Source of the DNA: Guillardia theta CCMP2712
Taxonomy: Eukaryota; Protista; Cryptophyta
Length of the DNA stretch: 64,000 nt
Direction: 5' to 3'
Assembly (NCBI RefSeq): GCF_000315625.1
Contig: NW_005434560.1
Span: 128,020-192,019, forward strand
Below, piece by piece: positions 1 through 64,000 of this stretch. Made by a program: the position numbers and the translations under genes. How positions within the stretch are numbered: position 1 is the stretch's first letter; every line of letters begins with the position of its first letter. Below the pieces are notes generated by a model. That model had not been told where the DNA came from. It made no database searches and worked only from the letters and a program-made list of their open reading frames with translations.

Positions 1-142
1 GGACGATGAAAGCGATTAGAAGGAGTCCATGAATGAACGCATTGAACAGATTGCGGTTTCTGGAGTACCGCAACCTATCCTCTTCTTTTACCCCTGCGCC
101 CTCGAAAGCAAAGATCATCTTCAAATCATTCCCCAACCCCAT
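1..142 (-). CDS. 5' part of a membrane protein running off the window; possible heliorhodopsin
   Basis: Manual translation from ATG 142: MGLGNDLKMIFAFEGAGVKEEDRLRYSRNRNLFNAFIHGLLLIAFIV. RxxN...H followed by a hydrophobic run resembles heliorhodopsin TM1. TATAAAA box on the minus strand at ~190-197. Confidence 0.4.
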   Translation of the reverse strand, partial: MGLGNDLKMIFAFEGAGVKEEDRLRYSRNRNLFNAFIHGLLLIAFIV

Positions 143-223
143 GTGGTCACCTGCGATCCCTTCCTTCCCCACACTTACCCAAGCCCGCGTTTTATATGAA
201 GTGAGTAACTCACAATACCCTCC

Positions 224-1687
224 TCAGTCAATCTTGAGCCCCGCGCTGAAGTCCACCGTTGGGAGCACCGCGTTAATCGGCTGGGAGAAGGCGAAATGCT
301 GGTTGCCGCTCTGGTGCCCCTGCTGCTCCAGTCGTCTCCTCCGGAAGTCGTCGAACTCCGACCCAGTAGGGTCGTAGTTGAAGACCGAGCCCACCATCAT
401 GATGAACTGGAGGGTAAGCACACTGCTGAGGAAGTAGAGGTGAGGGTACGTGTTGACGTGGCCGGAAACCCCCGGAGCGAAGAGCCTCTCCCTGTGGCCG
501 AGCGCCGCGTCCTGGTCCCTGAACAAGAAGAGCAGCAGCGCGGTCATCTGGAGGGCGAGGTTCATTAGGATGTAAATCGGCACTGTCATCGGGTATTTCG
601 TCAGCGGGAAGTGCTGGTACCCATAGTCACCCAGGGCCTGAAGCAAGAAGCAGACCACCAGGGACCCGTTCATGATCCCGAACACGAGATAGAATTGGTT
701 CCAGATCCCATAGCGGTCACCCGTTTCGGCCATCCAGGGCGTTGACCTCACGTCACACACCACCGTGCCGTGATTGGCCGCCATCTGCAGCAGCAGTGTC
801 ATCGCCGTGAGGTGGAAAGTGAAGCTCGTGTGGACGAAGACGCGGTTGCCCCTCGCCCTCATGGTCGTCGCGGCGGAGAGGAAAAAGTAGAGCAGCACGA
901 TGATGGTCAGCAGCACCGTCCAGAGTACAAAATAAAGGTCCTGCCACGGAAACATGACCGGGAACAGCAGCTTGGCCAGCTGCTCGTTCACCGAGAGCGT
1001 ATCTCTCGCCCCTATGACCAGAGAGCCGTAGAAGATCCATATGACGGTCACCGCCAACACCGCCGTCAGCGCCCCGTTGACGACGGACTGGAAGCGGTGG
1101 TCTGTGATCTTCATCTTGTTTTCGACGAATGTGGCCAGCACCATGCCTACCACCATCAGCGCCGTGGCCAACGCGACCGAGCCCAGCGCCCAGAACGTCA
1201 GCGTGGGCACCGAGCCCGTGGGGTTGCTGGTGAAGCCACCCAGGGCAGTAAAGGTGGCATATGTGAAGAGCACCAAGACAGAGATCTCCACCACCCATAC
1301 AAAGATCCGAGAGGGGGCGAAGGTGCGGTTGACCTTGTCCAGCGCCTCATCTAGTTTCATCTCCTCTTTCTCCATACCCAGCTCGTCATCCATGGAAGGA
1401 TCATTGATGGGGGCATTCATGGGAGCATTCAAAGGAGTGTTCAAAGGAGTATTCATGGAGGTCATAAGAACCCTGTCCCGAGGGCGCCGGATCCTTGGAA
1501 ACAGCGCACCGAGGTTGGACTTCATGGGATCTTCGGACAGGGTCGTTTCCGGCTGGGGCGGGGTGTTCCGTTTTCGGGTGTACTGTAAGGGAATGCGTAG
1601 CACGCCAGGTGACGTCGGGTGCGACCTTCGGCGGAGGACCAGTTTCCCGGGCACCACCTCCTCGCGCGGGAGCCCACCACCCTGCAT
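224..1687 (-). CDS. Polytopic membrane protein (~8 TM), unknown function
   Basis: Long ORF with GC3-rich codons and many hydrophobic segments; short NTPL/NAPM repeats near the N-terminus; start uncertain. Confidence 0.75.
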   Translation of the reverse strand: MQGGGLPREEVVPGKLVLRRRSHPTSPGVLRIPLQYTRKRNTPPQPETTLSEDPMKSNLGALFPRIRRPRDRVLMTSMNTPLNTPLNAPMNAPINDPSMDDELGMEKEEMKLDEALDKVNRTFAPSRIFVWVVEISVLVLFTYATFTALGGFTSNPTGSVPTLTFWALGSVALATALMVVGMVLATFVENKMKITDHRFQSVVNGALTAVLAVTVIWIFYGSLVIGARDTLSVNEQLAKLLFPVMFPWQDLYFVLWTVLLTIIVLLYFFLSAATTMRARGNRVFVHTSFTFHLTAMTLLLQMAANHGTVVCDVRSTPWMAETGDRYGIWNQFYLVFGIMNGSLVVCFLLQALGDYGYQHFPLTKYPMTVPIYILMNLALQMTALLLFLFRDQDAALGHRERLFAPGVSGHVNTYPHLYFLSSVLTLQFIMMVGSVFNYDPTGSEFDDFRRRRLEQQGHQSGNQHFAFSQPINAVLPTVDFSAGLKID

Positions 1688-1763
1688 TTCATGTCTACAC
1701 TTACTTTACTAATTTTAATAGGCACACACCCACGTTAGCAACACACAAGTTACACAAATCAAA

Positions 1764-2964
1764 TTATACACAGGACTTGACACACTCCTTGACTGTCTCC
1801 ATCGCCCGGAACGCATACTGTTCGCACTCGAGCGTCCAATGCAGGCGGCTCTTGAAGGACACACGGACGCACAGGATGCCCCTCCGCGTCAGGGTGCAGT
1901 TGAATGTACTGCAGTTGTCGACCCACTTGCGCGGGAGGTCGGGGAACATGCCGGGCATGTCCTGCACGCTGAAGATGATGACGTTGTAGTGCTGCTCGGT
2001 GCGGCACATGAACCGGACGCAGTCGGGCCATCGCATGTTGAACAGGCGCTGCAGCATGCCCATCTCCGAAGTGTCCACATACCGGCCGACGTGGCAGTTG
2101 GCCCCGATCATGTTGACGGTGATGACGGGCTCCGAGCACAGCTCCTCCACCAGCGAAGACTGCAGCGTCGCAACGACATCCCGGGTGCTCCTGAACCCCC
2201 TGAAGAGCACGCTGGGCATCCCATCCTGATGCTGCAGGTTGCCGCTCAGGTGGTAGAGGTTGGACATGCGCCCGAAGCAGTTGACGTACACATCCAGGCA
2301 CGCCCTGTACTCCGGCTTGAAGACGTCCTTCGTCTTGATGTTCGTGCTGCAGGAAACACCCCGAAGGTCCATCTTCCCACTCATGTTGTGGACGCGGAAG
2401 GATGACTCCTCCTGGTGGAAGTACTGGCTCGTCATGAGATCGTAGAAAGGGCCCCAGGCGACCAGGGCCTGCGGAACATCCCCGTTGCTGAACCCACCGG
2501 TCATATCGATGTCCAGGCCCACCGTGTAGCCATCCTTACCCTCGGAGCCCTGCACCGTCGCCTGCAACTGCAGGCCGCCCACCTCCACGCGGAAGGCCGT
2601 CGCGTCACCCCTGGCCCACACCCTCCTGTAGATCCTCATCGTCCCCCCCATGTTGAAGACGAGGACGTATTGCGCGTTCTTGCCCTGCGCATCCACCTTC
2701 CGCTCACTGTGGCTGGTCTTCAGGCGCTTCCGAAAACATGACCTCGCGGACAACCTTGTCATATCGGAGGCAAGATCCAAGGAAGCACCGAGACGCACAG
2801 TTCCACCTCGCATCCTCCACCGTCACAAGGGCACCGGTCGGGTTGAAGAGGGAGAAGTGGACCGGCTCGGAAACCAGCACCTCCACCACGCTCAGCTCAC
2901 CGCGTGGCGCCAGGACGATGCGATGCAGCCCCACCCAGCGGAGGATCTGCCCCTGCAATTCCAT
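1764..2964 (-). CDS. Frameshifted gene (2964-~2735 joined to ~2733-1764); C-terminal part weakly resembles divergent TBP-like proteins
   Basis: MELQGQ... frame and RKRLKTSHSERK... frame join if one T is removed from the T4 run at 2733-2736; both parts have coding-like GC3 bias. Motifs VYVNCFG...SGNLQ and VNMIGANCHVG are TBP-like by eye. Confidence 0.55.
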
Positions 2965-3113
2965 AGGGGCGCAACGCGCGTTACCCCTCCCTGCACGCCG
3001 CCCCTCCCAGCACCCCTCCCCTACTTTTTTTTTACCAAACCAAACCCGACCAAAAAAAAAAGCGCGGGAAAGCGGGCCCGTGAAGGGTTCCTTGGCGCCC
3101 AACCCATGGGGGG

Positions 3114-3467
3114 ATGCGGTCTTTTGTGATCTTCCTTTGCATGTGCCTTCTGTGTGCTCCATCCAGAAGCTGCCACGTCCTGGTCAAGGGCATATCGACG
3201 GTCCTGCGCGAGAACATCGTCTACAGCAAGCGTGAAATGCGCCAGTGTCTGAACCATATCATCCACTGCCCGCACTGGCACCGCAACTGCAAGGAGAACG
3301 CACACCACCAGAGGGTGCTGCTGCAGCCAGAGAGCATCGACTTCCTCGTGAAATCGGGATTGTATGCAGAGCTCATGGAGCTGGGTATCCGGGGAGGGCA
3401 TCCTTCCCCGAATTGTGACAAGCCCCTTTCACACTGCAGGCCTCCCCAGGGCCCGTCCCCCGCCTAG
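3114..3467 (+). CDS. Small secreted Cys/His-containing protein
   Basis: N-terminal signal peptide (MRSFVIFLCMCLLCAPS); GC3-rich codons on this strand. Confidence 0.65.
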   Translation: MRSFVIFLCMCLLCAPSRSCHVLVKGISTVLRENIVYSKREMRQCLNHIIHCPHWHRNCKENAHHQRVLLQPESIDFLVKSGLYAELMELGIRGGHPSPNCDKPLSHCRPPQGPSPA

Positions 3468-4079
3468 GGTCCAGGCGGGCATCGCCAGGCGGTTGGCGTG
3501 GAGGTTCTGACCTATGTGTAACGACGCGTTCGTGGTCTTCTTGTCTTCCGCCTTCACGTCGGTCTTGGGAGAATGGCTGGGAGAATGATTGCCCAGAAGG
3601 AATACCATCAGCACCCCAGACACCGATATCACCAGCAGGACCTGGAACACGACGAGCTCCACCTCCCGCATGTTCTGCCGCGTCACGAACCTCCTGCTCA
3701 CCGGGTCGTACACCACCTGCACGTCGTTGTAGAAGTCGGCGTCGTGCAGCGTCTGCGAGTGGAAGTTCCCCATGACTGCCAGGAGTACCAGCCTCACCAA
3801 CTCCCCGTCATGGAAGAGACTCGCGTTGCGGATGTCCTCCAAACTGCCCAACGAGGAGAAGTTCCCGGAAATCGACAGCAGCTCCCCGTACACCGCGGAG
3901 AGCACCACCGGGTCGACGGAGCTCTGCACCGTGCTCCCGTCCCGCACCACGAAGATCCTCTGCACCTCCGACACCACCACGGGGGACAGAGTGCCGAAGA
4001 AGAACGACGGGGTTGCCTGCGATGCAGCACCGGAGTCGACAGAGAGGCAGAGCAAAAGCAGAATAAAGAAACCTTGCAT
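3429..4079 (-). CDS. Type I membrane protein
   Basis: Signal peptide MQGFFILLLLCLSV and one C-terminal TM; ATTTAAG box upstream. Confidence 0.7.
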   Translation of the reverse strand: MQGFFILLLLCLSVDSGAASQATPSFFFGTLSPVVVSEVQRIFVVRDGSTVQSSVDPVVLSAVYGELLSISGNFSSLGSLEDIRNASLFHDGELVRLVLLAVMGNFHSQTLHDADFYNDVQVVYDPVSRRFVTRQNMREVELVVFQVLLVISVSGVLMVFLLGNHSPSHSPKTDVKAEDKKTTNASLHIGQNLHANRLAMPAWTLGGGRALGRPAV

Positions 4080-4171
4080 CCACACCAAACAAAATACATC
4101 AAGTTGCATCCTATTTGGCTTAAATGCGGGCTGCCATATAAGATGTTATTATGGGCGTGAGGTAAAGGAAG

Positions 4172-4414
4172 ATGGACCCACCTACTGCAGAACCAGTCTA
4201 TCCACCCCAACAACTAATGATTCACAACCATCACATTTACCATCACACGGTTGACCAGTCTCATGAAAACAGCAATGTTCTCCTTCAATCCATCTTATGT
4301 TGTCTCTTCTTTGGCTGTCCATGGAATTTGCTCCTTTGCCAAGCGGAACCCACCAGGAGACGTACAATCTCGGTGCATCAAACTCACTATAATCAATACC
4401 CGCACAATCAATAA
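4172..4414 (+). CDS. Small His/Cys-rich membrane-associated protein (CYSTM-like layout)
   Basis: TATAAG at ~4137; stop overlaps AATAAA; hydrophobic LCCLFFGCPW segment. Confidence 0.5.
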   Translation: MDPPTAEPVYPPQQLMIHNHHIYHHTVDQSHENSNVLLQSILCCLFFGCPWNLLLCQAEPTRRRTISVHQTHYNQYPHNQ

Positions 4415-4462
4415 AAAAAGAGTATATCCACCTACATCGTTGTCCCATTCCTTGCCCACCCC

Positions 4463-4750
4463 ATCCCTCACCCTCCCTCCAACACGTCTTCGCAGCCTAG
4501 GCCAGAGAGGCGGGGCCCAGTGAACCCCATCCTGCGCCACCTGCTCACCGAAGCCTCCGGGATCAAGAGCGCCAGGGTCGAGGAGCACGTCAGGCTCGTC
4601 CAGGAGCGCAAGCGACAGGAACTCCGCGACTACGTCATCGTCTGCATCCAGAGGCTCGACCCCCAGAGGCCCTCCCTCCTCCCGCCTCCCGACCACCACT
4701 CCAACGTGCACGCCATCATGGAGGAGACGCTCCGGAGGTGGAAGGATTAA
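4463..4750 (+). CDS. Small ORF without ATG (in-frame ATC at 4463 or splice acceptor at 4494-4495)
   Basis: Strong GC3 coding signal from 4520; TATAT at ~4423; no in-frame ATG upstream. Confidence 0.45.
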   Translation: MPHPPSNTSSQPRPERRGPVNPILRHLLTEASGIKSARVEEHVRLVQERKRQELRDYVIVCIQRLDPQRPSLLPPPDHHSNVHAIMEETLRRWKD

Positions 4751-4781
4751 TAGAGAATAAGACAAGAAGACACCACAGGAA

Positions 4782-5279
4782 ATGCTCGCCTTCGACATCG
4801 AGACCATGGGCCTCAGCATGCACCACCACGAAATCACTGTCGCCGCCGTCTACGACCCAACCAAGGGCATCCGCCACTGCTACAACTTCTACAGGCACCG
4901 CCACGACCGCACCAGGTGGCAGCGCGAGGTGGACGATTTCCTACGCACCCTCGACGAGGCCCGCACCCTCTGCACCTTCAACGGCATCCGTTTCGACATC
5001 CCCTTCATCCAGACACAGTTCAAGGTCGACCCGGAGAGGGTGGGCCGCTGGGTGCTCAAGACCGTCGACCTCTTCCACCGCTGGAAGCTCCTCCGCGACC
5101 ACACCTTCTCCCTCGACAAGCTCCTCATCGCCAACGGCCTCCCCGTCAAGACGTCCAAGGGCTGCTTCGCCATCGATATGGCCAGGCAGCAGCGCTGGGA
5201 CGAGCTCGAGGACTACTGCATGAACGACACCGTCCTCACCCACCTCGTCTCGTCCAAGGAGAGGCTCGTCATACCCTGA
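4782..5279 (+). CDS. DEDD/RNase H-fold 3'-5' exonuclease
   Basis: ExoI AFDIET, ExoII TFNGIRFDIP, ExoIII DYCMND motifs. Confidence 0.85.
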   Translation: MLAFDIETMGLSMHHHEITVAAVYDPTKGIRHCYNFYRHRHDRTRWQREVDDFLRTLDEARTLCTFNGIRFDIPFIQTQFKVDPERVGRWVLKTVDLFHRWKLLRDHTFSLDKLLIANGLPVKTSKGCFAIDMARQQRWDELEDYCMNDTVLTHLVSSKERLVIP

Positions 5280-5321
5280 AGTTATTAAAATTCGAACTTT
5301 ATTCTCGTGTACGTACAAGCT

Positions 5322-6572
5322 CTACTTGGAGTACTTCTTGGAAAGCATAACCTTGTGCTGATAGTCGAACTCAGAGATCCAGTAATTGAACATCACCCGC
5401 TCAATTGCCTCTCCGGTGTTGTTCTTCTTGAACTCCTCTGTGTACACCTCCGACCCGTCGGCCCTGCGCTTGATCCCCGGATTGGACGGTTGCCAGCCAA
5501 GAGCCCTGAAGTCCACAAAATGTTGGTCCTTCTCGCTGAGCAGGACAAGCGACTCTAGCTTCTTGATCCTCTTATCCTGCAACTTCGAATCATCGGGAGT
5601 TGGGGTAGGAGCACGAATGATGTCGAGGAAATTTTGCATAACAAGACCATGAAACTTCATAGGCTTCAGCATATCTCTCCAAAGCATCTTGAAGGTCTTG
5701 TGTACAAACTTGTCATCGAGCGACACATTGCACAGGATACGGAAGAAATGGCACCACGTCTTTGCCTCGTTCGTGCTCTTGTAGAGAGCTTTCAGCCCTT
5801 TGTCCTCATGGGTCAGCTCTTTGTTCTTCATCCTGACGACAGATGCCAGGAACATGGAAACACCAACCTTGACGTAGCAATTCTCGTAGCAGGGAACATC
5901 TGGCTTCTCCTCGTTCGATCGAAGGATGTCCAACATACCCAGGATAACATCCCTGGCAAGCTTATTGCGCAGCTCCTTGCACTTCGCGACCTGCTCATCC
6001 GGCGGGGCATCGTTGACCTTGGAGACATATATCCAGGCTATCTCGGTCATCTCATTCAGATTCTTATACTTGGCCACGGTCACTTTGTTCACAGCGTCAT
6101 CGTCGGTAGGATCAACATTCGTATTGTCACGGATTGAGATCATGTACTTGCGGTATGAAAGCTTGCAATCCGTCTTGATCTGCTCAAACTTTTCCCAGCA
6201 CATCTTCCCAAGCTTGTCAAAGTCGATGTCATACTCTGGTTCATATTCCACGTCCTGCCATTGCTGGAATATCGGCGACTGACCCTGCTGACCCTCTGCG
6301 GAGTAACCGTCCTCTGGAGTTGGTGTCTCTTCATCTTCTTCCAACACTTGCGTCTCCTTATCGTCTTCCTCCTCCAGAATCTGCGTCTCGTTATCCAAAT
6401 CCTCCATCTTCTCACTGACGGGAGAAGGACTTGGAGTCGGGGTCGGTGGTATGATGTAGCACTGCTTCTTCATTTCATAGGGTATCTTATCGACGTAATC
6501 CCTAGGATCAAATCTCTGAAGCTCGATCTTGTAATCGTACAACGAAAGGTCTAGCAAGATATTGATAAACAT
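5322..6572 (-). CDS. Hypothetical protein with acidic N-terminal region (ETQIL/ETQVL repeats)
   Basis: Long AT-richer ORF; GTATTTAAA box at ~6605-6612. Confidence 0.7.
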   Translation of the reverse strand: MFINILLDLSLYDYKIELQRFDPRDYVDKIPYEMKKQCYIIPPTPTPSPSPVSEKMEDLDNETQILEEEDDKETQVLEEDEETPTPEDGYSAEGQQGQSPIFQQWQDVEYEPEYDIDFDKLGKMCWEKFEQIKTDCKLSYRKYMISIRDNTNVDPTDDDAVNKVTVAKYKNLNEMTEIAWIYVSKVNDAPPDEQVAKCKELRNKLARDVILGMLDILRSNEEKPDVPCYENCYVKVGVSMFLASVVRMKNKELTHEDKGLKALYKSTNEAKTWCHFFRILCNVSLDDKFVHKTFKMLWRDMLKPMKFHGLVMQNFLDIIRAPTPTPDDSKLQDKRIKKLESLVLLSEKDQHFVDFRALGWQPSNPGIKRRADGSEVYTEEFKKNNTGEAIERVMFNYWISEFDYQHKVMLSKKYSK

Positions 6573-6665
6573 TTCGATGCGTGACCCGACCGCTATACCA
6601 GGCTTTAAATACACTCTCTGTCTATTTAAAAAAAAAACAGAAAAAAACCAACAGAAAAAAAAATA

Positions 6666-6923
6666 ATGCCCACCCTCCCGGACACCCTCCGCGCAGCCAC
6701 CCTCCTGGCCTCCTTCGGCCTCTTCGTCGTGCTCCCGCTCTACACCCCGCTGGGGATCGCCCCCGCCATCGCCGGGGCCCTGCGCAACCAGGTGGGTCTC
6801 GACGCCTCCCAGTCCGGCCTCTACCGCAACGTCTACATCTCCACCGCGGGCCTCTTCGTCCTCTCCCTCTACGTCACCGGGTGCAAGTTCATAAACCCTT
6901 CATTGGAAACAAAAGATAATTAG
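6666..6923 (+). CDS. Small two-TM protein
   Basis: 85 aa, two hydrophobic helices, GC3-rich. Confidence 0.6.
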   Translation: MPTLPDTLRAATLLASFGLFVVLPLYTPLGIAPAIAGALRNQVGLDASQSGLYRNVYISTAGLFVLSLYVTGCKFINPSLETKDN

Positions 6924-8626
6924 ATAGCAAAGGTCAGCGAGCTCGACATCCCGCTGTACACGTCCGCGAACGTCGTCGCGTGGATAGGAACAGGGTTGAG
7001 ATAAGCAGGGAAATTCAGGTTGTGATTCGCTGCGTTTCCACAGAAGAATTTCTGCGGCTGGTTAAAGGTGCAGTGCGTCTTGTTCAGGCCCAGCAACACG
7101 TCGATGAACACGACGAGGGAGCCTGCGATGATCGCGAAGGCGAAGATTATGGCGTTGAAGTACACGACCCACCTGTAATTGGTGGTCGTGAAGTAATTAC
7201 AGAGAAGGATGGATGCCACGAATGGAAAGTTCAACAAATAAGCGAACCATGTCAAAAACTTCGTGGACTCCGCGGGGTTGAGCAGAATGATGTCGTAGAC
7301 AATCTGGTTGATCCACAGCAACAGAAACACGGCAAACACCAAGATCGTATCCATGCTGTAATTGATGGTGAGATTAGGTAGGTCTGGATCTTCCTGCATT
7401 AAACCAGGATTTTCATCTGATTCCTTTCCATCATCCACCAGGATCGCCCTGGGATTGCCATCCTGATAGGCATCCGGTGCAGTCAAACCAAACTGTGTCC
7501 GCATGAATCCAAACCTCGCGTTCTGTTTTGCGGCCATGTCCATCTCCTTCTGCACCTTGTTGTGCGTACGGATGGGATTAATCCTGCGGTAGTTCAGGAG
7601 CATCAGCCCCATGATGAGCAGCACCGATCGCACAAAGGCCGCCTGGAACGACCACTCCACGGCGTTGTTCACTGCGATGGCGTAGAGACTCAGGATCAAG
7701 GTGGGAAAGAGGAAGATTTGCGAGCTCAGGATCACGTTGATCACTCTGTAGTTCTCGTATGATTCATTGCTTTGCATATTCTTCCCAGGTGGAAGAAAAC
7801 TATTTGTCATCCGGATGCATGCAATAAGATTGATACCTTCGAACATGGCAACGTCCCCCTTCACTTGGTCCTTGCTGCATCTCCTCATAGTAATAATCTG
7901 CTGCACAATCGTGGCAGCGATGAGCACCAGCGCAAAGATGACGTTGTTGCGGGGGATGACCGCGTTGTCGACCTGGAAGATCGCGGAGAAGAGCACCACA
8001 ATGAGGATTAAAATGTGCCAGAAGGAATAGATCCAGATCTTGAACATTCCAAAGTATTGCAACAACCAGAAAATCTTGTTTGCCTCAGTGTAACCCGAAC
8101 AGTCCCAGAGGAGCAACAGCCAGCTCGCGTACATGAAGAGCACCACCATGACCATGAAGAAGGGATTCCAGGCCGCGGAGAAGGTGATGCTCACGGGGTT
8201 GTTGCGGTACAGCGCCACCTGCTTCGAGCGCTCGATGTTGCACAACCTGTGTTGCCTTTCACGTTCAGTCATAGAGAGACCAGCAGCGTATCCCGCATCC
8301 TGGCACAGGTAGTAGGTGTAGTTCCTGCGGTCCGCGAAGGTGGGTTCGTCGAAGCTCAGAGGCAGGGGAGCCATCGGCATGTACGACATCCCGCCCGGGG
8401 TGGTGGTCTGCAGCACCGAAGTCTCCCCGAAGAGGGTCACGTGCTGGCTGCCGATGGCACGGCCGTACACATTGCTGTACAGCGACTTGAAGATGGGGAA
8501 GCTGATCTTGCCCTCATTCTCACCGTAGACTTGGATGTGCCGAATGTAAGCACCGAAGAACAGTATGGAACAACAGAACGCCAGCAAGAATAGAGACATG
8601 AACAAGCCGCGCTCGGTCTGGGCCAT
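6920..8626 (-). CDS. Polytopic membrane protein (~9 TM)
   Basis: Multiple TM segments; TATAAA at ~8670 favours the MAQTER start. Confidence 0.75.
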   Translation of the reverse strand: MAQTERGLFMSLFLLAFCCSILFFGAYIRHIQVYGENEGKISFPIFKSLYSNVYGRAIGSQHVTLFGETSVLQTTTPGGMSYMPMAPLPLSFDEPTFADRRNYTYYLCQDAGYAAGLSMTERERQHRLCNIERSKQVALYRNNPVSITFSAAWNPFFMVMVVLFMYASWLLLLWDCSGYTEANKIFWLLQYFGMFKIWIYSFWHILILIVVLFSAIFQVDNAVIPRNNVIFALVLIAATIVQQIITMRRCSKDQVKGDVAMFEGINLIACIRMTNSFLPPGKNMQSNESYENYRVINVILSSQIFLFPTLILSLYAIAVNNAVEWSFQAAFVRSVLLIMGLMLLNYRRINPIRTHNKVQKEMDMAAKQNARFGFMRTQFGLTAPDAYQDGNPRAILVDDGKESDENPGLMQEDPDLPNLTINYSMDTILVFAVFLLLWINQIVYDIILLNPAESTKFLTWFAYLLNFPFVASILLCNYFTTTNYRWVVYFNAIIFAFAIIAGSLVVFIDVLLGLNKTHCTFNQPQKFFCGNAANHNLNFPAYLNPVPIHATTFADVYSGMSSSLTFAI

Positions 8627-8709
8627 GATGCACCGGCTGCCCTTTCCTACACATGCCCTGCCCTCGCCATTTATATGGTGGAGCGCCCGAAAAATTTCCA
8701 CGGTGCTAG

Positions 8710-9132
8710 CTACGTAGCCTTACCCGCACAGCGCAGGAGGTCAACATTCAGGAGGTCCAGGTCCAGAAGCCCCGCGCCCATCCCCCCGAATCCACCCGTG
8801 CAAATGCCCGGCACCAGCAAACGGGACGCCACCGCCACGCTCGAGGTGACGATGAAGAGCACCACAAAGAAGGCCAGCAGGAGGCTGTCCCGCTCCGGCA
8901 CGGAGAACACCACCGAGAAGCTCGTCGACGAGTGCGGGTTGTGGGTGCAGATCACGTCCACGTCGGGGAAGCGGTCCTTCACCCGGTCGTGCATCTCCCC
9001 GTTCCACTCCTCGTAGTCCGTCAGCATGCAGGTCGTCCCGCTCACCACCATGCATCTCCCCCCGTGCGCCTCCGTGTTGCACACCTCCCTGACGTGGGTG
9101 CAGATGCGGTCGATCTTGCGCGCCCCCTCCAT
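8710..9132 (-). CDS. Small protein with C-terminal TM
   Basis: 140 aa, GC3-rich, one TM. Confidence 0.6.
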   Translation of the reverse strand: MEGARKIDRICTHVREVCNTEAHGGRCMVVSGTTCMLTDYEEWNGEMHDRVKDRFPDVDVICTHNPHSSTSFSVVFSVPERDSLLLAFFVVLFIVTSSVAVASRLLVPGICTGGFGGMGAGLLDLDLLNVDLLRCAGKAT

Positions 9133-9178
9133 GTTTTCTATAAAACCCTTCTAGCTCGACAACGGGGAGGGAAGAAAT

Positions 9179-10525
9179 ATGGGCAACTACAACTCCAGCC
9201 ATGACCACATCAACGACAACCCAGACAACCCCATCCAGGACACTGCGGGGTGGAGAAACTCCGCGGGTGCCGTGGCTGCAACCACCGCAATAGAAAATGC
9301 AAACCACATCGCCATGGACCGCAACCTCCGCCAGCACGCGATCCGCCAGGCGGTGTATAGGGCCTTATACAAGGTGAGGTTCGAGCAGGTCACCCCACAG
9401 GAGGCTTTCTGGATCTACAAGTGGGTGAAGGCCCTGAACCTGGAATTGCAAGTCACGGAAGGCATCGCGGGCGCTTCCACTCTCTTGAGCTTATCGATCG
9501 TCATGAAACCCAACTTCGACGCCCTCTCGCGGCGCAACGAGGCGCTCAGCGTCGACTTCTGGAAGCAGTTCATCCAAACGGCCGTGAGGGATGCCAATAT
9601 GATCCCGGAAAACTTCTTTCGAAATGCAAACACCATGGAGGAAAATGCAATGAACAACCTCCGGAGCTTCAAGCGGCTTATCAACATCCTCGAGCAGAAC
9701 ATCCACACCCTCACCCCCGTGGCGTGGAACTCGCTCTCCGACGCCCTGCAGATCACCCGGCAGGTGTTCGTCGAGCGCGGGGTGGACCTTAACGATTTCA
9801 TCACGCGCAACGAGGACCAATCGACGGCAACCCCGAAATTCACCGAGAGAGAGCTGCTCACCTTCCTCTCCCGCCACCCAATCCTCCGCGAGAGCCTCTC
9901 CAAGGCCGCGGGCTCCATCCTCCAGTCCACCCTCAACCTCCGTGACGGGGCCTACTCCGGCATTCGCAAGCTCAACGCCAACGACGCTAGGATGATCGGC
10001 TACATCCTCTACCTCAAGAGCGAGGTCCGGAAGCTTGCAGACGAGATCAAGAACGTACTGACCGATGCACTCCTGAACCCGCACAAGTACGTCGAGTATT
10101 TCCTCGATGTCACCGATGCCGTGAGGGCGGACGCGTTCGACGAGTTCCTCGTATCGGACAGCAGGGCGGCGACCCGTAGAAGAGAAGCAGATAGGCCTGT
10201 CGCAGGAAGACGAGGAGGAGGAGGGGGCGGGGGAGGAGGAGGTGGTGGGGGAGGAGGAGGTGGTGGGGGAGGAGGAGGTGGTGGGGGAGGAGGAGGAGGC
10301 GGAGGAGGCGGAGGAGGAGGAGGAGGACGACGAGATGCTGCAGACGCAGCTCGAGTTGTGGGAAGAAGAGAGGCAGAGGCTAGTTCTATGCCACTGACAT
10401 CCAACCTCGATGGCGCACAGGACGACCCACCCCAGCGCGTCCCCACCACCGGGGGCTCGAACCCCCGCAAGTACATACGGATCAACGGGGAGATGGTTGC
10501 ACTCGATTCATTCAGGCAAGAATAA
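9179..10525 (+). CDS. Putative N-myristoylated protein with a 38-Gly tract
   Basis: MGNYNSS fits MGxxxS; TATAAAA at ~9139; poly-Gly at 10214-10327. Confidence 0.75.
   Translation: MGNYNSSHDHINDNPDNPIQDTAGWRNSAGAVAATTAIENANHIAMDRNLRQHAIRQAVYRALYKVRFEQVTPQEAFWIYKWVKALNLELQVTEGIAGASTLLSLSIVMKPNFDALSRRNEALSVDFWKQFIQTAVRDANMIPENFFRNANTMEENAMNNLRSFKRLINILEQNIHTLTPVAWNSLSDALQITRQVFVERGVDLNDFITRNEDQSTATPKFTERELLTFLSRHPILRESLSKAAGSILQSTLNLRDGAYSGIRKLNANDARMIGYILYLKSEVRKLADEIKNVLTDALLNPHKYVEYFLDVTDAVRADAFDEFLVSDSRAATRRREADRPVAGRRGGGGGGGGGGGGGGGGGGGGGGGGGGGGGGGGGGGGGGRRDAADAARVVGRREAEASSMPLTSNLDGAQDDPPQRVPTTGGSNPRKYIRINGEMVALDSFRQE
10214..10327 (+). repeat. GGN trinucleotide repeat (38 Gly codons), G-quadruplex prone
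   Basis: Direct reading of GGA/GGT/GGG/GGC run. Confidence 0.95.
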
Positions 10526-10538
10526 AGAGTAGTATCAG

Positions 10539-12374
10539 TTAAGAAATATAGGGAAGGACCGAGAAGTGCATGCAGTCCGAGCCGCTGCGCCCCACCATGG
10601 ACAGGATACAGATGTCATGGACGTTCCCGCGTACCTCCGGGCGGTTGCGCTCGGTGCAGAGCCACACGGCGCGCAGGGTGTGCTCGAAGGGCGCGAGCTC
10701 GGGGTCCGCCCGGCACGCCGCCACGATGTAGCAGAGCCGCGCCACAGCCTCGCGGAGGTTACTGGCAGTGCCACCCCTTTCCATCCCTGACACGCCCATA
10801 TCCGCCGCCACCCTCGCCGCGGGGAGCAGGCGCATCCCGCCCACCGCGTAGAGCGCGTAGACCGCCCCGTTCCGGAGGAAGGAGATGAACTGGGCGGAGT
10901 CACCCTTGCAGGCCTCCGCCACGCCTCCCAGCATCCCCATCGCCTTGGCGGCAGGGAGGATCTGCGCCTGGATGGGATTCCCGTCACTCCCATAATCAAA
11001 TTGGAACTCTATGTCGATGCCGTCCGCCCTCCCGTAACCGCCCTCCGTCGCCGCCGCGGTGTACCCAGGGGCGTTGAGCAGGCGGATGCCGGCAGGCGCT
11101 CCCGCCGCCGCGTTCGCCGCGAGCAGGCAGTCCTGGATCTCCTCGTCGGTCATACCCAGCCGCATCAGGCCGCGCGTGTCCTCCTCCTTGATGCCGAGCT
11201 CGCGGAACACCGCGGGGGAGTTGCTCGAGCCGTGCGCGGAGAAGAGGTAGCGCTTGCTCTCGGTCCCGTCCCAATACCGCACGCCGCACGCCGCCGCGAC
11301 CGCCTCGAAGGGCGAGCCCTTACGGATGGGCTGCGTGGTGATCAGCCCCATGTCCGAGATGCGCCTCCGCGCCTCCTTCCGGTCCGTGAAAGTGCAGGGG
11401 ATGTCCGTGAAACTCCCTTGAAGCTCGAACATGGAGTGCGACACCGCCTTGGCCAGCGACCTGAAGCCGGTGACATAAGGGTCCCGCTTCACCACGGGCT
11501 CCAGGATGACAGAGAAGAGCCCGTGAGACACCAGCAGCGACCGCTTCATCTCTCCTCTCCCCAGCTCCGCGATGAAGCCCGGGGCCCTGTTGACGCTGCA
11601 GGAACGGAAGAGCACCGTCTCACCCCCCGCAGCGTGCAGCGTCGAAGCGCCGTGCTCCTGCAGGCTCCCGGCGATGCTCACGGCGTCCCCCTTCCGGTAC
11701 CGCACCTCCACCGTATCACCCGCCGACCTCGAGGTGGCCGCGCCCTCCACGCGCAGGAAGCTCTCGGAGCCGTGCGTCCGCTTGGTCAGGAAGTCCTGCA
11801 CCTCCGCATCCGAGGAGCAGCGCATGGAGGACCAGCGAGGCACGTTGCGCTCCAAAAAGTCCCGCACCGACGGGCAGCGCAGCGCGGAGGCGCCGGCGGG
11901 GGAGGCGAAGTGGAAGGCCTGCACCACGTTGGGATTGTTCACGCTGGCGTACACGCAGGACTGGATGCCGAACTTGTCACCCTCCTTACCCCCACCCTGG
12001 AACGCCAGCAGCACCCCGTCGGGCTTGACGGAGGCCTTCATCCCGCGCTTCTTCGGGTCCGCCACACCCCCCGTGCACAGACCCCCCAGGAAGTGCACAT
12101 CTCTCCCCTCCAGCTTGTCCGCGCGGAGGATCTCGCGCAGGCGTGCGCGGACGTAGTCGTTGCGAAGCCAGTGCTTGCGGACCTCCGCGTTGGGTGGCAT
12201 GTCGGTCCTGGCTGGCTTCGAAGCCAGTGACGATGCGGTCGAAGGCACCCTTCTTGGATCGTCCCTGCGCTGGCCCTGCATGAACCTCACCTTCCTCGTA
12301 TCCCTTCTCGTAGTATCCATCCTTGTAGCATCCATTCTTGTAGTGTTCCTCCTATCACCCGCAATCGACACCAT
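10539..12374 (-). CDS. Hypothetical protein (611 aa)
   Basis: Long GC3-rich ORF; GTATAAAAG box at ~12416-12424; short (D/N)xTR(M/R) repeats at the N-terminus. Confidence 0.75.
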   Translation of the reverse strand: MVSIAGDRRNTTRMDATRMDTTRRDTRKVRFMQGQRRDDPRRVPSTASSLASKPARTDMPPNAEVRKHWLRNDYVRARLREILRADKLEGRDVHFLGGLCTGGVADPKKRGMKASVKPDGVLLAFQGGGKEGDKFGIQSCVYASVNNPNVVQAFHFASPAGASALRCPSVRDFLERNVPRWSSMRCSSDAEVQDFLTKRTHGSESFLRVEGAATSRSAGDTVEVRYRKGDAVSIAGSLQEHGASTLHAAGGETVLFRSCSVNRAPGFIAELGRGEMKRSLLVSHGLFSVILEPVVKRDPYVTGFRSLAKAVSHSMFELQGSFTDIPCTFTDRKEARRRISDMGLITTQPIRKGSPFEAVAAACGVRYWDGTESKRYLFSAHGSSNSPAVFRELGIKEEDTRGLMRLGMTDEEIQDCLLAANAAAGAPAGIRLLNAPGYTAAATEGGYGRADGIDIEFQFDYGSDGNPIQAQILPAAKAMGMLGGVAEACKGDSAQFISFLRNGAVYALYAVGGMRLLPAARVAADMGVSGMERGGTASNLREAVARLCYIVAACRADPELAPFEHTLRAVWLCTERNRPEVRGNVHDICILSMVGRSGSDCMHFSVLPYIS

Positions 12375-12528
12375 TCACCCCACACGACGGTCCCGCCCGG
12401 GATGCAAAGACCCGTCTTTTATACACACCCTCGATTCATCACAGGCATGCATCTACCAAACAAAACACGAGCAACATATATGAACCATTGCAGGGTAGAA
12501 GTACAAGGAAGACAGCATTGTCAGTAGC

Positions 12529-13080
12529 ATGCATTGGGCCAAGCACACCTGCGCCCTGATACCAGCATTCATGGTCCTCTTCTGGATCTTCATGTTTGCC
12601 TTCTCCAGGGCCTTCATGCTCTACTCGGAGTACCAGGCAGAGATCGCCAGGCTCAACGACGACGCATGGCTCCGGGTCAAGTGCAAGGACCCGGAGTTCT
12701 TCCACAACATCAAGCAGCACACCGACCTCTGCCTCAAGGTAGAGCAGAACGCCAGGAAGTCCTGCCTCCTCGTCGCCCTCAACACCGTCGCCTCCACCAC
12801 CTACCTCTGCGGCTACAGGAGCTGCGCCGACTACCTCACCGACGCCGTCCTCTGGGTGATGGGCTTCGGCCTCCCCGCCGTACTCCTCATCTCCGTATGC
12901 CTACTCCTCTTCCCCACGGTGCTCTACCCCGTCTACTCCTCGTACCTCAACCGTATGGCCGACCGCAGAGTCATGGCCCTCTACAACGCACCCTACGGGA
13001 TGGAGCACTACTCCGCCTCCCACCCCAGGCTCGTCTACCCCGTCATACAGGACATGGAGGATGCGAAGAAGTTGGTGTGA
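12529..13080 (+). CDS. Two-TM protein with Cys-containing luminal loop (Brr6/Brl1-like topology, tentative)
   Basis: TM, then AEIAR...C...C...C...C loop, then TM. Confidence 0.65.
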   Translation: MHWAKHTCALIPAFMVLFWIFMFAFSRAFMLYSEYQAEIARLNDDAWLRVKCKDPEFFHNIKQHTDLCLKVEQNARKSCLLVALNTVASTTYLCGYRSCADYLTDAVLWVMGFGLPAVLLISVCLLLFPTVLYPVYSSYLNRMADRRVMALYNAPYGMEHYSASHPRLVYPVIQDMEDAKKLV

Positions 13081-13125
13081 CAAAGTTGATATTCTCTCGT
13101 TGTACGTAGATCAATATATGTCATA

Positions 13126-13578
13126 TTAAAAATAATGCTTTACAGGAGCTACGCCGACTGATGATTCACACTGATGTGATTCACACTGGTCAGTTGGTAG
13201 GATGACTGGAGGGGTGGTGGGTTCATCTTCTTCGCCATCAAACTTTGGCTTACCCAGGTTTTTCGTATCTTTGGAACGCGTGATAAACTTGACCTCTGTG
13301 ATAACGACCTGCTTGGGCATGTAGGGTTTCTTCAGCTCCCTGGAACAGATATCCGAGAGCTTGACCTCCATGATGTTGCGGAGGTTCTTCCTGATATCCT
13401 CCTTGAGGTTCACCTGCGCATCGAGAAGAGAGAGGATCTGCAGGCACTCTTTCACCTCAGAGAGGCACGACTCCTGAGGTTCGTCTACGCTTCCCGAGGC
13501 TGAAGAATCACCAAACATCTGTTGGTGACGCACCCATGCCTGCAAGCGCTCAGTTGTCATCTTCTCAGTTCGATCCAT
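13126..13578 (-). CDS. Hypothetical protein
   Basis: 150 aa; GTATAAAAC box at ~13612-13620. Confidence 0.65.
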   Translation of the reverse strand: MDRTEKMTTERLQAWVRHQQMFGDSSASGSVDEPQESCLSEVKECLQILSLLDAQVNLKEDIRKNLRNIMEVKLSDICSRELKKPYMPKQVVITEVKFITRSKDTKNLGKPKFDGEEDEPTTPPVILPTDQCESHQCESSVGVAPVKHYF

Positions 13579-13730
13579 CGTGGCGAATAGTCAGACAGAC
13601 CCACATCAGGGGTTTTATACGCTTCGTTTTTTTTACTCCCTGTTTTTTTCATTTTTTATTTAAAAAAAAATTCCCGCCTTTTTTTAGGAGTCAATAAAAA
13701 GACCGCTGCGAAGTTCACCCTCCACTGCCC

Positions 13731-14120
13731 ATGCAATCCCAGGCAGCCGTCATGGAGACGCTGATGAAGAAAGACATCCAGCTGCAGAAGATGCAGCACG
13801 CCATCGACTGGTACAACGGGTACAAGCAGCACCGCGAGAAGGTCGACCGCGTGGTGTGCGCCAACCTCTCATCCTCAGACCGGTTGAACCCTACCCTGCT
13901 CACCAAGGTCGAGAGCGAGCTTTTCTCACCCGACAAGCGTTACCAAGAGTACAAGCCACCGGAGGACCTTCTCCCGCGGCTTGCTTTCTCGGACGTCGTC
14001 TCTCTCGACACCGCGGAGCTAGCCCTCCGCATCACCAGGATCGAGGAGGAGATCGATGCATGCAAGAAGCAACCAGCCTATCGCGCCATGATGCAAGAGC
14101 TGAATGATGCCTTGAAGTAG
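13731..14120 (+). CDS. Hypothetical coiled-coil protein
   Basis: 129 aa; T-tract plus GTCAATAAAAAG upstream; AATAAA downstream. Confidence 0.65.
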   Translation: MQSQAAVMETLMKKDIQLQKMQHAIDWYNGYKQHREKVDRVVCANLSSSDRLNPTLLTKVESELFSPDKRYQEYKPPEDLLPRLAFSDVVSLDTAELALRITRIEEEIDACKKQPAYRAMMQELNDALK

Positions 14121-14205
14121 AGTTCTAATAAAAAAAAAGAAAGTATTTGTGGCTCTAAGCTTGTCGGTATGCCAGCACATCTCACCTCCAATAACACCCC
14201 CAACC

Positions 14206-14382
14206 ATGTCGGAAGAAGAATGCGATGTCGTGTTTGCAATCAACGAGAGTGAGGAGCAGATCGCAAGGAACATCGTCCGTCTGATCCAACACGAGAGACA
14301 GACGCAGCCTTCTCCCTCCATGGCAGAAGACACCATGGAGCAGGGACCGGGAGGGACAACTACCGGTGATTCATCGGTGTGA
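14206..14382 (+). CDS. Small acidic hypothetical protein
   Basis: ACCATG context, 58 aa. Confidence 0.4.
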   Translation: MSEEECDVVFAINESEEQIARNIVRLIQHERQTQPSPSMAEDTMEQGPGGTTTGDSSV

Positions 14383-14439
14383 GAGGGGTAGGGTACTTAA
14401 CGGTACTAAATTGAGTAAATTTATAATACTTATATAGCC

Positions 14440-14805
14440 GGTCTCCCAGGAAAGGCCCCCCCCCTTGGCCAGAATCTGGAAACCGTTAAACCGTTAAACC
14501 GTTAAACCGTTAAAACCTTCAACCACAGTCCGGCGATTCTTGTCCTTTGATCATTTTAAATAAGGTTCGCCGGACATATATATATATACATATATTACAT
14601 ACATAGATACATACATATACATAGTATGTATATACATACATACATATACATACATATACATACATACTATATACTATATACATACTATACGTATACTGTC
14701 CGGCGAACCTTCTTTAAAGGTTTTAAAGACCGTTAACCTTTAACGGTTTAACGGTTTAACGGTTTTCAGATTCTGGCCAGAGGGGGGGCCTTTCCCTGGG
14801 GACCC
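14440..14805. repeat. Large imperfect palindrome with iterons and AT core; candidate replication origin
   Basis: Left arm has 4x CCGTTAAA (14483-14514), right arm 3x TTTAACGG (14739-14762). Perfect 15-bp inner IR AAGGTTCGCCGGACA/TGTCCGGCGAACCTT flanks a 120-bp TA/CA core. Lies between convergent genes. Confidence 0.85.
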
Positions 14806-14850
14806 AGGTCGGGGTATGAGGGCGATGATATTTTTTTATTTTTTTTTTAC

Positions 14851-15492
14851 TCAAACAGCGCATCGACAGATGTCGGCGACGGTGATGCGCCAGAGGTCCT
14901 CGGTGCGGCGCAGGATCTCCGTGTGGATGTCGGGGGAGACCATCTGCATGTACCAGGGGAGGTCCTGGTGGATGACGGTGATGTTGGCGGTGGGGGACGC
15001 TCCCGAGACCACGGGGGTAACGACGGAGACGGTGATAGAGGAGACAACGGGTAGGTTGGATATGACGGCGTTCTCGTTCATGACAAACCTGTCCGATGAA
15101 GTACAGTCGAGCAGGTCTTGGTCCTTGTGCTGGAAGGCCTGGATGTTGCCCACGAAGGGCTTCAGGAAGGCGGGTGGCGTGACGGGCACATGGTAGTCCA
15201 CGCTGCGGCTGAAGACGACGTGGGTGTCACAGGTATTGGAGAGGTCGGAGATGGGGATGTTCCTCCACTTTCCCAGGCTGATGCCCTGCACGCCGGAGTC
15301 CCAGCGGCTGAGCCTCTTCTTGATGGCGTCGTCGCTCATGTAGAGGACGTACTGCAGGGGCTTGTTGACATTGCAGTGGCAGGACGGGAAGGCAAGCGAG
15401 GAGGTGAAGGTAGAGAGCGATGATATCGGTAAGGGCAGAAAGAGTAAGACGGTAGCCAACAGCAGGAACGCTTCGGCGGCGGCCTGATTCAT
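14851..15492 (-). CDS. Secreted protein
   Basis: Signal peptide; GTATAAAAC box at ~15536-15544. Confidence 0.7.
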   Translation of the reverse strand: MNQAAAEAFLLLATVLLFLPLPISSLSTFTSSLAFPSCHCNVNKPLQYVLYMSDDAIKKRLSRWDSGVQGISLGKWRNIPISDLSNTCDTHVVFSRSVDYHVPVTPPAFLKPFVGNIQAFQHKDQDLLDCTSSDRFVMNENAVISNLPVVSSITVSVVTPVVSGASPTANITVIHQDLPWYMQMVSPDIHTEILRRTEDLWRITVADICRCAV

Positions 15493-15586
15493 GGCAGGGG
15501 TTTTCTGTTTTCTGGAAACACGCGGTCGTTTGCTCGTTTTATACCCAAGCGGGTATTAGGGGTGGGATGCGTGGGGGGGCAGGGAA

Positions 15587-16516
15587 ATGGCGGGTCAAGA
15601 CGAAGCGATGGACGCTCGGCTTCTGGAGACTTATATCCCGGCTTTCTTCATGATCATGAAGACCATTGCCGTGCTGGGCTTCATCCCCTTCGCAGGCTGG
15701 CTGGGCATGTCAAACGAGCACGTCTTCAATCTCATTGGGACGCTCCTGTTTGTGGACCGCGTGCTGTTCAACGTGGAGGTGCAGGGTGGGATCGATTCCA
15801 ACATGTCCGTGGCTTGCGTCTTGCTGTGCTTCGTGATCAACACGGAGAGGGTATGGACAGCCTATGTCGACACGGCCCTGGATATTGTCCTAAATGTGAC
15901 TTGGTGCCTGCTGGCGCTGTTCCTGCTGGTGAAGGATGAGCTGCCCTTGGGCCACCACTGGATGATGTCCCTGCTCCCGAGCCCGGATATAATCATCGGG
16001 GCGGGGATGTTCTATGTCCACACCCTGCTTCCGCTGTCCTCCGCCTCCGTGCTCGAGCTCTCCATACGCGCCATCGTCTTCCAGTGCCTCTCCGTCAGCT
16101 GGTTCTACACCTTCCGGATGCGGGTCAGGGACCCCCTTGACACCCCCTTCACGCTTTGTATAAGTAGGTTCTTCCCCGTGATGTTCGTGGGCCCCATCGT
16201 CGCGTGCGTCTTCGCCGGGATGGTGTGGGTGTGCATCATGGTCAAGTTCTACCGGCAGCAGGGCGAGTTCCGGGCGTATTTTGTGCAGGTGGACAGGCAT
16301 CGGAAGGCCCCCACACCGGATCCCATCGAGACCCCCATCTTGTACACCCAGAGGAGGCAGAGGAACCAAGCCTCCCATTCCACTGTTTATATTCCTGGCT
16401 CTCCCATGCCTGTCCCTTACGAGAGCGCAGAGGACGCGGAGGGCGACGAGGACACCATGCTGCTCAGGGAGATGCTGCAGAGGGGCAGGGAGGGGATCGA
16501 GTCCGGGATGGTTTGA
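15587..16516 (+). CDS. Polytopic membrane protein (~7 TM)
   Basis: Hydrophobic segments, GC3-rich. Confidence 0.75.
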   Translation: MAGQDEAMDARLLETYIPAFFMIMKTIAVLGFIPFAGWLGMSNEHVFNLIGTLLFVDRVLFNVEVQGGIDSNMSVACVLLCFVINTERVWTAYVDTALDIVLNVTWCLLALFLLVKDELPLGHHWMMSLLPSPDIIIGAGMFYVHTLLPLSSASVLELSIRAIVFQCLSVSWFYTFRMRVRDPLDTPFTLCISRFFPVMFVGPIVACVFAGMVWVCIMVKFYRQQGEFRAYFVQVDRHRKAPTPDPIETPILYTQRRQRNQASHSTVYIPGSPMPVPYESAEDAEGDEDTMLLREMLQRGREGIESGMV

Positions 16517-16541
16517 GGGGATCGAGTCCGGGATGGTTTGA
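16490..16541 (+). repeat. 25-bp tandem duplication spanning a stop codon
   Basis: GAGGGGATCGAGTCCGGGATGGTTT x2. Confidence 0.95.
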
Positions 16542-16588
16542 TGCGCTGTATTTAAATGATCTGTGTGTGCAGGGATCAACTGTGTGTC

Positions 16589-16987
16589 ATGTTTGCCTAT
16601 TGGATTTTCAAGGAGCCCTACCAGCACATCTTTCAGTGCGATGAGGCTTGTAAGGCCACAGATGATAAGATCAGGGCCGTGGACAAGAAGGAGAATGATT
16701 TTAATGAGTTGCTTGATATGATGAATAAGGGTTACATCTACTGTGCATGCGACAAGAACACGCTGTCGGAAGAAGACCGCGAGTACTACGACCACAGAAA
16801 GAGCATCATTAAGGAGTACTTCACTGCCAAGCTCGAAGCTTACCAAGCGGCCATGGCCTGCCTGAAGAAGCACATGAAGACCCTCTCCGTGACGTCAAAC
16901 GCGGAGGAGCTCAAAAATTGCACCAAGCTCGAGACAGAGTTCGACAACGAGATCATCAGATACAGCATCAAGGTCATGGAGATGTAG
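16589..16987 (+). CDS. ORFan, cassette 1
   Basis: TATTTAAA at 16549-16556, AATAAA at 17024. Confidence 0.65.
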   Translation: MFAYWIFKEPYQHIFQCDEACKATDDKIRAVDKKENDFNELLDMMNKGYIYCACDKNTLSEEDREYYDHRKSIIKEYFTAKLEAYQAAMACLKKHMKTLSVTSNAEELKNCTKLETEFDNEIIRYSIKVMEM

Positions 16988-17144
16988 ACTCACCCTGTAG
17001 GATGTCCTGGTAGAATTAAACAGAATAAACCTCTGCGTAATAATAACCATGTGCGCACCCGCGTGTATAAGGGACGGGATCGAGTCTGGGCTGGTTTGAT
17101 GCTCTGTATTTAAAGGATATTACACAACACGGGGGCATCACGTC

Positions 17145-17597
17145 ATGTTCAAGGCAATATACAATTTCTTTTCAGGGACGACGGGCAAGCGGAAGCGCTA
17201 CGAGATGGATGATGTAACGGTACCATGCAAGTGGACGAATGAACATTACAGCCCAGAAAGATGGATCTCGGAGCTGAGTGACGGTCCGTTTCTCGAGAAT
17301 GCAGAAAAACAACTCACTGTCCTCCGTCTATACGAGAAAGCCACTGAAGACATGATTCAGGATATGGAAGACACTAAACGTGAGATGGGATCCTTGAGAG
17401 ATGATCTTTCTCAGAATTGGCGGAATGCTACCGGTAGTCATGCACAAAGATATTTCGACATGCTTGCTAAAACCAACTCTATCATCCGTAACCACAAGTC
17501 GCTGATGACTAGGTTTGTAATTCCGTATCTCTACTGTGCCAGCAACATAGATTCGTTGAAGGAAGCCATCCATATGGTAAAGGAGAGTAGCGCGTAA
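17145..17597 (+). CDS. ORFan with KRKR NLS-like motif, cassette 2
   Basis: TATTTAAA at 17107-17114, AATAAA at 17616. Confidence 0.65.
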   Translation: MFKAIYNFFSGTTGKRKRYEMDDVTVPCKWTNEHYSPERWISELSDGPFLENAEKQLTVLRLYEKATEDMIQDMEDTKREMGSLRDDLSQNWRNATGSHAQRYFDMLAKTNSIIRNHKSLMTRFVIPYLYCASNIDSLKEAIHMVKESSA

Positions 17598-17713
17598 GTG
17601 ATGCCCGTGGTAGATAATAAACCTCTACGTAATAATAACCATGTGTGCACCCGTGTGTATAAAAGAAACCATGCGGGCGGGGGCTGCCATGTACCGAGCG
17701 GGGGAGACGAGCC

Positions 17714-19291
17714 ATGTCGAACTTCTTCGGGAACCTGAACAACCCGCGCATGCCCGAGGTGGTGATGAACCAGGGCCCGCTGCCGCCGCTGAGCACCGAC
17801 AACCTCCCGTACGGCCTGAACGGGACGGCGGATGCGAGGATCAACTACAACAATGCGCTCCTTGGGGACATCAGTCCGTACGTCTACGGGGATTCCGCCC
17901 GCATCACCACCCAGACCTCCTACCTCAACCAGAGCTACCGTATCCAGAAGATCGTGCCTGAGCTGTACCTCCCCCCCATCGGGGACGGGCACGGGCTGGT
18001 GAAGGTGTCGCACGCCGTGGATTACGGGGATATCGCCTGGTCGCTCCGGCTCAGAAACATCTCCGCCACGCTCGGGGTGTTCATGAAGTCGGCCGAGGGC
18101 GTCGGGGACAACGGGACGCACATCACCGCCTTTGTCAATTTTCCCACGGTGAACTACATCCTGGTGGGGTTCCAGAACCTGTGGTTTCGGAGGCGAGCCG
18201 TGCCTGCCGTTCCCGCCACCTCTTCGGACAAGGCTTGGCTCCGCCTGTGGTTCGACCTGTTCAACCTGACGGGGAACCCGGAGGACTTTGGTCAGTTTAT
18301 GAATGGGATCACAACTGTGCAGGATATTTCGGAGAAGCTCATGAAGATCATCACCCCCTTCGGCGTGTCGGTGCAGTCCGAGAAGCAGGGTGGGATGCAC
18401 GAGGTGGGCCTGAGCCCGGTGATGTGGGCGGTCAACCACCTGACGAGCATCAACATCGACGGGATGACGCGGGACATGATCAACTATTGGAGACATATAG
18501 ATGTCAACTCCGGGGATAGGATCTGCTTCCGCCTCATGCCCATCGACCTGAGCGGGGACCAGCGGGCGACCCTGAACCACTTCTACAAGCATATCGTCAA
18601 CCTCGAGTTCACCGTGAGCGAGGGGAGATACGAGATCCTTGTCCCCGATACCTACCCGTACTGCATCCCCGGGGATAAACTTCTAAGGGTGCCGGATGCA
18701 GCCGTGCGGCAGGAGTACAACAGGAGGAAGATGCACTGGTACATCGGCACGACACAGCAGCACTACCCCAAGATGTACGAGGAGTTCAGTGAGATGAAGA
18801 AGTTCATGGACGATACCGCGTTCTTGAAGGGCGCGCTGCTGCAGACCACCATCACGCCGATGCTGGTGAATTCTAGGATACGTCATGTTGCGGATGGGGC
18901 TATCTCCTTCTTTGGCTCCCGCCTCTCTGCGTCTGATCCCCGCAAGCGCGCGCTGGGGGTGACCTGGGCGGACGAGCGGCAGGGCGGGAAGCGCAGGTTC
19001 GCGCTGTCCGGGCCACCGCCTCCCAAGTTCAGTCTCCCGCAGCAGGCTCCCCAACAAGCTCCGCAACAGACCCCGCAACAAACCTTGCAATCCCGGAACG
19101 GCCTCGACATCGACGCCCTGCTGCGGGAGGGTGGGCTTCAGGGATCCGCTGAAGGTGCAGCCCCCGAAGAGCCCAGGAACGTAGTCCCCCAGGCCGTCGC
19201 CACCGGCTCCGCCCTCAAGCCCAAGAAGCAGGTCGCCAAGCCCGTGGGCGGGAAGGAGAAGAGGGATGGGGTAGCGGTGTCCGTGGTTTAG
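17714..19291 (+). CDS. Probable virion protein, candidate triplex-family (beta-tulip) subunit
   Basis: PFGV...TSINIDG...NYW...VNSGDRICF segment parallels the GV...SVxxxG...TGDxxxWYF motif of 45773/46756; disordered C-terminus; GTATAAAA promoter. ORF is solid, function tentative. Confidence 0.5.
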   Translation: MSNFFGNLNNPRMPEVVMNQGPLPPLSTDNLPYGLNGTADARINYNNALLGDISPYVYGDSARITTQTSYLNQSYRIQKIVPELYLPPIGDGHGLVKVSHAVDYGDIAWSLRLRNISATLGVFMKSAEGVGDNGTHITAFVNFPTVNYILVGFQNLWFRRRAVPAVPATSSDKAWLRLWFDLFNLTGNPEDFGQFMNGITTVQDISEKLMKIITPFGVSVQSEKQGGMHEVGLSPVMWAVNHLTSINIDGMTRDMINYWRHIDVNSGDRICFRLMPIDLSGDQRATLNHFYKHIVNLEFTVSEGRYEILVPDTYPYCIPGDKLLRVPDAAVRQEYNRRKMHWYIGTTQQHYPKMYEEFSEMKKFMDDTAFLKGALLQTTITPMLVNSRIRHVADGAISFFGSRLSASDPRKRALGVTWADERQGGKRRFALSGPPPPKFSLPQQAPQQAPQQTPQQTLQSRNGLDIDALLREGGLQGSAEGAAPEEPRNVVPQAVATGSALKPKKQVAKPVGGKEKRDGVAVSVV

Positions 19292-19307
19292 GCATTTATT
19301 AAATGAT

Positions 19308-22300
19308 TTACTGGGGTGCATCGATCAGGTTGGATGACTTTAGGATGAGCTCGTAGGATTCCTTGTTGTAATCACTCTGTCTTGTGTGGTTCAGAAGCTT
19401 ATTGACGGTGGGTGTAAAGGGCCATGGTGCATTGATCCCATCAGGCTTCCATTTGATCATCAGTTCGTTCCATGCCTTCTTCTTCTCCTGCAATCCCTTG
19501 CGGATCTGCTTCCGCATGTCCCGCTCCCGGAAGCTCCCATACATGTCGATGAGGTCGTAGTTGCCATCCGTGGGTGGCTTCCGGCCGATTTCGTAATTGT
19601 CTGGGTTGTAGGTGATGGCGGTGTAGGCCGCGTTGATGAGGTTGGAGCTGTAGAAATTCTGGAATTGCACGACAATGTCCTCTAAACTATTCCCAGGGAG
19701 ATTCTCGATGCAGTACCACGGGAAGTACATATCGGCGGATAGGTGGTCAAAGAAAGACACAGGGGTCCACAGCTCGGTGTGCCTCAGCCGGTGGCTCACG
19801 ATGGTGTACCAAGTGTCGGAGGTCCTTTGCATATAGTAGCTTGATTTTTTGTTTTTGGCCTTTGCAGTTTCGTTTGTTTTCAGCGATTTGATGACATAGG
19901 CCATGTTCAGCGTGAACTTGTGCAGGGCGCGGATGTATCGGAACACCCAGCGGTGCAGCACTCCGTCCCAGTTGGACTCTTCGATACTGACCTCTGGGGT
20001 GTTGTCGCCGAATAGCTCTGTCTTGTGATTGTTCTTCATATTCTCGATGGACTTCTTCAAGATTTCAGCGAAGACCTTGCCGCTCACAACGATGGTTGCA
20101 CTCCCTGAACTGTATTTGACAACCTGCATGTTCCGCGCGACCCTGCTCCGCGTGACGTATAGCTGATTGTATGCTAACTTGGGTAGGACTTGCTTCAAGC
20201 GGTACTTCACGACGCTGTCGCGGTCGAGGTGGATGTGCAGGATACGGGTGAAGTCTTCCTTAGGGAGGGTATGAAGAATTCCTATGATGTGTACCTTCCA
20301 GGGTGTGGCGCTGCTGACCGACGTGGTGGAGGAGGGGTGGCTGTGGGCGGGGCTTGGAGATCGGGGGCGCTTGTTGGAAGCTTCAGGATCTTCATATAGA
20401 AGCCCTCCGCGATTGTGACCCCCTCTGGTATGGGGTGGGTTCCATACTTTTTCGTGGTCAATCTCTTGATCGCGGGACGGCTTGGGAGAGTTAGAAGCTT
20501 CCTCCTTTCTCACAAATCCGGGGAGTACACCCGGAGAGTGCTTTCTGACGTTGGAAGCTTTAGAATCTTCATCTGTGTTCTTCCCTCCAATCCCTCTTTG
20601 ATCGTGGGCCTTTCTGACACCGGGGTCGTTATCCATCTGCGTATGGTGTCTGTTATCGGGTTCCATGTCAGGCTCTTCCGGTTCCATGTCAGGCTCACTT
20701 TCGTTGTCTTTCTCGCTTGCATTGTCTTCCATCCCATCTCCATCTGCACCAAGTTTGGCGTGCATGGGAGTGGGAGAGGAAGGGGAATATGTGGGAGAAG
20801 GAGGGGAATATGTGGGAGAAGGAGGGGAATATGTGGGAGAAGGAGGGGAATATGTGGGAGAAGGAGGGGAATATGTGGGAGAGTGAGGAGATAAATCAAT
20901 AGACTGAATCCTTCCCTTCTGATACGCCAGTTCCATGTTGTACAGAGCATTCGTGTATAAACTGAGCATTGCCCTCAAATTAATAAATGAATCGACATCA
21001 TTCATTTTCAGTTGACTGGCATTGATCTCTATCGTTGACATCTGTAAGAGAATGCCATTTGTTATATCCTTCAGGTATGCGTATTTTTTAAGTTCAGAAT
21101 CAATATCCTTGTAAATTCGCCATGTTTCCTTCAACTGAGAAACGAGTGAATTCAGAATATTGTTGGGTGGTACGATTGCTGTCCCTAATGCTGTCTTGTA
21201 TGTAAATTGGTAATCCATGGTAAATATTTCATTGAGTTTATCGATAATCTTCTTCTTGGTATCTTCCCAATGATTTTTCATCACAGTTTCCATATGATCT
21301 GTTGAGACTTGTTGCTTTTTAGCAACATCTTTGATGATGCCAAGTGAATTTTCCCGTAACGTTCCGTCCAGCCTTGGGTACTTAGTGATTCCTGACATCG
21401 GTGTCAGCTTGTCGATCACTTCCGTCAATGGGGCGTTGGTGAGGGTGACGTAGAAGTCATCCCAGGAGCGCATGGACCATGTCAGCATGGGCTTGTCGTT
21501 CTCCGCCGCGCCAGGCAGCCTGGCTATCTCCAGGTCGGCGGCTTTGTCGTCCTCACCGGCCAGGATGACCTGGATCATGTGCTCGAAGTTCGTCACGATG
21601 TTCATGAGGTTGGTGGTATCCATGTTTGTCGTTTGTACGGTCATGCGCGTGAAGGGGTTCAGGAATGTCTGGTTGTGGAGGATGAAGGAAAGTATCGCCT
21701 CCTGCTGTAGTGTTATCCTTAGTTTCTTGCGGTAGTCGTAGTAGATACCCTTGATGATCTCGACGAATGAGTTGATGACGTAGGGCATGAGGCGGACGAT
21801 TTTGAGCGGATCGTCTTCCTTGATCAGCCTTCTTGTATTGATGTACAGGCTGGTTGTCAGCTTCTTCACCTTGGGGTTGAGGTGCAGGGAACATTCCTTG
21901 AATTGTTTCGCGCTGTGCTGGTAGTTGACGCTCTGGATGACGAGGATCTTAAGCACGCGCTGCATGACGACGGATATGACCATCTTGCAGCCCATGATGT
22001 ACTTCACGATGGCTTGCTTGGCTGTTTCGTTCTGTTTACCCACCGCGAAATTGTACAGTTCAATCAGCGTGCTTTTGGGACTTGTGTCCCTGTACCGTGT
22101 GGTGTTGGATACTTCCGTGATTTTCGACATAAACTTTTTCCGGTTTTCAATGACGCGATCGATGCCATGTTTCTCTATATTATGCAGGTTAGTGGTGGAC
22201 TGGTCCAGGGATATCTTGAGTTGAAGTAACAACCCATTCAGTCTGGACACAGCACTCCTGTATCTCATAATTTCACTGTTGTACCTCCGTCTTGGCTGCA

Positions 22301-25300
22301 AGTCCTTGTTTTTTCTGTTCCTTCTTCTTTTTGCGTTGTTAGTGACTGCAACAGGCATGCCAATAAACATGGCGGAGACACCCTTTTGATCGTCACACTC
22401 GTCTTCGCTGTCGCTGTCGCTCTCCCCCATCTCCGCGGCGTAGCCCCACGCATCGCCGAGGAGGATACCGTTCGGGTCTTCAATATCCCTGTGGATATCG
22501 CGGGAGAAGATGCATTCGAGCCTTGGTTTTTTGCTGGACCGGCTGGAATCCTGGTCCGTCCTTTTGTTCTTGTCCGACATCAATGGGATTGTGCGTTGAA
22601 AGGGATTTTTCTGCTGTATTGGGTTGTGTCTATGCTGTATAATTTTCTCTATGAGTTTCGTTTCCTTGTTGAGCTCCTGCTTGAGCTTTTCCCTGTCGTT
22701 CTCATTGATCTCATTTGAGCTCAATGCGCTCCAATCTTTCTTGTTCAATGCACTAACAACCTTCGTCATCAATTTTAATTTTTCCAGTACATTTCTGTGA
22801 TTTTTTTGGAGTTCCTGCTTGGAAGATTGGTATGATTTTATGTTTTCCTTGATTATGTTTTCGTTGATAACCCTGTTATCCATCTGGGTGAATGTTTCAA
22901 TGTTCCTGTCGATCCATTTTCCGAATTGGTACAGAACCATCAACTTCGTAAATTCATATATGGTCTGTATGGTGGATTTTATGTCGTCTATGTACCCAGG
23001 TGCCCTTACAAGTACGTTCATTATGTCGTTGTTCTGTTCTGCATTAACATTGAATTCGTGTACACTGAGCCATGTTTTGACAGTGGGTAGCTCGAGGTGG
23101 AGGTAGTCCTTTAGCTGTTCCATCTGCTTGAACGTGAAGGAATCCGGCTCGACCGTTGTCTTAATGTCATTCATCATGTATTCGTTGGGTTCCAATCGGT
23201 ATTCACCATAGCCTCTCTGATATTCCAAAGGAACTTCTATCGATGATTGACCCAGCAGAGCATCGATCATACCCAGCATGTAGCGTTGGAAGACTTTCTT
23301 GGAGTTGGCGTCCTGATCGTTGTTCTTGATGCTGGGCATGAGGATGACATTGAGCGCCTTGATGGTGTTTATCCTGGCTGCTAGAATGAGGGGCAATGCC
23401 TCTTTGAAGAGTTTAACAGCCTCGCTGTTGCGTATGATCATACCGTAGTCATCGGTAGGTTTTGCATTGTTAACCTTGGTATTCCAGACATCTTTGTGTG
23501 CGTCTAGTTGCATCTGTTGTTTCATGATTCTTTTCACGTTGATTGCGTTGAGCAGGTTCGAACCGAAGCGCTTCATGTGCCCTGGCTGTACATCCGCCAT
23601 GTAAGGCTTCATGTCATACAGCTCCTGTTTGATCTCCCTTATGTTGACTCGATATGGATCGATGTCGAGGGATGATGAAGTCATCGTGGCCTTCATCCAC
23701 ATGTTATAGACCTTGTGGGTGTATCTCTTGCAAAATCGTAGCCTTTCCACGTTGCCCGCGTAGGCTCCGTGGACTTGTTTGAGGATCTTCTTCACCCGGC
23801 GGTCGTTCCTGGATTGGATGTCAAGTTTGATATCTTTGATGTCTGTAGTGTCGGCGTACTTTTGCTTTCCCTTTATCATCGCGGCGAACATGTATTGTGG
23901 TGTTATGTTGAAATCTTCTTTGTTGTTTTTCTGGAATTCCCCTTGATTCCAGGGTTCTTTGCTCTTCATGCGTTGTATATCTCTCTGTATCTCTTTGTCT
24001 GCATTCGTGTCCAGATCTTTGATGTATTGGTTGTATGTGGATTGGTGCATGTTCAGGGCTTGTTTGAGCTCGGCTTCATCCTTTGGAATAGCGCCGATAG
24101 GATTTCCGCGGACGATGTCCTCGAGTATGCTGTAGTCTATCTTGTCATTGAATCCTTCTACAAAGACATGGTCTATCTTCGCCCATTGGAGCATATACCG
24201 GATAGACGTTATGACCTTGATGGTTGCAATATGTTCTGAGTTGTCTTCTATGAATTGTTTGAAATCGTCGCTTGCATCCATGCTCTTGTCTATCTCATCC
24301 ATTTCATCTAAGGTGTTTTTCAATACATCTATCTCATGTCTGTTTTTTTCATAATCATGCCTGAGATACATCCGCTTATAATAAATGTTGTGAGAGTTTA
24401 TCTGCTCTTCCGTTAAGATTTCACGTGCAATATGATGTAGATCACCCTGTGGTTTTTCCCATATAGGGAGTTTAAAATGTTTCATGACACTTTCCTTTCG
24501 TTCTTCGTCCTTGTACTCGGATTTCATCAATTTGATGAATTCGTCTCGACCATTCTTGTTGGCAAATAAGATAAGTGATACGTATCTCATGACATTGTAT
24601 GTATCCTTTAGTTCATTACGTGCCGTATTGATGTTTTTTTGGTATTCATCTCGGTCGGTCACCTTCCCTTTTTCTAGATTATTGACATGGCGTAGTAGGT
24701 ATGACATTCTTCTGATGACAAAATTTAGTTTTCGTGTCATACTCAGAAATTCACTGTAATATATGTTTTTGAATTTTCCTCCAAGAGGTTTGGTATAACG
24801 ACGTTTCAGAGTATCACATTTTTCCATGAGTTTGTCGATTTCATGGTTGATTTGAAAGCTTTTGAGTGATGTCATCGCATCCTTGATATAATTCGGTAAT
24901 ATCTGGTAATCCTTGAGCCTCTTGATGAATATCGGTGTGTTATCCTTCTTTTTCTTCTCGGCCACGTCCTTCCAATTGCCGGCCGCCCCCTCCCCCGGCG
25001 CACCGATCTCGGGGCTGAATTCATGCCCACTCTCTGACATCTCCTCGTGATCGCTGCCTGGCTCATCGTCGCTGCTGTAGTCATACCTGGGTGTGACATG
25101 CATGGAGCCATCACCGAGGTCATCGTTGTAGAACTCCCTCTCGTCGTCGTAGTATGCCTCGTCCCACAGCCCGTCGTCCTGGATCCCCGCGGCGCGGAGG
25201 ACGCTGGGGGGGAAGCGGAGGACGCCGTCGTCGCGGTCTGCGAGCTCGCTCCACTCGGCGAGCTGCTCGAGGGACTCGTGGAGGAGGTCCATGGTCTCCT

Positions 25301-25454
25301 GCTCGATCTCTTCTTTGGACGGTGTCGGCGTTTCATGGGAATGGCAGTCGTTGTTGGGAATAGAAGCCGAGTGGAACACCACCTGGACTCCATCGTAATC
25401 GATGGCTTCTTCGGGGTGAGATCCAGACGGCAGGTGGTTTACTGCGCCGTGCAT
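19308..25454 (-). CDS. 2048-aa helical protein with RNA Pol II CTD-like heptads
   Basis: Uninterrupted ORF; GTATAAAAG at ~25479-25487; (YSPPSPT)x4 plus YSPSSPT; no RNA polymerase catalytic motifs seen. Confidence 0.85.
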   Translation of the reverse strand: MHGAVNHLPSGSHPEEAIDYDGVQVVFHSASIPNNDCHSHETPTPSKEEIEQETMDLLHESLEQLAEWSELADRDDGVLRFPPSVLRAAGIQDDGLWDEAYYDDEREFYNDDLGDGSMHVTPRYDYSSDDEPGSDHEEMSESGHEFSPEIGAPGEGAAGNWKDVAEKKKKDNTPIFIKRLKDYQILPNYIKDAMTSLKSFQINHEIDKLMEKCDTLKRRYTKPLGGKFKNIYYSEFLSMTRKLNFVIRRMSYLLRHVNNLEKGKVTDRDEYQKNINTARNELKDTYNVMRYVSLILFANKNGRDEFIKLMKSEYKDEERKESVMKHFKLPIWEKPQGDLHHIAREILTEEQINSHNIYYKRMYLRHDYEKNRHEIDVLKNTLDEMDEIDKSMDASDDFKQFIEDNSEHIATIKVITSIRYMLQWAKIDHVFVEGFNDKIDYSILEDIVRGNPIGAIPKDEAELKQALNMHQSTYNQYIKDLDTNADKEIQRDIQRMKSKEPWNQGEFQKNNKEDFNITPQYMFAAMIKGKQKYADTTDIKDIKLDIQSRNDRRVKKILKQVHGAYAGNVERLRFCKRYTHKVYNMWMKATMTSSSLDIDPYRVNIREIKQELYDMKPYMADVQPGHMKRFGSNLLNAINVKRIMKQQMQLDAHKDVWNTKVNNAKPTDDYGMIIRNSEAVKLFKEALPLILAARINTIKALNVILMPSIKNNDQDANSKKVFQRYMLGMIDALLGQSSIEVPLEYQRGYGEYRLEPNEYMMNDIKTTVEPDSFTFKQMEQLKDYLHLELPTVKTWLSVHEFNVNAEQNNDIMNVLVRAPGYIDDIKSTIQTIYEFTKLMVLYQFGKWIDRNIETFTQMDNRVINENIIKENIKSYQSSKQELQKNHRNVLEKLKLMTKVVSALNKKDWSALSSNEINENDREKLKQELNKETKLIEKIIQHRHNPIQQKNPFQRTIPLMSDKNKRTDQDSSRSSKKPRLECIFSRDIHRDIEDPNGILLGDAWGYAAEMGESDSDSEDECDDQKGVSAMFIGMPVAVTNNAKRRRNRKNKDLQPRRRYNSEIMRYRSAVSRLNGLLLQLKISLDQSTTNLHNIEKHGIDRVIENRKKFMSKITEVSNTTRYRDTSPKSTLIELYNFAVGKQNETAKQAIVKYIMGCKMVISVVMQRVLKILVIQSVNYQHSAKQFKECSLHLNPKVKKLTTSLYINTRRLIKEDDPLKIVRLMPYVINSFVEIIKGIYYDYRKKLRITLQQEAILSFILHNQTFLNPFTRMTVQTTNMDTTNLMNIVTNFEHMIQVILAGEDDKAADLEIARLPGAAENDKPMLTWSMRSWDDFYVTLTNAPLTEVIDKLTPMSGITKYPRLDGTLRENSLGIIKDVAKKQQVSTDHMETVMKNHWEDTKKKIIDKLNEIFTMDYQFTYKTALGTAIVPPNNILNSLVSQLKETWRIYKDIDSELKKYAYLKDITNGILLQMSTIEINASQLKMNDVDSFINLRAMLSLYTNALYNMELAYQKGRIQSIDLSPHSPTYSPPSPTYSPPSPTYSPPSPTYSPPSPTYSPSSPTPMHAKLGADGDGMEDNASEKDNESEPDMEPEEPDMEPDNRHHTQMDNDPGVRKAHDQRGIGGKNTDEDSKASNVRKHSPGVLPGFVRKEEASNSPKPSRDQEIDHEKVWNPPHTRGGHNRGGLLYEDPEASNKRPRSPSPAHSHPSSTTSVSSATPWKVHIIGILHTLPKEDFTRILHIHLDRDSVVKYRLKQVLPKLAYNQLYVTRSRVARNMQVVKYSSGSATIVVSGKVFAEILKKSIENMKNNHKTELFGDNTPEVSIEESNWDGVLHRWVFRYIRALHKFTLNMAYVIKSLKTNETAKAKNKKSSYYMQRTSDTWYTIVSHRLRHTELWTPVSFFDHLSADMYFPWYCIENLPGNSLEDIVVQFQNFYSSNLINAAYTAITYNPDNYEIGRKPPTDGNYDLIDMYGSFRERDMRKQIRKGLQEKKKAWNELMIKWKPDGINAPWPFTPTVNKLLNHTRQSDYNKESYELILKSSNLIDAPQ
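20769..20894 (-). repeat. 21-bp tandem repeat encoding CTD-like heptads (6 units)
   Basis: TGTGGGAGAAGGAGGGGAATA units on the + strand. Confidence 0.95.
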
Positions 25455-25596
25455 CCTGCCGTACGGGCGTCGCGGTCTCTTTTATACGGGGGAACCGTGC
25501 GGATAACCGTGTATTTAAGTTCGTGTGGCGGAGGGACAGATACGCTGGTCTGGCTGGATTCCTTGAAATTCATTGCTTGCCAGATACACGGGCGGG

Positions 25597-26412
25597 ATGT
25601 CGCTGTCGAAGTTTCAAGAACAGTCAAACTATGCTGTTGCATTCCACTTATGCAGGAACATGGCTGATGTGAGGAAGGACATGAAGAAAATTCAAGGGTT
25701 TAATTATCAGGCTCCCTATGAATTCATGAATTATCATCTCAAATATGCAATTCCCTCGGATAAGTACAAGTGTGCCATGCAGTATGGCAATTACCTGATG
25801 TTGAAATCCGCTGAGTTGCTGATGGGTTTGAAGGATAAGTTCCAGAAACCCCTCGATGGTAACAGAAAAGTAGGGATAGATGAAAAACACAACTTCATTT
25901 TTTCGGATCCTTGTACGGTCATACAAGCCATGAAGTTGCATAATGGACACTACTACGAAAACTTTTCTCTCCCCAAGGATCTCATGGAGGACCTAGAGAA
26001 TCCAAGCCTGGAGCCCCCTTTCCTTGTGGTGCATAATTATGAGGTGCACTGGTTCCCTGCCTCCAAGATCACCCCGGGCAAGAATGGGATGGGGTGGTAC
26101 GTCGACTCCGTCGTTCGCACCGTCGACGATCAAATGAGGCCGGTTCAGTTCTTCGCGGCATACTCCAGTGAGGAGAGGAATGAGTACAGCCGCGTCCTGT
26201 ACGACAACTGCGAATTCGGGCCCTCGAACTGCAATATCGACATTCCGTTCAAGAAGTTCGAGTACAGCCAGGAGAGCCTCGACGCCATGAAGCAGTTTCC
26301 ACACCCTCCGATGTTGAACGCGAACGAGTTGCCAGATTCGCCGTTGGAGGCAAGCTCGGAGGAGGAGTGGAAGCCCCCTGCGAAGGTGTCCAGGACGAGC
26401 GCGAGGAAGTAG
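25597..26412 (+). CDS. Hypothetical protein
   Basis: ORF of ~271 aa; TATTTAA at 25512-25518. Confidence 0.65.
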   Translation: MSLSKFQEQSNYAVAFHLCRNMADVRKDMKKIQGFNYQAPYEFMNYHLKYAIPSDKYKCAMQYGNYLMLKSAELLMGLKDKFQKPLDGNRKVGIDEKHNFIFSDPCTVIQAMKLHNGHYYENFSLPKDLMEDLENPSLEPPFLVVHNYEVHWFPASKITPGKNGMGWYVDSVVRTVDDQMRPVQFFAAYSSEERNEYSRVLYDNCEFGPSNCNIDIPFKKFEYSQESLDAMKQFPHPPMLNANELPDSPLEASSEEEWKPPAKVSRTSARK

Positions 26413-26480
26413 ATGCCAGGAGGGTAGGCGTCCCGTGTGTGTGTTTGGTACTAAATCACGTTTAATTTACTTCATATGTA

Positions 26481-27068
26481 CTACTCCTCCGAGACGCTCT
26501 CCATGAGCCATGCGACCTCTGTCTTGGTTCTTTCGGCGTAGGAGAGGAAATGGTCATCCTTGTCGATGTTGTACTTGCGGATGTAGTGGAAGTACTTGTC
26601 GGAATCTCGGTCATAGTAGCCGTCGGCCACGAAAACGACCCCGTGATTGATGAACAGGGGTGCGTGCTCGTAGTGGGTCTGGCGAACATAATAGGGGTAC
26701 CAATGCACCGCCTTGACCGCCATGCTGTGGAAACACTCGATCACGTCTTCAGTGGGGACGGTGATCCTGTCCACGGCCTTTGCCTTCTCGAGCGCGCCTT
26801 CGAGCTGCTTGATGGCAGAGGCGATAGTGTCCTTCTTCTCTTTGGAGGTCGTGGTGGTGAGTTTTTCCTTCAACTCGGCGAGCTTCGGGGGTGCGAAGGT
26901 CTCGAACCTCTCGTTGCAGATGGTGACGGTGCGGATAGTGACAGTATCCAATTCTTCATCCCTGACTTTGAAGGATAGCGTCACCTTGGCCGGGTGGGCT
27001 TCAAACCTCGGGCGTTTGCGTGCGCGCTCTTCAGCGTTGCTTTGCAACCTGTAGATCTCGGTGAACAT
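26481..27068 (-). CDS. Hypothetical nuclear protein (RKRPR NLS-like)
   Basis: TATTTAAA at ~27100-27107 upstream of MFTEIY. Confidence 0.65.
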   Translation of the reverse strand: MFTEIYRLQSNAEERARKRPRFEAHPAKVTLSFKVRDEELDTVTIRTVTICNERFETFAPPKLAELKEKLTTTTSKEKKDTIASAIKQLEGALEKAKAVDRITVPTEDVIECFHSMAVKAVHWYPYYVRQTHYEHAPLFINHGVVFVADGYYDRDSDKYFHYIRKYNIDKDDHFLSYAERTKTEVAWLMESVSEE

Positions 27069-27243
27069 GCCACGCGTGCCCTGTGCTTTTTGGTGTAGCT
27101 TTAAATAAAACATCGAGGGGGGAATAAAAAAACACAAAAAAAAACTTCCATGACGCCGAAATCCATCTCTCCGCGCTTTCGAACGTATTAAACCCGGCGA
27201 TGGCGCCGCCCTCCTCGGACTGGTTACTGACGCTTTCCCGCAG

Positions 27244-27801
27244 ATTGGGACGACCAAGGGCACCGGCGGGGATGTGCTGATCCTGGAGGAGGCGGCATAC
27301 TGCGACGAAGGTTTCTTCTACGAAACCGTCGCACCCATCCTTTCCATCGGCAACACGTCGCTGCTGTGTATATCTACCTTGACATCGGAGATCAATTTCT
27401 ACACCAGGCTGATAAAGATGCGGGACCCGGAGACGGGCAGGCCACTCTTCGCCGTCAGGTGCATCGAGCTCGCCTGCCAGGCATGCAAGGAAGACGGCAA
27501 GGCGCACGAGTGTGTGCACCTCCTGCATCTCGTCCCGCAGTGGCAGAGTGGCGAGAGGCACAGGAGGCTGAAGGTGATGATGCAGGATCGCCCGGATCTG
27601 ATACAATCCGAGCTGGCGGGGCTGGCGTTCGACTCCCTGCAGCAGGCCTTCCGCCCCAAAGACGTGGAGATCATGTTCGAGCAGGTCGCCCCTCCCCTCT
27701 CCAACGGACAGACCGTCTTCGTCGTCGTGGACCCGGCGGCGGGAGGGCCGCAGAGCGACTACGCCGTCGTGAGCATCGTGAGGAGCAAGGGGCTTGTGAC
27801 G
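27244..27801 (+). CDS. Terminase large subunit exon (Walker B, coupling motif, start of nuclease domain)
   Basis: IGTTKGTGGDVLILEEAAY (Walker B), CISTL, VVVDPAAGG. Preceded by branch point ACTGAC (27226-31) and CAG acceptor (27241-43); ends at GTAACT donor, phase 0. Confidence 0.85.
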
Positions 27802-28247
27802 GTAACTCTCTGTGTGTTTGCACCCTTCTTCCCCTCTAGCTGTATTGGTAGACCTCCCGCAGCTCCCGCTCGAAGTCGACGCTGAGGCGGAGCTCGTCGC
27901 GGAGGAAGCGGGGCACGACGCGGGAGCCGAGCTCGCGGAAGAGCACGGGGGCCTTGTGGGGGCAGAGGCCCTTGAGCGTGACCCCGGTGGGTTCGTGGAG
28001 GAAGGAGCGGCAGACCGCCTCTTTTAGCCCCATGTCCACGTTGAGCAAGAGGAAGAAGACGCACCTCGCGCTGTGCGGCGACCGCCTCGCGATCTCGTAG
28101 AGCCGGACCGCCTCCGTGTCCCGCAGCTCCGCGGCGATCCTCTCCACCGCCCCCTTGCAGAACTCGAGCGTGGTCCTCATGTCGTCTGTGTAGAGGATGT
28201 GGAAGAGGACGTCCCTGTTTCTGAGCTCTGACATCTACCCTTCGCAG
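27802..28247 (+). other. Spliceosomal intron (446 nt) of terminase containing an antisense gene
   Basis: GTAACT...CTGAC(28228-32)...TTCGCAG; removal keeps the frame. Confidence 0.8.
27836..28234 (-). CDS. Intron-nested antisense gene (132 aa), unknown function
   Basis: Fills the intron almost exactly; strong GC3 codon bias. Confidence 0.65.
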   Translation of the reverse strand: MSELRNRDVLFHILYTDDMRTTLEFCKGAVERIAAELRDTEAVRLYEIARRSPHSARCVFFLLLNVDMGLKEAVCRSFLHEPTGVTLKGLCPHKAPVLFRELGSRVVPRFLRDELRLSVDFERELREVYQYS

Positions 28248-28281
28248 ATCGTCGGGATGGACGTGCTGTCGGGATGCAAAG
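28248..28281 (+). CDS. Terminase micro-exon (IVGMDVLSGCK+G)
   Basis: 34 nt between CAG acceptor and GTACTT donor. Confidence 0.75.
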
Positions 28282-28327
28282 GTACTTCTTTTTTTTTTAA
28301 TCTTTCCTGCATTGACTCCCTTGGAAG
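28282..28327 (+). other. 46-nt spliceosomal intron of terminase
   Basis: GTACTT, T-run, TTGAC branch, AAG; phase 1 removal restores the frame (G|AG = Glu). Confidence 0.8.
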
Positions 28328-28812
28328 AGCCCGACAAGCAGTTCGACCTGCTCGGGGAGCACATGGAGAGGCTGCGGGGGATGAACACCGCGCTCTACGC
28401 CTCGGAGTTCGTCGTCATGGTGGAGCGGAACCTGGGCTTCGAGGCGGAGTACCACCAGCGGCACTTCAACGGCATGCCCCATGTCCGCTTCCGCGTCGAC
28501 CACAAGGCCCAGAGGTACGGCGTGCTGACGACACTCGAGATAAAGCACGCCATGTGCACCATGCTCAACACCATGCTGCGGGAGCGGAGGGTGCACCTCT
28601 GGGGCGAGTTCGTCAGCCGCGACCCCAGGGGCATGAAGCGCCGGCTCCGCGAGCAGCTCGAGATCTACTCCTACCAGTTCAAGGGCGCCGCCAGCGTCTT
28701 CAACAAGGACCAGCTCGCGCTCAGCGGGAAGGTCGGCGGGATGAAGGACGACGTCTGCATCGCCCTGCAGCTCGCCTGCTACTACAGCTCCAACCCGGAG
28801 TTCTACGTGTAG
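28328..28812 (+). CDS. Terminase last exon (RNase H-like nuclease domain)
   Basis: VMVERNLG and SGKVGGMKDDVCIAL motifs typical of herpes/phage terminase nucleases. Confidence 0.85.
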
Positions 28813-28874
28813 TCACTGCTGTTCACGCATATTTATGTGACTCTCTCTGGTGACAGTCCAACGTTCAAGTTACT

Positions 28875-29126
28875 ATGGTTTCAGAAGAAATGAGTAAGAG
28901 AGAGAGCCACATCCTGTCCTTCAAGACCTGGTCTATAGGCATTCTGGATGAAAGTGACATTGATGCCGTCAAAGTTGCCATATCCTTGGATGATGTGCAG
29001 CATATCTTCCATAAGATCAACTACAGGGTACCTTATGATTGTGATCACAAAGAACTTTGTTGTATGTGGCTCAAGGTGGTCATTGATGACAATCTTGAAG
29101 CTGCCTTTAGAAATGTTTCTATTTAG
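28875..29126 (+). CDS. Small AT-rich ORFan
   Basis: 83 aa; TATTTAT upstream at ~28830. Confidence 0.5.
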   Translation: MVSEEMSKRESHILSFKTWSIGILDESDIDAVKVAISLDDVQHIFHKINYRVPYDCDHKELCCMWLKVVIDDNLEAAFRNVSI

Positions 29127-29176
29127 GCTAAACCCGTTCTCTCTGTATTGGAATTAAATTACGATTCCTTATTAAT

Positions 29177-30556
29177 TCAAAGCCGCATCTGCACCAACAT
29201 CATCCGCATGGCAGCCTGCATCCTGTTGCACCGCACCACCCTCTCCGCGTCGTCCTCCGGAATCCCGCGGAGTGCGCCCAGGTACCGGGTGACGAGGACG
29301 TGCTTGACGAGGAGGTACTTCCCGGTCCGGATGCTGTCGGAGTTGAGGTTGGCGGCCTGTGACATGTACGCCTTCAACCCGTTGAAGTAACGCACGTTGA
29401 CCTGCGCGGGGGACTGCGCGGCGGCGAGGAAGGTCATTCCCTGGATCTCGCCCAGGTGGAACTTACCGTGGAGGTAGACCGCGATGTAGGGGTTGGTGGC
29501 AATGTCCCGCAGGATTATGTATGCAAAGGCCTTCTCTTGCATGAATGTGAAAGACGATGTCTTGATCTTTGGTTGAAGTTCGAAGGGATCCTCCGAAAAG
29601 TCTTTCCTATTTCCTGCGTCCTCTTGCATCAGCAGCTTCATCATACCCGATCCCCACTCGTTGGTGCACTGCATCCTCACCCCGAGCTTGTTGTAGTAGC
29701 CGGTGGGGTAGTTGATAAAGACGCGGGTGGTTTTTGTCTGGTCTGCGGTGTGCTCGTCGTTCCACATGTAGAGCACAAAGCGCTCGATGACCCGCCAGAG
29801 GCTCAGGTACAGGTGCGTCGGGAACACGTTGCCCACTAGGGACGTCTTGAAGCGCAGCACCGCCGAGATGACGTTGTTCGTTTTTTCGAAGACCTTGTAG
29901 CTCTCGCTCATCAGCTTGTTGTCTCTCGTTTGCATGTCTTTCCAGTCCTTCTTGTCCGCGTCCACCTCGATGAGCAGCGTGATGTGCATGCCGGCGAACT
30001 CCACGAAGAGGGAGACGTCGGGGCGGGTGCTGTTGCCGTCCCTCCCGCAGATGGTGCGGTTGAAGATCATTCTTACCTGGGACCCCGGGAAGCGGGTGGC
30101 GATCTCCCTACCGCACATGCCGGCGAAGACCTCCACGACGGGGTGGTCCTGCAGGATCGCCGTCGGCACCCCGGGCATGGCGACGCAGCACATGCAGACC
30201 GCTGTACCCTTTCTGGTGTCGATGCGGAGGTCGGTGAGGCTGACGATGGAGCGCCGGCCGCAGATGGCGCAGACGAAGTGCCGCTCGTCGCACTGGGCGA
30301 CCACCCAGCTCTGCAGCGACTCCATCAGCGCCACGCCGTCGATCGCGGAGGCGTCGATCTCGGCCTGGAGGGCTGCGATCTCCGCGGCATGCAACGCATG
30401 TTGGTCCTTCGGAAACATGGCTTTCGCATCTTTGTTATTCTTGAAGTTCGGTGTCCAGAAGGGGGTCTGCGTGAAGACAGAGGCGAGGTTGGCGCGCATG
30501 GCAAGCTCCTTGTTGGGATATCTTTCTGGAACGGGGTCACAGGTGATCGTCTGCAT
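29177..30556 (-). CDS. Zn-finger plus PD-(D/E)XK-like nuclease
   Basis: CAIC...CMCC, then RPD...LLIEVD; GTATTTCAA box at ~30593-30601. Confidence 0.6.
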
Positions 30557-30664
30557 GCATCGGTTCTCTGGGATGGCCTCCTTGCCGACCCCTTGAAATA
30601 CAGCCCCGCCCCGGCGCCCGGGTATTTGAACCCGGCAGGCCCCACCGGAGAGAGATTCCATACC

Positions 30665-31840
30665 ATGCAACGCGCGAACCGGGCCGTGACCTTCCAGGAG
30701 CTCTACGCCAGGGCCAGGCTCTACATGCGCTACCACGTCATCATCTCCGTGCTGCTGCTGGGCGCCGCGACGGGGCTCTTCCTCCTCAACATCAACAGCT
30801 TCCTCCGCCAGAGCGGGGTGGTCGTGAACGGCAGCTCGCCGCCTACGAGGAGGAGCGGGGCGGATGCTCCTTACAAGGACGAGTCCGAGTCACGTTCCCT
30901 CGTGAAGAAGCTGACCCGCCGGGCGATCGCCGAAAACGCCGTCCCCGACCGCCTCCTCACGGTCGTCATCCTCACCCGGGACCGGCCCTGGAGCCTGGAG
31001 AGGCTGCTGGTCTCGCTCTCCGCGGCAAGGTACGACCAGGGGGTCAGGGTCAACCTCATCCTCAGGCAGGACCTCCCTGCCAACGGCGTGCTCTGCCAGG
31101 ACACGGCCAGGATCATCCGGAGGCTCTACTGGCCCCACGGCTCCGTCGACCACGCCATCGAACAAGCGCCCAGGGGGCCCATGCGCATGTGGCTCGGCGC
31201 CTACGCCCCCTCCGGCCCCACGGACTACTTCCTCGTCCTGGAGGACGACATGGAGGTCAGCCGCTTCTACTGCCGCTGGGTGCTCGCCGCCCTCGACCGC
31301 TTCCGCCTCGACTCCACCGTCTTCGCCGTGTCCGCGTCCAAGCCCGAGCTCAGGGGCAGGGACCCGCTGGGGCTCGGCCCGGTCCAGTCCAGCATCCCCG
31401 CCGGCACCACCCACGTCAAGTACAGGATGCCCACCCCGGACGCCCTCGCCCCCGTTCCCAGGCACTGGAACGCCTTCCGCACCTGGGCGGTGAAGATGCT
31501 CGACAGCGATGGCTTCGACCCCACGCTCACGGAAGAGGTCGACGTCCGCGACCTCCGCCCCTTCGAGATCTACAGGGAGATGCGCGCCATCGGGAGGCAG
31601 GAGCTCGCCTGGACCGCCTTCCTCGTCCGCTACACCTTCGAGGTCGGCCAGTCCACCGTCTACCCCTGGACCCCCACCGGCGCCTCCCTCGCCCGCTCCT
31701 GGGACGAGCCCGACGCCCTCACCCGCCACGGCCGCGGCCCTACCTCCGACCTCCTCGCCGTCTGGGACCCGGCCCTCGTCCGCTGGAACCCCAGGGCTGG
31801 AGTCAGGCTCGACTACACGGGCAGGCCCATGTCTCCTTGA
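30665..31840 (+). CDS. Type II membrane GT-A glycosyltransferase
   Basis: N-terminal TM; [12 protein letters not shown] and FLVLEDD motifs. Confidence 0.8.
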
Positions 31841-31896
31841 CGGAGTGCGGTGTATTTAAACGCGGCGAGAAAGGAGGTGGCATCGTGGTTTTGATT

Positions 31897-33384
31897 ATGG
31901 GACGCACCAAACAAGATCAACGGAGGGAGACCGGTCAAAGGGCTCCAGTCGCGAGGCTCTCAACTCAGAGAGCCAGAGAAGATGCACCCTTTACGGCGGG
32001 TGTAAGACAGCCAGGCAGCACTGCTACCAAGCAGCGCGGTGTTGTCGCATCGGGCGTGAATGTGCCCAATTATCTGCAGTTGATCTGTGCCCTTTCTGCT
32101 TTTCAAAGTGAGGAAGATCTAAAACAAATGCAGTACTTTGTCGACCTTTCTAAGGAAGATGAAGCTTGGTACAACAAGCTTACCTCAGAAAACAGGCAAA
32201 TATTTGATGATCTCTGGGTTAGGCTCGATTCCGTGTCTGTACCTCAGACAGAACAGCAAACGACTGAAGGTGCAGCTTCTATCTTGCAGAGCATGCGCAA
32301 TGACGAGAATCAAGACACGCAACAGGAGTTCCAGGAATCCGATCCAACCAATGTCGTGAGCGGCACCCTGCAACCGGACGTCACGGTGCTCCTCGAATCC
32401 CAACCCGAGAGCAATGAAATGGATTCGCAGCAAGAGCCTGTGCCGGCCCCTCCTGCCGTCGATGGAAATGGTGATCCAATCGATGAAACGGGCACTGGAT
32501 CGCAGGTTCCTGGGACGTCGCCGACCGATGAGCCGACATCCGTTTCCTCTACCATCGATGAGAACAATCAAGAAATCGATGGAACGGGTACTGAATCGCA
32601 GGTTCCTGGGACGTCGCCGACCGTTGAGCCGACATCCGTTCCTGTCGTCGATATGAACGAGAACAGAGATGAAGGCTCTTCCAACGCTACCGGTTCAAGC
32701 AAACTGCTAGAGAAGGCATTTCAGCGAGAGAGCAGCTCGGATGAATCCGATGATCCCGATGCACCTGTGATCACCAACTCTCGCAAGAACGTCGGTGGCA
32801 AGCAACTCCCACAGATGCAACCACAGATGTCGAACCCACAGCCGCAACCAGCAACGTTTGTGAACCCAGCTTTGGAAGAGTATCACTTCGTTATTCCCGA
32901 GCAACCCGACAATGGTCCGGAACAAACAGGCGTTCCATCTACTGCCACTGATTCGTCTGTTTCTAAAAAACCAATCAGAACCAAGCAGACTGCCAAGAAG
33001 AGCACTGGCGGCAAAGCACCACGCAAAGGTCGCGCCAAAAAGGATTCTAGGAGGTCCACCGTACACGACGGCGGAGTCAAAAAGCCCCACCGCTTCCGCC
33101 CCGGCACCGTGGCCCTCCGCGAGATCCGCAGGTACCAGAAGAGTACGGAGCTCCTTATCAGGAAGATCCCTTTCCAGCGGCTCGTCAGGGAGGTAACGCA
33201 AGACCTGGGATTCCGGGGCATCCGATATAAAGCAGATGCCATCATGGCGTTGCAGGAGGCTTCGGAGGCCTACCTGGTTGGACTCTTTGAAGACACCAAC
33301 CTCTGTGCCATCCATGCCAAGCGTGTCACGATCATGCCCAAGGACATCCAGCTGGCCCGGAGGATCCGTGGGGAGCGTACTTAG
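31897..33384 (+). CDS. H3: Histone H3 with a long extension and a second, N-terminal H3-like tail (495 aa)
   Basis: C-terminal [17 protein letters not shown]...[28 protein letters not shown]...[11 protein letters not shown]; N-terminal MGRTKQ... collinear with the H3 tail; TATTTAAA at 31853. Confidence 0.95.
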
Positions 33385-33408
33385 ATCGTACTTAGATCGT
33401 ACTTAGAT
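33376..33408 (+). repeat. 3x CGTACTTAGAT spanning the H3 stop codon
   Basis: Direct reading. Confidence 0.95.
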
Positions 33409-33485
33409 TATCCCACCCCACGGGCATACCGTCCCCTTTCCGTTCGTAGTGATTAAACGTCGCTTAATATTACTTTACTGTTTCT

Positions 33486-34556
33486 CTACGCTACGAAGGT
33501 CACGATGGAGGTGTCGAGGAGGCCGTGGGTGTGCTGGAAGGCCATGATCCTGCCGTGGACGAGGCGGGTGATGATGTCCTCTGGCCTGACCTCGCAGGTG
33601 ATGCCCTCGACGCTCCTGCCCCGCCCCGCCATGAAGGCCATGCGGACGGTGCCGGCGCGGACGCTGCGCTCCTCGGTCTCGAAGGTGAGCTCGCTGCAGA
33701 CGGTCTCTTGCTCTGCCGCTTGGTGGGTGCCTTCCTGTGCCCTCTGCAAGGGAACCACGCGGGAGCGGGCGACCTGGGTGATGCTATCCCCGTCGTCGGC
33801 GTAGCAGAGGCCGAAGGAGATGCTGGCGGGGCGCAGGATGGTGAGGGCGCGGCTGATCTTCCTGCACTGGTTTCTCTGGACCGCGAACCTCTGCGGCGGG
33901 TGGATCTCCGGGTGCTCGAAGACGACGTTGAGGAAGAGGTGGATGCCGGTGGAGCACTGCGTCCAGTACGGCAACCCCGCCTCGAAGGGGTGCCGGTTGA
34001 GCGTTTCGAGGGCCTTGAGCACGCTGGAGGGGGGCATGTGGAGGATGGCTTGGAGCTGGAGGTTGGGGTAGACAAAATCCCACTGCCGCAGCAGGGCGAT
34101 GTCGGTCATGAGCTCACTGACGGGGACGAGGTCGATGTCGACGTCGATGTCCTCGAAGTCTTCCTCGGCCTCCTCCCTTCGCATCTCCTTGCGCATGCGC
34201 TCGACGTGGCCCGCGACGGCCTGGCGGCAGGAGGAGGGGAGGCATTCCGCGCTCAGGGGGCTGCCGTGCCCGCTCCTGCACATGGGGCAGCGCATGCCGT
34301 GGAGCATGAAGTAAACCGCGAGGGCGACGGGATGGAATGCCTTGCCGCAGCACGGAAGCTTCACCACGCAGCACTTTCCCCCGTGGACCTCTAGTGTGTG
34401 CGACTGGGGTATGCCCTCCACCTCCGCGCTCCCCAATGGCTCCATGAGGATGGGGCAGTCGTCCGGCGGGCTCCCCAGGCAGTCTTCCCCCCCGAGCATG
34501 ACGTCGATGCAGTGCTCCCCACACTCGCTCACCCATGTCTGCAGCACCCAAGTCAT
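33486..34556 (-). CDS. RING-finger protein (putative E3 ubiquitin ligase)
   Basis: CPI...LPCCGKAFH...CPMCR. Confidence 0.7.
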   Translation of the reverse strand: MTWVLQTWVSECGEHCIDVMLGGEDCLGSPPDDCPILMEPLGSAEVEGIPQSHTLEVHGGKCCVVKLPCCGKAFHPVALAVYFMLHGMRCPMCRSGHGSPLSAECLPSSCRQAVAGHVERMRKEMRREEAEEDFEDIDVDIDLVPVSELMTDIALLRQWDFVYPNLQLQAILHMPPSSVLKALETLNRHPFEAGLPYWTQCSTGIHLFLNVVFEHPEIHPPQRFAVQRNQCRKISRALTILRPASISFGLCYADDGDSITQVARSRVVPLQRAQEGTHQAAEQETVCSELTFETEERSVRAGTVRMAFMAGRGRSVEGITCEVRPEDIITRLVHGRIMAFQHTHGLLDTSIVTFVA

Positions 34557-34654
34557 GGGTGCTCCCGTGCGCTTCTGATTTCGAGCCTATCGACGTCGCA
34601 TCCCCCGTTTATACCATGCCCCGCGCCGACCCCGCTTGCCGTGCTTGAAATGGT

Positions 34655-35071
34655 TCAACGTATGCGTAGTCTGTATGTCTTAAACCTCCCACCTGTGGGC
34701 CTTGCAGACAGTGCATTCTGATCCGTAGGTCCACTAGGTGGGCGTGGTGGTGCGTTGGGTCCCGCTCTTGCTGCCCGCATGCTGTTGTCTATCATGTATT
34801 GTATGCATAAATTCAAAGCGGTGTCCCTAGCAACGCGGTCTCCTTGTCCCAGCTCGTCCCAAACTTGTCTTTCCATTGCGGGTATATCCTGTATATGTTT
34901 GTAGCGGTATTTTTCCACTATTCTCCTGATTTGTGGGTGATGTCCTAAAGCGGTACGATATGTTTCATCAAGTTCTCGATCAGTTCCATGTCGTACGTAA
35001 TAATCAAGATAAAGTCTAAAGTCTTTATTAACAAGGTCCCACCAATCCGCCAAATTCATGCGATCATCCAT
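34655..35071 (-). CDS. AT-rich ORFan
   Basis: TATTTAA at 35100-35106, 30 nt upstream of MDDRMN. Confidence 0.6.
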   Translation of the reverse strand: MDDRMNLADWWDLVNKDFRLYLDYYVRHGTDRELDETYRTALGHHPQIRRIVEKYRYKHIQDIPAMERQVWDELGQGDRVARDTALNLCIQYMIDNSMRAARAGPNAPPRPPSGPTDQNALSARPTGGRFKTYRLRIR

Positions 35072-35123
35072 GTTTTTTATAAATGCTTGATGACATGGAT
35101 TAAATATTGGATCGTATTCATAC

Positions 35124-35396
35124 TCATTCAAAAGATGGAAAAAAGAGCGAGCAGAACCTTCCGTAGGTGTGCGTCCTGCACACCAGCCCTGGGCCGCAGT
35201 CCTTGTCGTCGTGGCACGCGTAGAGGTGCTGCTGGTACCCCCTGTCCTTCTTGATCTTCCTGAATTTGACGTGCAGGGACTCGTCGAACTGCATGGGGCG
35301 GGCGGGGCGCAGCTGGTTCACCGGCACGAAGCCCAGTGAGCCAGCCAGGGAGACGAGGGGCAGGAGGGCGAGAAGGATAAACCAATGCCGCTGCAT
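35124..35396 (-). CDS. Small secreted Cys-knot-like protein
   Basis: Signal peptide; CxxDxDCxxGLVC...C; GTATAAAC upstream. Confidence 0.65.
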   Translation of the reverse strand: MQRHWFILLALLPLVSLAGSLGFVPVNQLRPARPMQFDESLHVKFRKIKKDRGYQQHLYACHDDKDCGPGLVCRTHTYGRFCSLFFPSFE

Positions 35397-35486
35397 AATT
35401 TTGCTGCGATCGTAGCCACACCCACGTTTATACCCGTCCTCTTCCGGAACGATATAAAACGGCTGTGCTGGGATGTTGCAGGAGGG

Positions 35487-36482
35487 ATGCGGAGTGCCTG
35501 GGACTACTGGTATGATTTTGGAGGGGGGTTCGATCCGATGATACTCGACGCGGCGGGGGCGCTTCCGCTGGCGGTGCTGGGGGCGGACGTGGCCTACGCC
35601 TACCGCTCGACCGGGGTGGCGGCGGCGGTGCTGGCTTCTATGGTGACCGGGGCGCTTCTGAGGTGGGGTGTGCCTGGTTTCGCTGCACCTGGGATGGGGC
35701 AGGTAAGTTTCCATGGACCCCTGGACGTCCTCCACGGGCTGGACCTCCTGTTGATCCCCGTGGTGGTAGCCGCCTCGGTCTCCCGCCCTCACCACTACGT
35801 CGGGTCGGTGCTTCTGCTGGTCTTCCTGGTGATGGCGCTCCGTCGGTATAACCGCCTAAAATTCCCGATAAGCTTCACGAGTATGTTTATCCTCCTTGCC
35901 TGTGCGATGGGGGCTTCGGTGCATGGATTGACGGTCACTCCTCCCGTCCAGACGCGCTGGGAGGAGCTGGGTTGGTCAGCCGTGCCTTGCCTGGCCCTCT
36001 TCGTGCTGGCTTGTACGAGGAGGTCGCCACCCCTGGAAGGTTCGAAGGTCCCAGTGCCGGCTGTGGAGATTGGGGTCTCTGTCGCTCTCTTCATCCTTGG
36101 TGGCTACCTCTGGAATACGGAGTGGGGATCCAGGGCAGAAGGGCTCGTCTATATGGCCGTGGACGTGAGGGACGGGGGCTGGGAGGCTGCGCTGCTCCGC
36201 CTTCCCACCTACCTCGCCCTGGTCGCGGTGGTGGCGCTGCAGCTGCAGCAGGGGAAAAAACACGAGTCGTTCGAGCAAGCCAAGGCGCGGCTGGAGATCG
36301 AGGTCGTCTGCATCGCCTCCGCCTCGGTGGTGGCCCTCCCACTCCTCGCGCTGTGCCCCTTTGTTGTCCTCCCCCTGATCGCACTGCTATTGCGGGGGGC
36401 TGCTTTCCTGACGGTATATAAGACAAATTTGCACGCTTTTCCAAATGTGGCGTACTACGCGCCGGTCCCAGGTGGCCCTTAG
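35487..36482 (+). CDS. Polytopic membrane protein
   Basis: Many TM segments; ATATAAAA at ~35452. Confidence 0.7.
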   Translation: MRSAWDYWYDFGGGFDPMILDAAGALPLAVLGADVAYAYRSTGVAAAVLASMVTGALLRWGVPGFAAPGMGQVSFHGPLDVLHGLDLLLIPVVVAASVSRPHHYVGSVLLLVFLVMALRRYNRLKFPISFTSMFILLACAMGASVHGLTVTPPVQTRWEELGWSAVPCLALFVLACTRRSPPLEGSKVPVPAVEIGVSVALFILGGYLWNTEWGSRAEGLVYMAVDVRDGGWEAALLRLPTYLALVAVVALQLQQGKKHESFEQAKARLEIEVVCIASASVVALPLLALCPFVVLPLIALLLRGAAFLTVYKTNLHAFPNVAYYAPVPGGP

Positions 36483-39225
36483 CTTTGTAGCGCTGCTTGC
36501 CCTTCATTGCTGTGGGACTCTGGAAGCGTTGCCAATCCTCTCCAATGAAACCAATAGCAGCGCCTACCCCGATCTCTCAGCAGCCCCCGTCAACGATACC
36601 GTCTTCCTGGAGACACAGGCTGCCTTCCCTGCCACTCCCACCCCGGAACCCGTCCTGGTGGACACCGTATCTAGCGAGGCGGAGGCCAAGGTCGCGCCGG
36701 TGGACACAACCTACTACTCCCTGATCCGGCTGAACATCGAGGGCGACGTCCCCGAAGGCACCACCCTGGAGGAATACCTGCAGCAGCAGGTGAAGCTCTA
36801 CGTCGCGACTTACGGGGCGCAGGTCAGCAGCCTTGTCCTCGACTATGTCACCCAGATCCTGACGAACAACGTGGACCCTGGCAGCAGCCTGTCGGGCAAC
36901 CACCGCAGGCTGATGGAGACGCTCGGCGGCGGCACGGAGCTGGCCCAGAACACGACGGCGGTGATCGTGGCGCTGCAGTCTCAGTCATGGACCAACATGC
37001 AGGCGGTGACAGCGGGAGTGAATGCACAGAACCTCGCCCAGACGATCAACGGGAGGAAGGTGCTGCAGGTGTCAGCGGTGTCGTCCACCATCTCGTACAC
37101 GCTCCCCGGCCCGGCGGAGGCGCTCAACTTCCTGCAGCGCGTCTCCCCCAGCCTAAGCGCTCTGAGCGGCCTGCAGTACAACGCCTCCACACAGCTATGG
37201 TCTGTCAGAATGCGTTTCGTGCCCGAGCCCGGCAGCTTCTCCGCTCTCTACGTCACCAGGACCAACGGCTACAGCGCGGCCGACATGGCGAACCCGTGCG
37301 TGCAGCCGACGGCGACGCTGTGCTGCGTCTGGGACGTGATGGCGAGGTACTACACCCCGGACCTCCCGCTCTCGAATTTGAGCTGCAGCGCGGCGCTCAC
37401 GGCGCAGCAGTTCTTCGACTCTCTCGGAGCTCAGAGATTTGTACACATCGACCTCCCATCCCTGGGCATTCGCTCCAGCTACGCAAGCCCCGGGGATGAG
37501 CAGGAAGGGATAGTGACGGTGGAGCTGGCCCAGGGGGCGGTGGAGCAGTACGTGAGCACGGTCCAGTCTACCTCCCTCTCGACAGGGGTCAACCGCTTCG
37601 GGATCGGTCTTCTCGTCATCCGCCCCAACCCGACCAGCAGCCCGGACGCCATCCTGGACTTCAGCGTCTTCGACGTCTTCAGCGTCAACAACTTCCTCCT
37701 CTCCGTCCGATCGACACAGGACTACACCCTTCTCAGCGGGCTGCAGGCTTCACTCCACGAGGTCAGCCATCCACTCGCTCAAGGTAGCACCGCCCGGGGC
37801 TCTATATATTACGCCAACCTCAACTTCGTCGTCCCGCAGGCCTACCGCATGGTGGACACCCCTGAGAATATCGTCGCCTACCTCGGGACGCAGCAGCTTC
37901 CCTTCTCGCAGACCAGCGCGTGGCAGTCTCCCTGTGGGGTGTATGGGGATGACCCCAACGCAAGGCTGGAGGAAAGCTGCAGGAGCCTCTCTACTCTGAA
38001 CTTCTGCCACCCGATCCAGCACAACTTCCTCGGTCGGCCGGGCATCGACATCAACCTGCAGATACCCTTCAACCCAGACCTCTCCGTTCCCGGCCTTACC
38101 CTGTACGTCTCCGTCCTCGTCCAGCTTCAGGACCCCGCGGGCTTCAGCCCTCCCGTCTTTACCAACGTCGTGCTCTCCGTCCCCCTGACGGGCTTTATCA
38201 AACACTGCGTCCCGGTCGTTGCCGCCGCCGCCACGCTCCCGAACAACTACATCAACGTGGTGATGAGGACGGGGCTGGAGGAGGGAGCCGGGGTCACCGA
38301 GCAGATCAGCCGCCTAGCGCAAAGCCTGGGTATCGACAGCGCCCCCGTCGCCTCCTACTCCATCGATCTCACGGGCGGGAACGTGATCCGGAGCATCACC
38401 GACTCGCTCATCACGATCAAGCTGGAGGGCTTCGAGTCATACTTCGCGGCGAACCCTTCCCTGCAGGTCTACGTCGACCAGGTGCTGACGATCCACACCC
38501 TCGGGAACGAGACGAGGACGAAGCTCAAGGCTCTCATCGACTCCCATGCGGCGTACTACACCGTCCCCCCCTCCTCGGGTGGCTCTTACACAGAGTTGGT
38601 GCTAAGGGACGACCTACTGGACCTTTGCCAGGAGGGCGTCCCCGGGAATGGCAGCGATTGCACCTTCCGCTGGGAGGTCCGCGACCGCATCACCGTGAAT
38701 CCTTTCTACGCCCACCGCGTCAAGGGAACGGATGAGGATGTTTCGTGGCTCAAGAACGTGATAGGAACATCGCAGCTCGCCTCCCAGGTGGCCATCAACG
38801 TGACGCAGTACCAGGGCCTACAGGGGGGTGCCGACCCCAGGTACAACTCCGTCGTGTGGCTCTACCCCGCCTACGCCTGGCCCGGAAGGGCTCTGTTCTA
38901 TCTGACGGACTACGTCTTCGCCGCGGTGGCCTTCAGCGTCCAGGCCGTCGGGCAGCCGACCGGGAGTCGGAGGCTCCTGGCGATGCCATTCTCTCCCTCC
39001 GAAGAGGCGCAGAACAGCGAAAAGAAAGAGTACGATGAGGAAGACGGGGATTACGAGAGATGGCTGCGGGAGAAAGAGCGAGAGGAGGAAGAGGAGATGA
39101 TGCGTAAGATAAAGGAGAAAGAGAAGAAATTGTGGCCTGTACACTTAAGAAATATGCGCCGCCCTCACCTGCAGGTGGTGCGGAAGGAGGAGGAGAAGGA
39201 GCGATACGAGTTAGAGACAATGTGA
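36445..39225 (+). CDS. Large secreted/virion glycoprotein (926 aa)
   Basis: Signal peptide, N-glycosylation sequons, RRLM and RRLL motifs; shares a QYN...WS...CC domain with 51407-53137. Confidence 0.8.
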   Translation: MWRTTRRSQVALSFVALLALHCCGTLEALPILSNETNSSAYPDLSAAPVNDTVFLETQAAFPATPTPEPVLVDTVSSEAEAKVAPVDTTYYSLIRLNIEGDVPEGTTLEEYLQQQVKLYVATYGAQVSSLVLDYVTQILTNNVDPGSSLSGNHRRLMETLGGGTELAQNTTAVIVALQSQSWTNMQAVTAGVNAQNLAQTINGRKVLQVSAVSSTISYTLPGPAEALNFLQRVSPSLSALSGLQYNASTQLWSVRMRFVPEPGSFSALYVTRTNGYSAADMANPCVQPTATLCCVWDVMARYYTPDLPLSNLSCSAALTAQQFFDSLGAQRFVHIDLPSLGIRSSYASPGDEQEGIVTVELAQGAVEQYVSTVQSTSLSTGVNRFGIGLLVIRPNPTSSPDAILDFSVFDVFSVNNFLLSVRSTQDYTLLSGLQASLHEVSHPLAQGSTARGSIYYANLNFVVPQAYRMVDTPENIVAYLGTQQLPFSQTSAWQSPCGVYGDDPNARLEESCRSLSTLNFCHPIQHNFLGRPGIDINLQIPFNPDLSVPGLTLYVSVLVQLQDPAGFSPPVFTNVVLSVPLTGFIKHCVPVVAAAATLPNNYINVVMRTGLEEGAGVTEQISRLAQSLGIDSAPVASYSIDLTGGNVIRSITDSLITIKLEGFESYFAANPSLQVYVDQVLTIHTLGNETRTKLKALIDSHAAYYTVPPSSGGSYTELVLRDDLLDLCQEGVPGNGSDCTFRWEVRDRITVNPFYAHRVKGTDEDVSWLKNVIGTSQLASQVAINVTQYQGLQGGADPRYNSVVWLYPAYAWPGRALFYLTDYVFAAVAFSVQAVGQPTGSRRLLAMPFSPSEEAQNSEKKEYDEEDGDYERWLREKEREEEEEMMRKIKEKEKKLWPVHLRNMRRPHLQVVRKEEEKERYELETM

Positions 39226-39237
39226 TAAAATGCTTGT

Positions 39238-39456
39238 TTATTTGTTATTACAAAACTCACAATAGTTGGGCAAGCCACACGAGAAACAACAGTAGGGGAT
39301 GTAGGATACAGATTGTAGCTGCTCTTTCTTTACCGGTAGGTGGATACCGGTATCATACTTCATCCTACGCGACGCGGGGGCCGTCTTGGAGGAGGGGGCC
39401 CTATACGGCGCGGGGGTCGTCTTGCGGCAAGAGGTAAATTGCTTGATGCGTGCCAT
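39238..39456 (-). CDS. 72-aa H3-tail-mimic plus Zn-ribbon microprotein
   Basis: MARIKQFTSCRKTT versus H3 MARTKQTARKST; C-terminal CFSC...CEFC; TATTTAA at 39493-39499. Confidence 0.55.
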   Translation of the reverse strand: MARIKQFTSCRKTTPAPYRAPSSKTAPASRRMKYDTGIHLPVKKEQLQSVSYIPYCCFSCGLPNYCEFCNNK

Positions 39457-39772
39457 GGGGCCAGGGTGAGGGCCGCCAGCCACGAACCTGAATTAAATAG
39501 ACTCCCGCTCCTACCCCCTATTCCCCATTACCACCCCCTGTTGGTGCCGCGGTTAGGTAGAAAAGGGTGGGTCCAAAGTTAAAAAAACCCACGACCTAAT
39601 AAAAAAAAATCTACGACCCCTTCCCGATTTTTTTTTTTATTTTCAACATTTTTTTACCACCCCTCCTTTTCACCGCCCCGACAGAAACACGGGGTGGGGG
39701 GTTTATTTCCCCCTGGCTCCTCCTTTTTAGGGTCGCGCCGGCCGGTCCTTGGCCATTTGCCACGACCACTCG

Positions 39773-41998
39773 ATGCAATCCACGCTGCCAACCCCCCCGC
39801 CCCCCCAGGCCGCACCGTTCCCAACCCCCTTATCGCCCCAAGCCGCACTTGCAGCGCGCCGCGTCCTATGCTTCCTCCGCGGACCCGCCTACTCCCGCTC
39901 CATCCGCTCTCTCTCCTCCCGCATCAAGCGCTACGGCGTGCTCGAGCGCTGGGAGCCATCTGCGGACTTCAAGGTCATGACGAAGAAATCGCAGCGCAAG
40001 TGGCTCATCCGCGACATCCGGAGGTTTGTCACAACGGCGATCTACATGATCACGCGCAACGTCAATCGGAGCGGGACCGCCATCGCCGAGGAGGAGAATG
40101 CGCCGGCCTTCAACGTCCGCATCCTCCTCGCCTCGCTCCTCATTGTCAACCGCCCGAATAGCTGCTTCGAGGCCATCGGCGAGCTCGAGAGGAGGGTGCA
40201 AGCTTCGTCCTCTCCCATCTACGATTCCCTGTGCGCCTTGGTTGACTGTGCCCAGGGCCAGACTCTGAACTCCATGAATTGGACGGAGCACCGCGACTTC
40301 CTCCGCCGCCTGAAGACCTACCTTCAAGACTTCCAAGCGTGGAAGGTTCCCGACGAGCACAAGCTTTCCGAGCGCATCAAGCACGCCCTTCTCGCCCTGT
40401 ACCGCGCGGAGTCACACCTCACTGAGGAGAGCCAGGGCTACGAGAGCATGAAGCAGGAGTTTCGGGCGCAGAAGGCCAAGCTCAGGGCCAAGATGGTGCA
40501 GATCGCGGGGACCCAAGGCCTTGCGAACGTGGACGAGCTGCTGAGGAAGGAGCGGATCTACCCCGAGGACGACGAGGAGGCTGGCGCGAGTGAGGAGGCC
40601 GGTGCGAGTGATCCGTCCGCCGCCAGCAGCCTCCCCCCCTCGACCAACGCGTCCGGTCTGTCGTCTCTCCCGGGTAGGATGACAAACGAGCAGCTGGCAC
40701 ACGAGCTCCTACTCGATCCGAACTTCAAGCTCGACACAGAGGGAGCCGGCTACATCGACAACGCAGTCCTCTCTAACGTGCGGGAGAGCTTCAAGATCGC
40801 CTTCTGGAACAGCCTGGTCGACGACCTAAGGATCTCACCCCCCTGCTACACACGTGTGATCAGAGTGCTGGGTGAGGTGAGGGACGGGCTCATAGATCTG
40901 GCACCAAGGTTCAGAGCTTATCTGCGGGAGAAGATCGACACCAACCACATCACGCAACTGGTCGAAATGGGATCGATTGACTGGCCATCCTGCATCGCCA
41001 TACTCGACGGTGTCATCTCCTCCGCGATCGAGATCCAGGAGCCGAAGCGCAAGGAGGAGACGGTGTCGGAGTGGGCGGAGAGGAAGGCGAAGATGCAGTC
41101 CTGCGAGCCGGAGGAGCAGCCGGAGGCCTTCTGCGCCAACCTCGAGTACACACTGGCGCGCGTCAATGCCATGCGGGTCGATGCGGCCAACGCGCGCCTC
41201 CGGAACATCGCCCACGTCATCCAGAATCACGGCGTCGAGTATGAGCAAAGTCACATGTCGAAGAAGATCAGGCAGAACCCGGAGTACCTTCGGCGCACAC
41301 CCGAATGGATCCTTCAGTCGATCACCAAGCTCTCCAAGGAGAATGGCATGATCATCCCCTCGCTCCTCCGCGGCGACGGCGCGACGTTCCAGACGGTCCA
41401 CGCAGCGGCAATCCTCGGCCTCGTCACCGCGGATGTGCCCATCACGGATGAAAACTGCCCGGAGTTGCTCCTCCTCGACGTCGCCCGCCTGAAGAGGCTG
41501 CAGAGGTCTTTCCGATTCGACCTCTTCGGCTGCGGCTGCCTGCGGATGGCCTCCCAGAAGATTCTCTCCAAGGACAGGGGCACGTCCGCCATGGGACTCA
41601 TCCGGCATCTCGTCACGGCTCTCAATGCGTTCGACGCCTCCGAGATGGACACTGAAGGTGCAAAGAAGGTGTTCAAGGACTCGTTCAAGTCAGAGCTCTC
41701 CGACGAGGAGAAGGGGATCATCACCGCTACCTTCTACCCCTACAGCGAAGTGGCGCTCGGCCAACTCCTCGAAGTTCCCGCCCCCACCACCGCTGCCCTC
41801 TTCCCGTTCGTCGAGGAGCACTGGTACAACGTCGCCGTGAAGGTCTCCGAGAGTCGACCTGCCTATCTCAACACCTGGTCCCTGAATGAGCGCATCACCC
41901 GCAACGCCAAGGCCCTGCGCAAGATCATCGATGTGAACCGCAAGGTCCACACCGCGCTCTACAACAGGATCATCGCGGAGCAGGCGGCTAGGGTTTAG
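39773..41998 (+). CDS. T-complex protein 11 (TCP11/SOK1) family protein
   Basis: NEQLAHELLLDPNF, AFW, MRVDAAN, GVEYE, PELLLLD motifs. Confidence 0.85.
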   Translation: MQSTLPTPPPPQAAPFPTPLSPQAALAARRVLCFLRGPAYSRSIRSLSSRIKRYGVLERWEPSADFKVMTKKSQRKWLIRDIRRFVTTAIYMITRNVNRSGTAIAEEENAPAFNVRILLASLLIVNRPNSCFEAIGELERRVQASSSPIYDSLCALVDCAQGQTLNSMNWTEHRDFLRRLKTYLQDFQAWKVPDEHKLSERIKHALLALYRAESHLTEESQGYESMKQEFRAQKAKLRAKMVQIAGTQGLANVDELLRKERIYPEDDEEAGASEEAGASDPSAASSLPPSTNASGLSSLPGRMTNEQLAHELLLDPNFKLDTEGAGYIDNAVLSNVRESFKIAFWNSLVDDLRISPPCYTRVIRVLGEVRDGLIDLAPRFRAYLREKIDTNHITQLVEMGSIDWPSCIAILDGVISSAIEIQEPKRKEETVSEWAERKAKMQSCEPEEQPEAFCANLEYTLARVNAMRVDAANARLRNIAHVIQNHGVEYEQSHMSKKIRQNPEYLRRTPEWILQSITKLSKENGMIIPSLLRGDGATFQTVHAAAILGLVTADVPITDENCPELLLLDVARLKRLQRSFRFDLFGCGCLRMASQKILSKDRGTSAMGLIRHLVTALNAFDASEMDTEGAKKVFKDSFKSELSDEEKGIITATFYPYSEVALGQLLEVPAPTTAALFPFVEEHWYNVAVKVSESRPAYLNTWSLNERITRNAKALRKIIDVNRKVHTALYNRIIAEQAARV

Positions 41999-42020
41999 GG
42001 TTTGACATTAAATGATGCAT

Positions 42021-42239
42021 TCAATAACTCACTGCTGCGCACGCCTGCTTCAGCACCGCACACGCCCTCCCCCTCCACTTCCCGCCCTTGGCGCGCTCGA
42101 AGCGCTCGGCGGCGCGGTGGTCGAGCTCGTCCCACACCCGCGGGGGAGGCACTGCGACGAAGTTCTCGCAGAGGTCCTCCCGGAACTCGCGCGCATCGGT
42201 CAGGTCCAGGACGCGGACCATCGCCGCTGTCTGCCGCAT
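42021..42239 (-). CDS. Small hypothetical protein
   Basis: GC3-rich; GTATAAAC upstream at ~42256-42263. Confidence 0.45.
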   Translation of the reverse strand: MRQTAAMVRVLDLTDAREFREDLCENFVAVPPPRVWDELDHRAAERFERAKGGKWRGRACAVLKQACAAVSY

Positions 42240-42305
42240 TTTCGTGCGTGGGCCCGTTTATACTGCCCTGTGAATATAAAAACTAAAGGGAATGAGCAAC
42301 AAGAA

Positions 42306-43223
42306 ATGGCAGATACTATGCAAGACGATGATAATTTTCAAGGGAGTCTTGATGCTTTTGAAAAGTACATGAAAGAACTTGGAAACAATATCACTGCAGA
42401 AAATCAAGCAAAGGCTAGGCAAAATTTTCATGATATCTTGAGTCAAATCCTGATTTTTTTCCGGTATACGTGTATAGATGGAAAGGACAAGAACGAAGAT
42501 CGCCTTAATGTATTGAAATCTATACAGGATCGAGTATCAAAAATTTCGTTGAAATATGGTAAATTGCTTTTGATAGGCGAATACATGGCTTCACCGCTTG
42601 ATAAATCACTAGCAAACATAATTAGGTTTATACCCGCAGATTACCATTTTGCAGCAAACCAGATCAATACCACAATTAAGCACAGCAAAAGGTTAATGAT
42701 AACCCAGTGCAAAGTGACCAATGAAGGAGGTGGAACCATCGAAATCAAACTAGACCTTATATTGGAACATTACAAAGATTGGTTTCAAGATCAACTCGAG
42801 TTGATCAAGCAAGATTATAACTTCATCTCTCAACACCAGGATGCCTTTAAAGAATTGGACGTATTCATGATGCAGGAAATACTTTTGAAACAGCGAGGGC
42901 TTGAACAGGTGCACCGCTATATTGCCTATAACCTGAATTCGCATATCGATCGTATGTATTCCGGTATTCGCAATATTTTACCAGAAGGTAGTTACTACTT
43001 CAAATTCAATATGCAAACTTCACTGATATCACCTCCACAAAACTTCGTCTTGTTCGGGCCAGAAGTAACACTCAATACGCTAAGAGCCTTTCAAATTGAA
43101 ATACACCTAAAGAAGTTACCATATGACACGTTCTACAGTATGCTTAAAGATCACTTCTTGATGACCGCGGACGACTTGTCATTTTTTCGCAAAAAGATCG
43201 ACAGGTACATGAAGATCAAATAA
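42306..43223 (+). CDS. AT-rich ORFan
   Basis: ATATAAAA at ~42274; stop overlaps AATAAA. Confidence 0.7.
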   Translation: MADTMQDDDNFQGSLDAFEKYMKELGNNITAENQAKARQNFHDILSQILIFFRYTCIDGKDKNEDRLNVLKSIQDRVSKISLKYGKLLLIGEYMASPLDKSLANIIRFIPADYHFAANQINTTIKHSKRLMITQCKVTNEGGGTIEIKLDLILEHYKDWFQDQLELIKQDYNFISQHQDAFKELDVFMMQEILLKQRGLEQVHRYIAYNLNSHIDRMYSGIRNILPEGSYYFKFNMQTSLISPPQNFVLFGPEVTLNTLRAFQIEIHLKKLPYDTFYSMLKDHFLMTADDLSFFRKKIDRYMKIK

Positions 43224-43305
43224 AACCAACTTTCACTCGATATACCGCTTCACGTTCGTGGTATTTAAGAATCGAACCCGGAATCCACACACCTGACTTG
43301 TCATT

Positions 43306-43632
43306 ATGGGTTGCGCAGTCAATCAGTTGAAAAAGGTGGAGAACGTCAACTTACCCAAGAAGAGGCGAGTAATGAAAAACTCGACCCTACGCAGACACAG
43401 GTACCGGCCAGATGCTTCGGTTTCCCGCCGCCTGAGGGTGGAACTTGACCAAAGGGTCGAGCGCGATCGGGCACGGTGCGCAGCCATACGCGCCTGGTTA
43501 CAGCGCAAGGAAGTACGCAGCTGGCTAGAGCAAATAACCAAGCCCGCCCAGTCAGAGCGCATGGCCAGACACAGCTGGTCATTCTACATTCGCCGTGCCA
43601 TCCAATCCATCCTCCGTAAATTAGGGTGGTAA
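43306..43632 (+). CDS. Small basic protein (MGC start, possible acylation)
   Basis: TATTTAA at 43262-43268. Confidence 0.55.
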   Translation: MGCAVNQLKKVENVNLPKKRRVMKNSTLRRHRYRPDASVSRRLRVELDQRVERDRARCAAIRAWLQRKEVRSWLEQITKPAQSERMARHSWSFYIRRAIQSILRKLGW

Positions 43633-43690
43633 TTAGGTGTCGTACCCCACCAATGTTGCAATAAATGGCGACCTTTAATCTACACCCGCA

Positions 43691-44326
43691 TCACTCGATG
43701 TACCGCTTCACCACCGGCCACAGCCTCCTCCACCCGATCTCGATGTCCTCGACGCACTTACCCCCCGTGATGACGACCTTGCCGCTCTCGAAGCAGAGGA
43801 GGACGACGGGGGAGTTGTCCGGGCGGAAGATGAGGCCCGGGAAGAGGGACTTCTGGAAGGTGCACTTGGAGCACTGCTCGTTGTACATTCTTTCCAGATT
43901 CAAGGTGCGATTTCCCTGGAGGTCGATGATGGCGTTGCCGACGATGTTCTGGACGACGATGTCCTCGACGTGGAAGTCCACCCCGATGATGTAGGCGCGG
44001 AGCATCTCGACGATCTTGAGCGAGGCGTGCAGGCACTTGTACCAGCTCTGGGAGCCGGTCAGGACCAGCTTCCCGGAGCTGAAGAGCAGCACCGTGCAGG
44101 TGGGGTTGTCGATGCGGATCGTGATGGCGGCGAACTTGTGCTTGTCGTAGAAGCTGTTGGGCAGCACGGAGGCGATGTAGTTCAGGTTGAGCGGCACCAC
44201 GCTCGACCGGATCTTGGTCGTGCTGACGATGTTGTGGATGAAGGCCGGGGGCGCGTCGCTCTCACCCTCGCCCGGGAGGAAGGAGAGCTCGTCGATGGAG
44301 AGGGCGGAGTAGAGGCGCTTCTTCAT
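43691..44326 (-). CDS. TBP: TATA-binding protein
   Basis: Two TBP repeats: NIVST...LLFSSGKLVLTG and QNIVG...FPGLIFR...LLCFESGKVVITG. Confidence 0.95.
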   Translation of the reverse strand: MKKRLYSALSIDELSFLPGEGESDAPPAFIHNIVSTTKIRSSVVPLNLNYIASVLPNSFYDKHKFAAITIRIDNPTCTVLLFSSGKLVLTGSQSWYKCLHASLKIVEMLRAYIIGVDFHVEDIVVQNIVGNAIIDLQGNRTLNLERMYNEQCSKCTFQKSLFPGLIFRPDNSPVVLLCFESGKVVITGGKCVEDIEIGWRRLWPVVKRYIE

Positions 44327-44493
44327 GGCTCCCCGCTACCCTCCTCTCGCCATGCCCCCCCCTTCCCGACGTGATCCACCCAACCCAAAAAAATAACGGA
44401 AACACGCTCAAGAACGTAAGATCTTTATTGATTCTGAAACAACAATCACCGATCTCTCAACTCTCTATGCGCTCAAGGGAGGGATGCAGAGGG

Positions 44494-45060
44494 TCAGGTA
44501 AGGCTCCAGCAGGACTCAGAAAGCGGCAGGTCACTGAAGTCCATATTGCAAGAATTCACGAAATTTTGGTATAAGGCCATATGTCCGTAGACTTCGTGGC
44601 TCACAAATCTCGAAGCATATTGCAGTTCACCGATATTGTCAATGTGGCGACGCTGGTTGAGCTCGTTGACCAAGTGCTTACAGTTCTGGCGGATGAGTGT
44701 TTCCTTCTCGAGGAGGCGGTTATAATACGACTCGATGGTCTCGTAAGACCGATCTGTGAGGCCAGCATAAAAAGCCCTGATCTTCTCGTAGTTATTTGTC
44801 ACAAAACAATCGAGAAGAGAGCCATCCAGGTAACCGTACTTTTGACGGATGTCCTGAAGTGGGAGGTTTTCTATGATATCTCTTACAATCGCAAAGCATG
44901 TGTCAACCGGGAGGGAGTTCTTGCAGATGACGTTGACATTACCGAACCGTTCGGAATCAGACATGCACATCTCCTTGCCAGTGCAGGTTACGACACCCGT
45001 AATCTTCTCGTTGTCCGTGATAATCACGGTGTAGAAAGCAGTATGATATTGCAAAAACAT
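44494..45060 (-). CDS. AT-rich ORFan
   Basis: TATTTAA at 45087-45093 upstream of MFLQY. Confidence 0.6.
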   Translation of the reverse strand: MFLQYHTAFYTVIITDNEKITGVVTCTGKEMCMSDSERFGNVNVICKNSLPVDTCFAIVRDIIENLPLQDIRQKYGYLDGSLLDCFVTNNYEKIRAFYAGLTDRSYETIESYYNRLLEKETLIRQNCKHLVNELNQRRHIDNIGELQYASRFVSHEVYGHMALYQNFVNSCNMDFSDLPLSESCWSLT

Positions 45061-45203
45061 GATGAACAGCCAAGAAGGGTCGTTCCTTAAATACACAAAA
45101 ATAAGTAAATGCCATGTAGGGTCCGGGACCGGCAGGAACGGTATAAGACTGGGAAATAGTACGGTCCGGGCAACACGGCGGACAGGGGGAACCAGTGAAG
45201 GAA

Positions 45204-45749
45204 ATGCCAAGCCCAGAACACCGCCCCGAAGTCCGCGCCATGGCCATCGAACTCACGCCGTACCAGTCCATCATGATCCACGGCTGGTCCCGCCCCTCCT
45301 CGGTCCTGGCCTGGAAGCACGTCGTCGCAAGCGAGGCCCTGACCTGGCAGTTCCTCCGCTCGCTGGGGCTGTCCCCCGAGAAGCTCAAGACCCTGCAGCC
45401 CAGCCCGGAGGAGTGGGTCAGGCACGGCAACGTGCAGCTCCCCATGGTCACCGACATGCTCTGCTTCCCCGTCCACCCCATCCTCCACCTCCGCGCCGAC
45501 ATCAGCGAGCTCTGGCAGCTCAAGCTACCCTCCCACCTCCTCGAGGCCATGGGGGTGACGTACGCCCAGCTCGTCGACATTGGGATGACAAAGCAAATCA
45601 TGGCGAGGTGGTCCTTCTCGCTCCACCGCTGGCGCTCGCTCGGCTTCACCGAGGACGACCTCCAGGGCTGGTCCGAGAGGGACTGCGTGCAGGTGTTCCA
45701 CCTCTCGCTGCAGCAGACCCAGGCCGAGCTTAGGAAACCAATCAAGTAA
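45204..45749 (+). CDS. Short helical-repeat protein (LGxT/SxxxL repeats)
   Basis: LRSLGLSPEKL, EAMGVTYAQL, RSLGFTEDDL; GTATAAG upstream. Confidence 0.65.
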   Translation: MPSPEHRPEVRAMAIELTPYQSIMIHGWSRPSSVLAWKHVVASEALTWQFLRSLGLSPEKLKTLQPSPEEWVRHGNVQLPMVTDMLCFPVHPILHLRADISELWQLKLPSHLLEAMGVTYAQLVDIGMTKQIMARWSFSLHRWRSLGFTEDDLQGWSERDCVQVFHLSLQQTQAELRKPIK

Positions 45750-45772
45750 TTTGTAATTTTATTTCAATGAAC

Positions 45773-46687
45773 TCAACGACACTGCGAGAAGATGAGCACA
45801 TCGATGGGCTCGAAGGGCCTGCCGCCGTTCACCACCCTCCCGAAGACGCGGATGCGGTCGCCATACCCGCAGCCGTCGTAGAGGTAGGGCTTCGGGTAGA
45901 TGATGTTCTGCTTGTACTCCCGGCTTCCGATCCTTCGGTCAAGGTTCTTGTAGAGCTCCGGGTAGTTGCCGTACTCCCGCATCTCGTGGTAGTCCTTCCG
46001 CTCCCCGGCCTTCTCGCCAATTCGGATCGGATCGGCGTTGTAGAAGTCGGGGTTCGCCTCGGTGATCAAGTTGACATTCGCTGGATTGGAGTTGAAGGCC
46101 CCGTTCCGCCTCCTCGTCCCGTCATCCTCGAACATGATGCTCTCGAAGTCGAAGTACCAGTGGACGACGTCGCCCGTGTAGGCGTGGAAGTGGCCATTCA
46201 TGACGGTGGCGAAGCCCGCGACCAGGACGGACCCGATCGTGTCCCCAAAGTTCGAAGTCGCCCACGCCTGGGTCTGCGCCACCCCCTGGAAGGTAAACTG
46301 TGGGAGGTAGAACTTGAAGTTCGGGTCTCTGGCGGCGCGGGCGATGATGTTCTCCCGGCTCTCCTCGAACTGCTCCACTGTCTGCGCGTTGTAGACCGCC
46401 CGGATGAGATTCCGGGTCTCTGGGGTGATGAAGCCAAGCGTGGTCACCACGGGAGGGTAGGCCGTCTTTTGCTTGAACATCATGTTGTTGCTGGTGTTGT
46501 AAGGGATGCTGCAGCACAGCGCGAGCTCGTGCTTGTGCATGCAGTACAGCATCTTGTCGCGGTGGACCCGCTCCCTCGTGTCCTCGGTGGCCAGCATCCG
46601 CAGCACGTCCTCGGACACATGGCACTGCAGGATGTGCTTCGGCCCCGAATGCACCTGCGTGCCCGTGATCTGCCCCACACTCGCCAT
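45773..46687 (-). CDS. Capsid triplex/cement-like (beta-tulip) protein, paralog A
   Basis: YPPVxTTLG...FxGV...GDxxGSVLxxGxxTVxNGHFxxYTGxxVxWYFDFE; clear paralog of the neighbour; pattern resembles HK97 cement proteins. Confidence 0.6.
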   Translation of the reverse strand: MASVGQITGTQVHSGPKHILQCHVSEDVLRMLATEDTRERVHRDKMLYCMHKHELALCCSIPYNTSNNMMFKQKTAYPPVVTTLGFITPETRNLIRAVYNAQTVEQFEESRENIIARAARDPNFKFYLPQFTFQGVAQTQAWATSNFGDTIGSVLVAGFATVMNGHFHAYTGDVVHWYFDFESIMFEDDGTRRRNGAFNSNPANVNLITEANPDFYNADPIRIGEKAGERKDYHEMREYGNYPELYKNLDRRIGSREYKQNIIYPKPYLYDGCGYGDRIRVFGRVVNGGRPFEPIDVLIFSQCR

Positions 46688-46755
46688 ATCTCCCGGGATG
46701 CTGTCCCTTCAGTCTTAAATACCTTTGATTTTGCATGGATGTAAAAAGCGATGGC

Positions 46756-47610
46756 CTACACGAAGGTGTTGGACAGGAAGATGTCGATGGGCTCCCAGGG
46801 CTGCCCCCCGTTCACGATCCTGCCGATCACCCTCACCTTGTCCCCGTAGGCATAGTTTCTTCGGTCCCGGATCTTTCGGAAGGGCTTGATCAGCGCCACG
46901 TTCTGCTTCCCCCGGTTCGCGTCCGCGTGCGCCCCGAACATGCGCTGCTGGTAGAAGTGCTCCCTGCCGCCGATGGGGTACCGGATGGCATGTCGATCGG
47001 CAGGGTTTCTTACAGCAGGTGGTTCGCGCCGCTTCCCGTCCGGGTCGAACTCCTCCGATTCGAAGTCGAAGTACCACTGGACCAGCTCCCCGGTGTAGCA
47101 GGGGAAGTGGCCGTTCAGCACCGTCATCATCCCGCCAATCAGGACGGAGCCCACGGGGTCGCCCGTCAGGTCGCTGGCGTAGGCGGTGCCGACGCTGACA
47201 CCGACGAAGTCGAACTTGAAGGGGAAGAAGTGATCCACCCCATTCCTATTGTAGACGATCCCCTCGTCCTCGTTCTCGAAGGAGAGGTTCCGGTAATGCA
47301 GTCGGATGGCCGTCTTGTGCTCATCCAGAAGCTTGTCCCCCAGGGTGGTGATCACGGGAGGGTAGGCGTGCTTGACGAAGGTGCGCTGGAACGTCCGGTC
47401 TGCGCCCCTCACCACGTCCTCGTCCGTCATCAGCGCAACACTCAGGACGAGCTCGTCCTTCTGCATGGCGTAGCGGTACTTGTCATCGGTGAGCTGCTTC
47501 ACCTGGTTCCCCAGCCGCTCAAACACCTTCCCGTTCACCTTGCAGGCGACGATGTGCTTCGCGGAGGAGTCGATGCGCGTCCCCGTGTACTGCGCGATGC
47601 TGTGCGCCAT
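46756..47610 (-). CDS. Capsid triplex/cement-like protein, paralog B
   Basis: Same motifs as paralog A; TATATAAA at ~47638-47645. Confidence 0.6.
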   Translation of the reverse strand: MAHSIAQYTGTRIDSSAKHIVACKVNGKVFERLGNQVKQLTDDKYRYAMQKDELVLSVALMTDEDVVRGADRTFQRTFVKHAYPPVITTLGDKLLDEHKTAIRLHYRNLSFENEDEGIVYNRNGVDHFFPFKFDFVGVSVGTAYASDLTGDPVGSVLIGGMMTVLNGHFPCYTGELVQWYFDFESEEFDPDGKRREPPAVRNPADRHAIRYPIGGREHFYQQRMFGAHADANRGKQNVALIKPFRKIRDRRNYAYGDKVRVIGRIVNGGQPWEPIDIFLSNTFV

Positions 47611-47687
47611 GTTTCGGGATGCAGGCATGTTCAGTGGTTTATATAGCGTTCTAAAAACAAGACAGGGACAACGCATACACCCTCACA

Positions 47688-48398
47688 TCACTTCCATCCT
47701 ATGGGCTGGATCTCGGGCGACTCCACGTTCCTGTAGTCGTTGTTCACGGCGGTGAGCCCGTAGACTCCGAGCAGCGCGGAGTTGCCCACCACCACGGTGG
47801 GGAGGACGGCCTTGCGGTAGTACTCGCTGTCTATCTCCAGGTTCCCGATGACGGTGTCGAGGGGGTGGACCTTGAAGACGTCGAGGGTGGTGTAGGACCC
47901 GTACGGGGCGCAGAAGTGGACGTGCAGCTGGAAGACGCTGGGGAGGTAGTGGAAGTAGGCCATGATGTTGTGCCGCTTCCACTCGGTGTTGGCGAGGATG
48001 TACTCGGTGCACTGCACCCTCAGGCGGCGGAGCATCGGCAGGTGGCAGCCCCGCAGGTCGCGGAGGGTCTTCAGGCCCCGGTCCTTGACCACGGCCAGCC
48101 AGTTGATGGTCTTCCCGTCGTTGAGCGCGTGGGTGTCGGGTAGGAAGACGAACTCGGGGGTGTCGAGGAGGACGTTGTCCGTCTCCCGCTCGCCCCGGAT
48201 CACCTCGTACACCCACTGCTTCCGCGGCATGTTCACCTGGTTGTCAATGAAGGACTGCATCTCCTCGCTGAAGGCGTGGGAGGGCTTGCAGGTCACCACG
48301 CAGCGCTCGTAGCTGCCGCTCCCGCGCTCCTTGGGTTTGAAGGGACAGTCGGGTGTATCCACCTCGTCTTTGATCCTCATAAATTGCTCTGCCTCCAT
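47688..48398 (-). CDS. DcpS: Scavenger mRNA decapping enzyme (m7GpppX diphosphatase, HIT family)
   Basis: WVYEVI, FVFLPD, TLRDL, FHYLPSVFQLHVHF. Confidence 0.9.
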   Translation of the reverse strand: MEAEQFMRIKDEVDTPDCPFKPKERGSGSYERCVVTCKPSHAFSEEMQSFIDNQVNMPRKQWVYEVIRGERETDNVLLDTPEFVFLPDTHALNDGKTINWLAVVKDRGLKTLRDLRGCHLPMLRRLRVQCTEYILANTEWKRHNIMAYFHYLPSVFQLHVHFCAPYGSYTTLDVFKVHPLDTVIGNLEIDSEYYRKAVLPTVVVGNSALLGVYGLTAVNNDYRNVESPEIQPIGWK

Positions 48399-48573
48399 GT
48401 CAATCCAACCCCAAACTCGATCGAATGCTCCAAGGACGGTTAAATAAAGGGAGGGAGGCAGACTCTTCGTTTCGGAGCACGCGGAAAACACAGCTTGATT
48501 TATACATAGGTGAGAGGATTCCATATTGTTGTATTAAAGCATGGGTATACTATGGAATAATCAAACACTATCC

Positions 48574-48930
48574 ATGTCAGTCACAACAGAATTCATTCAG
48601 AATTACGAAAACGAAGCTAGCAATATGTATTCAAACATGTCCTATGATGATCTTATGGCAATCAAACTTCAACTGTATAAGGACTTACTGAATCTGGCAG
48701 AGGATGGTTCAGCTCTCCAAAAATGGATCACAAAATATCGAAGGTTGCATTTTGTAGATTTAACACCAATGATAGAGGAATTAAACAACATAACAGGATT
48801 ATATCCTCATATTCGAAGGAGGGCTACCAGATTGGCTGTGTACCTATATTACATCTATGAAAGGATACAATCATTGAAAAGAATACATGAATGGTTGAAT
48901 CGAACGAATGATATGCAGATGAACGCATGA
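48574..48930 (+). CDS. AT-rich ORFan
   Basis: GTATTAAA at ~48532. Confidence 0.55.
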   Translation: MSVTTEFIQNYENEASNMYSNMSYDDLMAIKLQLYKDLLNLAEDGSALQKWITKYRRLHFVDLTPMIEELNNITGLYPHIRRRATRLAVYLYYIYERIQSLKRIHEWLNRTNDMQMNA

Positions 48931-48958
48931 AAGAACGACTTGCTTTATTCGTAGCACA

Positions 48959-49288
48959 CTACTCCGAATCTTCCTGCTTGTCCTCTACGCGATGCTTCCG
49001 CTCGTCCTCGTACTTCTGCCACTTGCTGCTCATGATGGTGATCTGCGCCTTGGAGACGTTGAGGCGCTCCTGCAGGGCGTCCTGCCTCTGCTGCAGCACC
49101 TCGTCGGTGAGCCTGGAGAAGGGGCGGCGCGGCTTTGACGGCTTGGCGGTCGCGGCGCGCTTGGTCACCCCCTTGCTCTCGGACTTCTTGGCGCGGCCCT
49201 TGCTCGACTTCTTGGCCTTCACCTCGACGTCCTGCATCTCAGAGTCCATCGCCTGCTCTACGTGCTCGAGGATTTCGTCTTCGGTCAT
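48959..49288 (-). CDS. Small Lys-rich basic/coiled-coil protein
   Basis: KAKKSSKGRAKK...PRRPF followed by a coiled coil. Confidence 0.65.
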   Translation of the reverse strand: MTEDEILEHVEQAMDSEMQDVEVKAKKSSKGRAKKSESKGVTKRAATAKPSKPRRPFSRLTDEVLQQRQDALQERLNVSKAQITIMSSKWQKYEDERKHRVEDKQEDSE

Positions 49289-49423
49289 GACAACTCTCGT
49301 CCAGACCCGGGGAGTAGCTCCTGAAGTGCGCCCAGCTATACGCCGGGAGCTACTTTTTTTTCTCCCTCCCCAAAAAACGGGACACAGGACCAAGGGGGAG
49401 GGATAGGAACCCTTTCCTAGGAA

Positions 49424-50029
49424 ATGGACGACCACTTCATTTACCCATCCCAAGCGACCTACCCCCACGGCGCGACGATGTGCACCCCGGCCTGCTACCT
49501 CCTCGCCTGCGGCATGCTGGGGGACTACGGCGTCCGCATCCCGCCCACCCGCGCGCAGATGGACGTCATCATGACGGTCGCCAGCCGGACGCAGAAGATC
49601 CTCATCGAGGGCAGCAACCAGCAGGAACGGCTCTTCTCCGTCTACCACGTGCTGGAGGCCATCGAGTCCCCAACGGGAGTGGGAGCGACCGAGGTGATGG
49701 GGACCGTCGACGCGCTGCCCGAGGGCTTCATCCAGAGCTTCGAGGACGATGGCGACCGCGGCTGTATCATCCGCGACCTCGGCACCGCCGTCCGATCTTT
49801 GCGGCCCAACCAGGCCCTCCTCATCACCGCCCATCACCACACGACGGCGCTGCTCAGGCCTGCCGGGGAGGACAGTGCCTTGTGGCACTTCGACCCGATG
49901 GTCGCCAGGCTCCTTCGCCTCCGAAACCCGGAGGAGGCGCTGCAGCTCATAACCACGACCATCCCTTCCAAGGAATACGCGGGGCTACTAGTTTACCAAA
50001 AAGGAGACCAAACAAGTAAAGATTTATAA
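49424..50029 (+). CDS. Herpesvirus tegument deubiquitinase-like (peptidase C76) fold protein
   Basis: SQ...GATMC, QMDVIM, ALLIT...TTAL...WHFDPM, in the same order as UL36/M48/BPLF1 motifs. Confidence 0.6.
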   Translation: MDDHFIYPSQATYPHGATMCTPACYLLACGMLGDYGVRIPPTRAQMDVIMTVASRTQKILIEGSNQQERLFSVYHVLEAIESPTGVGATEVMGTVDALPEGFIQSFEDDGDRGCIIRDLGTAVRSLRPNQALLITAHHHTTALLRPAGEDSALWHFDPMVARLLRLRNPEEALQLITTTIPSKEYAGLLVYQKGDQTSKDL

Positions 50030-51373
50030 GAACGGCCTCGGCATCAGCCCTATAGTGTTGCCCTCCACCCTCCAGCGGTTGCCGAGCTCCACGGCGATGG
50101 ACCTTCCCTGGAACGCCTCCGTGACGCAGGGCGCGGAGAAGGAGAACTTCATGTTCAGCTCCGCGCCCACGGTCGACACCTCCAGCCCGCTCGGGTCGTA
50201 GTTCTTGGCCATCGAGCCCTGCACGCAGCGGATGTAGGGCCTGCGGCGGGACATGGCCAGGCCGACCCACGCCTCCGCCTCCCCGACCTCCGCCGCCGTC
50301 ATCTCCCGCCGCAGCTCGTCGTTGAGCTGCTGCAGGTGCACCTCCGACTTGAGGTAGGCGCCGTTGTGCTTGCCCGTCAGCCTCCGCGCTTCGTCCGAGA
50401 GCGGCTCGGGGCGCATCCGCAGCACCTCCCGCAGGACCTGGTTCTCCAGGTGCTTGGCGCTCACCTGCTTGGCATGGCGGAGGAGGTTGGCCGCCTGCGC
50501 GCAGACCAGGTCGTAGCGGTTGCTGCCCTTCCTCGTGTCGATCTGGTTCAACTCCGCGGTGTGGACGTGGGTCGACCAGCCCGCCGGCACCTCCCCTCCC
50601 GCCATTTTCACCACCGTGCAGCACAGGGCGTCGTTGGAGGACGGGCCAACGGGGAGGAGGACCGAGTCGAGCGTGTAGGTCTCCGCGCCCCTCCGCGCCG
50701 TGATGCAGTGGCGGACGATGTCCAGGCCGACCCTCTCCATGAGCCCGGACACTGCCCTGCACGCCCGCGCCTGCGCCGCCCACTCCAGCTCGTGCGAGCC
50801 GTTGCCGCGCACCATGCTCCTCGCGCAGACCAGGCAGGGGCCAATCTTGGACTGGACCTCCCACGGGCCGAAGCGGTCCCCGGCCCTCGCCACCTCCGCA
50901 AAGATCAGCGCGCCCATGAGGTTGTGGGGCACGGGCTCTTCCCTCCCTTCTGTCTTCTGGATCTCCTCCCCCTCCGAAACCCCGCGCAGGTGCCGCTGCA
51001 TGGCGCTCCTCACTTCTTCGTGCTCTCCGAACAGGCTGCTCCCGGGCGCCAGAAGGCGGGAGAGCATCGCTCCGCTCGAGGCAAAGTCGTCCCGGCCCGG
51101 CACCCCAACGGGGAGCTTCATCATCGCGGAGCCCAGCACCCTCCCGCATCCGTCCGCCCCGCTCAGCGTCAGCGTGCTCCGGACCAGAGTATGGCAGTCA
51201 TCCGCCCCAAGAATCCGTGTCCGCGGCTGCATTCCTCCCTCCGCAATCTCGTTCAAGGTCGTCACGATGGCCTCGCTCTCGAAGCGGTGGAGGTTATCCA
51301 GCTCGCCCACGTGCTTGTGGCGCTCTACCTGCTTCGAAGACTGCCTGTACGACATCCGGTCCACAGCAACCAT
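50024..51373 (-). CDS. Hypothetical protein (449 aa)
   Basis: GC3-rich long ORF; CATATTTAG upstream. Confidence 0.7.
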   Translation of the reverse strand: MVAVDRMSYRQSSKQVERHKHVGELDNLHRFESEAIVTTLNEIAEGGMQPRTRILGADDCHTLVRSTLTLSGADGCGRVLGSAMMKLPVGVPGRDDFASSGAMLSRLLAPGSSLFGEHEEVRSAMQRHLRGVSEGEEIQKTEGREEPVPHNLMGALIFAEVARAGDRFGPWEVQSKIGPCLVCARSMVRGNGSHELEWAAQARACRAVSGLMERVGLDIVRHCITARRGAETYTLDSVLLPVGPSSNDALCCTVVKMAGGEVPAGWSTHVHTAELNQIDTRKGSNRYDLVCAQAANLLRHAKQVSAKHLENQVLREVLRMRPEPLSDEARRLTGKHNGAYLKSEVHLQQLNDELRREMTAAEVGEAEAWVGLAMSRRRPYIRCVQGSMAKNYDPSGLEVSTVGAELNMKFSFSAPCVTEAFQGRSIAVELGNRWRVEGNTIGLMPRPFL

Positions 51374-51406
51374 GCGGCCCGGCTCCCACGTCCGTCCTAA
51401 ATATGC

Positions 51407-53137
51407 TCAGCCTGCCACAGAAGTTCGCCCCACCGCGCGGAGGCGCTCGTACGAGGATGGCAGGGGGGGGCGGCACAGGAGAAGGCAGAGGAGGAAAATA
51501 GCGGCCCCTGCGAGGAGGATGACGACAACAAATCCTCCTCTGAATTTCCCCTTCACGGGCTCCACCCGCACCGTCATCTCCCGCACGTAGATGTCCATCC
51601 CCCACAGCCCGCGCACCTCCGTGCTGTTCACCATCGCCACCCCGGACTGGAAGATCGAGTTCACCACGTCCCCCAGCGTCAGCCCCTGCGAGTCGAGGTA
51701 GACGACCACCTCCAGCGCCAGCGCGTTGATCGGCGGGGGCGCGGAGAGCTGCCTTCTCGGGATCGCCGAACCCCCTCCAACCGAGATGGACACCCTCCCC
51801 GACCTTCTTGCGACGGGGTAGACACCGACGTCCACCGTTGACTCCTGGTCAAAGACCCCCATGCCCTGCAGCCAGTCTGGGAAGGCGTACGGCTCGGACC
51901 GCCCGTCCCGCAGGAACACCGTCTGCAGGCCGTCTATGGCAGTCCCGGGAAATTTCCTCTCATACAGCGACCGCAGCGTCTGCATATAGACGCGCCACTC
52001 CCGGGCATACTTGGTGTCGCGCAGCTCCGCCACCGCCCGCACCCCCACCGCCCGGCCCGCGATCCCCGCCGCCTCCCGCGCGAGCCCCGCGCTCAGGTTG
52101 GCCGCCAGAGAGTCCAGCCAACGCGGCACAGAGGGTGCGGAGTCCATCGTCAGGTTCTGCGGCACGACCGCCTGCCCCAGCTCCAGCGATAGCTCCGTCG
52201 TGTTCATCAGCAGCCACAGGCTGTACCCCACCGCGATGCCGTCCGGAGGCGGGACCGCGCACACCGCCCCGGGCACCGAGCCGTACCCCTCCTTCCGCTC
52301 CATCTCCAGCGCGTGCAGCGGGTAGCTGTAGTAGCCGACGTCGCAGAACCACTCGCACACCCGTTCCCCGGAATCCGGGGACCTGTACCTGGCCAGCCAG
52401 AACGAGTGCTCGGGCTTGGGCTGCTGCAGGTCCACGCACTCCCTCACGTCCTGGTAGGACCGCTGGTACAGGTCGTCGATGTCCCGGAGCAGCACCGCCT
52501 GGTACGGGACCCACGCCAGGTTCAGCAGCCCCTCCCCGCCGCCCCCCTGGAACACCGCCGCGAACCTCAGATCAATCACATACTTGTTGTTCTCGTCCAG
52601 GTACTCCCTGCCGTACCTCTGCGCCTCTTCATGCGGGATGTGAAGCACCCCTGTCTGGAAATCAAAGGCAATGTGCGAAGACGGCCGGATACCCCCGTAG
52701 GAGGACAGGGAAGAGCCCACCAGTGCAGCCGCCCACTCTCCAACGTGCCCCTCGCAGTCTCCAATTCCGGACAGCGCAGAATACAGCGCGTCGTTGAAGT
52801 ACACGGTGGAATTCAGGAAGTCGCCGTAACAGCAATACCCCCTGGTCACCCCGCACCATGGCGCCACCTCACTAAAGAAATTCAGGCTCGGCCCCGTCGG
52901 CGAGCGCTGGTCAAGGAGGAAAGGCACATACGGAGTGGCACCAGAGCCGCTCTCGAACGTCAAGTGGATCGACCAGACCCTGCTCGTATAATTGTACTGT
53001 ACACTCGCGGCCGAGTGCAGCGTCGCCGTGCTCATCACGTTGACGCCCCCCAGCGTGGGCATGAAGCCCTGCGGACGGACCCCCACGGGCAGCTGCCAGA
53101 GGGCCAACACACAAGATAGCCACCCCACACGATTCAT
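51407..53137 (-). CDS. Type I membrane glycoprotein
   Basis: Signal peptide, CEWFCDVGYY module, RRQL motif, C-terminal TM; GTATAAAAG upstream. Confidence 0.8.
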   Translation of the reverse strand: MNRVGWLSCVLALWQLPVGVRPQGFMPTLGGVNVMSTATLHSAASVQYNYTSRVWSIHLTFESGSGATPYVPFLLDQRSPTGPSLNFFSEVAPWCGVTRGYCCYGDFLNSTVYFNDALYSALSGIGDCEGHVGEWAAALVGSSLSSYGGIRPSSHIAFDFQTGVLHIPHEEAQRYGREYLDENNKYVIDLRFAAVFQGGGGEGLLNLAWVPYQAVLLRDIDDLYQRSYQDVRECVDLQQPKPEHSFWLARYRSPDSGERVCEWFCDVGYYSYPLHALEMERKEGYGSVPGAVCAVPPPDGIAVGYSLWLLMNTTELSLELGQAVVPQNLTMDSAPSVPRWLDSLAANLSAGLAREAAGIAGRAVGVRAVAELRDTKYAREWRVYMQTLRSLYERKFPGTAIDGLQTVFLRDGRSEPYAFPDWLQGMGVFDQESTVDVGVYPVARRSGRVSISVGGGSAIPRRQLSAPPPINALALEVVVYLDSQGLTLGDVVNSIFQSGVAMVNSTEVRGLWGMDIYVREMTVRVEPVKGKFRGGFVVVILLAGAAIFLLCLLLCRPPLPSSYERLRAVGRTSVAG

Positions 53138-53244
53138 CCTCTCTAAGAAACACCCCAAACAACCCCTTTATACGAGGCCAAAACACACAAATATTATAAT
53201 CTACGTGATTTACTCACTTACAAGAACAGGGACTACCATCGATC

Positions 53245-54285
53245 CTACTTTTTATGGTTCATTATCGCGTCGATTTGCTGAATCCTCACCGGAAACGTCC
53301 TGATTTTCCGATGCATCACATACTTGCGATGCATGGGAGGCACCAGAACCATCGCCACAGCTGCGAAGACGCTGTACGGAAGCATGGGGTCGTAGAACGC
53401 ACGGGGAAGATACCATTCAGAGCCCGTGTCTTCTTCGATGCGCAATGTTTGGTTGTACCAGAAGGTGTGGTTTGCAGGGCAAACTCCCTGGGTGAATTTC
53501 CAGGAATAGTACTGAACCAGGGGGTAATTCTTTGGCATCACGTACCTGGAAGACCTGGCACTGTACAGCAAGGTGTGGTTTTCCGGGCAGACCCCCTCAG
53601 AAGGCGTGGAAGGCTGCGCGTAGCGGTCTTGCTTCGGTATGGGGTTGCCACCAGGCTCGAAGAAGCCCGGGATGTACATGCTCAGCGCGGAGTAGACGAG
53701 CATGGCCTTCGAGCCACCGAGTCCAGCGCCGAGGACCTTGACGATGGACTTCATAAATTTCACCTTCCACTCCAAGGTCCACGGCTGGGTCAACCCGGTG
53801 TAGCCCGGGATGAACATCGCCAGAACGGACAGCAAGAGCATCACCCTCGCGGGGGTGACGCGGGGCATGGAGCCCTTGAGATCGGGCCAAGAAGGCTTCT
53901 GCACGGCTTCTGGCTCCGGCACATTTGCCGGTGGAACATCGTTTTCCTGCTCTGAAGCACGTTCCAAGGCAGACAACAGGTTCCGACGCACGGAAGATAC
54001 ACCGGAAGACGCAGGCAAAATTTGGGGTGGCCTGTATTCCTCTGTGGGTGGTCCAGAAAGAGGGTTTCCTGCAGAGCCGCTTGCATCATTCAAGGATTCA
54101 GGCGTTCTACTGGACCTCAACCTCACCGTGTTGTTTTTAGGTTGTTTTTCTCTCTCTTCCACTGCACGCAAGAGTTCTTGCGTTTTCATATCCCATTCAT
54201 CATTAGTCATGCGCCTTTTCGTTTTTTTACCCATTCTGTCCCCATCGTTGATTCTTTTGCGTTTAGGCATAACAGATGATGACAT
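53245..54285 (-). CDS. Membrane protein with basic NLS-like N-terminus (possible inner nuclear membrane protein)
   Basis: PKRKR...KKTKRR, 2-3 TMs, duplicated GVCPxNHTxxY; TATTTAA at 54312-54318. Confidence 0.65.
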   Translation of the reverse strand: MSSSVMPKRKRINDGDRMGKKTKRRMTNDEWDMKTQELLRAVEEREKQPKNNTVRLRSSRTPESLNDASGSAGNPLSGPPTEEYRPPQILPASSGVSSVRRNLLSALERASEQENDVPPANVPEPEAVQKPSWPDLKGSMPRVTPARVMLLLSVLAMFIPGYTGLTQPWTLEWKVKFMKSIVKVLGAGLGGSKAMLVYSALSMYIPGFFEPGGNPIPKQDRYAQPSTPSEGVCPENHTLLYSARSSRYVMPKNYPLVQYYSWKFTQGVCPANHTFWYNQTLRIEEDTGSEWYLPRAFYDPMLPYSVFAAVAMVLVPPMHRKYVMHRKIRTFPVRIQQIDAIMNHKK

Positions 54286-54336
54286 ATCAAACCAGGCCAA
54301 CCCCACGTCGCTTAAATACACACCGCACCGACCCAT

Positions 54337-54957
54337 TCAAACCAGCCCCGCCTCTTCCAGGCGGATCTTGTAGGCGTGTATACAAACGTTGAGCCAGTAG
54401 GGACGGCGGGCAAGGTCTTCTAAGCCAACATCCAGGTGCTTCCTAAACTCATCTGGAGCTCCAGAGGCCCAGTCGGGGCTGTCCATCTTGGTCAGCCGGC
54501 ACAGCGCGAGGAAGTGGTCGGCGGCGGCGGTGTTGACGGGGTGGGAAGGGTGGATGTCGGCCATGGGGGCAAAGCGCAGGTCGATCTCCTCGTGCATCGC
54601 GTACACCTTGGCAAGGTCGCGGAGATACCGGCACATCTCCTGGTACACCCGCTCCTTGGAGGCATCCGTCCACTCCCAGGGCGGGAGCTCGGGGGAGCAA
54701 CCCGTGTCGATGTCCTTCAGCGCAGCCCTGAGCCTTCGTAGTAGGTCCAGTTTCTTCCTCTTCATGGCATCCCTCTCCTCGTCGCTGAACGCCGCCGAGC
54801 TGTAGATCGACTGGCGGATCATCTCAAACAGCAGATCGAAGCCGTTCGTCACGCGATCCTCCCCGCTCTCCTCGTGCAGCGTCAGGACTGGCAGCGGCGC
54901 GCACTCCTGGCTAGCGATGAAGAAGCTGATGAACTCCTCCAGGCTGTTCCACGACAT
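54337..54957 (-). CDS. Hypothetical protein
   Basis: 206 aa, GC3-rich. Confidence 0.65.
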   Translation of the reverse strand: MSWNSLEEFISFFIASQECAPLPVLTLHEESGEDRVTNGFDLLFEMIRQSIYSSAAFSDEERDAMKRKKLDLLRRLRAALKDIDTGCSPELPPWEWTDASKERVYQEMCRYLRDLAKVYAMHEEIDLRFAPMADIHPSHPVNTAAADHFLALCRLTKMDSPDWASGAPDEFRKHLDVGLEDLARRPYWLNVCIHAYKIRLEEAGLV

Positions 54958-55062
54958 ACCTGGGAGAAAATCAGCAACCCGCCGCCCACCTTGCCCGTTC
55001 CTATCTTTTTTTCCAAATCATATTTAAATCGGACAACACAGCATCAGACACCGAAAACGACA

Positions 55063-55413
55063 ATGTTCACTTACAACATTCCTATTGGAGGGTATACCTG
55101 GGGAGGTTATGGCAAGCGTAAGAGAACCGAAGTCCCGCTCACACCCAAGATGAACGACAAAGGCGAATTGCACTTTCGCTACGAGTGGAAATCTGAGCAC
55201 TTCAAGATGAATTACGAAGACCGCATCCCGTGCAACATAAGGGTCAAATTCTTTGACAATCACATTCACATTCTCGAGGTCCAGCTTGCCCAACACACCC
55301 GCCTTGCCAACGCTACAGGCAATCATTTATTTGCCAACGATACCAGCAAACGGATGCAACAAGAGATCAAACGCTTTGAGGATGACAGCAAGAATGAGAA
55401 ATTCTTTTACTAG
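55063..55413 (+). CDS. ORFan with KRKR NLS-like motif
   Basis: TATTTAAA at 55021-55028. Confidence 0.6.
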   Translation: MFTYNIPIGGYTWGGYGKRKRTEVPLTPKMNDKGELHFRYEWKSEHFKMNYEDRIPCNIRVKFFDNHIHILEVQLAQHTRLANATGNHLFANDTSKRMQQEIKRFEDDSKNEKFFY

Positions 55414-55474
55414 ACAGCGTCATATTCGACTCTTTGGTAGACCTACCCTTTCTAAATCTTAGAATAAAAGGCCC

Positions 55475-56890
55475 TTAATCGTTATCCTCGGCATCCCTTC
55501 CTCGATTCGTACTCCGGCGCATCAGCCTGGCCCAGGCGTAGAACCTGGCGAGGCCCTTCTTCAGCACCGGCTGCTTCTCGATGTCGTAGGTATCGGACAG
55601 GTCGGTGACGCGCACGACGGCCTCTCTATAGGTCGCCTGGAGCACTTCCGACAGATTCCCGATGGGGTAGGACAGGAAGCAGCCCCCCGAGGCCCTCACT
55701 TTGGCGGAGAGAGGGCCGCGGAGCATCTGCTGCATCTGGCCGCAGTTCTGGTCGACGTGGTAGCCGCTCACGAAGCAATCATGGCTGATGCAGGCGTACA
55801 TCACCGCACCCTTGAGCCAAGCCGCGTCGGCGACGCAACTCCTCCTCGCCTGCATGTTCTCGAACTGCGAGATGCGGGATAGCGACGAGAACAGCGGGCC
55901 CAACAGCCTCACCCTTCCCTCCCGCACCTCCCGCACAAGGCCATCCAATCTCTCCTTGACATCCAGTGTATGGGGGATGTGGCGCACGCTTCGGAGGACG
56001 GAGACGATGGGACCCTTCTCCCCCAGCCACTCCCGATGCCTCCCCTGCGTGTCCCGCAGGAAGTAGCCCAAGTTATCCACTAGCAAGGCGATATCCTCCC
56101 GCGATTTCCAGACGACATCAGGGGCTTCGTCCACCCGCCTATGCAACAGGTCCCCGTCCACCCACTCACAGCCGAACGGAAGCTGCAGGAATCCCTCCCT
56201 GTCACGGCGGAAGCGCGGGTTGCTGCCCCCACCCCGCTCCGTCGCAAACAGCGAGGCGCGGGAGATGTTCTCGACGATCGCCCACCGCGCCTGACTCTTT
56301 GCCAGCCTTGCGCAGGCGAAGTAGACATGCCACCCTCCCCCGGTGAAGCACACCAGCACGTGGCGCTCGGTCGCCTCCGCGGGCATGAAGCGCCGCAGCA
56401 CCGCGTTCGCGAGGAGGCAGGTCATGAACGCCTGCTGCTTCCAGAAGGGCTCCACGCTCATCGCCGAGTCGATATCCAGGCTCAGCACGCGGAAGGCGGG
56501 CGCGAAGCCGTGGGTCATGATCCGCTCCCGGTGGATGGGATGGTTGTACTCACAGCCGAAGTGGAAGCTCCTGAGAGGGTCGAGGTACTTCCGGACGAAG
56601 GCCCTCAAATCCGCCACTTCCACCTTCCGTATCTTCGACCTGTCTGTCTCCAGCATCACGTCCGCGCAGGTGACATTGCCCCGGAAGAACGTCTGCTGCA
56701 CCACCGCGAAGAAGGGTGTCGAGAGCAGGCAGCGGTACAGCACACGGAGGCCGTGCTCGACGGGGTCCACTGGGATAGAGGCGCTAGAAATGACTGAAAG
56801 CTTTTCGGTGGGTATGATGAAGGCCTTCTCCTCCTCGGGATACTCCTGGAGGGGCTCTGTGGGAAGGTCAAGCGGATGGAGTGCATTCAT
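55475..56890 (-). CDS. Archaeo-eukaryotic primase (AEP) catalytic subunit
   Basis: Motif I LSLDID, motif II FTGGGWHVYF, motif III VD...MLRGPLS. Confidence 0.75.
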   Translation of the reverse strand: MNALHPLDLPTEPLQEYPEEEKAFIIPTEKLSVISSASIPVDPVEHGLRVLYRCLLSTPFFAVVQQTFFRGNVTCADVMLETDRSKIRKVEVADLRAFVRKYLDPLRSFHFGCEYNHPIHRERIMTHGFAPAFRVLSLDIDSAMSVEPFWKQQAFMTCLLANAVLRRFMPAEATERHVLVCFTGGGWHVYFACARLAKSQARWAIVENISRASLFATERGGGSNPRFRRDREGFLQLPFGCEWVDGDLLHRRVDEAPDVVWKSREDIALLVDNLGYFLRDTQGRHREWLGEKGPIVSVLRSVRHIPHTLDVKERLDGLVREVREGRVRLLGPLFSSLSRISQFENMQARRSCVADAAWLKGAVMYACISHDCFVSGYHVDQNCGQMQQMLRGPLSAKVRASGGCFLSYPIGNLSEVLQATYREAVVRVTDLSDTYDIEKQPVLKKGLARFYAWARLMRRSTNRGRDAEDND

Positions 56891-56954
56891 CCTTTGGCAG
56901 GATCGTGCAGATGCAGGGAGATGGCTACATGGAGGCAATTAAAAAGACAGACCA

Positions 56955-57050
56955 GGGGAGTTTTTTTTTCGATAAGACTTTTTTATTTTTTTTTTCGATG
57001 TCATTTTTTTCGACGGGGAGTTTTTTTTTCTAGATGGGTCAATAAAAAGC
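56955..57050. promoter_or_regulatory. Poly(dT)-CGA repeat intergenic element (divergent promoter)
   Basis: GGGGAG(T)n x2 and (T)nCGA x3, then GTCAATAAAAAG. Confidence 0.5.
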
Positions 57051-57079
57051 CGACGAGCCCGGAACCACCCCAGAAAACC

Positions 57080-57472
57080 ATGGCCACGAGCTGTATCGAT
57101 CTGTGGAATCATGATATGAACGTCTTGAACCACTACACTGATATTCTGAACAAGAATAACGAATTGGAAGATCCCTACGCGAGGGAGGCACTGAGAATCG
57201 AGAAGAAGATTGCCAGGAACAACATCCCCATCCCGCTCTACCGCATGCTGGTAAACGCGATCAACAACTTTCCAATGCTGAAGTACCACGTGAGGGCGAG
57301 CATCGAGAAGCTAGAGAAGATCCACGACTGTCTTTACCACATCAAGTATGAAGGAACCGAAAGGGACTGCATGAGGCGATCCGCCGAGATGATCCTGGAG
57401 CTCTACGCCAAGCTAGGTTGGGAGGATCTTCAGGCTCAGGCGTATTTATCCGAATATAAAAAAAGGCTCTGA
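57080..57472 (+). CDS. Hypothetical protein
   Basis: ACCATGG context, 130 aa. Confidence 0.6.
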   Translation: MATSCIDLWNHDMNVLNHYTDILNKNNELEDPYAREALRIEKKIARNNIPIPLYRMLVNAINNFPMLKYHVRASIEKLEKIHDCLYHIKYEGTERDCMRRSAEMILELYAKLGWEDLQAQAYLSEYKKRL

Positions 57473-57475
57473 ATC

Positions 57476-58030
57476 ATGGACCGCCCCATGGCTTTCCTTG
57501 CATACACCCAGTGCTACACCACCTTGCACGTCCACGGCAAGGGTCCAAGCTTCAAAGGGGTGCCAACCCCGGGGGCGCTGAACCTCTACATCAACGAGGC
57601 GGCGGACCACATCACGAACCCCCAGGTGGTTGCCTCCACGGACTCAGAGACCTGGGTCCAGCTCAATCGTGATCGCCTGGCCTCCGCCCAGTGGATCCTG
57701 ACGCCGCGCCACCCCTACATCGGCGGCAACGAGCAAAGCATCATCGACTTCAGGGACATCGCCCCGCTCCGCCACAGGGCCAACGTCGCCTGCTACAAGA
57801 TCGTGGGGAAATACGCCAGGACCATCACCAGCGCCCTCCGCCACATCCTCACCCAGAACTCCCAGATCAAGACTGTCGTGCTCGAGGGCGTCGGTATGGC
57901 TCCCGGGTACCATCACAGGTTCAAAAGCAAGAATCCCAGAGACGTGTTCCCCAGGGAAGCAGCCAGACGAGTCCGCGAGGAGGTGGAGGGAGAACTGTTG
58001 AGGTACGACGTCAACTACGAGTTCCGGTGA
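57476..58030 (+). CDS. MptE/Maf/sialyltransferase-like Rossmann-fold protein (tentative)
   Basis: VHGKGPSF, INEA, KTVVLEGV resemble GNGPSL, VN, KxIxLxGxD. Confidence 0.45.
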   Translation: MDRPMAFLAYTQCYTTLHVHGKGPSFKGVPTPGALNLYINEAADHITNPQVVASTDSETWVQLNRDRLASAQWILTPRHPYIGGNEQSIIDFRDIAPLRHRANVACYKIVGKYARTITSALRHILTQNSQIKTVVLEGVGMAPGYHHRFKSKNPRDVFPREAARRVREEVEGELLRYDVNYEFR

Positions 58031-58092
58031 GAACAAGAAATGGTGATTTATTATAATTCCGAACCAATCTAGGAAGTCTATACTGCGATTAC

Positions 58093-58479
58093 CTAATAAG
58101 GCAAGACGAGCTGCTCCTGGACAACCACGACGTCTTCAACGGGGCGTCCCTCGCAGAGTGCCTGGAACGCGTTGTACTCGGCGCTTGCACAATAACTCCT
58201 GTACATGAGAACCTTCGGATCCTCCGTGTGCCAGCGAAGGGTGTTGGCCTTGTTGCGCTGGAACGCAATGTAATCTTCGAGGTAGGCTTGGTACAAGCCA
58301 TTGTCCTTCATCATCTTTTGCTTAAGATGCTGCAGATGGGACTCTCTCTCTTTCTGAGTGAGCTTTCCGTTGAAAGTGATTTTTGCAGCAGACTTACCGT
58401 AGTACAAAGCCATGAGTTCGTACTCGAAGTCGGCGACAGATTGGTTTTCCTTGACGTAGTCAATAATCTTGAAAAACAT
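58093..58479 (-). CDS. ORFan
   Basis: TATTTAAA at ~58506-58513. Confidence 0.6.
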   Translation of the reverse strand: MFFKIIDYVKENQSVADFEYELMALYYGKSAAKITFNGKLTQKERESHLQHLKQKMMKDNGLYQAYLEDYIAFQRNKANTLRWHTEDPKVLMYRSYCASAEYNAFQALCEGRPVEDVVVVQEQLVLPY

Positions 58480-58631
58480 GGTTGAATGATGTTGACCGTA
58501 TTCAGTTTAAATACAAGACCATCAAGCAGATTTTTTGATTAAGTGAAAGGTCTACTGCTGCAATAAAGTTCGATATTAATATCTGGTACGAAATATTTAA
58601 GCGGCATGCCACCCCCATCATCACCTCTCCG

Positions 58632-58937
58632 ATGCTCATCATCATTGAATCCAAGGAACCCATCGTGCTCAAGCATACCGTCTCCCGTCCCGTCGACATC
58701 CCGGGCGGGATCAAACTGGAACACACCACTTCCAGTCCCATCACTATCCCAAGTGCCTACAACACCGAGAACATCCGCAACGAGTTCCACACGGCACTCG
58801 AAGGCTTCCAACGCACCGAACCCACTAACCCGATGCACCAATATTATGAAAATCACATGAACCATGCATTGTTTCTCCATCACGAAAGACTGAGAGAGGA
58901 AGAGACAATGTTCGCTTGGCATGTATTGACTCACTAA
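58632..58937 (+). CDS. ORFan
   Basis: TATTTAA at 58594-58600. Confidence 0.55.
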   Translation: MLIIIESKEPIVLKHTVSRPVDIPGGIKLEHTTSSPITIPSAYNTENIRNEFHTALEGFQRTEPTNPMHQYYENHMNHALFLHHERLREEETMFAWHVLTH

Positions 58938-59020
58938 AGTACCTTCAGTAAAAAAAAACAAAAAAAAACAGCGGCCTATAATCGCGTGCGGCGCTTCCCC
59001 GCGCACCTCTCTCCCCAGAG

Positions 59021-59638
59021 ATGCCCGTCACAAGCCGTCCCTCCTTCCACAACAGCAGCCCGACGCTGCTGAAGTGCTACTGCCTGGCCTTCTACTACAT
59101 TCCCACCCTGGTCGAGGTGGGGGGCTTCCACTTCGACAAGAGCCCCGCCCAGAGCTACCGCCTCACGGTAGCGCAGGCCTTCCTCTTCCCGGCCGTCACG
59201 CTCTTCCACCTGGTGGCGTGCTTCCTGCCCAGCCTGGTCTACACCTCGGGGGCCGACGGGAAGACACTGGAGTACGTCATGCACTTCCTGGAGGCGTGGG
59301 TGGTGTACACCGCGCTGCTCGTCCGCCTGGTCACCCTGGAGCCCAGCCTGGTGGTGCTGCTCGGCTGCTTCTGCAACATCCACGTGCTCTACACCATGGC
59401 GACCACGCTGGATGGCATCGGCAGGAGGGTCATCGTCGGTGGGAGCATCGCGCGCACGGCCACGGAGCTGCTCATCCTGGTCCTCCCGGTCGCGCTATCC
59501 TTCCTCGGAGGGCACGTCAGGACGCACCCCAAGGACCTCGTCCTCGTCGTCTTCACCCCGGAGCTTTACGGGATCGTCGTCGACGTCTTCAACTCCGTGT
59601 GTGACGGTATCCTGCGCGCCTTCACAGCCACACCCTAG
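59021..59638 (+). CDS. Polytopic membrane protein
   Basis: Several TM segments, GC3-rich. Confidence 0.65.
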   Translation: MPVTSRPSFHNSSPTLLKCYCLAFYYIPTLVEVGGFHFDKSPAQSYRLTVAQAFLFPAVTLFHLVACFLPSLVYTSGADGKTLEYVMHFLEAWVVYTALLVRLVTLEPSLVVLLGCFCNIHVLYTMATTLDGIGRRVIVGGSIARTATELLILVLPVALSFLGGHVRTHPKDLVLVVFTPELYGIVVDVFNSVCDGILRAFTATP

Positions 59639-59676
59639 GGTATATAAAACACTCCCACGGTGTAATTCTCTAGAAG

Positions 59677-60033
59677 ATGAAGACAGTGACCATGCTTGCT
59701 GCCGCCCTCGTCGGACTCACCCCGCTCCCGCTCTCGTACTCCTTCCAGACGCTCGGCAATCACCCCTCTCACCTGTCCGCCCCCTCCCTCCCGGCCCTCA
59801 CCCAACCGCTCTTCCAGGCCCTCACCCAACCGCTCTTCCAGCGCACCGCAACTCTCTCCCAGCGCGTGGCCGTCCCTGAAGCTCCCATCCAAGTTCCCAT
59901 CTCTGAAACTCCCATCCAAGCTCCCGTCCCTGAAATTTCATATGCGCTTACCCCCATCCTGGCAGTGGAGGAGATGGAAGCGGCAGGAGATGTCCAGTCA
60001 ACGCCGGAGAGGTCAGGAGAGGGGGAGGAGTAA
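59677..60033 (+). CDS. Small secreted Pro-rich protein with internal repeats
   Basis: Signal peptide; ALTQPLFQ x2, PxxExPIQ repeats; TATATAAAA at 59641. Confidence 0.55.
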   Translation: MKTVTMLAAALVGLTPLPLSYSFQTLGNHPSHLSAPSLPALTQPLFQALTQPLFQRTATLSQRVAVPEAPIQVPISETPIQAPVPEISYALTPILAVEEMEAAGDVQSTPERSGEGEE

Positions 60034-60054
60034 AAAAGAATTTTCATAAACACA

Positions 60055-62400
60055 CTAAATACTCACAAAATTAACCCTATCCTTCTTCATCAAGCTCTCG
60101 CGCAGCCCCTTCATCGCGCACTTGTTCATCTGGTGGACGGCGATGATCTTCCCGCCCAGCGTCACCTGGTAGCGCTGCGCCTGGTTCTGCCCCACCCAGG
60201 CGGCGACCTCCGCGGTTTTGCTGGGAGCCAGGACATAGCTGATGGGGATCGTGTCGGGGCCGTAGAGGCAGCGTCCCAGCGGGCGGTCGAGCTTCTTCCC
60301 GATTAGGGCGGTGCTGCTCTCGATCGGGGGCAGGGCGTAGCGCGCCATCAGGAGCGTCTCCTTCCTCTCCTCCTCCGTGAAGTCGATCTTGATGCCGCGC
60401 AGGGAGGGGTCGGAGGTGCTCACCGCCTCGGAGATCGGCACCCCCGCGACGGAGTTCTTCACCAGGATCGTGTCCCCGATCGTCGACACCACGTGCCAGA
60501 AGATGCCGTCCAGCTTCCCGATGTGCATCCAGGGCTTCATCTCCCGCGACGGCGCCATGAGCATCGTGCACTGGTTGTAGAAGGCAGCCTCCGTCAGCGG
60601 GGTGGGCGGGCCTCCTGCCGCCTGGATCTTCTGCGACACGTAGGCGCTCGGCTTCCCGACCACCTCCCCCCGTCCCGCGAAGCTTTCGATCCTCACCGCC
60701 GTCGTCAGCTCCGTCAGGATGCGGTCGTAGCTGCTCTGGTCGTTCTCGGCAGAGGAGGAGACGACGGCGCTGCTCGGAGCACTCTTGACACTCGAACTCC
60801 CGCGGACGATCATTGCCGCGCAGTGACCCGCGGGGTGCATGTTCATCGGCTTGCCCGACGCCGACATCTTCGCCGCCTTGGCCGTCATCAGCACCGCCCG
60901 CATGGAGGTGTCATGGATGTGCTCCCCAAACTCCCCGCACTGCCGCAGAACGCCCCGGAGCTCGTCATCCGTCCAGTCCTTCAGCTCGGGCTGCCCGCGG
61001 AGTGACTCGAGCACCACGCCCGCGAATTTCTCCGGCTCCATGCGTTCGAGGTCTGGGTACTCGTCGTAGATCACCCCGCACTTGCTACTCAGCCTCACGC
61101 AGAAGCGGCGCATGTAGCTGAACTGCAGGATCGCCATGTGAGCCAGGTCCTCGCAGTCCCCGTGGCGCAGGCCCTCGATGTAGCCCCGGCGCTTCTTGTC
61201 CAGGTGGTTGAAGAGCGACTCCCCGGGGGTGCGATTCTTGATCCTGGCACCGATGGAAGCTCCAAGGGCATCCCCCGCCCGCGCAGACCTCAGGTAGATG
61301 TCCGAGAACGGCACCATGATGTCCTCGCTCATTGCGTAGGAGGGCACCTTCTCCTGCTCTTCGCTATCTTCGTACACCTCGATGACGTAACCATCACCCT
61401 CCTCCCTCTCGATGATCGGCTTCAGGTCCCGCGGCGTCTTCTCCGCCAACATGGGTTTGACGTCGCTGGCGTAGGTGAAGTCCGAGGCGAACAGCCCGCC
61501 GACGTTGGCCAGGCAGTCGCCCGCCGACCTCGCGTCGATGCGGTCGTGGAACGACAACCCCGTCATCCGGAACAGGGACGAGGTGATGCCGAAGGCGTCG
61601 AGCGCCGTCGTCCTCGAGAGCCGGATCTTCTCCTGCATGATCACATCCATGTTCGTCAGGAGATCCACCAGCGTGTTCCCGATGCTGCTCACAAACGACC
61701 CAGTCATCACCCCCTCCGGGTGCCGCTTGATCCCGCGCTGCAGCAGCTCCGCGTAGAAGCGCTGCGAGATCAGGTTCTGCCGCATGTTGTAGCGGTGGAT
61801 GCGGTCCTGGCCCATGGGGATGAGCGTCTCCTCCATCGCACCAAAGGCCCGCAGCGCCGCCCGGTTCATCTCCCGGAACCTCCCCCGCATCCCCTCCGGC
61901 AGCGGCACCGCCTTCACCTTCAGCTCCACATCGGGCTGGACAGGGTCGTACCCGATGCTCATCAGCGCGCTCCTGGGCTTATCCTCTTCGACGCTCCCAA
62001 CGTCCCCGCAGGACACTTCCAGTAAGCCACGCAACGGCACCCTCCCCGTCCCGACATGGATGTCCTTGGAGTTCGGCGGGGCGCCCATCATCGCCAGCTG
62101 TTCCGGAGAAGGACCGGGCGCCACCGCCATCAGCTGCAGGTCCCTGACCTCCGCCTCCGCCAGGTCTCCCGACACCACGAACAGCCCCTCCCCCAGCGGC
62201 ACCGCCGAGTACGAGTTCCGGCAGCCCACCCATGCCATCGCGTGCTCAATGATGTCGTGCTCCACGCCCTTCCTCTCACACACTATGCGCACCGCCCCGA
62301 CGAAGGGCATCTTTGCCCCCTTCACGTTCAAGATTTCGTCCTTCAAGTCACTCCCTGCCGCACCCGACAACCTCGCACGCACGCGGACCCTGGCCGACAT
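60055..62400 (-). CDS. Transglutaminase-like/cysteine protease-fold protein
   Basis: GDCEDLA, then AGHCAAM, then RIES; TATATAAA at ~62425-62432. Confidence 0.6.
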   Translation of the reverse strand: MSARVRVRARLSGAAGSDLKDEILNVKGAKMPFVGAVRIVCERKGVEHDIIEHAMAWVGCRNSYSAVPLGEGLFVVSGDLAEAEVRDLQLMAVAPGPSPEQLAMMGAPPNSKDIHVGTGRVPLRGLLEVSCGDVGSVEEDKPRSALMSIGYDPVQPDVELKVKAVPLPEGMRGRFREMNRAALRAFGAMEETLIPMGQDRIHRYNMRQNLISQRFYAELLQRGIKRHPEGVMTGSFVSSIGNTLVDLLTNMDVIMQEKIRLSRTTALDAFGITSSLFRMTGLSFHDRIDARSAGDCLANVGGLFASDFTYASDVKPMLAEKTPRDLKPIIEREEGDGYVIEVYEDSEEQEKVPSYAMSEDIMVPFSDIYLRSARAGDALGASIGARIKNRTPGESLFNHLDKKRRGYIEGLRHGDCEDLAHMAILQFSYMRRFCVRLSSKCGVIYDEYPDLERMEPEKFAGVVLESLRGQPELKDWTDDELRGVLRQCGEFGEHIHDTSMRAVLMTAKAAKMSASGKPMNMHPAGHCAAMIVRGSSSVKSAPSSAVVSSSAENDQSSYDRILTELTTAVRIESFAGRGEVVGKPSAYVSQKIQAAGGPPTPLTEAAFYNQCTMLMAPSREMKPWMHIGKLDGIFWHVVSTIGDTILVKNSVAGVPISEAVSTSDPSLRGIKIDFTEEERKETLLMARYALPPIESSTALIGKKLDRPLGRCLYGPDTIPISYVLAPSKTAEVAAWVGQNQAQRYQVTLGGKIIAVHQMNKCAMKGLRESLMKKDRVNFVSI

Positions 62401-62493
62401 CTTGGGTGCTAGGCAACCAAGCGATTTATATACATGCATAGAAGGGGTGGTGGGGACGATGGAGACAAAACATCCTTGCTTTATTCGAAAACA

Positions 62494-62916
62494 CTAGCAC
62501 TCCTCCTCGTAATCCTTCCTCTTCCTCCCCGTCTCGGGCTCCCTTGCCTCCACCTGCGGCACGCGGTACGATAGCATGCCACTGACGAAGGAGACCACGC
62601 CAAGGTTATGCGGAAGGACACAACCCGAGGGAGGAGAGGAACGGTACCCACGGGCCCAGGCCAGCGCGCTCCCACGAAACTCCTTCCAGCTCCCGGCCTC
62701 CAGCGCAGCGCAAGGCACTCCCTCCGCCTCCGCCAGCGCCTCTGCCCTTACCCTCCGCTCTACCTCGTGCAGCGCTTCGGGCATATACTGCGGATCGGCG
62801 ATGACCACGCAGCACACCTCCAGGGTGGTGTCAGGCGCCGTCACCGGGGCTCCCGAGCTCATCACACCCGAGTGTTGCATCTTCGTCCTCCTCGCCATCC
62901 CATTCGTTGCCATCAC
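62494..62916 (-). CDS. Hypothetical protein
   Basis: GC3-rich; 5' end overlaps the upstream ORF; start uncertain. Confidence 0.5.
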   Translation of the reverse strand: MMATNGMARRTKMQHSGVMSSGAPVTAPDTTLEVCCVVIADPQYMPEALHEVERRVRAEALAEAEGVPCAALEAGSWKEFRGSALAWARGYRSSPPSGCVLPHNLGVVSFVSGMLSYRVPQVEAREPETGRKRKDYEEEC

Positions 62917-63586
62917 GTTTAATACACACCCGCACGCTGCTATCCCATTTCGTCCACCCCAGCGCCTTCCGCACGATGTAGGCGGTGTTGGGATGGCGGA
63001 AGACCGGGGAGCTGTTGTTCACGTCCCTGAACCAGCGCAGCACCACCCTCCGGATGAACGAGTTCACCTCGCTGCCACACTCCTCCAGTGCCTGGCGCAG
63101 GTGCTCGGGCAGCACGGCGGCGCGGTAGTAGTTCACCACCCGCTCCTTCCCTACCACCTTCTCCTCAAGGAGGCAGGAAAGCAGCCTCCGCATGTTCCGC
63201 ATGTCAGGGCACGCAACCTCCCCGGGAGCAAGGGAGAAGCAGATCAGCCGGTCGATCAGGAGATACACCTTCCGCTTCCCCACGCTCTGCTCCGCGTGCT
63301 CGTTGCTCGGCACCGACCTCCGGATCCAGTTGATGCAGGCCGTGCAGGCCGTCAGGCGGTAGTTGGGATCCTTCCTCGCCCCCGCCACCTCTCTCACCGA
63401 AGCCCACACAAACGGAGTCTCCCGCCAGCGGTTCTCTAACATGCACTGGAAGGTCCGCGCCGTCTTGCTCCGACGACCGTCCCCCGTGCCGAGGAGAACC
63501 CCGCACATAACACACACCTCATGGGAACGGAAGCACTCCCCCGTCAGCGAGCTTACAACCCGCATCGGCTGCTCCTTCCCCTCCAT
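62831..63586 (-). CDS. Zn-finger protein
   Basis: CVMC...CTAC. Confidence 0.65.
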   Translation of the reverse strand: MEGKEQPMRVVSSLTGECFRSHEVCVMCGVLLGTGDGRRSKTARTFQCMLENRWRETPFVWASVREVAGARKDPNYRLTACTACINWIRRSVPSNEHAEQSVGKRKVYLLIDRLICFSLAPGEVACPDMRNMRRLLSCLLEEKVVGKERVVNYYRAAVLPEHLRQALEECGSEVNSFIRRVVLRWFRDVNNSSPVFRHPNTAYIVRKALGWTKWDSSVRVCIKRDGNEWDGEEDEDATLGCDELGSPGDGA

Positions 63587-63704
63587 AGCGGCAGGGAGCG
63601 GCGGCGCGGGAGTCGACGGGCTTGAGCGCGGGAAGCAATAAAAACAAAAAAAAACAGGGGTGGTTTACCACCCCTACTCCCTGTGAATGGGATATTTGGG
63701 GGTG

Positions 63705-63898
63705 GGGTACTTACTGGTACTAAATTAAGTAATAGAGCGTAACAGAGAATCACAGAGTACTAATTAGTACTATATACATTAAGTAATATATATATAGTAT
63801 GTATATTATATATGTATATTATATATATATATTATATATATAGAACCGTTAATCTTAACGGTTTAACGGTTTAACGGTTTCCAGATGTACGCCAGGGG
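63705..63898. repeat. Second, partial copy of the ori-like element
   Basis: GGGTACTTAxxGGTACTAAATTxAGTAA as at 14391-14418; AT core; TTAACGGTTTAACGGTTTAACGGTTTCCAGAT matches the reverse complement of the 14473-14505 arm. Confidence 0.8.
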
Positions 63899-64000
63899 TG
63901 AGAGTGTGGAGGGCAGTGTGTGGCTATCTAATTCTTTGTGAGAAAAGGGAGTATTCCCCCCCCCGATATCTATTACTTAGAGGGGGACGGGGGGGGATAA

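Follow-up and report, generated by a model that had tools for sequence, protein, structure and literature searches.

A mirusvirus-like terminase back half with its own promoter-like element, probably trans-spliced to a front half encoded elsewhere

Mirusviruses are herpes-related viruses of single-celled eukaryotes. Trans-spliced terminases have been described in Mirusviricota (Okeanovirales, Styxvirales and others, e.g. Mirus_G_0318) by Medvedeva et al. (Nat Microbiol 2025, PMC12768974), who report that most mirusvirus terminases outside two orders are trans-spliced and whose genome table contains 'trans-splic' 656 times. According to the same paper, the terminase junctions were confirmed in metatranscriptomes, the two halves lie on opposite strands in other mirusviruses, and the split-site positions vary, with exact matches only with alloherpesvirus clades. 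It also describes MING-1 (Mirusvirus Intron Gene 1), represented by 271 genes at one intron site, the published rows being 129-224 aa long. The other related system is the herpesvirus UL15 gene, whose introns of around 3.5 kb hold genes (PMC13595911, PMC3079670); a separate UL15.5 transcript has been reported in an alphaherpesvirus (PMC3079670).

Regarding the stretch of DNA analysed here (64 kb, hereafter the window), we found the Walker B and nuclease half of a terminase and no Walker A half, with an acceptor in the window and a donor, in the same phase, in relatives only. The likeness to the published mirusvirus terminases (PMC12768974) consists of a split just before Walker B, canonical splice sites, far-apart halves, further cis introns and, in the nuclease region, an intron with a nested antisense gene. 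However, the published mirusviruses have junctions confirmed by RNA, whereas the arrangement of the window is predicted from DNA: run X21 yielded 7 scattered reads, none of them with a joint, run X10 probably consists of a relative's DNA, and no RNA with real coverage was found. The main text of PMC12768974 holds neither the TATA element nor the AAAGTC repeats nor the short cis-order cases that are described below. We consider it probable that a TATA promoter of its own drives the back half and that the host spliceosome joins the resulting RNA in trans to a front-half RNA whose gene lies outside the window; the window would then be one clean, intron-poor example of the published phenomenon.

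The back half begins with exon A (27244..27801, + strand, 186 codons, phase 0), which encodes Walker B, a Cys/His cluster and the start of the nuclease. A direct read of the letters places IGTTKGTGGDVLILEEAAY, the terminase frame from 27244, directly 3' of the AG at 27242-43, and ACTGAC is found at 27226-31 as branch site. The frame is open from 27154 and, according to the ORF reading, its first in-frame ATG comes only at 27418, in agreement with the original prediction of an orphan acceptor without ATG. The local ATGs at 27150 and 27200 had been called unusable and they are, given that no phase-0 GT is reachable from either; the ATG-led phase-0 GTs in the 400 nt upstream are located at 26848-27076 and give peptides that are not terminase-like. 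Directly upstream there is a divergent ORF of 210 aa (26481..27113, - strand), unrelated to the terminase, with no Pfam family and no front-half signal. There is no sign of an assembly break around 27240, since runs X1 and X2, either of which may be the source of the window, each have one unbroken contig across the site with zero substitutions. Two runs labelled as single organisms have the same DNA, which could make the system experimentally reachable.

Exon A had no match in the Pfam search, and PHROGs gave a weak terminase match (E 6e-5) for an intronless relative. Relatives of the exon reach up to 82% identity, and the profile search returned full-length relatives of around 500-720 aa. A profile built from 22 intact homologues matched the herpes terminase chains (E 4e-19) and T4 gp17 (1e-8). 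Exon A starts where the full-length homologues read YPx/xxTxxG (here and below a slash marks the boundary), just before Walker B.

The original prediction let the terminase end at 27801, which turned out to be too early: the gene continues on the + strand over two cis introns to 28812. The first one is a gene-bearing GT-AG intron (27802..28247, 446 nt, phase 0; GTGACG/GTAACT ... TTCGCAG/ATC), followed by a mini-exon of 34 nt (28248..28281), which has a homologous mini-exon in locus L043. The second intron is short (28282..28327, 46 nt, phase 1; AAAG/GTACTT ... GGAAG/AGCCC) and occupies the same position in L033, L035 and L043. The last exon (28328..28812) encodes the rest of the nuclease domain and ends with the stop codon TAG at 28812. 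The three joined exons add up to 1077 nt and 358 aa with a single terminal stop, and the product shares 61% identity with the intronless P0010 (over 353 aa) and 32% with residues 196-557 of the full-length relative P0071. The GT of the gene-bearing intron is found at the same codon in 65/65 loci tested; in L043, which is without the intron, this GT is exonic, and the intron is absent exactly when L043 is compared with L033 and L035. At window positions 28434-28559, X1 and X2 each have a second contig that is around 89% identical and of similar depth. This second related terminase copy suggests a second related virus in these samples.

The first intron contains an antisense gene (27836..28234, - strand, 132 aa), which was matched (E 9e-09) by a profile made from the nested genes of 19 relatives. 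An antisense ORF was picked at the gene-bearing intron in 55 of 65 loci, and 34 of the 36 unique picks match one profile together with the ORF of the window. The gene shares with the MING-1 introns (PMC12768974) the nuclease-region intron, the opposite strand and a helical model without a match among solved structures, and its 132 aa fit the published size range. We regard it as MING-1-like on the basis of position, size and family conservation. AlphaFold models the protein as mostly helical (pLDDT 93). The copy of the window has no Pfam family, no match among the PDB sequences (best E 0.18) and none at E<=0.001 with Foldseek against PDB and BFVD; the best VIA Z was 4.8 and all the atlas matches were below 0.9. 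We also considered a relation to the small herpes terminase subunit, for which structure and sequence searches gave no support; this does not imply a new fold.

The relatives that were compared are the best 80 of 272 confirmed metagenome stretches. The exon start [IV]xTTKGT is kept in 75 of these 80 loci, with AG directly before it in 75/75 (71 CAG, 3 TAG and 1 AAG), so the acceptor is more than a chance match. Among 42 non-redundant loci, CTRAC peaks at -20..-29 of the acceptor (20 occurrences), and stops upstream of the acceptor are common in the relatives. On the donor side, 120 front-half proteins are listed of the 1079 found. An end motif is present in 115 of the 120 listed, and in 114 of these 115 the next residue is V, as expected from a GT donor. 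Where the donors could be read in DNA they are AAG/GT in 8/8, and the front halves end in SYPSK/GT, in phase 0. Thus the phase-0 GT donor that had been looked for does exist on the front halves of relatives, but it is not this virus's own, whose front half was not located.

Front halves are present in 9 of the best 80 loci. In eight of them the front half is upstream on the same strand, 1232-3511 nt from the acceptor and with genes in the gap, and ordinary cis-splicing could join these halves. In the ninth, L073 (17370-17741), the front half comes after the acceptor, 10.8 kb downstream and on the same strand; the locus ends within it, and its donor is not seen. With this reversed order, linear cis-splicing cannot join the halves. 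Upstream sequence of 9 kb or more is available for 16 loci, and in 11 of these it contains no front half. The loci with closely linked halves form one shallow clade with weak support (83/84) in a tree of 42 rows, and the window falls outside it; rows with introns or stops in exon A, including L073, were left out of this tree. In L032:320-1042 the Walker A motif reads TPRWFGKT, against TPRRFGKT in the other six aligned front halves, which is either a variant or a sequencing error.

The locus L043:1-700 is cDNA-like: its exons are 99.8% identical to those of L033 and L035, the gene-bearing intron is gone and the short intron is kept. Before the acceptor it has 35 different nt with an in-frame stop, and not the SYPSK exon. 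L043 could be a cDNA, partly spliced and with a 5' exon that is non-cognate, or else a DNA variant; unless it is the latter, the acceptor may take other partners. One leader was compared with the 5' piece, the cryptomonad one of 17 nt given in PMC5619915, and it did not match.

The absence of a Walker A exon from the 64 kb, as originally predicted, held on both strands with profiles and controls. In the six frames of the window there was none with a profile from 29 full-length homologues (best E 1.8), none with one from 115 close front halves (best E 1.8), and none among the matches listed with one from 9 close front halves (best E 3), while the matching C-half profile gave 5.7e-63 and 1.4e-29. 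The sensitivity control was run at E<0.01 with a held-out set of 72 of the 115 sequences, each less than 65% identical to the planted protein, and it recovered 7 of 10 planted pieces of 20 aa, 7/14 of 15 aa and 5/7 of 30 aa; a front half could therefore escape notice in the window only if all its exons were very short. Otherwise the front half sits over 27.2 kb away on the upstream side, over 35.2 kb away on the downstream side, or on a different contig. Several candidates were discarded as chance matches, namely words of the window that resemble Walker A, a YPSK word within a different gene on the minus strand (26873-26980), and the one-mismatch matches to the donor pattern (5 in the window against 2.5 expected). 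The X1 and X2 reads gave nothing against the front half of the relative L022 at 80% likeness, a search that is uninformative because the expected identity is only around 72%. A viral contig collection held no relatives of either terminase half.

Upstream of exon A we found a TATA-like element, GTATTAAA (27185..27192, + strand), which starts 59 nt before the exon and is likely the promoter of the back-half transcript. In the window, 25 of 62 RTATWWA sites are placed 20-90 nt before a same-strand ORF of at least 100 aa, against a mean of 4.4 and a maximum of 13 in random placements, and three control motifs gave 4/47, 5/35 and 6/32 in the same test. Among 37 non-redundant relatives, 21 have a TATA-like site at -85..-50 relative to the acceptor (shuffles: mean 5.4, maximum 13), and the counts in the three neighbouring bins are 4, 6 and 10. 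The enrichment at gene starts of the window and at the acceptors of relatives thus speaks for the local promoter that had been proposed. Judged by these sequence patterns, the upstream TATA motif behaves as the promoter of this genome, a reading that we did not meet in the part of the literature covered. The distances from RTATWWA to ATG are mostly 31-45 nt in the window. Because of these distances in other genes, the 5' end of the leader would be at around 27210-27215, and the ATG at 27200, just 15 nt past the motif, is probably before the transcript start site. The predicted leader is thus an ATG-less outron (27210..27243, + strand) with the branch site and the acceptor described above.

Regarding the herpesviruses, the original prediction placed the split at essentially the same point as in UL15. 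The mirusvirus junction aligns to SSHN/TNGIRG of the herpes chain in the profile alignment, i.e. two codons before GIRG, which the original prediction gives as the start of exon 2 in HSV-1 UL15. With this boundary, the two split points are near but not identical. For duck enteritis virus, the printed acceptor-side letters fit the GIRG boundary and the donor-side letters are out of frame (PMC3079670). With an offset of two codons, an ancestral intron shared with the orthoherpesviruses would need intron sliding and is no more than a possibility. The terminase genes of orthoherpesviruses (UL15) and alloherpesviruses are alike in the homologous protein (E 4e-19) and in the ATPase/nuclease split just before Walker B, and the gene-filled UL15 intron is like the gap of 1.2-3.5 kb in the 8 relatives. 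However, UL15 is cis-spliced over around 3.5 kb, whereas the window has no exon 1 within the 27.2 kb upstream; an exon 1 of the UL15 type, a few kb upstream on the same strand, was found in the 8 relatives and not in the window.

In the proposed mechanism, the back-half transcript would start at around 27210-27215 with a leader of around 30 nt that contains the branch site, the front-half RNA would end in SYPSK/GT, and its donor would attack the AG at 27243. The product would read SYPSK-IGTTKG, giving a terminase of around 590 aa (about 234 aa as in L022 plus 358). We favour trans-splicing because of the AG in 75/75 relatives, their K/GT donors, the absent front half, the local TATA and the order of L073, as well as the metatranscriptome junctions and the opposite-strand halves of other mirusviruses (PMC12768974). 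The joining at the RNA level that had been predicted, an idea already published, is supported; for this virus, trans-splicing is its probable form and a cis intron longer than 27 kb a less probable one. The latter would be an expanded UL15 intron: the front half would lie on the same strand, over 27 kb further upstream, and one precursor would span the genes between the halves. It would agree with the 8 relatives that have the same order at 1.2-3.5 kb with nested genes and with the gene-holding UL15 introns of around 3.5 kb (PMC13595911, PMC3079670), and short-read junctions look alike for cis and trans. Nevertheless, the precursor must cross many same-strand genes together with the 3' ends presumed for them, and a promoter-like TATA precedes the exon by 59 nt; furthermore, the order is reversed in L073 and opposite strands are in print (PMC12768974), so we regard this long intron as unlikely.

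The promoter-like element and the frame that is open from 27154 would also suit two separate proteins, the back half being translated unspliced from a near-cognate codon or from Met 27418, in the manner of the separate UL15.5 transcript of an alphaherpesvirus (PMC3079670). This is very improbable, given that the conserved branch site, the AG and the K/GT of the front half make sense for splicing only, that a start at Met 27418 loses Walker B and that upstream stops are common in relatives. An assembly artefact, or a decayed remnant whose front half was lost, is the least probable explanation and hardly credible to us: the front half of this virus was indeed not found in the 64 kb, but the contigs of two runs, either of which may be the source, span the site unbroken, the spliced frame is intact and the abrupt start recurs in 75 of the 80 loci (best 80 of 272).

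If trans-splicing joins the halves, the way in which the two RNAs meet may be approached through the relatives. The complementarity between donor and acceptor sides that had been suggested is not above chance in the 8 relatives with both ends: one of the 8 pairs reached an uncorrected p<=0.05 relative to dinucleotide shuffles, and the stability of mismatched donor-acceptor pairs is often no lower. On the other hand, at least two copies of AAAGTC are found within 90 nt past the front-half donor in 8 of 9 loci (the eight cis-order loci and L081), as tandem repeats 12-71 nt after the donor (L022:6642-6730, L036:6490-6580, L081:9385-9440 and five other loci). After the donor of the gene-bearing cis intron, AAAGTC occurs at all in only 2/36 loci, and the other parts of the repeat-bearing loci rarely contain it. 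When two close pairs are counted once each, the comparison becomes 6/7 against 2/36 (Fisher p 3e-5), although the genomes are not independent. The read-through tails of the front-half proteins carry this signal as well: KS or KV is present in 45/62 unique tails, at 4.7 per 100 aa, whereas control tails have it in 5/56, at 0.19 per 100 aa. We did not find an earlier report of AAAGTC repeats behind donors in the part of the literature covered.

A single AAAGTC is also found before the acceptor in 11 of 39 non-redundant loci, and in 10 of them (L015, L022, L026, L027, L034, L036, L044, L048, L055 and L056) it comes 19-20 nt after the TATA-like site, a spacing kept even with the front half a few kb upstream. 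This spaced pattern, which was defined after the fact, has 14 matches in 45 loci, 11 of them at the acceptor, two of which are identical. AAAGTC is absent before the acceptor of the window and from L032, and a pair of these words in the window (35011/35018) is due to chance. The word might bind a protein, act as an initiator-like element or signal termination; a protein that bridges the RNAs at repeats of AAAGUC is a lead that comes from relatives only. A more specific version, which we hold to be doubtful, is that these viruses might have a trans-splicing code of their own, consisting of a TATA-driven outron of 30-60 nt and AAAGUC words, in tandem behind the donor and, in one clade, also once at 19-20 nt past the TATA. 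A protein, possibly MING-1, would bind these words and bring the RNAs together without base pairing. If this code were true, the family would preserve the steps from a herpes-like cis intron to full trans-splicing, because the promoter is kept even in the cis order at 1.2-3.5 kb. Concrete targets for the question of how the RNAs pair are the promoter signal, the repeats behind the donor and the different gene orders of the relatives, on evidence that comes mostly from relatives.

The source of the window is likely a mirusvirus, a label that rests on the terminase and its gene structure. Genes for the major capsid protein, portal and triplex were not identified in the window by Pfam among its 93 ORFs, a search made without mirusvirus profiles, and two capsid candidates, a 525-aa ORF searched in the atlas and a 926-aa ORF folded as single sequence (pLDDT 33), were not informative. 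The only Pfam families above the cut-off among the 93 ORFs are histone, Tcp11, DcpS_C, RNase_H_2 and TBP. The histone domain (E 1e-42) is at the C-terminus of a 495-aa ORF (31897-33384, +), behind an extension of 360 aa. The TBP gene is at 43691-44326 (-), the Tcp11-family gene at 39773-41998 (+), the scavenger decapping-like DcpS_C gene at 47688-48524 (-) and the RNase H-like exonuclease at 4782-5279 (+). Finally, the assembly of Baffinella frigidus contains a partial homologue, P0056 (61% over 37% of the exon), which is a hint that cryptophytes host relatives of this virus.

Follow-up and report, generated by a model that had tools for sequence, protein, structure and literature searches.

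An Antisense Gene Inside a Spliceosomal Intron of a Probable Mirusvirus Terminase Piece Fits the MING-1 Kind of Nested Gene

Results

Organisation of the Terminase Locus and Its Two Introns

The window, as the whole analysed stretch of 64,000 nucleotides is called here, carries on its forward strand what is very probably a piece of a large terminase gene, interrupted by two introns, the first of which holds a gene on the opposite strand. The features of the locus are as follows.

27227-31 and 27242-43, plus strand: branch-point-like CTGAC and acceptor AG before exon A (from the sequence)
27244..27801, plus strand: terminase exon A, 186 aa (from relatives and motif reading)
27802..28247, plus strand: intron 1, 446 nt, GT-AG, phase 0 (from the sequence; intron-less relatives are colinear)
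27836..28234, minus strand: nested 132-aa gene, MING-1-like, stop included (from homologues, dN/dS, profile and model)
28228..28232, plus strand: intron 1 branch-point motif CTGAC, overlapping the nested ATG (28232-34) by base 28232
28248..28281, plus strand: 34-nt micro-exon, 11 codons plus one base, coding for a conserved strand of the nuclease
28282..28327, plus strand: intron 2, 46 nt, GT-AG, with a T10 run at 28289-28298 and TTGAC at 28312-16
28328..28812, plus strand: terminase exon C, containing the remaining nuclease including its Glu and second Asp motifs; stop codon 28810-12

Exon A comprises a Walker B-like stretch, a Cys/His cluster, the first strands of the nuclease and its first Asp motif. 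Intron 1 opens with GT at 27802-03 and closes with AG at 28246-47, at a codon boundary behind a conserved Thr; intron 2 extends from GT at 28282-83 to AG at 28326-27. The reading frames fit this arrangement, with exon A ending in phase 0 and the last base of the micro-exon combining with two bases of exon C to form a Glu codon, and the terminase frame meets a stop if intron 2 is left in. The CDS of the spliced terminase piece is 1077 nt long.

The nested gene was found to fill 399 of the 446 nt of intron 1, its ATG lying 13 nt before the acceptor and its stop 34 nt from the donor; in effect, intron 1 is a gene with splice signals bolted on. Read on the minus strand, 28289-28300, which holds the T10 run of intron 2, is TTAAAAAAAAAA; the T run lies 55-66 nt upstream of the nested ATG. 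The sequence-only reading of this locus had described a 446-nt GT-AG intron almost filled by a 132-aa minus-strand ORF with coding-type GC3 bias, followed by a 34-nt micro-exon and a 46-nt intron whose T run lies about 60 nt upstream of the nested ATG, all within a terminase gene. These features could be read directly and held throughout, the nested ORF having a GC3 of 0.95, and the micro-exon with its following intron was conserved in 22 of 23 loci, as detailed below.

An Rfam search at E up to 1 returned only two chance-level matches to unrelated families and no group I/II signature, so that a self-splicing group I or II intron is without support from Rfam.

Two further observations concern the surroundings of exon A. 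For its conserved Cys/His cluster (~27460-27520, plus strand), the top PDB match was the copper-fist of a yeast metallothionein activator, which was sub-threshold (E 0.57 and 0.12); the cluster may be a metal-binding insert. Between the start of the minus-strand gene 26481-27113 and the acceptor of exon A lies an A-rich block (27100-27144) with AATAAA-like words and runs of A7 and A9, which could be the promoter of the terminase pre-mRNA, a signal of the neighbouring genes, or both.

Identity of the Terminase Piece

The spliced terminase model was searched exon by exon. Pfam and PHROGs were blank for each exon and for the natural intron-less ORF of locus L011, single-sequence PDB searches were likewise blank, and tblastn against phage records gave no match. 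A profile of exon A relatives gave a weak match (E 1.6), placed on the Walker B stretch, to 4zni, a large terminase of a phage. When natural intron-less versions were aligned starting from the 363-aa ORF of L011 (alignment A7), the only non-trivial PDB match of the profile was to the UL15 nuclease (4iox/6m5t), again weak (E 1.6); it consisted of two colinear pieces situated exactly on both Asp motifs. An AlphaFold model of exon A alone with 42 relatives was poor (pLDDT 52) and was left out of the fold search. Based on these sub-threshold, motif-precise matches, on motif reading and on the published description of a C-terminal terminase piece (PMC12768974), 27244-28812 (plus strand) is very probably the C-terminal piece of a large terminase, beginning shortly ahead of Walker B and running through the whole nuclease.

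No Walker A motif was present in the long open frames of the window, which fits the trans-splicing near Walker B reported for the terminase of intron-rich mirusvirus orders (PMC12768974). Trans-splicing probably links the piece to an ATPase part encoded beyond the window, and the acceptor before exon A is probably a trans-splice acceptor or that of a very long intron. At the start of the terminase piece of L011 (~4535-4680, minus strand), the first ~20 residues of exon A, that is, the Walker B stretch, were matched twice in tandem.

The Nested Gene and Its Family

Equal-length homologues of the nested protein were found at 96-29% identity. A word search gave four clusters of 131-132 aa with 98, 69, 50 and 50% identity, all metagenomic, and a profile search of 1.84 billion representatives yielded 98 clusters of the family at E up to 0.001, mostly of 120-180 aa and matching end to end. 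GC3 in fetched copies was 0.85-0.95. The dN/dS ratio was ~0.10 between the window and L001, 0.26 between the window and L003, and 0.16 between L004 and L005. AlphaFold, supplied with 64 aligned relatives, returned a confident model (pLDDT 93.9, pTM 0.88), an all-alpha helical bundle with one hairpin. From the equal-length homologues, the low dN/dS, the 98 clusters and the confident model, we conclude that the nested gene is a real protein-coding gene under purifying selection; the conservation that the sequence-only reading had named as a check is present. High-GC DNA does yield many long spurious ORFs, the overlapping ORFs of the window being examples, and the 132 codons might in principle be a chance open frame in GC-rich intron DNA; this idea is refuted by the same four lines of evidence and by the family members at the loci of relatives, and we give it practically no credence.

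Within the family, one Tyr near the C-terminus is invariant, and one Asp and one Lys are kept in more than 90% of the rows. Each locus carries a single family copy, and wherever the context of a relative could be read, a terminase piece was next to it. Divergence is faster in the nested protein than in the terminase, with 69% versus 91% identity for L003 and 41% versus 82% for L007. Scanning IMG/VR with the close alignment revealed no relative.

No relatives were found by structure or by domain searches. Foldseek comparison of the model gave nothing in the PDB (best E 0.64, TM at most 0.34) or in BFVD (best E 0.78), and the protein was blank in Pfam, PHROGs and PDB sequences. It has no nuclease motif and no HNH, GIY-YIG, VSR or PD-(D/E)XK domain. 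The sequence-only reading had asked whether structure prediction and Foldseek would reveal a nuclease or a packaging factor; the confident all-alpha model, with no match in PDB or BFVD and no nuclease motif, backed neither. A tyrosine-recombinase-like reading, suggested by the invariant C-terminal Tyr and conserved Arg/Lys, and an LRR-like reading were both rejected, as neither fold was among the Foldseek matches and the model is helical. For MING-1, a role as RNA chaperone or in targeting has been proposed (PMC12768974). The chaperone role is not favoured by the charge of the family: the median pI is 6.25, close to neutrality, and only 14% of the members exceed 8.

One protein, P0011 (1503 aa), gave 16 separate matches to positions 52-98 of the nested profile and contains a HeH/LEM domain; it is a repeat protein, and its match to the profile may be compositional.

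Comparison Across Relatives

A metagenome scan returned 80 loci, and lineages were counted at 90% identity of the nested protein. The donor GT of intron 1 was at the identical codon boundary in 22 loci, corresponding to 19 lineages, with intron lengths of 395-691 nt; the insertion site lies between the first Asp motif and the following nuclease strand. In all loci with a gap of at least 498 nt between exons A and C (31/31), a family member lies within the gap, in antisense orientation throughout. Six truncated loci conform to this pattern, giving 37 nested or probably nested loci in all.

The splice model of both introns rests on intron-less relatives that are colinear over both predicted junctions. 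In L011 and L013, exon A, micro-exon and exon C form one ORF, and in L007 the micro-exon runs directly into exon C, with no intron 2. All of 13 further second introns, placed from the protein match, start with GT and end with AG.

CTGAC was found 13-17 nt before the acceptor of intron 1 in all eight lineages read, and a (C/T)TGAC or ATGAC motif also occurs in second introns and ahead of exon A. The sequence-only reading had pointed to the overlap of the nested ATG with this branch point. The overlap of one base is real in the window, and an ATG abutting the branch point (CTGACAT, invariant) is shared by L001, L003, L004 and L005; the feature is nevertheless clade-specific, since in L007 and L008 the ATG lies deeper inside the intron, with CTGAC between ATG and AG. 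L010 has CTGACAT as well, yet carries a second CTGAC nearer to the acceptor. For L083, L088, L093 and L071, the aligned nested start lies at most 11 nt from the first base of the micro-exon, which implies that the start codon must overlap the acceptor or the micro-exon.

The micro-exon has the same length of 34 nt in 22 loci. Together with a GT-AG intron 2 of 45-136 nt, it accompanies intron 1 in 22 of the 23 intron-1 loci examined, L007 being the exception; in about eight more nested loci, the search pattern for the micro-exon gave no candidate. Intron 2 was found in none of the 38 loci without intron 1 (36 loci of the scan plus L011 and L013). The co-occurrence of both introns with the ORF, as proposed for checking by the sequence-only reading, was borne out in 22 of 23 loci; L007 keeps the gene without intron 2.

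In two loci, intron 1 accommodates a second gene (L004, 762-1442, plus strand; L005, 614-1339, plus strand) of 226 or 241 aa, which has the same sense as the nested gene and is fast-evolving: the two versions are only 49% identical, although the nested proteins of L004 and L005 are nearly alike. This second intron gene had no relative in the window and no Pfam match.

Family members were also found outside the terminase gene. In L011 and L013, one stands tail to tail directly behind the stop of the uninterrupted terminase. Altogether, 20 of the 38 intron-less loci have a free-standing member no more than 3 kb away from the terminase piece, the tail-to-tail copies often being at a distance of 15-129 nt. 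The 36 intron-less loci of the scan were distributed as follows.

11 of 36 loci: family member downstream, antisense, 53-2502 nt after the stop
7 of 36 loci: family member upstream, sense
18 of 36 loci: family member absent from the flanks

A tree of the exon A protein, a quick neighbour-joining tree of one exon and accordingly rough, requires at least four switches between the state with intron and gene and the state without intron, which is no more than a hint. Judged from this tree and the alignments, the locus may have gone into or out of the nested state several times, the codon boundary always being the same.

Identity of the Genome

The window is tightly packed with long ORFs of high GC3, and there are almost no Pfam matches among the ~40 ORFs scanned. 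Apart from blanks, the only matches were the following.

4782-5279, plus strand: RNase H-like 3'-5' exonuclease (Pfam)
31897-33384, plus strand: protein with a full histone H3-like fold at its C-terminal end (PF00125, E 1e-42)
39773-41998, plus strand: Tcp11-domain protein (Pfam)
43691-44326, minus strand: TATA-binding protein (TBP), two repeats, virus-encoded (Pfam)
47688-48524, minus strand: DcpS_C/HIT protein (Pfam)

The histone H3-like protein comprises 495 aa, of which the last ~130 residues are the H3 fold, preceded by an H3-tail-like N-terminus and a long acidic Pro/Ser-rich spacer.

TBP and histones are among the core functions of Mirusviricota, and a Pfam annotation rate of 13-14% is given for the intron-rich mirusvirus orders (PMC12768974). 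Exon A has more than 1000 relatives, nearly all of them metagenomic; the named ones are only hypothetical proteins of Guillardia theta CCMP2712 (86% identity) and Baffinella frigidus, whose assemblies are both listed with mirusvirus signals (PMC10827195). The TBP, the histone H3-like gene, the low Pfam rate and the relatives in metagenomes and cryptophyte assemblies all fit a mirusvirus, a large DNA virus of single-celled algae. The best overall explanation, and a likely one, is that the window comes from a mirusvirus of a cryptophyte-associated kind and that its intron 1 is of the MING-1 kind.

The sequence-only reading had drawn a parallel to the herpes genes UL16 and UL17, which lie antisense inside the UL15 intron. 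Taken literally, this would make the window an animal herpesvirus whose terminase is spliced as in UL15 and whose nested genes are of the UL16/UL17 type. Such an origin would share with the window the general likeness of a spliced terminase with an antisense intron gene, and the weak profile contact with the UL15 nuclease motifs points the same way; the TBP and histone genes of the window, relatives from cryptophyte assemblies and water metagenomes, an intron of 46 nt, and a nested protein with no named herpesvirus match among PDB sequences, Foldseek PDB or BFVD render it extremely improbable. None of the fetched related metagenome loci bore the name of an animal virus. The parallel survives as an analogy only.

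Two stretches near the terminase piece stand out. A 2048-aa ORF (19308-25454, minus strand), blank in Pfam, is located in a region with 45-49% GC and a strong AT skew, compared to ~57% GC for the genome. The terminase piece is adjoined by a variable island (25490-27226), whose counterpart in L001 (reverse) is at ~8580-9401; the island has no nucleotide match to L001, whereas both flanks match at 76-89%, and its gene 26481-27113 shares only 31% protein identity with the positional counterpart in L001.

Expression of the Nested Gene

In the proposed mode of expression, both introns would be removed from the terminase pre-mRNA by the host spliceosome, and the nested gene would have a minus-strand transcript of its own. 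Since 13 nt of intron 1 precede the nested ATG and 34 nt follow its stop codon, promoter and 3' signals should lie outside the intron. The promoter would be situated beyond the acceptor, possibly in the T-rich intron 2, with the micro-exon lying antisense in the 5' leader; the 3' end would be beyond exon A, making the nested mRNA antisense to the terminase exons on either side.

AATAAA or ATTAAA is located within 70 nt behind the stop in 15 of 39 window genes, compared to 0.46 per kb per strand overall, and this placement suggests nuclear-type 3' end formation. Genes without either hexamer often have the next gene on the same strand behind them. Within 800 nt past the nested stop, neither hexamer was found, and the first poly(A)-like signal further along this strand is the following.

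26461..26466, minus strand: ATTAAA, 15 nt past the stop of gene 26481-27113

Given this spacing, it is plausible that the nested gene shares its 3' end with gene 26481-27113, its transcript running antisense through all of exon A.

It had been suggested in the sequence-only reading that intron 2 may exist to house the promoter of the nested gene, in the form of its minus-strand A run, which would make intron 2, micro-exon and intron 1 one unit. In favour of this are the presence of intron 2 in 22 of 23 loci with intron 1 and in none of the 38 without it, a T run of at least 7 located 54-95 nt from the ATG in the window, L001, L003, L004, L005, L008 and others, the position of 29 of the 36 window A/T runs of at least 7 outside the ORF list, and the TBP encoded by the virus itself. 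However, L007 retains the nested gene with neither intron 2 nor an A run, the T run is missing from ~9 of 22 second introns (present in ~13), and T exceeds A in all second introns, as in any pyrimidine-rich intron. Further, the mean base composition upstream of 39 genes has no A-rich peak, and the co-occurrence of the introns may reflect plain common descent. We therefore regard a promoter-housing purpose of intron 2 as possible but doubtful. A genome-wide rule equating A runs with promoters was rejected, as the runs occur in both orientations and base composition is level upstream of genes.

Discussion

Membership in the MING-1 Kind

MING-1 has been described as a set of 271 intron-harboured genes of one uncharacterised family, found in terminase genes only, where they invariably occupy a single site of the nuclease-coding part, and confined to two orders and one further family, that is, three lineages of the phylum (PMC12768974, Nat Microbiol, November 2025). 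The terminase concerned is a C-terminal piece of ~1.0-1.25 kb starting around Walker B (PMC12768974). Supplement 9 of that paper labels MING-1 as MNGF-1, with 271 rows, all in the terminase gene (PMC12768974). Among the MNGF-1 rows consulted, the nested gene is always on the opposite strand and encodes 107-268 aa, within introns of ~380-870 nt and a terminase CDS of ~1.0-1.25 kb; one example is a 131-aa gene within a 435-nt intron (PMC12768974). The values of the window (446-nt intron, 132 aa, antisense, 1077-nt CDS) are inside these ranges, and intron 1 of the window fits squarely into the MING-1 kind, by anatomy and numbers rather than by comparison of sequences or models.

Function and Origin

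Gene-carrying spliceosomal introns are rare, and with MING-1 a recently discovered virus phylum offers one that still awaits explanation. Our preferred, still tentative reading, to which we grant a little less than an even chance, takes the intron 1 cassette for a gene that is mobile now or once was. Its removal by splicing would make it tolerable, and it would either occupy the one terminase site or stand free beside the terminase piece. We lean towards it because of the patchy, site-exact distribution, the fast divergence and the existence of both intron-borne and free-standing forms, which recall phage homing genes. Against it, the nested protein is a small all-alpha fold with no catalytic motif, its purifying selection would equally suit an ordinary viral function, and the tree revealing the state changes is a quick neighbour-joining tree of one exon. 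The selection and the single copy per locus lend themselves to the reading that the protein has an ordinary terminase-linked function, as packaging accessory or expression factor, and that its position in the intron is a matter of compaction, so that linkage to the locus would not mean mobility. It would also account for the members that lie within 3 kb of the terminase piece at 20 of 38 loci lacking the intron, many of them tail to tail and 15-129 nt away; yet 18 of the 36 intron-less metagenome loci have no member in the flanks, the position of the family member has switched several times, and there is no structural likeness to terminase subunits in PDB or BFVD. Since MING-1 occurs in three lineages of the phylum only (PMC12768974), it is no core packaging part, and we consider such a function unlikely, if worth keeping in view.

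Where the strand is concerned, the family is uniform when nested: it is antisense in 37 of 37 nested or probably nested loci and on the opposite strand in each of the MNGF-1 supplement rows consulted (PMC12768974). Transcription of the nested gene over acceptor, branch point and micro-exon might thereby control the splicing or timing of the terminase, the protein being secondary, and an ATG abutting the branch point, or, in some lineages, a start that must overlap the acceptor or the micro-exon, would suit such regulation. The clear selection on the nested protein and its confident fold argue against a secondary role, as do the seven free-standing copies in sense orientation upstream of the terminase piece, which leaves antisense regulation improbable as the main purpose.

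In a bolder reading, MING-1 would be no intron gene as such but a small gene that moves between a free-standing place by the terminase piece and one exact site inside it. In the inside state, its promoter would be in intron 2, its leader antisense to the micro-exon and its coding region in intron 1, with the start codon fused to the branch point and the whole unit interleaved with the terminase exons. Taken as a whole, this two-place scheme is speculative, and we think it unlikely. If true, it would mean that both introns arose to fit one antisense gene, and the re-used codon boundary would point to an unknown site-specific insertion mechanism that employs a new protein fold. Handles on origin and function are provided by the free-standing members, by the repeated change of state at one codon boundary and by the micro-exon and intron 2 as companions.

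Comparison with Known Systems

The UL15 intron of herpesviruses is a few kilobases long and holds the ordinary virion genes UL16 and UL17 in antisense orientation. Common to both systems are a spliced large terminase, the same virus realm and antisense protein genes in an intron. In contrast, the intron of the window measures 446 nt, is practically one small gene, interrupts the nuclease part and belongs to a virus of a protist host; its nested protein has no detectable likeness to UL16 or UL17 by PDB sequence, Foldseek PDB or BFVD.

In T-even phages, homing endonuclease genes are intron-borne or free-standing. The likeness lies in one family that is found inside an intron of its target gene or free-standing beside it and that is patchy among close relatives. 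The differences are that the introns are self-splicing in the phages and spliceosomal here, and that the family of the window has no known nuclease activity or motif and is of putative mobility.

Shintrons are mirusvirus spliceosomal introns carrying homing endonuclease genes (PMC12768974). They have in common with intron 1 that they are gene-carrying spliceosomal introns in virion-module genes with specificity for the target gene, and in the supplement rows consulted their nested gene is on the opposite strand, too (PMC12768974). The nested protein of the window is all-alpha and has no HNH, GIY-YIG, VSR or PD-(D/E)XK domain; intron 1 was rejected as a shintron since the endonuclease domain is absent.

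The closest known system is MING-1 itself. Shared with it are a GT-AG spliceosomal intron at one fixed site in the nuclease region of the terminase, an antisense gene that almost fills the intron and has neither known relatives nor a nuclease motif, and a terminase piece of ~1.0-1.25 kb beginning near Walker B; no feature of the window contradicts membership. The text of the MING-1 paper (PMC12768974) does not include the 34-nt micro-exon, the second intron, the contact between CTGAC and the ATG, introns with two genes, or free-standing family members beside intron-less terminase pieces. The arrangement itself is thus already known (MING-1, 2025), and what the present analysis adds are the comparative points from the relatives.
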